NCBI GenBank assembly: GCA_013115145.1
Contig: JAAPAO010000227.1
Location: 1 to 49,942, forward strand
Direction of reading: 5' to 3'
DNA: 49,942 nucleotides
From: Perkinsus chesapeaki ATCC PRA-425
Taxonomy: Eukaryota; Protista; Perkinsozoa
Shown here: positions 1 to 49,942 of the stretch, piece after piece
How the letters are laid out: the number at the start of each line of letters is the position of its first letter
Position numbering within the stretch: the first letter of the stretch is position 1
Program-made: the position numbers and the translations under genes
The notes under the pieces: model-generated
What the model was told of the DNA's origin: nothing
Seen by the model: only the letters and a program-made list of their open reading frames with translations
Databases searched by the model: none

Positions 1-602
1 TTATAGCTACAGCACCCACAGAAATATAGCTAATCGCTTTCCTGCAATGTGCACGAACCCTAATGAGGAAACAGTATTGAGCGCACACCCAAGCTCACAC
101 AAAACCCGCAAGTCTTGTCGGAGGTGGCACACCGTGGATGTCACGAAGCCGTCAATGCCATGGGGCAACATCGCAGTATCCCACTTCAGAGGACATACCT
201 CCAAGGGACAGCCTCCGTGTATCCGCCCTCGAGCACGCAAACGGATAGGACACTTTGAGCGTGACACCGGAAGGATACAGTATACCAGACATAGCCAGAA
301 TCTGTGGCTTACAACTATCGACGTCCAGACGCTTGCTCAATACCGGAATCGAGCATTACATTGACTAACGTTATATAGCTCATGTGGGGCAGCATCCGCA
401 AGTGCTACATATAGCTTTTATCTTAAAGCGCAAAACGTATACTTACCCTACGTCACCAATTGATGCCTTAAAGATAAATTCGCGGACATGCTGTTGTAAG
501 CTTTGTGGCATGAGAAGCAACTGCTTAACTTATAGTAGGAGACTAGACGATAGTATAGAATCGAATAACAGAATCATCACCATCGAATCGTGACACCAAG
601 GA

Positions 603-628
603 AACGCGCGTCATCGAGGCTGCGTGCG
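603..628 (+). promoter_or_regulatory. Candidate upstream element AACGCGCGTCATCG-N4-TGCGTGCG (copy 1)
   Basis: Same 14+8 nt with the same 4-nt spacing as 1865-1890, upstream of both paralogues. Function is inferred. Confidence 0.45.
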
Positions 629-1126
629 CGCCGGGCGAAGTCAAGTTAGCTCCCTCTTTCTGCAGGATTCTCGACAAGTAACACACGGTGTGTTACACAC
701 CGTAATTTTATGCATCCGCTATGGAATATGCAGAAGAACTCTGGATGTGTTAGCCAATGGAAGATAGCCGATAGCCGCGATAAACATGGAAGCATATCTG
801 TGCCTCCGGCATTTACCGATTGGCCAATCGGTTACGCTCTCTTTCGGCATGAGGCCTGGCTTCAGATTTCTGGGCCTAGGCAGCAATGAGTTTATACTGC
901 GGACAAGGGCACTTTATAATGGCACCAATACGAGAGCTAAAAGTGAGAATCCTGGTATTAGAGGTCTTAGACCTCAGGTCTACTGGAAGACTGTATAGAA
1001 GGTGGGGTGTCCTATCGCAAGTGGAATGGAGCTTACTCCGGCCTCCATACGGTAAACATGTCGGATGCAGAATCGGGAGCAGAAGTAGGCCTTAGGATCA
1101 GCGAGCTGCTAACCGGCGAATACTAG
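603..1126 (+). pseudogene. Internally deleted, frameshifted paralogue of the 1966-2808 membrane protein gene
   Basis: Shares the upstream motif (603-628 vs 1865-1890) and an identical 22-nt block gatgtgttagccaatggaagat (744-765 vs 2189-2210). YLCL..FRFLGLGSNEFILRTRALYNGT matches YLCL..FRTLGLSSSEFKLRTSLLYNGT. The C-terminal YSGLHTVNMSDAESGAEVGLRISELLTGEY* lies in a different frame and aligns to YQRLGKVYMSKAEEREGGITIGSLHFDE*. The TM segment and about 90 central codons are missing. Confidence 0.8.
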
Positions 1127-1864
1127 GGCAGGTTTGGCGACTGACTTTGTGACATTTGTTTTACTCTATCAACATCACAGCTTGACACGGATCTGTTCAC
1201 TAAATGAATCAACTTGATTTTCAATGCAATCTGCATAGATGTAGCATTCTACTAAACGATTTCTGTTATGGACTACGACTTGCGAAGTTCAATGAATAGG
1301 CTTTAGTCAGAAAAATTTGACTCGTGTGGACATTGGGCACAGGGGGCTCAAGGGCTCACCGGGATGCGTTCTTGACGAAACTGTAAGTAACGTAATTCCA
1401 GTTCGTCTGTTGGCGAGAAGCGACCCTGGATGGGTTGAGAGTTTATGGGTGATGATCTACGAGCTAGTGGGACTGAGCGAGCTAGCGGAAGTCACGACGA
1501 GCCGTATGATGACTGCGACGATGAGTCTTGTCGAGTAACTTCGTTACTTCCCTTTATCAGCGATCCTACAATGCTTGCACCTTTCCCGTCTTCCTGCAGC
1601 GGTTCTGCCAGAGACTTTAAGACGATTTGATACAGTTTCAACCTTCAGACGCAAAACATAGCGCCCTGCTTCACATCACTGATTAGAGGGAGTTGGAGAG
1701 CGAACCCATACAACCCATACGAACATACTGCTCCGGGCCATCCAGTAGAGGTGGAAACTAATAAACAACGAAGTCGAGAGGGATCACAGTAGGCGACCAA
1801 GCAGTAGCGTAGCATCAGAGCCAAAGTTCGACTCCGCGAAAGCTTTGAAAGGTGACACCAATTG

Positions 1865-1890
1865 AACGCGCGTCATCGCGAGTGCGTGCG
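1865..1890 (+). promoter_or_regulatory. Candidate upstream element AACGCGCGTCATCG-N4-TGCGTGCG (copy 2)
   Basis: About 75 nt upstream of ATG 1966 and conserved with 603-628 despite strong protein divergence. Confidence 0.45.
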
Positions 1891-1965
1891 AGTCACAAGG
1901 GCAGATGGAGGCTCGTTAGATCCTTTCCACCATACAGTACTCAACTAGTAAGACTCTGAGTCTTT

Positions 1966-2808
1966 ATGTATCAGAACTCCACTAGGCAGAGAAGCTCTGG
2001 TCGTGAGTCCCAGCATATACTTCTTGGTGGGTTGGACCCATCGGTGTACGATGAAAGTAATCTGGGTAAAGATGGCTTATCAAGAAGCAAGGCACTCCGA
2101 CTACTTGTGCCACTTGCCTTCTATGGCATAGGCCTTTATATATTGTTCAACATATTACTTATGATAATGATGCCTTATATTATAGAAAGATGTGTTAGCC
2201 AATGGAAGATGGAAATCGTCGAGCTTGACCTTGGGCCTCGGCCTCCATGGTGGGATGGCCCGCCGCTGTATGTTCGAGGGATCCCCCCAGGCTCGAGGAA
2301 CGCTAATGTATCGCTGTCATTATCAGTCAAGAATAACCCTTGGTGGCTAGCGGTCGAAGTTTATGAAGTGAGCTTACTTGTATGGAACACTTCCTCCAGT
2401 ATCGACTTCTACAGGAACATCCCTTCGTTTGCGGGTGATGCTGATTTCACCCTTACTTCGAGAGTGCATTTAGCTGATGTGATGCCCTATCTGTGCCTCC
2501 AGTACTCGTCAAATGACCAACCGGCGTTGCTAAGTCTTCTAGTGAGCACTCGTTTCAGAACTCTGGGCCTAAGCAGCAGCGAGTTTAAGCTGCGGACAAG
2601 CTTACTCTATAATGGCACGAAAAGGAGAACTGCAAGTGAGCCTCATATAAGTCGCGAGGGAATAAGGATTTTGAAAGCCTGGCGAAAATATCGGCTGAAG
2701 TACATTAATATTTCAACTGAATATCAACGCCTCGGCAAAGTGTATATGTCCAAGGCAGAGGAGCGAGAAGGAGGTATAACAATCGGCTCCCTACACTTTG
2801 ACGAATAA
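1966..2808 (+). CDS. Intronless 280-aa type-II membrane protein: one TM helix plus a beta-rich domain, possibly LEA_2/DUF3712-like
   Basis: Long ORF with hydrophobic LLVPLAFYGIGLYILFNILLMIMMP followed by ANVSLSLSVKNNPWWLAVEV. A diverged paralogue at 603-1126 supports coding status. The domain call is weak and the start codon is uncertain. Confidence 0.7.
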   Translation: MYQNSTRQRSSGRESQHILLGGLDPSVYDESNLGKDGLSRSKALRLLVPLAFYGIGLYILFNILLMIMMPYIIERCVSQWKMEIVELDLGPRPPWWDGPPLYVRGIPPGSRNANVSLSLSVKNNPWWLAVEVYEVSLLVWNTSSSIDFYRNIPSFAGDADFTLTSRVHLADVMPYLCLQYSSNDQPALLSLLVSTRFRTLGLSSSEFKLRTSLLYNGTKRRTASEPHISREGIRILKAWRKYRLKYINISTEYQRLGKVYMSKAEEREGGITIGSLHFDE

Positions 2809-3306
2809 CATACTCATTATTTGGCCAGTGACATAACTCGACAATCGTTGAATACTTTAATTCCATAATATGAATTTTTTCCATTCAATGTTACCTTCAA
2901 TGTCGATTCCCTATCAAATACCCACAAGTTGCCGAGTTGTAGTCTGAAATGGTCGGAGTTCCGTCACGGGTATTTGATAGGCGTCTCATGAGGGTCTTTG
3001 CCACACCCCAGTTTGAGCACGTAGTTATGCCCTCCATGACACTGCTTTCTTCTCGAGCGATTTTCTCGAAGATAAAGAGAATTTTGCTCAAGTCTACTAG
3101 CGCGTAAAACCCACTTTCGTATAATTTTTACAAGCCCAGAGTCTGGAGGCTGCTGACCAACGAAATTTAATACTCGGGACGGCCTTAAATAGATGTGAAA
3201 TGGGTCTCTTTAGGTAGTACTAGCTTAACACAAGATACGTTTCGTTTACAACACAAAGATGCAAAAGCATCGGGAGCGAAGACGATAGAAGCATGACAAT
3301 AAGCAC

Positions 3307-4702
3307 TCAAAAGTCCTGGTAGGTACCTACTAGTGAAATAGGAGCATTATGAGCAAAAAACTTACTCGCTCCGGAACGTTTATCTCTTCCTTTGGTGATA
3401 AGAGTGGTCTGCCTGTATAGCTTACCGTCTAGAAGAGAAAGCAGTTTGGCGTTATTATTGCTACACAACACTCACTCCGTTTAGCCAAGTTCTGAGTTAT
3501 CTTTTCCATGCACCCGGTTCCGAGGGGGAGAGAAAGCTCATTGTCGATCTTAGGAGTGCAGTCTTTTTTACCTAATGTAGCTTCCTAATATTATACTCAA
3601 CGGATACAATACAGCACATACCACCGTAGTCATCAACAAAAGAGAGACCTGGGTCTGGTCCTGGCAGCCAAGTTCCTGAAGAAGTTAACCATACCGTATG
3701 CTGCAAGGATGGAATATTGAACGACAGCTGTGAAGAGTCTGCAATCACCCTCGGTACTCTGAACGGCCGTTGAGAGGCACGCTGCGCTGACATCACCATC
3801 TTCGAGACTAATAGGAATATATCTAAAAGACGAGCGCGGGCATGATTCACCTGAACTCTATCCTGTAGTAGCTCACCTTTCTCCAGTAAGGCAGCCCACT
3901 TTAAGCCCACGAGGCGCATTAGCTTCATCTAGAACCGAAATACCGGCAGGACGATCGTTTCCAGAGCGACCTGCTGTGGAGGTAGAGCCTTAATAGTCTT
4001 GTTATCCGATGCCTACTATTTAGTGGGATATCTTCCACCGGTCCAGGAATAGTGTAGGCAACTGACATTCAAGGCTATTCAGGCGCAAAGGAGTGGCTCG
4101 GGGACTACCTCCGGATGTTGTATCCCAAGACCGATAGCCATGCTGTTCAGTAGGCTTAAAGCGTGGGATAACACCATCCTCTGGAACTTGTCGCCTTTCG
4201 TTGTATCTTAGAAGAAGAAAAATTACATACGAGGAAGCGACGGTGAATAACTCACAGTAGCTCAAGAATAGTCTCGTCATTTATAAGAGGAGCCTCTATT
4301 GCCTGTGCCCCGCTGGTTGCCGGTGGAGGGCGAAAACGGTCACTCTGTTCAGAGGTGAACAGTCGCCACCTTGGATCCAACAGTAGTGTGCCTAGAATTA
4401 TCAAGTGAAATACACAACGCAATATCCTCACGCTTACCTGAAGTATCCCTTTGTTTCATACGGCCTATTCTCGTCAGAACATGCAGCCGATCATGCACAA
4501 CGCTCGAGATCTCGCTCTCGGGCTGAGGAAGTGTGGAGTGAAATAGTGGAAAGGCGTTGTTATTGATGTTTACCTTTCTTAGATTCTTCTCACCAAATTT
4601 AGGTTGTGGGGCTTCCTCGTTGGCTAGACGTTCTTCATACCAGTTATGAACCAAAGTAGATGCCGAGAAAGGGCATGCCATACATGAAGCCTCGCTGGCC
4701 AT
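3307..4702 (-). CDS. Multi-exon NWE-motif ciliary microtubule inner protein, CFAP95/FAP95-like
   Basis: Exon 1 encodes STLVHNWYEERL. Later exons give DGVIPRFKPTEQHGYRSWDTT (resembles CFAP95 GFGAVFPRH...TTY), GLKVGCLTGE, WLPGPDPGL, DNELSLPLGTG, and a terminal IGTYQDF* ending at 3307. Some internal junctions are unresolved. Confidence 0.65.
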
Positions 4703-4835
4703 GATGTAAAGGAAAGCTACAGTGACCTAGATCTAACTTAGAGGCTCTAAGACTTGCTTTGTAACGCAACAAACAAGTAGAGATCAAGCGTACAGAACAT
4801 GACTCGAAGAATCCTAGAAACATTGGAATTCGTTA

Positions 4836-7429
4836 TCATTTTTTACTGCTAGGCAGCATCTTGAAACGCTCGTGTAAGGCCTGTGCTCGAGGGCGCTTGG
4901 CGGCATGAAAAATAAGACAAGACTTGATCAACCTTTGAACCTAATGACAACGGAGTCTGCCTCCGGAGTTCATTGACCTACTTCAGCAGGAATAGCAGGT
5001 GGAACGTATGGGATCCTTCTTTCCACTAGCATTATTTTGAGCAGTTCCTTCAAGGAGTCGCAGCCCTCGTATGGCTGTGGTCCCCCAAATAGTTCAATCA
5101 AAATACAGCCCAATGACCATATATCAACTCTTTCGGTGATCTGGCGTAAGATAACGAGTACCGTTAAGCTAACTGGCTACTCTAAGCCGCTCATCGAAGA
5201 GCTCAGGGGCCATGTATCTCGGGGACCCTCCGTTGCTTTTCCGTGTTATGTGAGTGAACTCCATGGGCTCAGTCAAGCCAAAGTCGCAGAGCTTAGCATT
5301 CATGCCGCGGTCTAGCTACAAGAGTTACACGTCTCCGCCATTTCAATGCCAAAGCCTTACAACAACATTCATGGTCTTCAGATCTCGATGAACTATTACT
5401 GGCTTTTGAGCATGCAAATAGGCCTAGGAAGCAATGAACTACGACCAAGTGGAACAACAGCCCCCCTACCACAGCATCTGTTAGTTGTGTGGACATTTTA
5501 AGTCGTTGCGCTGGCGTCAAGCGAACTCTGCGGACATGAAGTAACTGCGATTAAGCATCCGAAAAGTGTGATGACACTGGCACAATGCTGACTTGATGGA
5601 GGTTGCCACCTGGCATGTACTCAGTAACCAGACATAAATGTGGTAGCTCCAGGCATGCACCGAGGAACTTCACCTAGGTACATTTCACGTATTATAAGGC
5701 TCAAAGTATCGGCCACTACCAAGCCGGGGTGATCAAGGTGCCTGAAGCTCTCTACTTCCCGAACAAGATCTCTAACCACTTGCTCATTGTGCCGGGATGA
5801 CGTCATCCACGACGCTGATATTGACAAGCCATCAAGCGCCGCGTCAATGCAAGGTGGCTACCGTCATAAAACAGTTTCTTAATAGCAACGTCTTTTCCTT
5901 TATAGGAGCCTCTAAATACTTGGCCGAATTCGCCAGCTCCAAGCTCTTGGCCGAATGTGAGCTCCGATGGGGTTATCTTCTGACTGGACTCATGGAGTGA
6001 AGACTCCAGGTGAACTGAGAGTGAGCCGCTCGAACTTTCGAACATTCCGTGATTCGTATAACCCGCTTCACGAGGTGTTGGTTGAACGAGCGAAGGCTTC
6101 CTCGGTCGTACAACTTTCTCCATGGAGCTAAGGCGATCAACAGTAGGACCGCCGACTAATGACGTGGTAGAAGGGACGTAGACCATAGATGGGTGATGCA
6201 ACGGGGCTGATGCCACCGATGGGAGTAGGCCAGAAGCGGAGTAACGGATTCTTCCGTGGTGACTGGGCAGGGGTACGCGGGATGTGGCAGGGGGCGCGAT
6301 TCCTCTTTCGGAAGGAATGCTAGGTTTTTCATCCTTCTTTTGGGCTTGAGCCAATTTGGATAATGGGCACAAAGATGGCTTCGGCTGCGGAACCTGAAGG
6401 AAGATACCCACGAATAGGAACTTTCGCTGACTTTGCTGAAAGCTGCGCCGCCGACGCTGACAGTACGCCTCATCACTGTGGGTTGTCTAGCGCTCCAGAT
6501 GGGGTACTGATTGGTCTACTAGTTGAGTTGGTAAAATGTTTTTTACCGGTGCTGGAGGAGACAAGTAACCCTTATGAGGTTCACTCTCCAGTGGCAAAGA
6601 TAAGTGGGGTACCTAGGAAAGGGAAAGCCTGACAAGACAGCTGCCTAGAATGAGCTTACTCCATTGAGTGTCGCTGTCGAGGGGCGAGGAGAGAGGCACG
6701 GTAGGTTCGAGGGCATACCTGCAGACGAGCTACAGCACGCATACAAGGGCGATCGAGCTACCTTCTGGATCGCCATTAGCGATAACTCGTCTAACAGGTG
6801 CCTCCCGCATTGTAGTTGGGAAAACTGAATGCTCGTTGACATTAGACTGGCTGCCATCTCCATCCCTTCCGACGTTACCAGAACGATATACAATCGACGA
6901 GTTTGGGACTGCCAGCGGTGAAGACACATGCGGGGGACTATAGAAAAATGAAGCATATATGAATGTACGATGGTGTGATATTATCTGACCCCCTGTAGGT
7001 GAAGAGGGGCTGTTCCGCTTGGTGCGATACCATCCGAGGTCCTCGAACCCGTGCTGTTAAGGGAGGTGGACGGAAGTTGGGTACCGAGATAGATTAGAAT
7101 GGTCATGTCATTTGGACCATGATATCTTCGTTACTGCCACTCCTCTACATGGCACCTCAATCCTCTCGTATTTAACAGGCACCACATCTGTTCGACCATT
7201 TACTCTGATCAGCATAGCATCATGCCCACAGGGACTGAGTTCCAAAAGCCACTCACACTCTCGTGAAGCAGGGCATCGGCATTTGCCCGACACTTTGATG
7301 ATGTGATGAAAAATAGGTATAAGCTGGCTGGGGTCGCTGGTTGTACGTTGGGACGGTCGTTCTCACACGGTATTGAACATCGGGCATGACCGGTGGTGAC
7401 AAGTGACTCATAGGTTGCGGTGGGAGCAT
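4836..7429 (-). CDS. TKL-group (Raf/MLK-like) protein kinase with a long low-complexity N-terminus, multi-exon
   Basis: Spliced exons give GQELGAGEFGQVFRG, VAIKKL, VKFLGACLELPHLCLVTEYMPGGNL, IVHRDLKTMN, KLCDFGL, GSPRYMAPE and DIWSLG, with the stop at 4836-4838. The first exon (MLPPQPMSHL..., ATG 7429) is tentative. Confidence 0.9.
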
Positions 7430-7829
7430 CTCTTGTCAAAAGCTAAGCAGCCTTCGTTCTTTCGTTACACAATACCGTGATATTTAGAAATTAAGTAGCA
7501 ACACGACATGACGGCTAGTCACCCTTTAGATGATCCAGAAGTGTGTAATCGAAATCTGCTGTCTCCATGTATCTGCAATCGCTGACTCTTATCCCTATCA
7601 ACAAGACCCGCTTTCCTCTTACGCATGATATATCAAGTAGACGTGGTACGCACCGGGGATGAAGCAAATGCAACCTAGTAAGACATTTATAGGCATTAAG
7701 AAGGGCCTTACTGACCTAGGACAGTAAAGGGAAGCGACTCCCAAGTGCTTATTTGCCAAAACACCTTCAAACCAGTGAGGAGAAATATCACACCGATAGC
7801 AAAAAGGAAGAATGCCTGAGGAGCTGGAG

Positions 7830-10800
7830 TCAAAGCACCATCACCCCAGACTGGTTTGCACTGACCAAAATAACGCCTTTCCGCGGGAGAGGAGGTCGTC
7901 TAAGAGGCGGTGGATCCGCAGGACAGAACTTAGGTTTGCGGCGGGACTGCGAGGCATTGGTGTCGATGCTTGCGTCTGTGTTTGACATCTATTCGCTTCT
8001 TTCAAATAACTATTCGCGACGGAGGTGATTGACAAAACAACAGACAAGGCTTTTACGTAAGGTTGAGAAAGCGGGACGACGGTCAACTTGTGATTCTTAA
8101 AAGGTACCAATGCCAACATATGATCGTTATCATCTCATACTAACTCTTCATGTGCGCAAAGTTGAACCTTTTGCAGCCACGGCACTCGCTTGTCCTGGTT
8201 CTTCTGAACATGCATGTAAAGCCGGAACGCTGTCGGTGACTTACCCTCCAGGCGTCCATCTTTACCTTCCCAGCAGGATTGTGCTCGTAGTAGTCATATC
8301 CCTCAAAGCTGAAACAGCGACAAACACATTACGATGATTTTTCAATTCCCTGCGTTATAATTCCTTACGCTTTAGGTACGAATTTGCACATGATCATACC
8401 CTCTGGTAGCTCGGGAACACCGTGGATCAGGCTGAGGGCTTTGGGCATCTATAAAACAACTGTCACAAAAATGAAGTGAATTATCTGGAAGTACTTCAAC
8501 AAGCTTCCGGGGTTCTTGCATAAAGTATGAATCCATGACAAGTTCACCGGTCCTATGGTTCAGCCTAAAAGGCAATATGCCTCTCACGCCCGGTTCATAT
8601 CTTACCCATAGATCCTCCGATGGCCTGTCGTATCGCAAAGTAGCTGATAATAATCTACATGCGCTTGTGTTAAAGCCAACACATGTTTAAGGTGATCCTT
8701 TGATTCACAATGTTTCTAAATAGGCTGGTATATGATACACTCGTAAGAGAGTAGGGTGTCACCTTGAACTGGCCTCCAGTGGTGTAAACGCCTTGCTCAG
8801 CCATGCGGGTTAAGTCTTCGCAGCACAATTGGCATATAAGCTCACCATCGGTCACGTACATGAATCTAAGCTGCACCATCCCAGTACTAAATGGCCAAGT
8901 CCAAGTTACTTCTCGAGCAGATCCTTTTCCTCTCTTAAAGCTTCCTCCTGTGTTAGGCCCATATCCTTCTTCATAGGTGGCACTGGTGCCGGCATAGGCT
9001 GATGTCCCATAGATGCTGCTTGATCACGATTCCACACGGAACCGGGGACACCCGCCGGTCGCACACCGCCGACTGTACAGGAGGGAGCACCAGGAGGTAT
9101 GGCTACTCGCGGAGCTGATATAAGCAATGAACTTCACCATTGACAAGATTGAACTTCATCACCAATTCGCTGGCCTCCTGGTGGTAGAGGAACCTGCTGT
9201 GGTTGCCGAGGTCCAGGTACAGGGCGGCCGAGAGGATGTTTCACACGAATTCTCCTGGAGGCGAGAAATCAGCATATAAGAATACAGTGTGCTGCTTTAC
9301 TCATGGAACCCTGTACCGGCTACGATGTTCTTCTGGTGACGCTTGCTAATGAGATGGTCATCAACACAGTCATCACTCCAGTGGGTGGTATTACAGAGAC
9401 CACCTGAATCGAGACTGTGGGCCAGCAGCTCCGATAGCACCAATCATTATTACATTTCCATTCTTTATATTGTCCATTGTCTACTATGCCGATATATGGT
9501 GGCCAAGTAGACTGAACAAAGACAATAACGACGACAACAAGCATATCCGCGGCAGCTTACCTTCTTCTGACCAAGATGCCCATCCACATCAAACTTGATC
9601 TGTGCCTGCTCAGCTCCACCATTCGGTTGATACCTAATCCCACTACTGCCACGATCACCACGAGACCCAGCACTACCGAGGTAGCTTATTGCCATCGCAA
9701 TTCTTCTGATGCTTCTGGCCCAGTAAGTGAGCTTCCAATGATGCCTCAGCGCATATCCTGAATTCGAGGTTAATGCGTGCATTACGCGGAGCTGTAAGAT
9801 ACTACATTGCAGAATTACATAGCTCGCACCACCATCCGTTATCGCAAGAGCATACGTATCTGTAAACAGGCCGCTGAAAAAACCAGTAAGCCTGTTGCCA
9901 TTGTCGCCTACTGTGGCCATCCCCTTGCAACATCTCCTCTGGCAAGTATCTTACTACCATCACTAGCTACCTCTCCTTCCTTTCCTCTAGCTACTGCCGT
10001 GGCGTAAATGTCACCGCTAGATGCAATAGCACTACCCGAGGCGCAAGTCGACTAAATATTATCAATGAAGCAAATCGGCATGATATGACGTTTTACCGGA
10101 GAAGTGCCCTTTCCTGGTACAGCATCTGCGACATACCACTCAGGGCAAGTCACCCGCTGGGCGTGCAACTGAAATAAGACATGCCACACCCAACAACAGT
10201 AATCGGCACCTTTGAGCCTATATGAGTCTCCAGCATCTCAAATGTTGCCGACTTTTTACTACACAAGCGGCAATAGTACCAGCCAGCTTCCTCACCTAAG
10301 TAACCATAAGAATACCAGCCCTAAGCTTCCTGCATAGGAGCCCACCCTCAATGTAATTCTCTTCTCCTTCTTCTCCAGTGTATACAGCGTAGTTCTCCTT
10401 CATGACTCGCTCCTCTCTAGCACTCGCCGTTACCACGGCCCGCTTACTCCGTATCGCGCCCCATTTCTCTGCCATAAGGCGACGTTTAGAGCAGTACTAG
10501 CACGCTGGTCTATCACGATTTTGCTCCCATTGATCTCGCTGGTCTTTCTCTATCTTGGCCTTGGCATACTGCTTCGCAGCAGCTTTAACCTGATTAAACA
10601 CACCAACACTCCAGATCGACTCTCGTGCTGTCTTTGCGCTCAAATTATACTTCAACGGAAACGCCCACGTAAGAATGTGGACCTTACACTCATTTGAAAC
10701 GATGCAACAACAATAATGCAAGAGGCAAGGTGACTCGCATTCTACATCCTTCGTCAAGCACTTTCAAAGTTACCTTCACCCTACACTACTATTTCCCCCA

Positions 10801-11062
10801 TCTGGATCGAATCCCACAAAGATTACTTTCTTTTCCTCCAATTCAGCACGTTCCTTCACTGATAGTGTGCCCATGAACCTATAACCATATTTCATTTGCC
10901 CGTACCAACCCCTACTAGCTACCCTTCCTCTCCCTCTTCTTCATCACCCGACGAAGCGTCATGCTTATCATCAGGCTCCTCGGGTGAATCATCTTTAGGC
11001 CTCCAGTTAGATGACTTCTCGTGGCTCTTACTGCGACTTCGTCTGTCGTTCTTCTTTCCCAT
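7830..11062 (-). CDS. Multi-exon protein with three U1/matrin-type C2H2 zinc fingers, a charged N-terminus and Pro-rich linkers
   Basis: Spliced fingers: WYYCRLCSKK...LETHIGSK|LHAQR; WWCELCN...LEAHLLGQKHQKN; LICQLCC...GQFK|KHCESKDHLKH. The start is MGKKNDRRSRSKSHEK. The 3' end is tentative. Confidence 0.7.
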
Positions 11063-11372
11063 TTATAAAGCAATCAATAACTGATAGCAGCTATTGAGCA
11101 CAATGCTAGTTTTTGACCGCAATTTTCGCTCGTACTGTAGCGTAAACCCACTCGACATTTTCAGCCCATAAGTTGGCCCTATTGTGCCATTCAGAGGATG
11201 AGGGGGAGTGAATAACGAATCCAACCGTGGGGGTCTATCAGAAACCACCACAAACACGAAAAAACATCGGAAGTGCAACCGGAATTTGCATTTGAGACCA
11301 CTTCGCTCCGCTGCAAAACTGTGACATGTTCTGCGTTTTTATTCTGAGCAGCGCGTGTTGCTGAGACTTGGA

Positions 11373-13643
11373 ATGCTGAGTCGAATAACGTGCGGCCGAT
11401 CGTGGCTGCGGTCCACTGGTGCTATCTATAGTGCTATAAGAGCGGTCAATACCCGCCGATGCTTCGCTAGTATCCCTGAGACCATACAGGGGCTTCAAAG
11501 CGCACTGGAGGCTAAAACTGGCGATGTTACGGTAAGCGGGGTGATGCAGGTTATTACCCTAAACCGGAGGCATCCCTTCCTCTGTCATTGCTGGAAGACT
11601 GGCTCCGACATGTGTTGGTTCACTTACTGCATCTGCATTGTGCTTGAGTGCATCTTGCCCGTTTTATTCTCTTCTGTTCGGTGGGTGTAATAACCTTTTA
11701 AGAAACCGGGAATTCAGTATCGTACTTATCATCATTTTTAGTCCCTGTGGTTATTTCAGGTGGTATCATCCAGCCCTAACATGCTTAAGGTGCGCAGCAA
11801 AGGCCTTAGCCCCTCCATTGGCCAGTTAGTATCTTTATCTGAGGGCTCCAAGGGTGTTGTGGTACCATCTTCCAACCTATTGAAGCTCCCACTACCCGTT
11901 CAGGTACATTTTGATTCTTCAGTTGCCACAGTGCTACTCCTAAAGCAAGACATCCCAGTCGGAACCGGCTCTAGTAGGTCTTTATGAAGCCAACTTCTTG
12001 TGGAGCTGTTTCTATCAGAGGTTCAACTTGCCGATCTCGGTCGATTTAATGCAGTTAGACTTCCCTATGTGCCGATTATCGACCGTGTTCCAGTTTCAAG
12101 ACGGCTTCGTAAGTACCCTAACCTCGTACTCAATAATAAACGACATCCACTGAGGCCCCCATACTTCTATACTAGTCTACTGGGATCGTTATATGAACCA
12201 ATTTCGGACCTTACAGGCGACTACTAATTGATTATATACATATTACTATATTGTTGAACAGATGAGTTTGAGCGCCCCTACAGGTACTGGTCTAGGGCTT
12301 GTCGATGCTCTATCTCCTATCGCAGAGGGGCAGTCTATAGCAATAAGAGGGCCATCAACAGCTACTAGCATATACATGGGATCTGCTTTAAATAAGATAG
12401 TGTCCAATGCTATACGGCAAGGTACAAAGGGTGACACGGAAGGAGAAGTGTGTTAACATTATGCAGGTGTCTCTGTGGTGTACTGCAATCCACTTGGCTA
12501 TGCTCCACCGGCAATTGCTGACCTGTTATCTGAGGGTCTTGACCTGGTCTGTGGAGATCCATCAAGTCCATCTATCGGTTACTTAGCGTTGTTGAAGTCA
12601 CTGGAAGTAGCAAAGGACCGGAGAGCAGATAGTCGCACTATGCTTGTATTGGATAACGTATCAGAGTAACAATGGTTCGCTGTGATGATTCTGGGAACTG
12701 TAAGGTTCAGATACTCGGAACTAAACGGTCAACTGCGATCCGAGGCAGGCGTCCCTATGCCCCTTTCGACAGAACAGATAGTATCGGCGGCAATGCAGTA
12801 AGCTAGCGCCTGCCCTTCCCAAAGGCACACAGCTCGGCTAGGTACTCGTGCAACACTAGAGGGACCCTTTACCCGCTTACAACAGTCGTCTTCACCGATA
12901 AGTTCTCACGGGATGTTGAGATGCAGGCCGATACCGTAAAGATGTTACCTATAGAGTAATAGTAAGAGACCTGCCATTTGTCAGCTCCTACAGTATAACG
13001 TTGGTGCGGCGTCGTTCGATGCCAGTGGGCTATGTCATAACTCTTTGTTGTATTCGCTCCTACCTACTCTTGACGCCAAGTGCGTGAAGGATCTCCGGGA
13101 CATGCATGTAGTACACCCTCCCTTTTAAGCAGCATCCTCTGTTCCCACTAGTCTCAAATAACCATGCAGCGGTCGACCATAGCGGAGCAGCAAGCGTTTG
13201 GTATCCATGTTGATTACTGGGAAGAGGAGGATGTTCAACATTGGTCCAACGCTCTAGCTATTCTAGATGCAATACCACTATCTTTGCCTCCAGCCAAGAG
13301 AATACTGGTAGGATGTGTTATTTTGTGGATTCTACAACTCCTGCTTAGGTAATGCGTAGCGTTCTTGTCTACTACTTTGTCGGCAAGCGTAACCTTGAGG
13401 ACGCCAGCATATCTTCCTTCATTTCCGACTTGGCTGATTGCTTCGAGACCAACGAACCACGAGTGATCGATGCAATTAACGCGGTTCTAGCCGAGCCCGA
13501 TTGTAAAGGCAACCTCATCTTACATGGAGGGATTCATAATTTCAGGTTCGCGAGAACTGGTCGAGGATCTGTGCTATCGTGTTGATTGGACACTTGCGAG
13601 ATATCGGTATCATTTCGATTTGGCGACCCCCAAAGAAGTTTAA
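11373..13643 (+). CDS. Highly divergent F1-ATP synthase alpha-subunit-like protein with degenerate Walker A and a mitochondrial-type presequence
   Basis: Colinear matches to alpha: VVSSSPNMLKV...SEGSKGVVVHFDSSVATVLLLKQD (beta-barrel); APTGTGLGLVDALSPIAEGQSIAIRG (cf. [26 protein letters not shown]); LVLDNVSE (cf. LIIYDDLSK); RGTLYPLTTV (cf. GSLTALPVI); AEQQAFGIHVD (cf. AAFAQFGSDLD). The last intron (13509-13545) is GC-AG. Confidence 0.8.
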
Positions 13644-14131
13644 CCTTATGGACCATTGTGTGACGTTTCCCTCTACATCGACTTGAGTATTAACACAATT
13701 GTGCGTTTGTGATTGCAGCACTCCTCCGCTAGCGTAATTCTGTTTTGCGGAGTGTGGCTCGGGAAAGGTCAGTTGATGCTACTGCATGCGCTCACGGGGA
13801 AGGGTTGTCGGATTGAAGATATTTTTACTATTGAAACAAATTGTAGACAGAACAGATTGTGTCATGCTCTTCAACACCCTGGACGTGATTCTGCAATCAA
13901 TGCTCTCAAACCCGTTGCATCTCATCCAGCAATCATTAACGGGCGTCCGCGTAACAAACTGCGCTTTTGCCCTCCACAATAGCGTCTTTTGAAACACTCC
14001 AACGCTAGCTGGTCTCTGATGCTTTTATGATAAGCTAGTAGACACCGTACCACAATTTGTTCCTCGAGGGAGCTGGTTGATCGTGGCTAGGAGTTTTCCA
14101 GGCTTTCATCTGCCATCACATCTCTCTTAAC

Positions 14132-17100
14132 ATGTCTGTTGGTATCAGTATCGCCACCGGTGTCCTTAAGTTCCTCGATATCTGCGTATGGGTTGTGACA
14201 TTGGGGCCTTTGTGGATGGTTACTAATAGGAAGAACGTGCCAGAAGGAACTAATTCAGAGCCCGTAGAAGAGGTAAGGCTCGGTCCTCGTAGACTGTAGA
14301 ATCTAATCTGATGCTGTCCTTGGGTAAAATTGGTCTTATGTTAGGCTAATAACGATAAATCTGTAGTGGACCCAGAAATTGCTGGTTCCTCTCAACAGGT
14401 TAAAGTGGCTCATGAGGGTCCACCTAGAATTCGCGTTGGCTACAAGAACTGGAAGCCTTTATGCTCCTGGGATCCAGAGGCATCAACCGTGCTCGACATT
14501 ATCATGCATACCGTCCGAAAGTTCGCATCACATCCAGCTCAAGGTTCAAGATTTTTTGAAAGCTTCAAGGATATTGGGGAAAGGTAAACCGGGAAGGAAG
14601 GAAAAGCCATTCACTTTGTTGTTATTGCGTCGTTAGGTTCCCAGTGAAGCAGTTTGGTCCCACTAAATGGATCACTTACTCTGAAATGGGTGATAGATTC
14701 AAGGCTTTCGGTGCCTTTTTGAGGAGTATCGGTAACACTCCCCAGCCAGCTGATGTGGAGATTGAGGCCATCCAAGGTGAGCTGTATTGCTCTAGGAAGT
14801 GCCGAGTAGCTATTGACCTTTAGGGCCTCATTCGTTGGTTATCTACGAAGACACGTGTGCTGAGTGGGCACAGGCGGCCTTTGGTACATGGAGTCAGAAT
14901 ATGATCGTTACTACTGTTTACGGTATGGAATAGCTACCCATAGCTTCCACTGTATCATATCGCCATTTAGGTACACTTGGTCCCGACTCTGTGGCCCAGG
15001 CTATCCAGGAAGGGAACGGCACCACAGTAAGGGATAAAGTGTTGCTTACTGCGGCTAGTTTTGTTGCTTTAGGTCTTCTGTAATAGGAAGAACGTTAGCA
15101 AGCTCATTGAGTACAGTAAGGAGATGCCTACTTTAAAACATATTATATATACTAATGAGGCAGTACCTGCTGATGAAGCCAGGTAAGGAGGAGGCATCGC
15201 AGACTTTAGTGTTGTCTTCAGCAAACCCCTTTCTGGCTTCGAGAGCTCTGGTATCACCGTTCATTCCTTTGACGATGCCTTGAAGATTGGACAGGGTCTT
15301 GTTGAGCAGTATCCTATGGTTAAGCCCAACAAGGAGTCCCTAGCCATCATCATGTACACCAGTGGTAAGTTCAACAACTTGCTGCTGAAGTAGTCTTCTA
15401 CTATGATGCTGTCAGGGACAACAGGGAAGCCGAAGGGAGTGATGATGAGGCATAGATCAGTCGTCGCCGTTATGGCCTCGGTTGTGCCCATAGGAACTCA
15501 TGTACGCATTTTAACAGGATGACGTTTACCTACTTACTTTAGGCCTTACCCCCGAATTTCACCCATCTTTCGTACCTACCTTTGGCCCATATATTTGAGA
15601 TGGCAGTGCAGATTGGCTGTATGTCGATGGGTGCGAGGATAGGGTAATAGCATTACTATCTATCAATGCTCTTACCATTCCTTCACTGTGCTCAGGTACG
15701 CCGATCCCAAGACGTTGACACAAACCGGTGCACGTCCAATTGGTGCTCTGGAGGAGTTCCGCCCCCATCTTTTCATGGGTGTGCCCAAGGTTTATGATGT
15801 CATTATGAAGGTGCAACAACGACATTGCTGAGCAATGTGCCATTATTATCGGTTTTCCGATTCAGGCTGCTGGTGCTAAGCTGAAGAAGGAGTCCCCTGG
15901 CAAGCAACAGTTAGTGGCCAGTGCTTTCGAGTAAGAGGCTGCTATGGTCCAGTGAGATAGTAATAATTGTTGGCATTTAGGTGGAAGGCTAGAGCGATGG
16001 AGAGCGGCCGATATACACCAGTCTTCGATATGCTCATTTTTAACAAGTTCAAACACATTCTGGGTGGTAACGTTGTTCTTGCACTATCTGGTGGAGGTAA
16101 TGCTGCCCTATCCCTCCGTCTTGTGTGCTGATTACTCCTTATAGGTCCTCTAGCTGCAACCGTTCAGAGATGGGTTAGGACAGCTTTCGGCTGTCAAGTT
16201 ATACAAGGCTATGGTTTAACAGAGACATGTGCTGGAGCGACGTTGCAGTTGGAGCATGATTTCAGACCAGGTGTTGTTGGTCCTCCGGTACGACTTGCTG
16301 ATTTGGAATATCCATTTTGCTCAATTGGCTGTTATCATTGATCAGATCCCTGGCTTGCAGATTAGCCTTAGATCTTGCGTGGGGTCGGATGGTGAGCCCG
16401 AGGTGCTGGATAAGCGTGGTCGTCCTTATTTGAACACGGATACTGAGGATTCTAAAGGCAATCCTTGCCTTGGTCGTGGTGAGGTAATGCTTGCCAATGT
16501 ATCCTTGAGATGCTTTCGTAACATTACCATGTAGATTCTTATTCGTGGCCCAACAGTAACTGATGGCTACTATAAACTGCCAGAGAAGACTGCTGAAGCA
16601 TTCAGGAAGGACGGGTGGTTCCTGACTGGAGATGTCGGAGTTTGGTATCCGGATGGGTCGCTCGGTATTATGGACCGTGTGAAGAATCTCGTCAAGCTTC
16701 ACGGTGGAGAGTATATCGCTATGGAGAACATGGAGCTCATTTATGGCGGAAGCCAATATGTTGATGCTGTAAATGGTGGTATTATGACTTACGGTGATGG
16801 AACACTTGATAGACCAGTTGCTTTGGTTCAAGTTAGCGAGCCGAACCTTACTCAATGGGCTAAGTCCGCTGGAATTAGCTTCCAGTCTATTCAGGTATGT
16901 CGATTGTTAGGGTACTATTTGTTATTGTGGTATTTCTGTATCAGGATCTTGTAACCAAGCCCGAAGCTGAGGAGGAGGTTTTACGTTCTCTTATGGAGTG
17001 CCACAAAAGTGGTGGTCTAACTTCGATTGAGAAGCTTGCTGGAATTGGGTTGGTCTGTGACCCATGGACCGCTCAGAACAAGTGCCTTACTGCTACTAAT

Positions 17101-17175
17101 AAGATCTCGAGGCATGCTGTTATCGCCCGAGATGGGGAGTTGCTTGAGAAGGTTAAGGTTAAGGGTCGACGTTAG
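14132..17175 (+). CDS. ACSL: Long-chain fatty acyl-CoA synthetase (AMP-binding family), multi-exon
   Basis: IMYTSG|TTGKPKGVM, QGYGLTETCAG, GWFLTGDVG, IMDRVKNLVKLHGGEYIA, and an N-terminal hydrophobic anchor LKFLDICVWVVTLGPLW. Confidence 0.93.
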
Positions 17176-18028
17176 TATGAAAATATTATAATGTATATAA
17201 ACTACTGTTTCACTATTGGTGGGTTTGTCTATGACGGTATTATTATAGCAGCTCACTGCGTGGTGACGGCGACAAGACCAGTATTTGGCCACTGGACTTT
17301 ACTGCCGCCGTTCTATCTTGACTATATAAACTACCACCCATTTAGCAGGGCTTATAACGTATTTCAGTGGGTAGTTGAGCTAGTTGGTAGTTTACAAGAA
17401 GCCCTGTGTATTGACACTATTCATTTCCCATTTTTTGTACACGTAATGCCGAGTTTTGGTTGCAAGTGATTCAATAACCAAGCATAATTTACACATATCA
17501 GTGCAGACCAGTATCTTCCCGTGGCGAAACCGGAGCCGGCCGAAGTCTCCAGCTCCGACCTCGGACAGTCTTCTCGAATAAACTCCAACGCAGGAATGCC
17601 AGTTCTCCTAGCTCTTCTTCCGAGGAGTCGGTCGGAGGCATTTCGCAGGAGTTCAAGTGTGCCGACTCGGTACAAGATTTGGTTCGGAAAACTCGAACGG
17701 TGCGAGTCGCACCACTCGGAAGCGGCTACCAATACTTCTAGTGGAAGCGACTTCCAGCAAGCGGCCTTCCACCCCAGAAACGAAGATTTTCAGCCCTCCT
17801 TGGGATGGGTTAGTGAATACTTTTAGACGTTCGTCGGATTGCGGGTCCGATTCCGAGTTCTCAGGGTTCGGCTCGGTTGTTTGAACGCAAATAAATTAGT
17901 AATATCAACCCCAGTTCTCAGAAAACGATGTTTTCCGAAAACTTGGAATCAGCGAATAGAGCACTTCAACTGGCTCCTGGTGTTACCTACTTCTCGCTTT
18001 TCTCGAGTAGGATATGGTGCTTGACAGT

Positions 18029-20599
18029 ATGAGCTTTGGTGTACTGTCGTATAGGGCATGTCGGCCATTATATCGGCTCCAGCCGGCAGTTCTCTTCACC
18101 TCGGCATCCGAAGGAAATGCTAATGCCTCCAATATTAGCATGACGCCTCAGGAGGTTGCGTACGTTTCCCAAGGGACAGCTGAAGTGTAATGATCACCTC
18201 AGGTTTCTCTTCGACAAGGTATCACGGAATAAAGCAGCCACTTTGAATACATGGAATACGTAAGCAGCCTTTGTCTCTAATGGAGTCTGTCACTGATATG
18301 CTTGCCTGTATCCGATAGAGAAATTCACGCCGGTTTCGCCATAATTCAGATACTGTAACAGCTTCCTTCTACCTGTCATCGACCAGCTTACGGTGGAGCA
18401 AATGTTAATCATTCTCCGATCAATGGTGCGTGCTCGATTCAGAAAGTTTGCTGTAACGAACAAGTTTAATAAACGTTTGGCGGCTAAGTTTTATGGACAG
18501 AGCTCGACTGATCCGTCGATGGTAAGATACCACTGAAGCTCCTGGCCCGGACCGTTACGGTCTCGAAGTCGGTGGCTTCTTGCTCTGTCTGCTATGCTGC
18601 CCAACGTAGTGTCTCAAGTAATCCTTAGTTCTAGATTATCACGCTTCAAATTTCACCCATCGAGCGTGTTCTTTTCCGTAACATCAAACTTGGTCATGTC
18701 AACATGGTATCTGTCTATTAACTGTTTCCCGTAGCTCATTCTTTGGTAGAAAGATAACTTAGCACAATTTCGGGCCGGTTGTGCAGCTGTTTTGCCCGGC
18801 TGCTCAGCCTGAACAGTCGGAATAGGTCGTAACATCGCAAGAGCTTCTACCAAGTGTTATAAGCGTAACGTGTTTCAAATTTCGGAATTTCTCATCAGTT
18901 TGGGTCATAATGTATATTCTTTGAAGTGCAAAATCGTATCTTTAGAAGAACGCAAAAGATTCAGGTTGCGTTCTGTGGGCCATGTCTTTGTATTAGGTTG
19001 GTCGGATACTCAACGATTTATCGAAGCTAGATTCCCTCGATGATACCACAAGCAGGATCCTGTGTCGGTCTACTCCGTTCGATGAATGTACTGAACGATA
19101 AGCTCTCCGTCCTTGCAACATCCATAGGTGATTTCGCATCTTTAACGATGGTTATCAACGCTCTTGCACGGACACGTCTGGCTGACCCTGATATTGTCCA
19201 CCTCATTGCTGAGGGTTTAGTGGCATCTATACCTAGTCTAGATCTGAATGAGGAACATGCCCTCACGGTAATGTAAGATCCTCGGATTATATCTTGAGGG
19301 ATCTTTCAGCGCTTGGTGCAAGCTCTGAGCTCCCTTGCTCGCCTGGATGCCCTAACCAGTAGCCGAAAGGATATGTTCATTCGGCGGCTGAGCGGGAGGA
19401 TATCGGCTCTCGAGCCGTTTCAACTCTCAATGCTGATGCATGCCCTTGTCGTGCCAGACTGGGGCGATGGCCCGATAGAGTACGTTGCCCTGTTGCTGGC
19501 CTTGTTGGGTTCATTAGTTCCTATCATCAGACACTGTGAACTCCTTCTAAAGCTTTTAAGAGTAGCGTCTAAAGCTCGGGGAGAATTCCGATTCCTGGAA
19601 GTAAGGGGGAGGGAACATTCGAATCCATCGTATTCACCCTCCTCTCTAGTTGCGAGAGATACTAACCTGTGCCTATGCCCTGCAAGCAGCAGGGACGGAA
19701 CTGCCACGCGACATCGTACTCTTCATGGCCGAGGCTGAACACATAGTACGTAGCGAGAAGGTTTTCCTTTCACTCGGGTACGTTTGGCTTGTAGATTGCC
19801 AGTGAAGGACGCAAGGCGATAACAAAATCAAGCTCTCATGTCGAGGTCATCACAAATGACATGCAGTCGTTTAATGATGCTAGTTTATAGATTTCACCTT
19901 CGAAGTTCCAAGACTCGATTAAGTCGGTTCTCGTAGCATGCGGCTTGGAATACAAAGAGGAAGTGGTGGCTGGGCCCTATGTAAGTGGACTAAGTCTTTA
20001 GTGATAGATAGCAGGGGGGGGCGGTATTTCAAAAAATTTCAGTATACAACGTAAGTGGTCTAAGTCTTCGGGGAGCATGTCTCATTCGGCTCTAGGCTTA
20101 TGAGTCACCGTTTATTGTCGTCGTCGAGGAGGAGGAGGCAGTGTAATAGAAAGCAAGTGTTAAGAGAGAGGCATGAGCAACGCGATGGAGGGCTGCGTGA
20201 AGTGGAAATTTGAGAATAGAGGGAGCTTGGCTCGAGGGAGGCTTCTGGAGTGAAAGCCGGATTCGCTGTTTTTTATATACTCGGGACCGATCATCGAGTT
20301 TGACAACATTTTCAGATTCTTGACTACACAGTGGGAAATGTTGCCATTGAAGCTGACGGTTTTTCTCACTTTTATTCTGGTACCGAGAAGTTCACTGCAA
20401 AGGCGAAGCTCAAGCACCGGATACTCACGTATGAACAAACTACAAGTGCTGGAGCTTTAATATGATTTACTCCATAGTTCTCTTGGCTGGCATGTTGTAA
20501 GCCTTCCTTACTTCGAAATGAAGAATAGAGGTCTCAATCAAAGGTGAGTATAAGAGCCTGTGAAATGATCGCTAATTCAGACCGACTTTCATTCGGTAG
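18029..20599 (+). CDS. RAP-domain protein with helical repeats, probably mitochondrial RNA-binding
   Basis: C-terminal EEVVAGPY|[38 protein letters not shown]|[13 protein letters not shown] fits the RAP consensus. Helical exons lie upstream (19040-19276, 19313-). The N-terminus [18 protein letters not shown] is basic and lacks acidic residues. Confidence 0.85.
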
Positions 20600-21414
20600 T
20601 GGCAGAGATGCTCTGCCACAGACTTCCTTTTTTCTACTCGTTGTAAGCCTGTGCTATTCGTCTTCAGAGTCGAGTTCTTCGTGGCTGCCATCGAGAATCA
20701 AACAAATGCTACATTAGCGCAGATTCGTAAACTCTGTAAAAGGAATCTTCCGACCGTTTCATGATGTTATCTTCATCGTTTCATTCCTGTATCATTTTGT
20801 GTTCGGAAATATCTGAGTATTCTCAATTAGCATCATGGCAATAACTTCCGAGATAGATATGCAAGGGCGCAATATACCTCTAAATGATCGGAGATAAACC
20901 TATTAGTGAGCATCTTACCCTCCACCGTACATTGAAAAGGATGCTATGGGAAGCCATAGCACATATACTTCAATTAACACTTGACTGATCAACGCAATAC
21001 GATGAACCATATGGTGAACCTGCCCATAATCAGACCTAAGTGGGCGAAATAGACGACTATGATCACTGCTAAGGAGAACCGATGCCTTCAGAAAGCAGTC
21101 TACTCCGACTGCATTGCAATGAGATAAACGGAAAGGCCTACACAAACGTTTCAACTCAAACGCTGAAGTAGTAATTCGGGCTCGGGATTTCAGAGAAAGA
21201 TTAACTGCTTTAAGACTCTCTAACTATCCTTGCTATAAGCAAGGGCAATTTAATGAACCGTGGATCCAAGACCACTACATTAGAAATATGAAGATCCAAG
21301 TTAGTAATTAGTGTAGCGAAGAATCTGTCCATGGATTCTTCACCAGTAAATACCGATTAGGATTGGGCACAAATAAAGCCCTGGTGAATCTAGGCAAAAG
21401 GGTTATCAACAACT

Positions 21415-22302
21415 TTATCGAATCGGCTTTAATGATATATCCGATTCGATAAACTTGAAGGGGTAAGATACTTTGTAGTTCAAAACAGGAAGAATACTAA
21501 ACACTTCTGCTTGTCCAAGTAACTTCCACTCCCGCAAATCGTTCTTGACCGTCTTGAAACTCAACGAGAATGTCACACCGAACTTCACCCTGTATTCGAT
21601 GGTCTCCAAAGTACTCGAAATGTTAAAACCAAGATGGTAGGAGTTGTGGGCAAACACCTTGCTGGTCTGAGCTTTCACAGGTACAAGAAACGGTCCGTAC
21701 TTCATGACGCTGACCCCGAATATTAGCTGAGCTACCAATGGGACATCCCGAGGGGTACCTAACTCGTAAGAACTCGATGAGTCGTCGGGTTCGATATAGG
21801 TGGCCATGGCAATAGTTGCCTTCACAGTTTTGTTGCCAAAATATACTAACTGAGCTTCGCCGCCAGCCCTAGCATCGAGCGACTTCAGCTTTTTCTTATC
21901 ATCATAGACCGCATCGACACCGACAAGTGTGCTTTTGTTAGGGTTTCCACTGTCGAAGAACTCCATTGTAGCTTCAACGGTCGTTTTCTCGCTTTCGTTG
22001 AGCTTGCCATGAAAGCAGTAAGAGTACTGTTCGGGTCGTCCGTAGGATGTACAGTTTGGCGGGAATGCAAATGAACCATCGGATGGAACAGAGGCCTGTT
22101 GGATACCCTTCGGGAAAGAGGCAGCCTGTTTTTGATTGAATTCCTTGGACAAACCTTCGACCATCTTCATGAAGTTTATCATCTCGGATAACTCTTCGTC
22201 ATCGGGTAGGATTGAAGACATATCATACGGACGGATAGGATTCTGGACGATGGCAACCGAGCCCGTGAAGCAGAGAATGAAGAGGAGTAGGATTACAGAC
22301 AT
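21415..22302 (-). CDS. Intronless secreted orphan protein, about 295 aa, beta-strand-rich C-terminal half
   Basis: Uninterrupted ORF, signal-peptide-like MSVILLLFILCFTGSVA, one Cys pair (CTSY...YC). No family recognised. Confidence 0.75.
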   Translation of the reverse strand: MSVILLLFILCFTGSVAIVQNPIRPYDMSSILPDDEELSEMINFMKMVEGLSKEFNQKQAASFPKGIQQASVPSDGSFAFPPNCTSYGRPEQYSYCFHGKLNESEKTTVEATMEFFDSGNPNKSTLVGVDAVYDDKKKLKSLDARAGGEAQLVYFGNKTVKATIAMATYIEPDDSSSSYELGTPRDVPLVAQLIFGVSVMKYGPFLVPVKAQTSKVFAHNSYHLGFNISSTLETIEYRVKFGVTFSLSFKTVKNDLREWKLLGQAEVFSILPVLNYKVSYPFKFIESDISLKPIR

Positions 22303-22525
22303 TATCACAGCAGCAAAACTGGCAAATAAGGAGGATACTGAATGAATTGAAGATGATAAACCAAGACTCGGGCGGAATATTGCAAAACCGGAGGCCAGCC
22401 TAATATAATGCGACTCGAATGCGATCGAAGTTGTGAACAGTTCGCAAAGTTCCTTATCTTAGGGAGTATATCAAAAGCTTAGGCCGTGACCATGGTGTGA
22501 CTATTTCACACGCATGCTCATGTCA

Positions 22526-22555
22526 CAGGGAATCCAACCCCAGGGAATCCAACCC
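22526..22555. repeat. 15-nt tandem duplication (CAGGGAATCCAACCC)x2
   Basis: Perfect direct repeat. Confidence 0.9.
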
Positions 22556-22932
22556 CCAAGTTTGGTAGTATAGGCGGCTCTACACGTATGAGCTGATAAT
22601 CAGTCATGAATAACACAACAGTAGACGGACACAGTACCTGAAAAGGCTCGTTATCATTCGGACGTGCACCTTTTTTGATCCTTGCCTCATGCCTAGAAGC
22701 GCATCGTTGCGTGGTCACATTCGAGGGAATATTGCCGGGCGTCTCCGGACCTGTGACAACTGCTGGGGATCTCTCAGACTTCTGGGCGAAACTCACATCC
22801 AACTTGTTCGTTTAGGCAACTTGTTTGATTTAGAGGACCCTCCTCGACTAACCGATCCAAAAGCACCATCAAACCCGACGTGAGGACGCTCAGCCGATCC
22901 GTATGTTAGAATGTGTATGAGATACAGTGGTA

Positions 22933-23040
22933 CGTCTGGATAAACTGCCAATTCAGATTAGAGAAGGCAGATTCTTGTCAATGTGTCGTCTGGATAAACT
23001 GCCAATTCAGATTAGAGGAGGCAGATCCTTGTCAATGTGT
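22933..23040. repeat. 54-nt tandem duplication x2
   Basis: cgtctggataaactgccaattcagattagag(a/g)aggcagat(t/c)cttgtcaatgtgt at 22933 and 22987, with 2 mismatches. Confidence 0.9.
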
Positions 23041-23164
23041 GATTTACTCAAACAACGCGAGACCCTCCTTCCTCAGGAGACTACCTTGAATAAAATTCGA
23101 GACTACTACGGGACTAATGGTACGTGTAGAACTAAGTCTCATCAACTACATTCAAGCATGCTCC

Positions 23165-23807
23165 TCACACTCGGCTATTCGGCAGGGAGCCAGAAGCCCT
23201 GGCCGAGTTAACTCTCCATCCAGTAATGATAAAGATGATTGCAATGACAACCAGATAGATTCCCAGAACAATATATGCCCACGACGATGCACCACTTTGT
23301 GAACCACCTCCGATATACAACAGCCCAAGGTAGATGTACACAAGACTTCTACCATACAGGGTACCCAAGAAGGCGGCACGCTCAATAAACCAGCCAGTAA
23401 TGCCAGAACTGGGAAGAATCTCTACGAAACAGAGAATGATCCCAAATATCAGATAGAAGACGGTTAGGATATATGTTAGAGGATTTAGGACCTGAAACAG
23501 GTGGCGGTGCCAATGGAGGCAGATAATAACTAATATCTACATGAACAACTTACCGAGTTGGCAAAGTTGAAGCATCCCAGTATAGCAACCACGAGAATTC
23601 CGATGGCTGCCAGACTGCCTAGGATGCGAATATGAACTGGATCACCTTCGGTTACCTTCCCCCATATATTTTTAACCTGTGAAAAAAGTCTTCTTGAAAC
23701 TGGTCGAAGTACGCCGATCTTACTCGTGCTTTGAAGCCTGTCGGTTGAGGCCTCTCGCCAGGGGTAAAACTTTGAGCACCGATAGTGGATGACTGAGGGC
23801 CGGCCAT
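23165..23807 (-). CDS. COPI-associated (TVP15-like) multi-pass membrane protein, paralogue 1 (3 exons)
   Basis: MAGPQSS..|VKNIWGKV..FNFANS|VLNPLTYILTVFYLIFG..FLGTLYGRSLVYIYLG, carrying the family motif FLxxxxGRxxxYxxxG. Confidence 0.85.
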
Positions 23808-23991
23808 ACGCTACAGTAAGAAGCTGAAAACTCCGGTTCGAAACGAGAGGGACTATACAACTCAATAGGTGCCATGAATACAATACGAGAAATTATGAAA
23901 TTAACGCGTCTTAGTGGTGACGCTTACATCGGAAGCGTACAGCATCATCGAAGCGATATCAGAGTGCTGGTGGTTCAATTAAATAAAGCTA

Positions 23992-24797
23992 CTATACGTT
24001 GCTGGTTGACGGCGGTAGGGTAGCACCTCTAGTATCGATAAACCCGATTACAAAATTGGTTATGGCTAGAAGTAATAGAATAATACCAATGATAAGATAG
24101 CTCCATGATGTGACACCATCCTGAGCACCTCCTGTCACATAGAGGAGTCCTATGTATAGGTAGCACAGTCCTCGGCCAATGAGGGTACCGAGGAAGGGAG
24201 CCCAATGCAGGATAAGCTCAGATAGGGACCATTTAGGGGCAGCTTCTACAGCGAGAAGAACTAGACCAAATATGATATAAAATATTGATAGCATGTACGA
24301 CAATGGGCTCAATACCTGAAACAACGACGAGGTCGAAATCCAGGAGAAGCAACCTAAACTGATCTAAAGATTTGCACACCACACTGAACGTGAGCATCCT
24401 GTTAAGATGAAGGAATCCACTTACCGCATTGAAGACACTGAAGAATCCAAAGAAGCCTATGAGGACAACTAAGAATGCTCCAATGATTCCGGAAATCTTC
24501 AAGATAGGGTTAGAGTCACCTATAACATCACTCCACGCCGTACGTGCCTGAAACAAGAGGGACCTGGTGTGACGCCGAATACGAGGCTCCGGACACCATC
24601 AGACCTCAAGAGTCTTCGGAAATAGTACATTTCTAAACATGCCCATTTTCAGGTGGAAAACAGATATGTGAACTCAACTTCGATTTTTGAACAATCGGAG
24701 AGTTTTCCGTCCTACTGGTGCCACCGTTTCCTCCACCCCAGCTCACCTTATCCTTGAAAGAGGCCCCACCAGCTGCGTTACCGTTAGAATTCTCCAT
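23992..24797 (-). CDS. COPI-associated (TVP15-like) protein, paralogue 2 (3 exons)
   Basis: MENSNGNAAGGASFKDK|ARTAWSD..FSVFNA|VLSPLSY..FLGTLIGRGLCYLYIG. Confidence 0.85.
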
Positions 24798-25135
24798 ATG
24801 TAGATTCAACTTTAAAGAGGTTTGTACCACTTACTTTTGTCTCGACTGTGACATGCGTACCCAATAAGGGCACGCCATTGCAATCGATTGTATTTGGTTG
24901 TGTTTCCGTCCGTAGGGTATCGCAGAGTCTTCTAGCTTCGCACTACACCTTCGTTGTTGCTTTCTGGTGAATTACTATCGAGCTGCTCTGGAGCTTGCGT
25001 GGAGGGTAAAGCATGAAATTAGTGTTAGTCGGGACTGTGTACATGCGTGCAGTTGTGTGGGTTGCCGCCGTCTTCCTTTGAAAGCATTTATCTTGTCAGT
25101 ATCTGAGTTTAAAAGTTAAATCTTAATCTATAACA

Positions 25136-25691
25136 ATGGCCGCTGTTACTAGTACTCCCGGCATGAAACCCAATCTCACTTGGAAAGAGAAAGTAACACC
25201 ATGTTCATGTTCACGAATCTTCATCTCTTTTTCAGATCTCTCATGCATGGTCGGATACAACGAACGGCAGTAACGCTCTCATCCGTATCCTTGGTGCACT
25301 CGCTGCTATCGCGACGTTCGTCGCCGGTTTGCTGAGCATGTTTAATTTCTTCAACATGGTCACCAATCCTCTATCCTACATACTCGGTGTGTTCTTTATG
25401 ATATTCGGCCTTGTCCTCACCTTTATTGAGCTCTTCCCCGGTGCGAAGCTCTCCAAGGTCGTTTTCTCTCAAGCCAAGTTCCTTAGTCACCTTCTTGGAC
25501 GTGGGTCCTTCTATCTTTATCTGGGTCTCCTGTTCACCTGTGGTGGTGTCCAACATGGCTTCACCTCTATCGTAGGCTTTGTTGTTGGTATTTATCTCAT
25601 CGCAGTTGCTGTTATTTACTTCATTTGGGGCTTCACTCATCGTAAGGAAGTTTCTATGACTGAGCCTCTTAATGGCGCTACGAATGTATAA
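25136..25691 (+). CDS. COPI-associated (TVP15-like) protein, paralogue 3 (2 exons)
   Basis: MAAVTSTPGMKPNLTWKEK|ISHAWSD..NPLSYILGVF..FLSHLLGRGSFYLYLG. Confidence 0.87.
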
Positions 25692-26274
25692 GCTTCGTTA
25701 CTATATCTCCTTATTCCTTCCAGACACTCATCAGTATTGTCCCTATTTTGTACGAGAACAACAGGATGTAGCCGATGATGTTAGTTTACTGTTGTTAAAC
25801 AGTGGATGACTGGTCCTCAGTGATGAAAGGCCGAGGCAATAGCCAGTTTATTGAAAACGTTCTCTCGAGGGTTACCATATAAGGTTTTGTGTTTGTTAAA
25901 TACTTGTTCAAAAAAGAGGAGCGGTGTCGTGAGTTCATAGGTTTAGTTCGATAGAAGTGGATAGTTGATATTGTCTTGATATTCAATTTTAATCGACTTG
26001 CCCAACAAACGCGAACGCACTGTAGATGGCTCGCTGCTTCAATGGGAAAAAGAGGAAATGCGTATGTTGCATCTTACCAGCTTGGTCTTCCACGGTCGGT
26101 GTTGTGAACAAGGATCCATCGTGGTTTTGTGACAGGACATTGTGTCGTTGTGGAATAATATCGCACTTGAACTAGCGTATCCCCGGCTTGCTTAGTCGCT
26201 GGTATGAACAATGTTCACTAATAACTGTTTGAAATGCTACATTTAAGCTATTTTAATTTTTACCATTTTTAATC

Positions 26275-26854
26275 ATGACCGCTGTTACAGAGACTCCTGA
26301 AGACGATACCAAACTTAACCTCACCTTCAAAGAAAAGGTAAAGCTGCCATGCCATCAGTTATTATCCCAACTTTTCTGTGCAGGTGTGTAGCTCCTTCGT
26401 GGATCCAACTCCTCACAGCAATACCTTCACCCGTGTGGTGGGCATTGTTGCTGCCATAACAGCTTTCGTTGCAGCTATATTCGCTTTCGTATTCTCGATT
26501 GTATCAGCTTCTCACGTTCCTCTTTACCGTACTCCTATCAACTACTGTGTGATCGTTTTCCTTATCCTTACAAGTGCCCTTATGCTCGTCCTTGAGATAT
26601 TCCCCGGTTCTGGAGCATCTAAAAACATCATCGAAGACGCCAACTTCCTCGGAGATTTTTTCGGCCGGGGATGGCTCTACCTCTCACTCGGTCTCTTCTA
26701 TCTTTGCAGTGGACACGTCATTTGTATTATCGTTGGTATATACCTTCTCGTGGTTGGTGTGATTTTTGTTACTTTGGGAGCTATTCAACACGAGCAAGCT
26801 AGACATGCAGATGAAGACGCCGTTCACAGGAAGTCGGCGGTTATCGATGTATAG
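26275..26854 (+). CDS. COPI-associated (TVP15-like) protein, paralogue 4 (2 exons)
   Basis: MTAVTETPEDDTKLNLTFKEK|VCSSFVD..FLGDFFGRGWLYLSLG. Confidence 0.83.
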
Positions 26855-27230
26855 AGCGAGAATAATGCCCAGTGGTGATTGTGATGTATACGTTCGTTTT
26901 CAGCTTACTCCTCTTATTATTAGCTGTTAATGTGGCAACAACAATATGGTTTTCTAGCCACGAATGCTTGTAGTTGTCATATACTTTGCCTGGGGGATAT
27001 AAAGTGAAACGTTGGTCTCGCGAGATTCGCCAGTTCAACGGGTATAAACTTGCATGGCATCTTGGGTGGTGTAAAAGATATTTGCTGTTAAAAACAACTG
27101 CTACCAAAGTGTGTGACCAGACAACATCGCTTTATCCCTATGCAACTTTCACGGGAACTAACAGCGTTATTCCCTATGAAAGCGGATCAAGAATAATAAT
27201 ATCAGACTAATATTATCAGTATAGTAGCCT

Positions 27231-30200
27231 ATGTCGTCGCAAGTTTCACCGATACGGGATACTAGCGAAACGAACGAGCAACAACAGACTGCTTCCAAGG
27301 AGAAGCAGAAGGCTCCGTTGGTTCCGTTATTGTCATTATTTCGATTCACCTCATTTACTGAGAAACTCCTTCTAGGTAACTGCGACCAGCGGTCTCGGGA
27401 CGCACTTGCTGTCGTAGGTCTGGCGATTTTGTGCTCTATCGGCCATGGCATCGCAATGCCACTTTTTGCGTTTGTATTCGGTGACATCGTGGGTGAGTGG
27501 TCTGTCTATAATGATGAGCTTATTAGCTTCGTTCAGACACTGTAGGAGATCCAAACGATCCGGACATCATGGATGTTATTGTTAAGCAAAGTCTATGGAT
27601 GGTAAGCCGTGCTGCGCTGTTGCGAATCAATGAACCCAAATCTTCAAAGTCATCACAGACCTCCGCCCACAAGGCTCTCGCGGTTGAGGCTCTGGTGTCT
27701 CTTAGTCAAGTCCTTTCAACACGTCCGTAGCTTAAGTCCAACCGTTTTGCATATGGCGGCCATACTGTGGCCGCGTGCGCATATCTGAACGTTGCCCTCC
27801 TTCTCGCTCCTGTTGAATGAGCGTTCAGGGATATATTGGTATCGGTACCACGGTAGTGGGAGGCATCTGGCATGGTATCCTGACGTATCTTGCTGCTAGC
27901 CAAGCTAACAAGATGAGAGTAGCATATCTTGAGGCCGGTAGGTTAGACTTATACAACTCATAATCATAATGATCATCGTGCCGCTATTAGTCCTATCGTC
28001 TGACATTCGATACTTTGATGAGATATCACCTGCTGAGTTGCCAACAAGAATGACGGAAGATGTTGCGAAGGTGGGAAAGTGGCTTTATATTGGTAAATAG
28101 ACACTTAATCAATGTGTTCCTCAATTACAGTACGTAGGGTCGATGCGACCCTCGGTGCTGCTGAAACTCATGTCAACTCACAGTCAATGAAATTTGCTCT
28201 ATCACAATGGGTCGGTTCTGTCCAATGAAAAGATTCAAATTAGGCCCAGTTCCAAGTATCGCGCCCCATTTGTTGGGGAAGCAGCAGCAGCTCCTCCTCC
28301 TTGAAGAGCTCCTCAGGATTGGTATGTACGCTCCGCGTCTAGGTACAAGATGCTATAGGGTTCAAGATTGGGATGTGCCTTATGAACCTATCAATGTTTG
28401 TATTTGGCTTCGGCTTCGGTTTCTACCGGGGATGGAAGGTAAGCTGTGAAGCATCTTACATGTGCCGTTGCAATATATTACGGTAGATAACATTGGTCAT
28501 GTTGGCAGCCATGCCGGTTATCATAGCAACATCCGCATTGCTCGGCATTGTTATGGCGAGGGGAGTAGTGGAGACTCAGTCCTGGTATGCTAGAGCCGGT
28601 GCCGTTGCCGAAGAGGTAGGGAGCCCCCTAACCCTCATAGATCGACTGCTGTTATGAGCAGGTGTTGAGCTCTATACGAACTGTGACGATGTTTGGTACC
28701 CAGCAGCGGGAAAATGACCGCTACCGAGACTGCCTTACAGAGGCGAAGAAAGGTGAATCGGCTGAAGGCCGCCTGACTTATTGGTGCTCTTCAGGTGGCA
28801 TCAAAGCTGGTATGCAGAATGGCTTCGGAGTTGGCCTTGCATTCTGCTCCATGTACTGCACTTACGCACTTACGTTCTGGTAAGGCAAGGCTAGTGCCCA
28901 CCGGTACTACCGCATTCATAGGTATGGAGGGACTCTTGTAGAAGACGGTGAGACCAACGACTACACTGGAAATCCTTATAACGGTGGTGACGTTCTTGCT
29001 GTGTTCTTCTCTGTTATTATGGGTAAGACTACTAGTACTAGTCCTGTTCATCCCCACTCTGTTACTGTTGAACACTTCGTGCCTCCTTCAGCCACCTTTG
29101 GTCTAGGCCAAGCCATGCCACCAATTCAAACCTTTCAAGCCGGGAGGGCATCCGCCTATGCTATACATAAGCTCATTGATGATAATACCGCAAAGATTGA
29201 GACACGAATGAAACCTTCTGGAGGTTGGCTCGATTACAGATGCTGCGCTTCAGTTGACTATGGTTGTGATGACAGGTTCTTCGGCATCAGTTACCCATGA
29301 TGAACAACTGAAGCTGGAGTCACTTGCCCTGGATAGTGTTACCTTCAGCTACCCTACTCGACCAGAGGTTACTGTTCTTAAGGAAGTCTCACTGATTATC
29401 AAGCCGGGTACGAAGGTCGCTATAGTGGGAGAGAGCGGCTCTGGCAAGAGTAAGATAGCATCAGTTGCATTGTGGTGATGTGAGTGTCGAGGTACGGTGA
29501 TATCTTTATTGGAGAGGTTCTATGATCCAACCTCGGGAAGAGTACTGGTGAATGGCGAAGATGTGAAGGACTTGCCCGGTGGGGCACTGGCTCTGAGGAA
29601 GCTGTTTGGGTGACTACTGAGGTGTAGAGTAGAGGAGAGGTGATCCGGTGCAGATACGTTGGCCAGGAGCCTGTGCTCTTTGCTGCGAGTGTAAGAGACA
29701 ATCTCACGTATGGTCTGGATTACACTCCCACGGATGAAGAGATAAAGTCAGCATGCAAGAGAGCTAATGTAGGGTTTATGATATCCTTGAATATAATATT
29801 GTTATTATTGTTGTTGTTTTAAAAGGTACATTCATTTATATCATCCTTACCAGATGGTTATAATACATATTGTGGAAGTTCTAGTGGTGGTGGTAGTCAA
29901 ATATCTGGTGGACAAAAACAACGTGTAGCAATAGCAAGAGCATTATTAAGAAATCCACAAGTAATTATTATAATATAGTATTATTGATAATTATCATTAT
30001 TTGAGATATTATTGCTGGATGAGGCAACATCTGCTTTGGATAATGAAAGTGAAAAGCTAGTACAAGGCACCCTAGATGAGTAGTAGCTGCCGCATTCTCG
30101 GACACTGCCACCGTGGCTAAGGCTTCATGATCAGATTACAGGACTCCACCAACCTCACTACAATCTCCATAGCCCATCGGCTCTCCACGGTTAGGAACTC

Positions 30201-33200
30201 AGACGTTATATTTGTTATGCATGAAGGTAGACTGGTAGAGCAAGGAAAGCACGAGGAGCTTATCAGTAAGGAGGACCGATAAGCCCAGTTGTAGTTGATC
30301 GGCTCCGTAGACCGTCCAGCTGGGGTCTACCGTAGCTTAGTGTCATCTCAAGAAGCGGCGGCTTCGATGTCCAGCCCAACCACTGAGGGCAGGTAAGGTG
30401 AGAGGACCTTGCTAAGGCAGCAGTGTCGTGTTAAGGGAAACTGAGAAGGCTCCAAGCACTCCTAGTGAAAGCGAAGTTGACGCCGAGATCACCGTAGCTG
30501 TCGAGCCTTACGAGAGTGAGGAGGCTAAAGAAAAGAAACGCATTGCAGCCGTTGCCAAGGCGTACAAGGTGGGCCTTCTCTTGGCCGCTATGCCTTAGTA
30601 CACCTAGTGTAGGTCCCATGGAGGAGACTGTTCGCCATCAACAAACCTGAGTGTGGTTACTTCATACCAGCTATGATTGGATCTGCTATGTTTGGCACTG
30701 TTATGCCCATGGAAGGCTTCTTATTGGCTAGGGCCATGAAAGCCTTCTATGACCCCGACCCGACTAAGCTTATGGAGGGTGTCCAATGGGCTGCTATAGG
30801 GTACCTCTTATCCGAGGCCTTCCCTCTCATCAAGTGCCTCAGGTATACATTGGTCGCTTTTGGAGCCCTTTTTGGTGCAGCACTGCAATTCTCTTACTTC
30901 GCTGTTATCGGGGAGAACCTTACAATGCGAATTCGTCAGCTTATCTTTGCCAAGTTCTTGAAGCAGGTAAAGCTCCCGAAGCTTAAACGGCAGCACCATC
31001 GAGGTCGTTCATATGTTTCAGGATATCGCTTATTTCGATGATCCCGATCATTCCACAGGCAAGCTCACGTCATCTCTGTCATCCTATGCACTTAAGATGA
31101 ACAGCATTACGGGGATACAACTAGGTGGGAGTGTCCTGCAGTCAGGGGATCAACTTCACGGTGTCATCGTCAGGTGTCTTCTGCCAGTTTGCTGCATCTA
31201 TCATATCGGGGTTGATTATAGCTTTCAGTGCTGACGTTAAACTATCACTTGTGATGATGGCATGCTTACCAGCTATGGCTGGAGCTGGTAGGTTTATCTC
31301 TTCGGGAATGGCAGCAGCTCTGTATATAAAGTGTACGGGCTGGAACGGTTATATTCTACTATATATTCAAACCTTCACTACATTGCTGGCCACCATGGGC
31401 CTACCTGCATAGGCTCACCTTTTCACGACTATGATTCGAGGAGCTCCAAGGGAGAGGAATATTGCCAGTCTGTCGCGGCTAGCTGCTGTCTGACAGTGGA
31501 TCCCTACTGTTTTCAGGAGCCATACAGATGGCGGTGATGATGGGAGTTGACAACGCCTCGGAGAAGGGTGGTGCGAGGCAAGCCGCACAATTGGCATCGG
31601 AAGCTATCCAGAACATGAAGACTGTTAGAGCGTTGATCGCTGAGCAGGCGACGCGCGACACGTAAACATCGCCGTAGTGGCGTCTACGCAAAGACTATTT
31701 TGGATAGATACCAGGAGTTATTGAGCAAATCATTTGGAGCTCAGAAAAAGGCATCCTCGATCTCCGGCTTCTGGTTCGGTGCCTCTAATGGCTTGATGTT
31801 TGGTGGTATGGCTCTGGGCTTCTGGTAAGGCTATGATCACCTGTCGCATACAAAACAGATGATGCATGAAGTCACTATAAAAAGTTCACTGACTTAAATT
31901 TTGATCCAGCCCCCCCACTGAAATAAGTTGGTTGAGCTCGGTCTTATTTGTGTCAGCGGGACATGATCCTTAGCATTTGATTCCTCATGTATCAGGTATG
32001 GTGGTAAACTAATTATTGAAGAAGGTTTGCCCTTTGATAAGATGATACAGTCTCTTATGGGAGTCTTCCTTTGTGCCATGGCTGCTGGACAGGTGAACCA
32101 GCCGCGCCGTGGGACCATTTTACAACCTCTGAGTCGATTTCAGTCGATGGCCTTCCTTGGGGACGTAGATGCTGCCAAGGCAGCGGCTCACGATGTTTTT
32201 GAGCTGTTGGACTCCGAGGTCTCTATCACATCAGCACCCTCTACGAAGTCGAACAATGTCAGTGAAGGTGTTTTTACGCTCTGGGACTTCTTCATTCAGG
32301 GCTTTAACGAAGGCGTGCGGATCAAATTCGACGGCGTCTCATTCAGCTACCCGCATCGTAAAGGAGTTAAGGTATCATCGTCGCTGTACAGTGAAACATA
32401 GCGTATCGCTGCCCAAAAGGTTTTGGATGGTCTGACGTTCGAGGTCGAGCCGGGGCAGACCGTAGCCCTTGTTGGACCGAGTGGCGGAGGAAAATCAACA
32501 GTCTTTGCCCTACTGCAGAGATTCTATGATCCCAACGAAGGCCAGGTCCGGTTTCATGCGAGCGGTTCCTCCCTTATCTCTCAGTCTAGGTGTACGTGGG
32601 GTCGTCTGGCACTAAGCTGACCGAGACGGAGCTTGACAAATGGAGAGGGACGATAGGCTTTGTTTCCCAAGAACCCGTCCTATTTGACTTGTCTCTTGAA
32701 GAGAATGTTCGCTACGGGTGGGTTGGACTACCTAAGCTTTTCCGCCGTCATTAGCTCGTTTATCCGCTCACTTTGTACCGCTTACTGCTCAGCGCCCCTC
32801 CAGTGAGCACTGACGAGCTTCATGAAGTATGTAGTCGTGCTGGAATGGATGACTTTGCGGGGACCAAGGTTGCTTGGAATGCCCAGCTGGGCCCTAGAGG
32901 AGGACTACTCTCAGGGGGCCAGAAGCAAAGGGTGGCTATTGCTCGAGCACTAATAAGACACCCTAAGTAACAGCGAGGCTCGTACTCATGCCCATCACGA
33001 ATGCTTCCTCTCCCTTCAGATTGGTGATGCTAGATGAAGCTACCTCGGCCTTGGACTCCGCATCGGAGGCGATTGTCCAGAAAGCGATCGACAATTTCGT
33101 GACTGCTCGGTCAGATGCAAACGGTGAACATGTTATGGCTGCACACTTGGCATGGGTTCCTGCCAGATAAGCCCACCACACTTATAATCGCCCATCGGCT

Positions 33201-33330
33201 ATCGACGGTCCAGAATGCTGATAAGATACTCGTGCTCTCTGGTGGGAAGCTTGTTGAAAGTGGCACTCACAATGAGCTGATGTCGAAGCAAAGCGTGTAT
33301 CATGGTCTATATACGAAGGGAACATTGTGA
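27231..33330 (+). CDS. ABCB1: Full-length ABCB/MDR (P-glycoprotein-like) transporter A, TMD-NBD-TMD-NBD, many short introns
   Basis: [75 protein letters not shown]. The junctions checked stay in frame. Confidence 0.95.
29735..30050 (+). repeat. AT-rich homogenised NBD1 tract, copy A
   Basis: The 135-nt exon 29826-29960 is identical to 35952-36086 and 43438-43572, and the flanking introns are homologous. Confidence 0.9.
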
Positions 33331-33784
33331 AAATGGGCAATTGGGAAGTTGACTAAGTGCCAGAGTTTTTTAACGTGTCATGTATTCCACGTACAGTGTA
33401 TGTTACTGCAGCTTTGACTTTGTGGCGATCCGAGTTGATCAATTTTATTGAACTGTCAACGTGGGCTGCTGCCTTGTAATCGATATGCGTTTCGGGTATA
33501 AATCACATGATAACTGTATGCTCTTCCTCTCGAAAGAGGCGCAAGGGGTCCTATCCTCCTAGTGGTGCAGGTTCCTAAAATAGCGCCGCTATGAGGCCAT
33601 ACGACCGTTTGGATTGGGAAACCGATGAAACGGTCGCATTTCTCTACCAGCTAGCGTGGCGGGATTGAAGCACCCCTGGTTGCGTCAGCACAGTGTGTAC
33701 GCACAGCGCGGGTCGATGAGCCGGCACGGAATCTGTCGGATGCCAGATTCATACTCTACCTCCTTAGGCCATTGCATTATCCTA

Positions 33785-36700
33785 ATGAACGGTGAATCAT
33801 CAGCTACAATATCTACTGTGGGAACTGACGACGTTGTCGCAGAGACCTCATCTCGACCAGCTACCTCTCCTACTAACAAGAAGAAGAAGATTGTTTCTTA
33901 CTTCAAGCTTTTTCGGTTTGCAACTGGTCCGCAATTAGGTGCAGTCAGTAAGCACAACGCGTTCGGGTGTATTACTCTGTAGTTTGTCTCCCTTAGTTGT
34001 TGCGGTGTTGGCCGCGGCGCTGCACGGTTTGGCGATGCCCATGTTCGCTTACATCTTCGGTGATCTCGTTGGTGGGTTATAAATGAATAACCCTCCTGAG
34101 TCTTTATGTTCATTCAGACGTCCTCGGTAACCCTCAAGGTACCGAATTCATGGATGAGATTTCCAAGAGATGTCTCTATCTCGTAAGTTTCGTGACCTCT
34201 CCACCGTGATTTCTATCGTTTAGGTTTATGTTGGCCTTGGGGCGTTGGTTATGGCTGGCATTTGGCACGGTCTCCTAACGTTTACAGCCCAGAGACAAGC
34301 AACTACTATGCGCAGGGCTTATTTTGAAGCCGGTAGCTCATCGTCAAGTTAATTTGGTCATTGTACATATGTCTATCAGTTCTCTCCCATGACGTTGCTT
34401 GGTTCGATACGATATCTCCGGCCGAGCTGCCTACTAGAATGACGGAGGACGTTGCTAAAGTATCATGGAAGCTGCCAATCTCGTGGATCGTTGATGCCCT
34501 TGTTCAGGTCCAGAACGCCATAGGGTTCAAATTAGGTGTCTTCACTATGAATTTTTCAATGTTCATTTTCGGCTATGTATTAGGATTTATAAGAGGCTGG
34601 AAGGTCAGCTTGGAATTAGGGGAAGTTTGGTAGCTAAATCCATTAGGTTTGTCTCGTAGCCATTGCAGCCATGCCAGTAGTAATCGCCGCATCGGCGATA
34701 CTCGGTCACGCTATGGCGCAGTCTGCTAATGAATCGCAAACGTGGTATGCTAGGGCTGGCGCAGTTGCCGAAGAGGTGATCTGGAGAAGTTAAATAGTGC
34801 TTATGTTGGTGACAGGTCCTTAGCTCAATTCGTACAGTAACTATGATGGGTACGCAAAAACGTGAAGTTGAAAGATATGGCAAATCCTTGGAGGAAGCTC
34901 GTAAAGGTAACCTTTTATTTGGAAAGATATTCTATATTATGTGAGTAGGTGGAACCAGATTGGGTTGCCAAGCTGGACTTGGTCTTGGTCTTACTTTCGG
35001 TGCCATTTACGGTTCCTATGCCCTCACTTTTTGGTAAGCTAATAACACGGCGTGACCTGAGCATGCACCTTCCTCCTCAGGTATGGTGGCACATTGGTGC
35101 GTGATGGTGTTTTCAATGACTTTACCGATAAGCCCTACAATGGTGGTGATGTTCTCACCATCTTCTTCTCCTTGATCATGGGTCAGTCCTTTGCTGCTCT
35201 TTATCAGCATTACCCGTCTTTCTCCTAGGCACATTCGGACTGGGTCAAGCCCTCGCGCCTATGCAAGCTTTTCATATCGGCCGCTCGTCAGCAACAGATA
35301 TCCAGGCACTCATCGACGATAAGAGCAGCGTGGTGGAGCCTCCTATGCCCCCGAGGAGCTCGGATGGTGATTGGCCCTTCTATAGCCCATCTGCATTCGT
35401 CCTTTGCAGGCTCGCTCGTGATGCCTTACTCGATCCCAAAGATGCAGACCATGACTCTGAAAAATGTGTGCTTCACTTATCCCTCCCGACCGGACGTCCA
35501 AGTTCTCAAGAATGTCTCACTGCAAATCGAAATTGGCAAGAAAGTTGCCTTTGTTGGAGAGAGTGGATCTGGGAAAAGTGAGATGTGACGATGTCTACTT
35601 ATCCCTATTAGTCTTTCAGGCACTATCGTCGGGTTGCTAGAGAGGTTTTATGACCCTACAACCGGCACAGTGCTTTTAAACGGTGAGGATATTAGAGAGT
35701 TAGATGGCAGTCCACAGTGTATCCGTTCCATATTTGGGTGAGGTTGTTCATTGGTGGTCGAGAGAGCATAGACATTACTATTAGGTACGTTGGACAGGAA
35801 CCTATCCTTTTTGCAGCCTCCATTAAGGAAAATCTGTCTTATGGTCTGCCGTACACACCCACTGATGAAGAGATAAAGTCAGCATGCAAGAGAGCTAATG
35901 TAGGGTTTTGTGATATCCTTAAATATAATATTGTTATTATTGTTTTATAAGGTACATTCATTTATATCATCCTTACCAGATGGTTATAATACATATTGTG
36001 GAAGTTCTAGTGGTGGTGGTAGTCAAATATCTGGTGGACAAAAACAACGTGTAGCAATAGCAAGAGCATTATTAAGAAATCCACAAGTAATTATTATAAT
36101 ATACTATTATTAATAATTATTATTATTAAAGATATTATTACTGGATGAGGCAACATCTGCTCTCGATAATGAGAGTGAACTTATGGTACAGGAGACTATT
36201 GACAGGTAGATTTTATTCCGCTCCCCGCGCGATAAGTATCGGTTCCTCCCTTATCTTCCAGCCTCCAGCGTTCATCTCAATTGACAACCATCTCAATCGC
36301 ACATCGCCTTTCCACTATCCGCAACTCTGATGTGATCTTTGTCATGCAATCCGGATGCCTGATGGAGCAGGGCTCTCATGATGAGCTTATCGGTACGAAC
36401 GTGCTTGCTGTGGAGGAGGAGGCCTTGATGCTACATTTGTTTGATCAGCGAATCCTAAGGGTGTGTACAGCACACTGGTAGCTGCTCAGCATGCTGCTGC
36501 CACTAAAGGAAATAACAGGAGTGCTCGCCCTAGTCTCGTTCGTCAAGAGTAAGTGGGCACAGGTTCGATTCTCGGTGAAAACATTATTTTGTTCAGTTCC
36601 AATGCCAGCTCAAGCGCAGCGAGCCAATGTAGATGGTCTTTATTGATTAACCTAGGGAGCTAAGTTATTTCAGCCAATGGTGAGACAGCTATGGTCGTTG

Positions 36701-39259
36701 ACACCCGTACGGAGAAGGAGGTTGAGAGGGAACGTATAGAGAAGATCGCCAAGTCCTACAAGGTGGGGCCTGAAACGTCGGAAGACTGTTGTGTTCCTTG
36801 TCCCCCCCCCTTTTTGCCATTGGGAATTACCATTGGTATAATCAGGTCCCTTGGAGACGCTTACTGGCTCTATCCAAGCCAGAGTTTGGCTTCTATGTGC
36901 CAGCACTTCTGGGTGCTGTCATCTTTGGTTGTGTTATGCCGTTTGAAGGGTTCCTTCTCTCACGCTCGATGAGAGCATTTTACAAGACGGACCCAGATGA
37001 GATGATGGATGGTGTGACTCTGGCTAGTATTGGGTAATCATAGCTCAACCAATAGCCATTACGTCTTCCTGTCAGATATGTCATCCTCGGCGTCGCCTGC
37101 CTGGCGAGTGCATTCGTTCAAATGGGTGGGTTTGCCTATATCGGGGAGCACCTCACCAAGCGCGTCCGAAGTCTCTGTTTCACTAAGTTCCTCGAACAAG
37201 TGAGTTCACATTTTCAAAGGATCCTCCCCATGACTCCGCAGGATATGGCTTTCTTTGATGATCCCAAGCATTCGCCTGGTCGCTTAACAGCAGCGCTTGG
37301 CACATACGCTCTGAAGATGAATGCCATTAGTGGCGTCCAATTGGGTAAAAATTGCATCTTTATACTCAAGTGAAAATGATTTTAGCTTTAATGCTCTTCC
37401 TCTGCAGGTGCATACGTTCAACTTACAGCATCTCTCATTGCCGGACTCACCATTGCTTTCTTTGGGACATGGAAACTAACTCTGGTGATGATCGCAGTTC
37501 TTCCTTTGATGGCTGCAGCAGGTAGCTTTAGCATAGTTTTTTTCATCGCACGTGGCAGATTGGTGTAATTTAGGTGGCATTCAAATGGCGGTATTGCTCG
37601 GCATGGACAAGAACAAGAGTGCTGATTCCCTAGCGGCCAATCAGGTTGCGTCGGATGCGGTTCAAAACATTCGAACTATTCGTGCACTGGTCTCGGAGCA
37701 ATGGACACGCAATCTGTACGGAGGAGGTTTCTACGCTCTACTAACGTTGCTTGTTCAGGTTTCAAGATCTCCTCAAGCGTGCTGTTCCACAACAGGCACG
37801 GACGTCTAGCTGGGCTGCGTTATGGTATGGTATCTCGCAGGGCATTTTGTTCTTCAGTGTTGCTCTGGGATTCTGGTAAGTCCGTATCCACCCGCACAGT
37901 TCCACTACCGGTCTTCGCAAATCTCTGTTGATAAAGGTACGGTTCAAAATTGGTGCAAGATGAAGGTCTGACATTTGATAAAATGATACAATCTCTGATG
38001 GGTGTATTTCTTGCTGGTCTCGCAGCTGGTCAAGCTCTGGCCTTCGTTGGGGATATCAGCGAAGCGAAGGCAGCTGCCCACGATGTTTTCGAGCTGCTTG
38101 ACAGTGAGAGTTCCATTAACCCATCGAGTGAGAGTGGTAGAAGATACAGCGTCTGGGGACCACAAGTGAGCTGTCATCCCTTTTGTAGAGTTCATTACGT
38201 CAACCTCGATTAGGGCACATCTGCGCCTGCGGCGGTCAACATTAAGTTTAAGGATGTGGAGTTCTCGTATCCTCATCGTCCTGGTGCCAAGGTGGGGTTC
38301 AAGAGTCAGGAGTGGCTAGCGGTACAGCTCTTGGTGCATAGATTCTTTGCGGTTTAAGTTTTGAGATCGAGGCCGGCAAGACTGTGGCCTTAGTCGGTCC
38401 GAGCGGCGGAGGGAAGTCCACTGTGTTTGCTCTGCTGCAGAGGTTTTATGACCCAACTAGTGGAGAAGTAACATCTCCTTTCTTGGCTTTCTTGGCGTTA
38501 TGCGCATGCGTTCTTCCTCAGATACTTGTAGAGCCGGCTCAAGCTCGATTGGATGATATGAATGTTGCCTGGTGGAGAGAACAAATAGGTTTCGTTTCCC
38601 AAGAACCTGTACTGTTCGACCTCACCCTCGAGGAGAATGTCAGATATGGGTAACTGTCTGTGATTCTCCTATCATTAACATTCCTACTGCCTTATCAGTG
38701 CTCCTCCTATTGAACGTCCTGAGATGCTTTCTATTTGCGCTCGAGCTGGTATGAATGACTTTGCTGGCAGTAAAGTCGCATGGGATGTTGGTCTTGGTCC
38801 ACGTGGTGGGTTGTTGTCTGGAGGCCAAAAACAAAGAGTGGCCATTGCTCGAGCACTTATGCGACATCCAAGGTGAAATCTCATGGTACGCCGAATAAAC
38901 GCACCACATTTTCGAATCAGATTGCTTATGCTTGATGAGGCAACATCCGCTCTAGATTCGACATCAGAAGCCGTTGTCCAAAAAGCTATCGATGAGCTTA
39001 CCACTAAGAGAAGCTCTTCAACTGATGGTAGGTCTCGTTCTGAAATTTCGAGGTACACTATCTGGCGACGGTATTATTGTCAGGTGTGGCTGGAGTGAAG
39101 CCGACAACAATCGTCATAGCTCATCGTCTATCAACAGTCCATAACGCTGATTTAATCTTAGTAATTGCTAAAGGCCGTCTAGTTGAACAAGGAACACACA
39201 CTGAGTTGATGGAGAAGGAAGGAGTTTATTATGATTTACACCAGAAGGGCAGTCTGTGA
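33785..39259 (+). CDS. ABCB1: Full-length ABCB/MDR transporter B
   Basis: Same motif series as transporter A, with both Walker A and both signature motifs intact. The junctions checked are in frame. Confidence 0.95.
35865..36200 (+). repeat. AT-rich homogenised NBD1 tract, copy B
   Basis: Exon 35952-36086 is identical across A, B and C. Intron 36087-36131 is identical to 43573-43617. Confidence 0.9.
38550..38874 (+). repeat. NBD2 tract near-identical to 45943-46267
   Basis: 325 nt at a constant offset of 7393 with one mismatch seen, including an identical intron. The ORF track gives identical 60-aa translations at 38572 and 45965. Confidence 0.9.
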
Positions 39260-39730
39260 TCATTCTCCCTCTTTGTTGCAAATAAACAAAAGTTGTATAA
39301 TCGCTATGAGCTACTCTAAAGCATTTGTGACTACTTTTTTCATTATTGTGTCATATCATGTGTGACGAAAAGCAGCCTGTTGAGTTCACTCATGGCCGGT
39401 GTATAAGGTGAGTTACCTTAGGTAGCTACACTTTCATTAAAAGGAAGAGGCATCACCTCATCTGGAATGCGTGACCAGCAATTCCGTAACATTTCTGACA
39501 AACACAAAGCGCCTTGCCGTTATATGTGAAGCTATCTACTCGGTCACTGCTAACTAGGTAGCAAGGAATCACCCCTGGCGCCGACCCCGATATCTGTTAA
39601 CGATTTTCGATACACTAAGGCCATGAAGTAGATGGCGTGATGATATTATGTGACAAAGATGCTGCTGAACCCTTCCTAATAAAAAAAGGAATTATCACAT
39701 CAGGCACAGCTAGACGAAGTCCTTAAAGTT

Positions 39731-40129
39731 TCAGTGAGCCTTCTCATATATCCGTGGTTTCTTGTCTAAATAAACGACAGTGAGTTGTGTCATCTTCTTA
39801 TTCACCTTGACTTTGTTAAACGTTTTGTTACCAATTTTCTTAGGGTACTTCTTCATTAACGGCTCAAGGTCACCCTCGTCGAAGATGAACTTCATAGTGC
39901 CGTTTTTGTACTGGTAATCGGTGAAGTAGATGTTCTTATTAGTGTCCGCCAATGCGGCATAGCCAAGGGCAACATCTATATCAATCTCAATGATGACAAA
40001 GTCAGTTTCACTTGGACTTTTGAGCGGTAAGAATGTGCCCGATGGTTGCTTTTGACCCAAAGCCATATAGAGCAGCAGCATCATAACCAACATCAGTGAG
40101 CTCGCGCTCAGAGGGGCGTGAGTTGACAT
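39731..40129 (-). CDS. Intronless small secreted orphan (132 aa) with a P-x-G-T-[FY] motif after the signal peptide
   Basis: Hydrophobic LMLVMMLLLYMALG followed by QKQPSGTF, in an uninterrupted ORF. Confidence 0.75.
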   Translation of the reverse strand: MSTHAPLSASSLMLVMMLLLYMALGQKQPSGTFLPLKSPSETDFVIIEIDIDVALGYAALADTNKNIYFTDYQYKNGTMKFIFDEGDLEPLMKKYPKKIGNKTFNKVKVNKKMTQLTVVYLDKKPRIYEKAH

Positions 40130-41240
40130 GTTATAACACAGCGCGAGACCAACCTTATTTTCAAATTAGCCAGTGACACGCGCATTTTCACAGTGGGGCT
40201 GCAACCTGATACGTCACTAGACAGGGCATCACATCAGAGGCACATACAGGAACATCAGAAGCAATGTTCTCAGAAGGAATGCATTCCATGTATCATATCG
40301 ATATAGTAATATATTTACTGAGAAAGTTACCATTAAATCTACACATGAGGAACACTTTGTGTGCCTCGAGGAACCCAATCGTATGGCGCTCGATGAGCCT
40401 CTCCATCATATGGCGCTATTGTACTCCCAGTCTACTACGCTGAATATCATGATCCATTGGCCGCTGACTGCCACAGTCGCGAATTCCAGCTCCTGAGTGA
40501 AGTAGAATACTCTCAAAAACTGCTTTTTTAGAAGGGCGGGCTCTTCCTCTGCTGTCGTGTAGAAGCAGGGAACACGATTAATGCATGTGCGTGGAGGGGA
40601 CCTGCTCCACTCCCATAAGGACCGGGCAGCGGGCTGGCAATAACAATTGGCCAATTTAATGCAGGATTCAACGGCAGGGGTGAACCCTAGTGGTGTCCAA
40701 CAGTCCTGTGATTGCTCCAGCACATCCTTGGCACTCCAGGAAATGTTAAGTTATGTCGTTCGCAATTCTGAAGGAAGCCTACGATGGATCTTCAACTATC
40801 ATAACTTCCCTACCATGCCCTTTACAAGATCGACTGCAGCGCCTTGTTGTTAAGCTTTATAACAAGACACTCTCTCCCTGATTTCAACATGCCTTGGAGC
40901 GACGAGACGAAGAAAGCCAGACCGCGCTAGCCATGAGGCTGAGCGTCACGCCGAGACGCCTCCGGACCCCAGAGATGTCTCACCATGCCGTCTCTGAGTT
41001 TACCCACACGCTGGCTCTGCATTTGCCGTATCTCCGGTTTTGATCGCATAATACAGCACACTTAAGGCTTGTTATATTACCCTTGTCATTCTCTTTAAAT
41101 TTTTCACCTATCAAGTAGTATTCCGATGATTGGTAACCTGTGCTCCAATAGACGTATCCGGTAGAGCAGTTGGGCAAGAATCTGAGCTTGAAGCGCGCTT
41201 AACTCACCCTTCTCCAAAATGTTCAGTTAATTTTTGTTAT

Positions 41241-44200
41241 ATGTTAGCATCATCAGCTTCGGCGGTAGAATCCTCCGTCGGAGATTATCTAGATGTAGCG
41301 GATGACCGGCCGCTTGCTCCCGGTTTACAAGAAAAGCCTTCTGCAAGGCGGTTAGTTCCCTTTCACCAGTTATTCCGTTTCGCAACAAAGTCCCAACTTC
41401 TAAAAATAAGTACCGCCTCTACATAAAGTAGCACTCTTCTATCATCGTCAATCCTTCAGTTGCTGCCTTAGCATCGGCTGTGATACACGGCCTGGCGATG
41501 CCACTGTTTGCGTTTGTGTTCGGTGACCTTGTGGGTAGGAACTGAACTGGAATGACATTGTACTCTCTTCGTGGTCAGATGTTCTAGGAGCAGGGGATGC
41601 CGACTTTGTTGATGAAGTGTCTAAGCGTTGCCTCCATATGGTATAACTGTTGTCCAGTTAAGCCTGTATTCCGACAGTCAGGTTTACATAGGACTTGGTG
41701 CTCTTGTGTTTGCATTTGTATGGCATTCGATATTGACATCAACCTCGCACAGCCAAGCAACCACTATGCGAGTTAGATACTTTGAAGCTGGTAAGATATG
41801 CGATGCACTACCGAGAGATCACCTTGCGCTGCTCAGTGTTGTCTCGGGATGTCGCTTGGTTTGATAAGGTGTCGCCTGCAGAGCTACCAACGCGAATCAC
41901 CGAAGATGTTGCCAAGGTAACTTCGACGGTGCCCCGCCTTGGTACGAGGTAACCAAGTAGCTAAGAGCGGTTTCCCAGGTACAGAATGCCATCGGCTTCA
42001 AGCTTGGCGTTTGTCTAGTGAACTCATCTATGTTCATCTTTGGTTATGCCATGGCCTTCGTGAGGGGTTGGGAAGTGGGTGGTATATCTCTGCACGTCGA
42101 CACTGATTGAGGCTCCTTCAGGTGTCCCTCATCGCGACAGCTTCAATGCCCATCGTCATCGGAGCATCCGCAGTCCTCGGGTATGCCATGGCTCAGTCGG
42201 CAAACGAGTCTCAGTCTTGGTACGCTCGAGCTGGTGCTGTTGCTGAAGAGGTATGTTTCCATGTTATTGACCTCGGTCTTCGAAGCTCCTCCGATGGGGC
42301 AGGTATTGAGCTCGATTCGCACGGTTACAATGATGGGCACACAGCGACGTGAAATTGAGAGATATGCAAGTAAATTAGAAGAAGCAAGGAAAGGTAGCCT
42401 TTGGTTCAACTGTCTGCAATATTCTCTCGTCTAGGCGGTACCAAACTAGGCCTTCAGTCGGGCTTGGGACTTGGCCTTACCTACGGCGCAGTGTACGGTG
42501 CTTATGCTATAACATTCTGGTAAATTATCTTAGTAAAGTTATTGTGACACTTTTATAAGGTACGGAGGCACACTTGTACGTGATGCGGTAATTAATGACT
42601 TCACGGGCAAGCCATATACTGGAGGAGACGTCCTGTCTGTTTTCTTCTCCCTTATCATGGGTATCGATCAAAGGCCCAACTACGGTATTCTGTCTGCCTC
42701 TTGTCAGGTACCTTTGGGCTTGGCCAAGCTCTCCCGCCTTTACAAGCATTCCAAATTGGCCGGGCGGCGGCTACTGATATTCACGAGGCTATAGATGAGG
42801 CGTCCGATACCATAGAGCAGCCCATACCTGCTGAGAGCCCCGACGGTGGGTCTACAGCGGGTGAACCTGATTCATACCCCCTTGCCAGGTCACCCCGTCA
42901 TTGACTATGGAGTCCCCAAGATGGAGAGCATACAACTGGAAAACGTCTTCTTCGCCTACCCCTCTCGCCCTGAAATTCAAGTCCTTAAAGGCGTATCGCT
43001 CGAGATAAAGATTGGCATGAAAGTTGCCTTTGTTGGAGAGAGTGGCTCAGGAAAGAGTATGTATGAGTATGCAGTGCTCTCTGTGATGGCTTATCCTTCC
43101 ATGTACAATCGTTGGGCTTCTCGAACGGTTCTATGATCCAGCGATGGGTAGAGTATTACTGAATGGAGAAGACATTCGCGAGATTGATGGAAGTCCTCAG
43201 TCTATAAGATCTATCTTTGGGTGATTTAGCGAGTTGTTTTAGCATAGGTGGCTGATGTCCTTTTCAGCTATGTTGGTCAAGAACCGATTCTATTTGCCGC
43301 GAGTATTAAGGAGAATCTCACGTATGGTCTGCCGTACACTCCCACTGACGAAGAGATAAAGTCAGCATGCAAGAGAGCTAATGTAGGGTTTTGTGATATC
43401 CTTAAATATAATATTGTTATTGTTGTTGTTTTATAAGGTACATTCATTTATATCATCCTTACCAGATGGTTATAATACATATTGTGGAAGTTCTAGTGGT
43501 GGTGGTAGTCAAATATCTGGTGGACAAAAACAACGTGTAGCAATAGCAAGAGCATTATTAAGAAATCCACAAGTAATTATTATAATATACTATTATTAAT
43601 AATTATTATTATTAAAGATATTATTACTGGATGAGGCAACATCTGCTTTGGATAATGAAAGTGAACTTATGGTACAGGAGACTATTGATGAGTAACCACC
43701 TTCTCTTTTTCCACTGCTAGCGCTAAATGCTTCTTAGTAATTTCTCCTCAGACTTCAGAAGACGACAGGCCTCACTACCATATCCATAGCTCATCGCCTA
43801 TCGACAATCCGCAACTCAGATGTTATTTTCGTTCTACAAGCTGGCTCTCTCGTTGAGCAAGGCACACATGAGGAACTGTTGAGTAAGCTATTCTATCACA
43901 TCATCGTGGTTGACCACTGATTCTTGCAGGGAATCCGGGAGGGCGATACTCCAATCTCATTGCGGCCCAGCAAGTGAACGTTGGTGAGCGAAGGAAGAGC
44001 GACCCGCGACCTAGTCTGCAAAGGCAAGAGTAAGGAATTCACTATAGGACTTAGCTCCCTTCATTCTGAGTTCTATTTAGATCTGACCCTGCTGATCCAA
44101 AAGCTGTAGAATGTAGGTTGCCCACATTTCTTTGTCACCATGAGGCGAATCCTTCAGTGATCAAGCCTCAAGTCACTATGAAAGCGGAAAAGACCGAGAG

Positions 44201-46647
44201 GGAGATAGAGCGCGCAAGGATCGAGAAAATTGCTAAGAACTATCGAGTAGCGATGTCAAGCGAGATTGTGCTACAAAGTGGCAATCATTCAGGTTCCATG
44301 GGGAAGAATACTCCGTTTGTCCAAGCCCGAATGGTCATACTATATACCAGCACTGTTTGGAGCTATCATCTCCGGATGCATTATGCCATTCAACGCTTTT
44401 GTACTGTCACGTGCCCTCAAGGCATTTTACAACAAGGACGTAGACGACATGATGAATGGTGTGTCCTTGGCATCGATCGGGTTGGTTACTCAACGTTTAT
44501 ACCTCTCCTAGATGTCCCGTAGTTTCGTTATCTTGGCGACGGCTGCTTTGGTCGGCGGCATCCTTCAGACTGGCGCCTTCTCTTTCATCGGAGAGCACCT
44601 CACGAAGCGTATCAGGCGGCTTTGCTTCACCAAATTCTTGGAGCAAGTAACTACGGTCGTTCGTACCTGCATCTCAACGCGTTCATCAGGACATGGCTTT
44701 CTTTGACGACCCCAACCACTCCTCTGGTAGACTCACTGCCGCCCTCAGCACTTATGCCTTGAAGATGAACTCTATAAGCGGCGTGCAACTCGGTACCGAC
44801 ATCGCTCCTGGATGTTATTTAATCGTCTCTCCACAGGCGCATATTGCCAGTTTGTAGCATCGCTGGTATCGGGTCTGATTATTTCATTTCTCGGTTCCTG
44901 GAAATTATCTTTGGTAATGGTTGCAGTTTTGCCGTTAATGGCAGGCGCAGGTAGTCCTTCAGTCTTCTTTGATACTTGCCTCATACTTTGCTGATAGGTG
45001 CGATACAGATGGCAGCTGGTCTTGGAATGGACAAGAATAAGACGTCCGACTCCCTCGCAGCGAATCAGATAGCATCTGACGCTGTACAGAACATCCGCAC
45101 TATTCGTGCGCTGGTCTCCGAACAATGGACGAGAAACACGTAGCAGGAGCATTTATAGCCTACTCCGAACGCCGACTGTATAATAGGTTTGCTGATTTAC
45201 AAAGACATGCAAGCCCTCGTCAAATTCGAGCATCTTTATGGGCAGGGTTCTGGTACGGCGTTTCACAAGGAGTCCTCATGTTCTTCAGCATTGCACTGGG
45301 GATGTGGTGGGTATTCGATGCGTATCTGCGGCCCTGCCAACTGGTTTCGGGTTGCTCAGGTACGGCGCCACTCTTGTCGAGGATGACGGTTTACAATTCC
45401 ATGAGATGATTCAATCTCTTATGGGTGTTTTCCTGGCAGCCATGGCGGCCGGCCAAGCTCTGGCTTTCCTCGGAGATGTTAAAGAAGCCAAAGCTGCGGC
45501 GCACGATGTTTTTAAGCTGCTCGACAGTGAGAGCACCATCAACCCCTCGAGCAATTTAGGCAGACGGTCTAGCATTTGGGGACCGCAGGTGAGCTACGCT
45601 TTAATGCTCTCATTTCCCATTATTCTGTCAGGGGACTAAATCACCAGAGGCCATCGGCATCACTTTCAAGGACGTTGAGTTCTCTTATCCCCAGCGACCG
45701 GATGCTCAAGTAAACAAACCGCTATTATGGTCACTATCCTGGCTGCAGATCCTTCAAGGGCTCAGCTTCCGCATCGAGCCAGGGCAGACAGTAGCTCTGG
45801 TTGGCCCTAGCGGTGGCGGCAAGTCTACGGTGTTTGCTCTTCTGCAAAGATTTTACGATCCTACTGGAGGAAGTGTAAGCACCGGCGTCGCGAGGATGAT
45901 GAAGCTCTTCCTAGATTCTGGTGGAAGAGTCTGATACTAAACTGGATGATATGAATGTTGCCTGGTGGAGAGAACAAATAGGTTTCGTTTCCCAAGAACC
46001 TGTACTGTTCGACCTCACCCTCGAGGAGAATGTCAGATATGGGTAACTGTCTGTGATTCTCCTATCATTAACATTCCTACTGCCTTATCAGTGCTCCTCC
46101 TATTGAACGTCCTGAGATGCTTTCTATTTGCGCTCGAGCTGGTATGAATGACTTTGCTGGCAGTAAAGTCGCATGGGATGTTGGTCTTGGTCCACGTGGT
46201 GGGTTGTTGTCTGGAGGCCAAAAACAAAGAGTGGCCATTGCTCGAGCACTCATGCGACATCCAAGGTAAACAGAGAGGTCTTCTGCAAGATCTGTTCCTT
46301 TCGCCTCACTCGTATCATGTTCAATTCAGGCTGCTGCTCCTTGATGAAGCCACTTCAGCGTTGGATTCAGCATCTGAGGCAGTTGTGCAGAAAGCTCTCG
46401 ATGATCTGGCGATTAGCAGCCGCTCTCGTAGGACGCTGGTGGCGCCCAAGCCTTGTCTCATTTCGTACTCTCAGGCCAGCAGAGTAAACCAACAACACTC
46501 ATCATAGCTCATCGTCTATCAACAGTCCATGACGCTGATCTAATTTTAGTAATTGCCGGTGGTCGACTAGTTGAACAAGGAACACACACTGAGTTGATTG
46601 AGAAGGAAGGAGTTTATTATGATTTGCACCAGAAGGGCAATTTATAA
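41241..46647 (+). CDS. ABCB1: Full-length ABCB/MDR transporter C, with one non-canonical acceptor (CAT) at 43100-43102
   Basis: All motifs are present and colinear with A and B. The frame is preserved only if intron 43057-43102 (GT..AT) is removed. Confidence 0.9.
43350..43690 (+). repeat. AT-rich homogenised NBD1 tract, copy C
   Basis: Exon 43438-43572 is identical across A, B and C. Confidence 0.9.
45943..46267 (+). repeat. NBD2 tract near-identical to 38550-38874
   Basis: See the partner tract at 38550-38874. Confidence 0.9.
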
Positions 46648-46902
46648 GATCGTGTATGCATGGCTTTAAGTTGAACTTGTTGAATTTAAACATGTCCTTT
46701 GTGTGCGACCGATCGACTTGTGTAAAGTATATCTGCGCATATTTGGATTGTGGATGATTTAGATGTGCCATCACAGGCCCGCAAGGATATATGGGTCTAT
46801 AAGGACTCCGTATGGACCTGAGGAATAATCGGGCAATATCTTCGGCACTGGTATAGGACGACGACGATGTAACATCAAGTTTCCGGCAAGCGATGTGCCT
46901 CC

Positions 46903-47046
46903 CGGCTTAGTAAATACTTACGAACCTCTTGCATGTGGCCCACGGTTAATATGTATCCCCACATGGTCGGGACCCAAGGCAGTCTCAGTGGTGCTAAGGT
47001 GACGCAATTGTCGCCATCAGTGCGTCAGTCACGGTCCACTACTACT
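46903..47046. repeat. Diverged direct repeat, partner at 48831-48991
   Basis: cggcttagtaaatacttacga..tgtggcccacggttaat..tcgggacccaa..gtcgccatcagtgc vs cggcttaataaataccttcgt..tgtggcccacagttaat..tcgggacccaa..gtcgccatcagtgc. Confidence 0.75.
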
Positions 47047-47244
47047 TGCACACCCACTACCAGCTGTGCTGAAGAGCTTACAACACGCATATGCACAAAT
47101 CAGATGGTACCTGTAGATTCTACAGTGTAGAATTGTGTCACGGTGACATGTTACAGCCGCCCTTCTGAATCAGAAGCTCTGATATGAAGTTGAAACGTTC
47201 ACCGTTGATTCATGTTCGAAGTTATCAAGTGTTCATTTCTTAGA

Positions 47245-47679
47245 ATGCAATCCATCATCTTATCAGTCCTAGCTGTCATGATAAGCTGGTCAGTGATGGC
47301 CCAGGAAGACTCTTTCCCAGTAGGCACCTATCCTCACTATTTCGACAAGGATCACCAATACTTTCTGAAGTATACGTTCATCGGGGAAGCTAAAACGCAA
47401 AGTGTCCAGTGGAACTGTACCAATAAGATTAACCCCTTCCGACCTTCGCCTTTTCCCACTATCGCTTTACCTGCTCCCAGGCCTGGCGTAGTGGCGTACA
47501 AGATGGGTATGGACTATTCAACTTACAGTAGCATGGTGTCATACGGTCTAACTTATTGTGGTTCGTTTGGATATACTAAGCGCCATCCTAATGATTTCTG
47601 GTATATCTATTATGATACTCAGAAGGATTGCATGAACATAACCTACCAAGGTGGTCTCCTCCATCTATCTAGATATTAG
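47245..47679 (+). CDS. Intronless small secreted orphan (about 144 aa) with a P-x-G-T-Y motif
   Basis: MQSIILSVLAVMISWSVMA then QEDSFPVGTY, with three Cys. ATG 47245 follows a pyrimidine-rich ..ttcttag. The upstream ATG at 47212 is an alternative start. Confidence 0.78.
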   Translation: MQSIILSVLAVMISWSVMAQEDSFPVGTYPHYFDKDHQYFLKYTFIGEAKTQSVQWNCTNKINPFRPSPFPTIALPAPRPGVVAYKMGMDYSTYSSMVSYGLTYCGSFGYTKRHPNDFWYIYYDTQKDCMNITYQGGLLHLSRY

Positions 47680-48830
47680 GCTTTCCAGCGAGATCACCAA
47701 GTCTAGACTCAAAAAGCCTGCTTTCAATATGTGTATACTTAGTGATGTAGAACAGTGCGAGTCAGGGTAGTACTCCTTTTTTTATTGACGGCGAATGCCG
47801 AGCTAACGCCCATAGTAGCAGTAGCTTTCATTTCAACTGCTATGCAATTGGATTTACGCTTTTATCATATTATCGTCGGTGTAGCGTTACTAGTTCTTTC
47901 AGTAAGTATGGAAGAGCTTTCCGCGAATCTTAGCGTCCAACACGGCAAGCTATAAAGTTCACATATCAATTCTTAACAGAAACGGTTCCGGTGGGAATTC
48001 CAAACCTTCGAGTCGGAACCGCTGGCAAGGGAAGTTGGAACAGGTCTCCAAATGCCATCCTCCGCATTCTATCAGAAACAAGCAACGATGTTAAGTATTG
48101 AGGAAACCGCATCAATGAGTTTTCGCTAATGATACGGAATTCATATCATTAACGATATGAAATTCATATTATGAATTCAACAAAGGGCAGTCTGATTCAG
48201 ATGGGCAATTCAGCTAGCGTCCGGTGCAAGGAGCTATAAATACCTCTACATAGTGCGAACACTTCCAAGCTGAGATATATGGAATTCGAGTGGGTAAGAA
48301 ATTCATTTACGACTCGAGTGGGCAAGTAGTCTAGAATCCAACACTTGGCAAAAGGCCGCTTACCATTTGACTCGCTAACACATTTGATGCGTCGCGCTGC
48401 AAATTTTAGGCCAGTGTCTCTGGGTTTTCACATTATCGAGTGAGCTCCTGACTGTAGTTGATGTGCCTCGTTTATTAGCTTCAAATCGCAGCTGATAAAT
48501 GAGGCATATCAACTGTTGAAGCTTCCAGTGTGCGTCCCCTTTGTTTTAACGTGCTACAGGTTCTATAGGGCCATCCTTTGCTTTAGATTAGGGAGTTGCT
48601 CATGCTTGTCAACTCGAGGCAAGAGCAAATAAAGCATCATGCTCAACGTGTGTTCAACTAAGTTCGTTTTTTCACTTTGGGACCAAACATGAAGCTCCCG
48701 GTAAGCTTAATGTTTAGTATAAAGTAATAGTAATCGGAACTTCTACGGAAAATTCACAGAAACGAACCCTACGAGTCTTCCCCGCGGACAAAGAGTATGA
48801 CCTATATGCGCATTGCGCAATCTGCTCTCA

Positions 48831-48991
48831 CGGCTTAATAAATACCTTCGTAACTCTCGACTGTGGCCCACAGTTAATGAGGGTGCATATATGTTCGGGA
48901 CCCAACGCGAATCGCCTCGGGCAATCCAAGGCGAGGATGGGGTGAATAACGGTCGCCATCAGTGCTCCAGTCATGGTTCTACTACTACTAC
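48831..48991. repeat. Diverged direct repeat, partner at 46903-47046
   Basis: See the partner repeat at 46903-47046. Confidence 0.75.
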
Positions 48992-49360
48992 TACGCAAAA
49001 TTGTATGCACTAGAGCTGTACTGAATTGACGCGTGCTGGTAATTTACTCGCACTCGCTTAATGGATTCGCAGAAATATACGATTTTGTATTGGAATGCTG
49101 AAATTGTACACGATTTGTGAATCGCAAAACCGTACTCGCCTAAGAAATTGTAGGATTATACGCATGGAATTGACTTACTGGTTATGTACTTGTACACTTG
49201 ATTGAACCATTACTCGGATAAGAACTAGGCGAACTGGAACGTTGGGCTCGCTCCAATTCGACTATGTTATAGCATAAGTTCTATTTATCTTTGTTGCCAA
49301 TAGGGCAGCACGAGGCTATACGATTATACTGCGTTAGTAGGAAATGTCGTGCCTCCCGTA

Positions 49361-49415
49361 TAAACTAAACTAAACTAAACTACTACTACTACTACTACTT
49401 CATTCATTCATTCAT
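49361..49415. repeat. Compound microsatellite (TAAAC)4 (TAC)6 (TCAT)4, the retroelement 3' tail
   Basis: Read directly from the sequence and abutting the element stop codon. Confidence 0.9.
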
Positions 49416-49942
49416 CAAGCGCATAAATCCAACTGAGGGACGTGCGCGCTCCGAATATTAGTGAAATAATGCCATTTCTTCCTATCCATCACATCACTTC
49501 TTATACTTCTCCATCTCCCACCACGATCCTCAATATCCTCTTTAACCAATTTGATCCATTTAGAATCAGAAGTAATCTCAGACTCTATCCATTCTTTTTG
49601 TACTGAACCCTCGAACTGCCTCATAGCATGGCCAAACCATCTCAAACGTTTTTGTCCCAACATCTCTTTGACCATTATCCCTTCTAACCATTGCATGATA
49701 TCCACCTCCGCTACTTTCCAATCGAGATTGTCAGTATCATCATCACCTCTACGGTTCCATCTAATTATATTGCATACCATCTTATTACAACACCGTTGTA
49801 ATCTCCCAATATCATTCTTATTATATATCCACGTTTCACCATTATATAGAAGTACACTCAAAATACAAATCCCAAATATTTTCTTTTTAGTCTCTAAAGA
49901 TATCCCTTTCGCTCTCCATATATTTTTTAAATCATTGAATAC
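49361..49942 (-). mobile_element. 3' end of an RTE-type non-LTR retrotransposon, running off the window edge
   Basis: Open frame from the window edge: FNDLKNIWRAKGISLETKKKIF...LSVLLYNGETW...QKRLRWFGHAMR, typical of the post-RT region of RTE-like LINEs. The stop at 49415-49417 is followed directly by a microsatellite tail, and the segment is clearly more AT-rich than the host genes. Confidence 0.88.

Follow-up and report, generated by a model that had tools for sequence, protein, structure and literature searches.

The gene described here, from Perkinsus chesapeaki, encodes a descendant of the F1-ATPase alpha subunit that has lost the residues of the nucleotide-binding motif and is kept under strong purifying selection in Perkinsus. 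The protein has the N-terminal helix, beta-barrel crown, Rossmann-type nucleotide-binding fold and helical C-terminal domain of alpha. It is a pseudoenzyme in that it is a homolog of an active family, its key residues are lost, and its sequence is under purifying selection.

The window, by which we mean the whole stretch of 49,942 nucleotides that was analyzed, contains at positions 11373-13643 of its forward strand a single gene of 12 exons, with 1470 nt of coding sequence, 489 codons and no internal stop codons (Table 1). The original prediction had delimited this gene exactly, from the ATG at 11373 to the TAA at 13641-13643. All 11 introns have the form GTA..YAG and nine of them measure 41-49 nt. 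P. chesapeaki is an oyster-parasite relative and the gene is nuclear. Its public counterpart, KAF4666745.1 (P. chesapeaki), is labelled merely "hypothetical protein" and is identical to our model except for one acceptor (13170 instead of 13152), as a result of which six residues (SQITMQ) are missing that the orthologs in P. olseni and P. marinus both retain. The P. marinus annotation omits exon 4, the DNA of which exists (P. marinus locus L003:1212-1301). Two public gene models are corrected by the present analysis. For the exon that carries the P-loop, the acceptor lies at 12283/12284, where the junction ...IIDRVPVSRRLR/TGLGLVDALSPIAEGQ aligns gaplessly to the alpha motif. An acceptor at 12261/12262, with MSLSAP (12262-12283) as the exon start, was rejected, and MSLSAP is intronic.

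Table 1. Exons and motif remnants of the alpha-like gene, in positions of the window.
Feature	Position	Strand	Codons	Content
Presequence-like segment	11373-11471			MLSRITCGRSWLRSTGAIYSAIRAVNTRRCFAS
Exon 1	11373..11531	+	1-53	Presequence-like N-terminus, then start of alpha-type N-terminal helix (SIPETIQGLQSALEAK)
Exon 2	11760..11861	+	54-87	First beta-barrel (crown) strands; 102 nt in all three species
Exon 3	11904..11973	+	88-111, last codon split	Remainder of barrel; about 16 canonical barrel residues absent
Exon 4	12019..12108	+	111-141	Linker and IIDRVPVSRRLR segment entering the nucleotide-binding fold
Exon 5	12284..12421	+	141-187	TGLGLVDALSPIAEGQ motif and degenerate P-loop; strongest-matching stretch to alpha (PDB, NCBIfam)
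Walker A remnant GPSTATS	12349-12369	+		Replaces GDRQTGKT; without Lys, without GK[ST]
Exon 6	12467..12665	+	187-253	Central strands and helices of the nucleotide-binding fold; 3' end LVLDNVSE; 100% match to KAF4666745.1 residues 188-253
Walker B remnant DNVSE	12652-12665 and 12711	+		Split across exons 6 and 7
Exon 7	12711..12797	+	253-282	87 nt in all three species
Exon 8	12842..12935	+	282-313	LYPLTTVVFT, equivalent to SLTALPIIET of alpha
Exon 9	12985..13107	+	314-354	Region of the arginine finger (GIRPAIN) in alpha; alignment uncertain
Exon 10	13152..13307	+	355-406	Helical C-terminal domain begins; 156 nt in P. olseni and P. marinus
Exon 11	13349..13502	+	407-458	Predicted C-terminal helices
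Exon 12	13546..13643	+	458-489 and TAA	Conserved C-terminal tail ...YRYHF(D/E)LATPKEV

At the Walker A position, all three Perkinsus species for which we have the gene read GPSTA(T/N)S, and the Lys and Thr of GxxxxGK[ST] are gone. The Walker B position (YDDLSK in alpha) reads L-DNV(S/A)E in the same three species, with the first Asp kept and the second replaced by Asn. Both changes, that of GDRQTGKT to GPSTATS and that of DDLSK to DNVSE, had been part of the original prediction and were seen at the positions listed in Table 1. In all three species, GK[ST] is absent from the protein and from every forward frame of the gene, exons and introns included, which rules out the restoration of a GKT motif by alternative splicing and bears out the claim of a broken P-loop. 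The arginine finger of canonical alpha is R373 in the bovine protein and R376 in that of Escherichia coli. Residues 314-344 of the P. chesapeaki protein, a region that carries a deletion and whose alignment is uncertain, contain no Arg or Lys in either of the two plausible alignments, the first Lys being K345. To the extent that this alignment can be trusted, the arginine finger with which alpha contributes to beta's catalytic site appears to be lost as well. Judging from these residues, both canonical nucleotide binding and catalytic support are probably beyond the reach of this protein.

Assignment of the protein to alpha draws on both sequence and structure comparisons. Sequence similarity to the family is low: Pfam families PF02874, PF00006 and PF00306 gave no match, even at E<=10, and the best scores to the NCBIfam alpha families (TIGR00962, NF009884) were 27-29 bits, so that the curated cut-offs of 484-750 bits, and with them the functional-family threshold, are not reached. 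The NCBIfam alpha families matched with E-values of 5e-7 to 5e-4 and were alone in reaching E<1e-3; the match to FliI was weaker (E 0.02-0.06), and no beta families were among the NCBIfam matches. An HMM built from gamma-proteobacterial alpha subunits scored 6.5-11.7 bits on the three Perkinsus proteins, compared to 0.8-1.7 bits for the corresponding beta HMM and a maximum of 2-3 bits for shuffled sequences; with the alpha HMM, the highest of 300 shuffles reached 2.2 bits. When narrow gamma-proteobacterial profiles were compared using hhalign, the result was weak and in a direction consistent with alpha (P 0.006 for alpha, P 0.038 for beta). Searches of the PDB by phmmer and with profiles retrieved almost exclusively alpha chains (about 50), with best E-values of 0.007-0.008. 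Significance was reached with the spliced protein only, as single exons had no Pfam matches and E-values of ~0.3 at best in the PDB. The language-model feature score was 0.94 with 214 of 256 features shared, and V-type B clusters were found among the feature neighbors. Divergent eukaryotic 'alpha' clusters, from diatoms and chlorophytes, also turned up in the ESM Atlas.

The fold assignment is based on an ESM Atlas model and on a Foldseek search with an AlphaFold model that had no canonical alpha in its alignment. The ESM Atlas model, which is MSA-free and is of the P. olseni ortholog, has a pTM of 0.73 and TM-scores of 0.64-0.70 to alpha clusters over 404-421 residues (approximately residues 22-489); its structural neighbors are all alpha subunits. 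AlphaFold gave a pLDDT of 40 from the three orthologs alone and of 50 when 18 bacterial alphas were added, the latter model being circular as regards the fold. With the alpha-free model, the best 50 Foldseek matches were all alpha chains (E 2e-12 to 5e-11, ~500 columns), and over both AlphaFold models alpha chains were matched with E-values down to 3e-14, again over ~500 columns. Strands were predicted at residues 51-101 in these low-confidence AlphaFold models. The proposal that all three alpha domains are present in order agrees with the extent of the structural alignment. Likewise, derivation from alpha, as opposed to beta, V/A-type or flagellar ATPases, is upheld by the alpha-only NCBIfam matches below 1e-3 and the alpha-only list of best Foldseek matches. 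The protein is accordingly a member of the F1/V1/FliI ATPase superfamily with the alpha branch closest.

The orthologs in P. olseni and P. marinus share the 12 exon lengths, with intron lengths free to differ; the P. olseni exons match those of P. chesapeaki exactly except for one additional codon in exon 1. Gene order is kept on both flanks and the gene is conserved at least as well as its neighbors. Across the three species, conservation is high and even along the entire length of the protein, including the C-terminal domain and the lineage-specific insertions there. We consider the gene to be under strong purifying selection based on the fact that pN is 0.09-0.13, compared to a pS of 0.71-0.81 at which synonymous sites are saturated; omega is ~0.05 in the sole species pair with a defined dS. 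The blank Pfam result could be taken to indicate a decaying pseudogene or an annotation artifact. Given the three-species comparison, however, this reading is effectively refuted: the 1470-nt frame is free of stops once the 11 introns are removed, the three species agree in exon lengths despite introns that range from 41 to 605 nt, and pN is far below pS. The gene is a maintained one, as had been suggested from the open and colinear exons. Beyond Perkinsus, no relatives were found by word-indexed protein searches and three-species profile searches, which returned the three Perkinsus proteins only, and a metagenome scan gave no matches, the word filter and introns restricting how far these searches reach. 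An exhaustive search of representative sequences with a 66-residue exon as query recovered the public protein, its reach being too short for distant relatives.

Across the three species the protein varies most in its N-terminal segment, the composition of which is nevertheless common to them: the first 33-34 residues contain 6-7 Arg and no acidic residues, are rich in Ser, Thr, Ala and Leu, and end in RRxF/A(S/T). In P. chesapeaki there are six Arg and no acidic residues before position 36. The Arg-rich, acid-free N-terminus with its RRxFAS-type motif is thus present as originally described, and in all three species it looks like a mitochondrial presequence, from which a mitochondrial location is predicted.

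Comparison to known systems places the protein closest to mitochondrial F1-alpha (ATP5F1A/Atp1), with which it shares the three domains and their order, the alpha-type N-terminal helix, the presequence-like N-terminus and the core motif TG..VD...PI..GQ, and which tops every sequence and structure search. It differs from F1-alpha in lacking the Walker A Lys and Thr, in having DN for DD, and in having no Arg at the finger position (in an alignment that is uncertain there). Furthermore, the mature Perkinsus protein falls ~50 residues short of alpha in length: residues are missing from the barrel and ahead of the C-terminal domain, which itself contains insertions. A precedent within the F1/V1 superfamily is subunit B of the V-ATPase and A-ATPase, which has no canonical GxxxxGK[ST] loop and has been retained in a non-catalytic capacity. 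However, B is strongly conserved and is a stoichiometric part of the ring in all eukaryotes, whereas the Perkinsus protein is nearer to F-type alpha, is so far restricted to the genus, and has no known ring. The F1-like alphas of Mycoplasma (the gliding-motor subunit MMOB1660 and the type-3 alpha MSC_0619), whose families gave weak NCBIfam matches (E 0.002-0.15), are similarly diverged alpha paralogs reused outside ATP synthesis. Unlike the Perkinsus protein, which has no known beta-like partner and in which the nucleotide motifs are gone, these belong to bacteria, have a beta-like partner encoded next to them and make up an active ATPase. The F1 assembly chaperones Atp11 and Atp12 (ATPAF1/ATPAF2) bind unassembled beta and alpha at surfaces that are later buried in the ring; they might, hypothetically, be functional analogs of our protein, and are unrelated to it in sequence and fold. 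A protist addition to the F1 head is seen in p18, which is specific to the trypanosomatid lineage, binds F1 alpha, and differs in being a PPR-type protein and a proven stoichiometric subunit and in not being an alpha paralog. Trypanosomatid F1 structures (6f5d, 8ap6) were among the PDB matches via their alpha chains.

Based on the features that the protein has kept and those that it has lost, our best explanation, to which we assign a probability of about 45%, is a matrix-imported alpha-mimic that binds F1 partners and serves as a non-catalytic assembly or regulatory factor. The protein would be imported into the mitochondrial matrix via a cleavable presequence and would act purely by protein-protein contacts inherited from alpha, because neither canonical nucleotide binding nor catalytic support would be possible. 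Its partners may be beta, gamma or OSCP that are not part of the mature enzyme, such that unassembled F1 parts would be held, capped or regulated, and the protein itself would not be a working member of an alpha3beta3 ring. A more specific form of this proposal is speculative and, on balance, doubtful: in assembly intermediates or in idle F1, a nucleotide-blind alpha-mimic would take the place of alpha next to beta, or the site that binds OSCP. As a placeholder, chaperone or brake it would be a pseudoenzyme that regulates ATP synthase and has no counterpart in yeast, animals or apicomplexans.

A role in a complex unrelated to F1 would fit the data equally well. The protein may be a structural pseudoenzyme recruited to a non-F1 mitochondrial complex (mitoribosome, nucleoid or respiratory complex), that would use the alpha fold as a scaffold, with no further part for the contacts that alpha makes in F1. 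The evenness of its conservation, which takes in the C-terminal domain along with the insertions specific to the lineage, would be in keeping with such recruitment, as would the fact that myzozoan mitochondrial complexes took in many unrelated proteins, such as the ApiAP2 proteins in the mitoribosome (PMC13623125). Similarly, the P. marinus complexome study reports only two proteins co-migrating with the 1.9 MDa ATP synthase, of 10 and 19 kDa, and ours is not reported among them (PMC13623125). An unrelated scaffold would, however, have no need of the alpha-specific N-terminal helix and crown that have been kept, and we view recruitment of this kind as unlikely. Since the N-terminal helix of canonical alpha contacts OSCP/delta, the full-length alpha architecture, helix included, might also indicate a genuine ATP synthase subunit, either an alternative (e.g., stage-specific) alpha isoform in at least one F1 ring position or an additional subunit at the periphery. 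In Perkinsus the ATP synthase is of increased size, and for several of the Toxoplasma subunits no homolog was detected in it; the short list of co-migrating proteins, as reported, argues against a stable stoichiometric one (PMC13623125). In addition, loss of the P-loop and of the arginine-finger region would disable the adjoining catalytic site, and we regard membership of the enzyme as improbable.

Mutants of E. coli alpha-R376 indicate that an F1 with no arginine finger on its alpha would have almost no activity, which argues against this protein being the sole, extremely diverged alpha subunit of Perkinsus with no second copy. Also against a sole alpha, homologs of 27 Toxoplasma ATP synthase subunits were reported in P. 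marinus, and all except subunit c were detected in its complexome (PMC13623125). In the PDB, our protein matches the alpha chain of Toxoplasma at an E-value of about 1 only, and would therefore probably be missed by a standard homology search that starts from Toxoplasma alpha. We consider a sole alpha to be very improbable, and infer, solely from the P. marinus proteomics (PMC13623125), that a canonical alpha is encoded elsewhere in the genome, which would make the protein described here a paralog. That study (Maclean et al. 2026) profiles the migration of more than 4,000 proteins, searched against a proteome that contains the P. marinus ortholog, Pmar_PMAR000023, and its main text does not name the alpha-like protein (PMC13623125).

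No paper on this protein was found in the full-text literature and, as far as could be found, dead F1-alpha paralogs targeted to the mitochondrion are undescribed. F1-alpha ranks among the most conserved proteins known. An alpha-like protein that is maintained minus the nucleotide motif would be a natural experiment on which surfaces of alpha matter apart from nucleotide chemistry, and it would add to the unusual, enlarged respiratory machinery of the myzozoans, the group that includes the apicomplexan parasites.

The stop-free segments of the P. chesapeaki gene (window 11373-13643, +) lie in changing frames and are joined across 11 introns, all of the form GTA..YAG and nine of them only 41-49 nt long, to give an uninterrupted frame of 1470 nt (489 codons). 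The public match to the gene, found by an exhaustive search with a single exon as the query, is KAF4666745.1, which is named "hypothetical protein FOL47_003923" and whose UniRef entry carries an automatic ATP-synthase function line. It is identical to the spliced model residue for residue, except at the acceptor site of exon 10, where the six residues omitted by the public model have counterparts in P. olseni (AKITMK) and P. marinus (ARTTMK). Since these residues are kept in both orthologues, in which exon 10 is also 156 nt long, 13152 is the better of the two exon starts. At the P-loop exon, MSLSAP was rejected as the start because this stretch is intronic; the real junction reads ...IIDRVPVSRRLR|TGLGLVDALSPIAEGQ and aligns gap-free with the alpha motif ...IIPRxSVxEPxQTGxKxVDxxxPIGRGQ. 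A 548-residue protein with about seven repeats of ICGxPGSPYIGH, found with window 12469-12666, is similar to the exon 6 stretch VCGDPSSPSIGY (33% identity, E 8e-8), probably through chance similarity to the repeat.

Word-indexed searches of 5.8 billion clusters with the protein and a three-species profile gave no protein matches besides the P. olseni orthologue (490 aa, 81% identity) and P. marinus Pmar_PMAR000023, and within the reach of these searches (protein clusters and a metagenome scan) the family is limited to Perkinsus. When the orthologues were mapped onto their own contigs, the same 12 exons were found in all three species with equal lengths, apart from one additional codon in exon 1 (P. 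olseni and P. marinus) and one in exon 6 (P. marinus). The introns of the orthologues are similarly tiny and occupy the same positions as those of P. chesapeaki (window 11532-13545); their lengths are unconserved (41 to 605 nt across the three species, the longest being one expanded intron in P. marinus). The annotation of Pmar_PMAR000023 skips exon 4, which it counts within a 188-nt intron, but the P. marinus DNA holds this 90-nt exon intact, VQFDNLGRFDAMRLPFVPIVDRIPVARRFR, bordered by two GT..AG introns of 49 nt each. Synonymous sites are saturated among the three species (pS 0.71-0.81), versus 9-13% non-synonymous differences, and only one species pair has a defined dS, which gives a dN/dS of about 0.05. 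The flanking genes keep their order on either side, and their conservation does not exceed that of the alpha-like gene. The shared exons, low non-synonymous change and conserved gene order effectively rule out a decaying pseudogene and bear out the original prediction of a maintained gene.

Several other features of the contig, which the window covers in full (49,942 bp), were observed. Small membrane-protein genes that are paralogues of one another form an array, in which the single piece scanned matches Pfam COPI_assoc; its syntenic counterpart in P. marinus is a pair of COPI_assoc genes located downstream of the alpha-like orthologue. There is also a long open frame with a match to Pfam DUF6740 (E 2e-10), and three ABC-transporter paralogues have short common stretches, each equally similar to the single P. 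marinus gene (about 96% at the protein level).

Coordinates of features in the window and in the P. marinus sequence GG675180.1 (L003)
Feature	Positions	Strand	Remark
Exon 10 acceptor, public model KAF4666745.1	13169/13170 (intron region 13108-13169)	+	omits six residues, SQITMQ
Exon 10 acceptor, present model	13151/13152	+	gives 156-nt exon 10
P. marinus intron as annotated	L003:1163-1350		
P. marinus exon 4	L003:1212-1301		
Open frame, DUF6740	21418-22458	-	
Small membrane-protein gene array	23168-26851	both	
COPI_assoc match in array	25197-25688		
ABC-transporter paralogues	27400-45200		
ABC-transporter common stretch (example)	29823-29963, 35949-36089, 43435-43575		equal similarity to a single P. 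marinus gene

The protein descends from F1-alpha but does not count as a functional member of the family. Pfam gave no family for it. The NCBIfam matches were all far below thresholds, and the significant ones were only to alpha families (E 5e-7 to 5e-4), with FliI weaker and no beta family among them, in agreement with the earlier assignment to alpha rather than flagellar ancestry. Searches of the PDB with phmmer and profiles returned about 50 alpha chains and scarcely any other proteins; mitochondrial alphas ranked first. With HMMs of our own, built from bacterial alpha and beta genes, the three proteins reached 6.5-11.7 bits for alpha and 0.8-1.7 bits for beta, compared with shuffle maxima of 2-3 bits.

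Our AlphaFold runs were of low confidence; with such a model as the query, and no canonical alpha in its alignment, the best 50 Foldseek matches were all alpha chains, with E between roughly 1e-12 and 1e-11 and alignments of about 500 columns. The ESM Atlas has a model of the P. olseni orthologue predicted from its single sequence (pTM 0.73), whose structural neighbours were likewise all alpha subunits (TM 0.64-0.70, 404-421 residues). As the aligned region spans positions ~22-489, the protein contains each of the three alpha domains in their usual order, as had been proposed. By ESM Atlas language-model features, the clusters nearest to the P. chesapeaki protein come from diatoms and chlorophytes; they are eukaryotic clusters named 'F0F1 ATP synthase subunit alpha', 638-728 aa long, with the central Pfam domain PF00006 only, and may be other divergent alpha-like proteins.

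This conserved protein of alpha descent lacks the canonical nucleotide-binding motif. Where canonical alpha has GDRQTGKT, the P-loop of all three species is GPSTA(T/N)S, and the Walker B region reads L-DNV(S/A)E instead of YDDLSK; both replacements had been noted from the P. chesapeaki sequence. GK[ST] is absent from the three proteins and from every forward frame of exons and introns, which leaves no way for alternative splicing to restore it. The arginine-finger segment, where the alignment is uncertain, is shortened and without a basic residue. Unlike these motifs, the fold-determining core (TG..VD..PI..GQ, LTxxP, DV) is retained, as are the alpha-specific N-terminal helix (SIPETxQGLQSAL vs EISELIKQRI) and the crown minus one hairpin. 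The C-terminal domain is retained too: it is helical, carries lineage-specific insertions and has an invariant tail. As originally described for P. chesapeaki, the first 33-34 residues are Arg-rich (six to seven Arg in the three species), contain no acidic residues and terminate in a cleavage-like motif, here RRxF|A(S/T), the R-2/R-3 pattern of matrix processing peptidase and Icp55; they are also Ser/Thr/Ala/Leu-rich. This segment, the most variable between species and the least constrained part of the protein, looks like a mitochondrial presequence.

The protein would thus be expected in the mitochondrial matrix, and it would be unable to bind nucleotide or complete a catalytic site, so that any role would be exerted through protein contacts. 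One real alternative is that it is a genuine ATP synthase subunit or isoform, but an alpha without an arginine finger would cripple a working ring. In P. marinus, a complexome study identified homologues of 27 Toxoplasma ATP synthase subunits, and every one except subunit c was detected in the ~1.9 MDa enzyme (PMC13623125). The same study reports only two small proteins as further consistent co-migrators, which argues, indirectly, against the 50-kDa alpha-like protein being a stable stoichiometric subunit. The alpha subunit of that study is almost certainly the product of a canonical gene, since the similarity of the alpha-like protein to the Toxoplasma alpha chain in the PDB reaches only E ~1; it is improbable that Perkinsus has the alpha-like protein as its only alpha. 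The other real alternative is that the protein was recruited into an unrelated complex. Given the expected effect on the ring and the lack of a report of the protein with the mature enzyme, we favor an alpha-mimic acting in assembly or regulation, which would bind F1 partners away from the mature complex.

Neither this protein nor a dead mitochondrial alpha paralogue was found described in full-text literature searches. The alpha-like protein is a pseudoenzyme branch of the F1/V1 superfamily.

What the first reader, a model, noticed from the sequence alone, without database searches (positions are those of the whole stretch)
29735..43690. An AT-rich ABC-signature cassette is identical in all three otherwise diverged transporters
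The 135-nt exon [45 protein letters not shown] is base-for-base identical at 29826, 35952 and 43438. 44 of its 45 codons end in A/T, whereas neighbouring exons use mixed third positions. The downstream 45-nt intron has only 3 G/C in B and C (identical) and 6 in A, and the upstream intron is also homologous and AT-rich. Other orthologous introns do not align. This points to repeated gene conversion of an island of about 300 bp with foreign composition. It may have been imported from an AT-rich donor locus, or driven AT-ward by a homology-dependent mutation or conversion bias. It resembles a shared, exchangeable motor module.
Basis: partly seen in the sequence, partly recalled or inferred. Interest (0 to 1): 0.78.

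Follow-up and report, generated by a model that had tools for sequence, protein, structure and literature searches.

The report
AT-saturated gene-conversion tract in transporter genes
Three neighbouring drug-pump-type transporter genes of the clam parasite Perkinsus chesapeaki keep about 320 bases identical by copying from one another, and in that stretch nearly every freely variable base has become A or T, the opposite of what such copying usually does.

Summary
The window (Perkinsus chesapeaki) holds three tandem 33-exon ABCB (P-glycoprotein-type) genes whose silent sites are otherwise saturated (third-position identity 0.25-0.45). The 135-nt exon 15 is identical in all three, with GC3 0.02 against 0.45-0.49 gene-wide. 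The two flanking introns have GC 0.07-0.24, against an intron mean of 0.42-0.48.

The tract is a mosaic of several interparalogue gene-conversion events. It is not foreign DNA. A wholly AT-rich paralogue exists on contig C3090 and shares at least 22 intron positions. It shows no excess silent-site similarity to the cassette, and the cassette is more AT-rich than it.

Conversion tracts in two other ABCB tandem pairs (contigs C2818 and C1950) are also AT-shifted: GC3 0.13-0.35 against 0.45-0.49. Ten other ABC domains are GC-normal at the same motif.

Best reading: recurrent conversion coupled to an AT-ward repair or mutation bias, the reverse of GC-biased gene conversion. A repeat-triggered (RIP-like) process is not excluded.

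This scan already noted the same phenomenon on other DNA of this genome (s1-234949, s1-225874, s1-232681), so this locus is a further, clean three-copy case that includes introns.

The parts
27085..33327 (+). Gene A, an ABCB full transporter. My model has 33 exons; the first exon is uncertain.
   Evidence: Spliced alignment guided by P0047, no stop codons; ABC motifs.
33782..39256 (+). Gene B, an ABCB full transporter with 33 exons.
   Evidence: Spliced alignment guided by P0047, no stop codons.
41241..46644 (+). Gene C, an ABCB full transporter with 33 exons. It equals the annotated protein P0047 (Perkinsus chesapeaki).
   Evidence: The model reproduces P0047 exactly. P0047 carries Pfam PF00664 and PF00005.
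29736..30053 (+). NBD1 conversion tract, copy A. It runs from the end of exon 14 (A's 15th exon) through an intron, the cassette exon and a second intron into the start of the next exon.
   Evidence: List of differences; identity profile.
35867..36202 (+). NBD1 conversion tract, copy B. The stretch 35940-36161 is exactly identical to C.
43350..43688 (+). NBD1 conversion tract, copy C.
29826..29960 (+). Cassette exon (NBD1 signature motif), copy A, GC3 0.02.
   Evidence: PF00005 match.
35952..36086 (+). Cassette exon, copy B.
43438..43572 (+). Cassette exon, copy C.
43383..43437 (+). AT-rich upstream intron 14 of C, GC 0.24. The homologous introns are A 29769-29825 and B 35900-35951.
43573..43617 (+). 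AT-rich downstream intron 15 of C, GC 0.07. The homologous introns are A 29961-30005 (GC 0.13) and B 36087-36131 (GC 0.07).
38550..38857 (+). Second tract, shared by B and C only: NBD2 exons 30-31 plus intron 30, 308 nt identical. This is the B copy.
   Evidence: GC3 is 0.34, against 0.41-0.60 in A's homologous exons.
45943..46250 (+). Second tract, C copy.
39098..39251 (+). Third tract, shared by B and C only (last exon, 90% identical). This is the B copy; the C copy is 46486-46639.
   Evidence: family D4; residues 1254-1278: third-position identity 0.80, GC3 0.16-0.20.

Best explanation
Three ancient tandem ABCB (P-glycoprotein-type) genes of Perkinsus chesapeaki repeatedly overwrite one another by short-tract interparalogue gene conversion. 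The tract covers the most conserved part of nucleotide-binding domain 1: the end of exon 14, the signature-motif exon 15 and the start of exon 16, together with both introns.

The process that keeps the tract identical also pushes it towards A/T. The cause is either heteroduplex repair that favours A/T or repair-associated GC-to-AT mutation that then spreads to all copies. Every position free to vary, meaning codon third positions and intron bases, has therefore gone to A or T, while the encoded peptide is held by selection.

Shown: the conversion, its recurrence, the AT shift in both exon and introns, and the same association in two other ABCB arrays. Inferred: that the AT shift is a consequence of conversion, and its molecular cause.
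For: Conversion. Identity is 95-100% over about 320 nt, against 50-65% elsewhere. Third-position identity elsewhere is 0.25-0.45, which is saturation. The introns are included. At the edges A=C and B=C patterns alternate, which implies several events with different partners and end points. A quick tree gives (D,(A,(B,(C, P. olseni P0121)))) with SH-aLRT 100 for the C+P0121 and D+A+B+C nodes and 88 for A+(B,C). The A/B/C duplications therefore predate the species split, yet the tract is identical within P. chesapeaki.

AT shift at neutral sites, not codon selection. Exon 15 has GC3 0.02. The tract's introns have GC 0.07-0.24, against a mean of 0.42-0.48. GC at codon positions 1 and 2 is unchanged, 0.51 against 0.50.

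The association is general in this gene family. GC3 in converted against unconverted codons is:
- B-C: 0.27 against 0.48 (p=5e-8)
- A-C: 0.16 against 0.51 (p=5e-10)
- E1-E2 on C2818: 0.13 against 0.46 (p=5e-10)
- F1-F2 on C1950: 0.35 against 0.45 (p=9e-4)

Control. In ten other ABC domains of the same genome, GC3 around the signature motif is 0.35-0.62.

Differences within the tract. At the six sites where A and B=C differ by a G/C-versus-A/T change, all are transitions. In 5 of the 6 the more actively homogenised pair, B=C, carries the A/T.
Against: Some converted tracts of the F pair have normal GC3 (0.49-0.55), so conversion alone does not make DNA AT-rich at once.

The B-C-only tracts show only a modest shift relative to A: 38 sites against 19, and Fisher p=0.07 against the background asymmetry.

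The reverse causality, in which AT-rich DNA attracts conversion, is not excluded.

CpG is depleted in the tracts more than overall base composition predicts: o/e 0.51 against 0.76, with TpG/CpA raised. That fits a deamination-type mutation better than a pure repair bias.
Confidence: 0.6

Rival explanations
1. A repeat-triggered mutation process, like RIP or MIP. The cell recognises the short identical repeats and deaminates or methylates their cytosines. Selection removes the damaging changes, and conversion re-homogenises the copies, which keeps the trigger in place. The same process at larger scale would make the AT-rich gene islands such as contig C3090.
For: AT enrichment is confined to the identical stretch and affects exon and introns alike. 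In converted tracts of all three arrays CpG o/e is 0.50-0.53, against 0.70-0.82 elsewhere, and TpG/CpA is raised. The AT-rich paralogue D has a similar CpG o/e of 0.48. The G/C-versus-A/T differences between copies within the tract are all transitions. The genome has at least one cytosine-5 DNA-methylase domain, at C138:655-1557.
Against: The Neurospora-type RIP indices are not met. (CpA+TpG)/(ApC+GpT) is 1.1-1.4 in the tract, so CpA is not depleted. The copies remain identical instead of diverging. The exact repeats are only 155-308 nt long. Third-position C is also lost outside CpG, falling from 0.27 to 0.16. The methylase hit was not characterised and may be a tRNA methylase. RIP is known only from fungi (my own knowledge).
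Confidence: 0.15
2. Import. The cassette was copied by ectopic conversion from an AT-rich paralogue or AT-rich genome compartment, such as the ABCB gene D on contig C3090, and then spread among A, B and C.
For: A wholly AT-rich ABCB paralogue exists (contig GC 0.31, GC3 0.17). It shares at least 22 intron positions and phases with A/B/C, including the two that flank the cassette, and it has the same lengthened Gly/Ser loop before the signature motif. Its exon is 79-80% identical in nucleotides and 86% in amino acids to the cassette.
Against: At codons that encode the same amino acid and have several A/T-ending options, cassette and D match in 54%. Cassette against E1 gives 45% and D against E1 gives 50%, both pairs being independent AT-rich tracts (p=0.5). 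The flanking introns of D are not homologous to those of the tract. The cassette's GC3 of 0.02 is lower than D's 0.17 (p=0.002). No closer copy exists in the 41.7-Mb assembly. The E and F arrays show the same shift, and no other AT-rich ABCB gene turned up (their tracts were not themselves searched genome-wide).
Confidence: 0.13
3. Selection for an AT-rich sequence at this spot. Possible targets are slow translation for folding of the nucleotide-binding domain, low mRNA structure, or a DNA or RNA element shared by the paralogues. In this reading conversion is incidental.
For: The same NBD1 signature to Walker B region is AT-rich in two independent arrays. The peptide is 44/45 conserved in P. 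olseni.
Against: The introns inside the tract are as AT-rich as the exon, which codon selection cannot explain. The F pair and ten other ABC genes are GC-normal at the same motif. AT-shifted tracts in the F pair lie at other positions: the Walker A region, the membrane domain and NBD2. There is no Rfam match in the window.
Confidence: 0.05
4. Assembly or polishing artefact. The three copies were made identical by consensus calling from mis-mapped reads.
For: Perfect identity of repeats is what polishing with multi-mapped reads can produce. No read data were available to me.
Against: Polishing cannot create about 320 nt of AT-rich near-identity in genes that are 50-65% identical around it. A still differs from B=C at about 12 substitutions and two indels inside the tract, so the copies were resolved. 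The same exon peptide appears in the independently assembled P. olseni orthologue. Tracts in the other arrays behave alike.
Confidence: 0.03

Closest known systems
Concerted evolution of tandem paralogues by short-tract interparalogue (ectopic) gene conversion
   Same: There is a sharply bounded identical stretch in otherwise saturated paralogues. It includes introns, its breakpoints form a mosaic, and the paralogues are older than the species split.
   Different: Neutral sites in the tract are almost purely A/T. In the families usually cited, such as mammalian histones and Hsp70 (my own knowledge), converted tracts are GC-enriched.
GC-biased gene conversion (gBGC)
   Same: The composition shift is confined to recombining or converted DNA, it acts on coding and non-coding sites alike, and it is independent of codon selection.
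   Different: The direction is reversed: GC3 is 0.02-0.35 in tracts against 0.45-0.51 outside. There is also extra CpG loss, which gBGC does not predict.
AT-biased gene conversion discussed for plastid and yeast mitochondrial genomes (mentioned in PMC4524490 and PMC7846184, found; I did not read them in full)
   Same: It is an AT-ward outcome of conversion or recombination.
   Different: Those cases are organellar genomes. This one involves nuclear, intron-bearing protein genes.
Repeat-induced point mutation (RIP) of fungi
   Same: AT enrichment is restricted to duplicated, identical DNA, differences between copies are transitions, and CpG is depleted.
   Different: CpA is not depleted and the RIP indices are normal. 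The repeats are only 155-308 nt long, the copies stay identical and coding, and the organism is a perkinsozoan alveolate.
ABCB1 / P-glycoprotein (MDR) full transporters
   Same: The architecture is TMD-NBD-TMD-NBD, with Walker A, signature and Walker B motifs in both halves. Named database hits outside Perkinsus include ABCB1, ABCB4 and ABCB11, at 35-40% identity.
   Different: The Gly/Ser loop before the NBD1 signature motif is lengthened by three residues, a feature shared only with paralogue D and the P. olseni orthologue. The substrates are unknown.

Membership tests
ABCB full-length transporter (P-glycoprotein/MDR type) | Two ABC_membrane (PF00664) and two ABC_tran (PF00005) domains in one chain | tested here: met
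   P0047 (gene C) carries PF00664 and PF00005. It has two signature motifs, at residues 537 and 1188. The cassette exon alone hits PF00005.
ABCB full-length transporter (P-glycoprotein/MDR type) | Walker A, signature (LSGGQ-type), Walker B and H-loop motifs in both halves | tested here: met
   All are seen in translations of A, B and C. Caveat: in gene C the annotated model skips the conserved segment just after Walker A of NBD1, because the intron 12 acceptor reads CAT.
ABCB full-length transporter (P-glycoprotein/MDR type) | ATP-driven export of substrates | not testable with these tools
   No functional data.
Interparalogue gene-conversion tract | Abrupt rise to near-identity against diverged, silent-site-saturated flanks | tested here: met
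Interparalogue gene-conversion tract | Identity extends over non-coding DNA (introns) | tested here: met
Interparalogue gene-conversion tract | Mosaic breakpoints or several events, and paralogues older than the identity | tested here: met
   Alternating A=C and B=C patterns. The tree places the P. olseni orthologue beside C, inside the A/B/C clade. A formal GENECONV/RDP test was not run.
GC-biased gene conversion | GC enrichment of converted DNA | tested here: not met
   Converted codons have lower GC3 in all three arrays.
RIP (repeat-induced point mutation) | CpA-to-TpA bias: a high TpA/ApT ratio and a low (CpA+TpG)/(ApC+GpT) ratio | tested here: not met
   The second index is 1.1-1.4 in the tract and 1.19 on C3090.
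RIP (repeat-induced point mutation) | A RID/Masc-type cytosine methyltransferase | tested here: inconclusive
   There is one PF00145 hit in the genome, at C138:655-1557 with 52.5 bits. Its subtype was not determined.
Cassette imported from an AT-rich donor locus | A donor whose silent sites are closer to the cassette than composition alone explains | tested here: not met
   54% of comparable codons match, against 45-50% in controls, p=0.5. No closer copy exists in the assembly.
Cassette imported from an AT-rich donor locus | Cassette composition equal to that of the donor compartment | tested here: not met
   GC3 is 0.02 in the cassette against 0.17 in the donor candidate, p=0.002.

The most novel reading that the evidence does not exclude
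Perkinsus chesapeaki may have a homology-dependent process that drives any short, repeatedly paired identical DNA towards A/T. It would be either a true AT-biased gene conversion or a RIP/MIP-like cytosine-deamination system. At larger scale the same process would make its sharp-edged AT-rich gene islands, such as the 20-kb contig C3090 with GC3 0.15-0.17. This would be the first such system described in nuclear genes outside fungi and the reverse of the widespread GC-biased conversion.
Probability: 0.2. Interest if true: 0.85.

Novelty: new variant of a known kind. Interest (0 to 1): 0.55.

Why it matters
Gene conversion between paralogues is ordinary. Where it leaves a compositional trace in nuclear genomes, that trace is normally GC enrichment. 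Here the trace is a near-total switch to A/T at neutral sites, in exons and introns alike. It recurs in three ABCB arrays, and according to earlier notes of this scan it also occurs in other gene families of this genome.

If the link is causal, it gives a natural system for studying an AT-ward repair or mutation bias. It may also explain how sharply bounded AT-rich gene islands arise in a genome of 47% GC.

In practice, such tracts distort gene trees, codon-usage statistics and horizontal-transfer screens in Perkinsus, a shellfish pathogen. The homogenised stretch lies in the ATPase core of candidate drug-efflux pumps.

Tried and rejected
- Foreign or imported cassette. I found the AT-rich paralogue D on C3090, but silent-site similarity, intron homology and composition tests gave no donor signal. 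tblastx found no synteny between C3090 and the window outside the ABCB gene.
- Neurospora-type RIP. The indices are not met.
- AT-richness as a property of the ABC signature motif. Ten other ABC domains rule this out.
- Codon-level selection. The AT-rich introns rule this out.
- An RNA element. Rfam found nothing at gathering threshold in the whole window.
- An orthologue of D in other Perkinsus species. The word search with P0135 found none closer than the window's own gene C.
A scan of metagenome contigs with P0047 found no relative.
- Literature. I found no paper on AT-shifted conversion tracts or gene conversion in Perkinsus.
- The large representative protein search was not used, because no claim here rests on absence of relatives.
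Database searches used protein ids returned by the tools, uninterrupted reading frames of fetched loci by reference or single exons by reference. My joined models of A, B, D, E1 and F2 were used only inside local scripts, for codon tables, the alignment and the tree.
Full report
**Organism and genes.** The window is contig C1380 of a 41.7-Mb assembly. Word searches returned proteins named Perkinsus chesapeaki that are 100% identical to frames of this genome. One of them, P0047, is encoded on a 49,942-base contig, which is this window. It is not human DNA.

The window carries three tandem, co-oriented ABCB (P-glycoprotein/MDR-type) full transporters:
- A: about 27085-33327
- B: 33782-39256
- C: 41241-46644

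My splice-aware aligner reproduced the annotated 1296-aa, 33-exon model P0047 for gene C exactly. It gave stop-free 33-exon models for A and B. Median intron length is 47-48 nt.

**Check of the observation.** The 135-nt exon is identical at 29826, 35952 and 43438.
- Its GC3 is 0.02, against 0.49, 0.45 and 0.46 for the whole genes. The chance of this is 3.6e-11.
- The downstream intron has 3 G/C in B and C and 6 in A. The upstream intron has GC 0.21-0.24. Other introns average 0.42-0.48.
- Exact identity runs 155 nt between A and B or C, and 222 nt between B and C. The near-identical tract is about 320 nt.
- Outside it, 100-nt windows are 50-65% identical and third-position identity is 0.25-0.45, which is saturation.

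B and C share a further 308-nt identical tract over NBD2 that includes an intron, and a 90% tract in the last exon.

**It is gene conversion, and it is repeated.** The identity covers introns. At both edges the pattern switches between A=C and B=C over a few tens of bases, which needs several events with different partners and end points.

A quick maximum-likelihood tree gives (D,(A,(B,(C, P. olseni P0121)))). SH-aLRT support is 100 for C+P0121, for B+(C,P0121) and for the D+A+B+C clade, and 88 for A+(B,C). The careful search was not finished. The A/B/C duplications are therefore older than the split between P. chesapeaki and P. olseni, yet the tract is identical within P. chesapeaki.

The P. 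olseni orthologue has the cassette peptide at 44/45 identity, including the unusual lengthened Gly/Ser loop. The 19 residues just upstream differ at 6 positions.

**The AT shift is regional and neutral, not codon selection.** Introns inside the tract are as AT-rich as the exon. GC at codon positions 1 and 2 is unchanged. The shift is graded: GC3 is 0.02 in the central exon and about 0.24-0.36 in the flanking parts of exons 14 and 16.

The motif itself is not AT-prone. In ten other ABC domains of the same genome, GC3 around the signature motif is 0.35-0.62.

**The same thing happens in the other ABCB arrays.** A search of the genome with the exon found a tandem pair on C2818 (E1, E2), a nearly intron-free pair on C1950 (F1, F2) and a single gene on C3090 (D).
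- E1 and E2 share a stretch of about 250 nt at 100% identity, running from the NBD1 signature motif to the H-loop, with GC3 0.04-0.12.
- F1 and F2 share at least eight tracts.

At codon level, GC3 in converted against unconverted codons is:
- B-C: 0.27 against 0.48
- A-C: 0.16 against 0.51
- E1-E2: 0.13 against 0.46
- F1-F2: 0.35 against 0.45 (Fisher p from 5e-10 to 9e-4 across the four)

Some F tracts are GC-normal (0.49-0.55), as expected for recent single events. The B-C-only tracts are only modestly shifted relative to A: 38 sites against 19, p=0.016 on its own and p=0.07 against the background asymmetry.

**The donor idea.** Contig C3090 (19,979 nt) has GC of about 0.31 throughout. Its ABCB gene D has GC3 0.17. 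A cyclophilin gene and an 832-aa frame on the same contig have GC3 0.15.

D shares at least 22 intron positions and phases with A/B/C, so it is an old resident paralogue and not a contaminant. It is the only AT-rich ABCB gene found.

Three results speak against D as donor:
- At same-amino-acid codons with several A/T options, the cassette matches D in 54%. The figures are 45% for cassette against E1 and 50% for D against E1 (p=0.5).
- The flanking introns are not homologous.
- The cassette is more AT-rich than D (p=0.002).

Import is therefore unsupported, although an ancient event cannot be excluded.

**Mutation signature.** CpG o/e is 0.50-0.53 in converted tracts of all three arrays, against 0.70-0.82 elsewhere. 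TpG/CpA is raised, and D shows the same. Third-position C is also lost outside CpG, falling from 0.27 to 0.16.

Neurospora-type RIP indices are normal. Inside the tract, all six sites where A and B=C differ by a G/C-versus-A/T change are transitions, and in 5 of the 6 B=C carries the A/T. One cytosine-5 methylase domain exists in the genome but was not characterised.

These data lean towards a deamination-type GC-to-AT input. They cannot separate biased repair, repair-associated mutagenesis and a repeat-triggered process.

**Comparison with what is known.** Interparalogue conversion is textbook. Its usual compositional trace is GC enrichment (my own knowledge). AT-biased conversion turned up in the library only for plastid and yeast mitochondrial genomes. 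I found no paper on this in Perkinsus.

Earlier notes of this scan describe the same phenomenon on other DNA of this genome:
- s1-234949, which I take to be the E pair and re-derived myself;
- s1-225874, another transporter family;
- s1-232681, SDR genes. That note states the shift is specific to this species and is not CpG damage. I could not test the first claim. My CpG counts only partly agree with the second.

Notes s1-226306 and s1-221449 report sharp-edged AT-rich gene islands. C3090 looks like one.

**Limits.**
- A metagenome scan found no relatives.
- No read data were available to me.
Searches used returned protein ids, uninterrupted reading frames of fetched loci by reference, or single exons by reference. 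My joined models were used only in local scripts.

Noticed in passing
G000 contig C3090 (loci L005 and L006), whole 19,979 nt: The whole contig has GC of about 0.31. Three genes on it have GC3 0.15-0.17: the ABCB paralogue D on the minus strand at about 10934-16400, a cyclophilin at 1357-1806, and an 832-aa frame with no Pfam match at 8191-10686. D shares at least 22 intron positions with A/B/C. This looks like one of the AT-rich gene islands that other readers of this genome have noted.
   Followed up: partly
window 43057-43102 (gene C, expected intron 12): Where A and B have a canonical intron ending in CAG, gene C reads CAT, with a T at 43102. The annotated model P0047 instead reads through and splices 43103-43151. 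This replaces the conserved segment just after the NBD1 Walker A motif (the LLERFYDP-type helix) with unrelated residues. The cause is a base error, non-canonical splicing or a damaged NBD1 in gene C.
   Followed up: partly
window 38550-38857 and 45943-46250; 39098-39251 and 46486-46639: There are two further conversion tracts shared by B and C only: NBD2 exons 30-31 with intron 30 at 100% identity, and the last exon at 90%. Their GC3 is only moderately lowered (0.16-0.44).
   Followed up: yes
G000 contig C1950 (L025), genes F1 and F2: This ABCB pair is nearly intron-free, with 4 exons each against 33 in the window's genes. It has at least eight separate conversion tracts. F1 groups with a P. 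marinus protein and F2 with a P. olseni protein, so this duplication is also older than the species.
   Followed up: partly
G000 contig C138:655-1557 (L028), minus strand: This is the only match to the cytosine-5 DNA methylase domain PF00145 in the genome (52.5 bits, with one in-frame TAG that probably marks an intron). Its subtype, DNA or tRNA methylase, was not determined.
   Followed up: no
window genes A and B: The word search with P0047 returned gene C's model but no separate P. chesapeaki proteins for genes A and B within 0.55-1.75 times its length. Their annotated models may be split, fused or missing.
   Followed up: no
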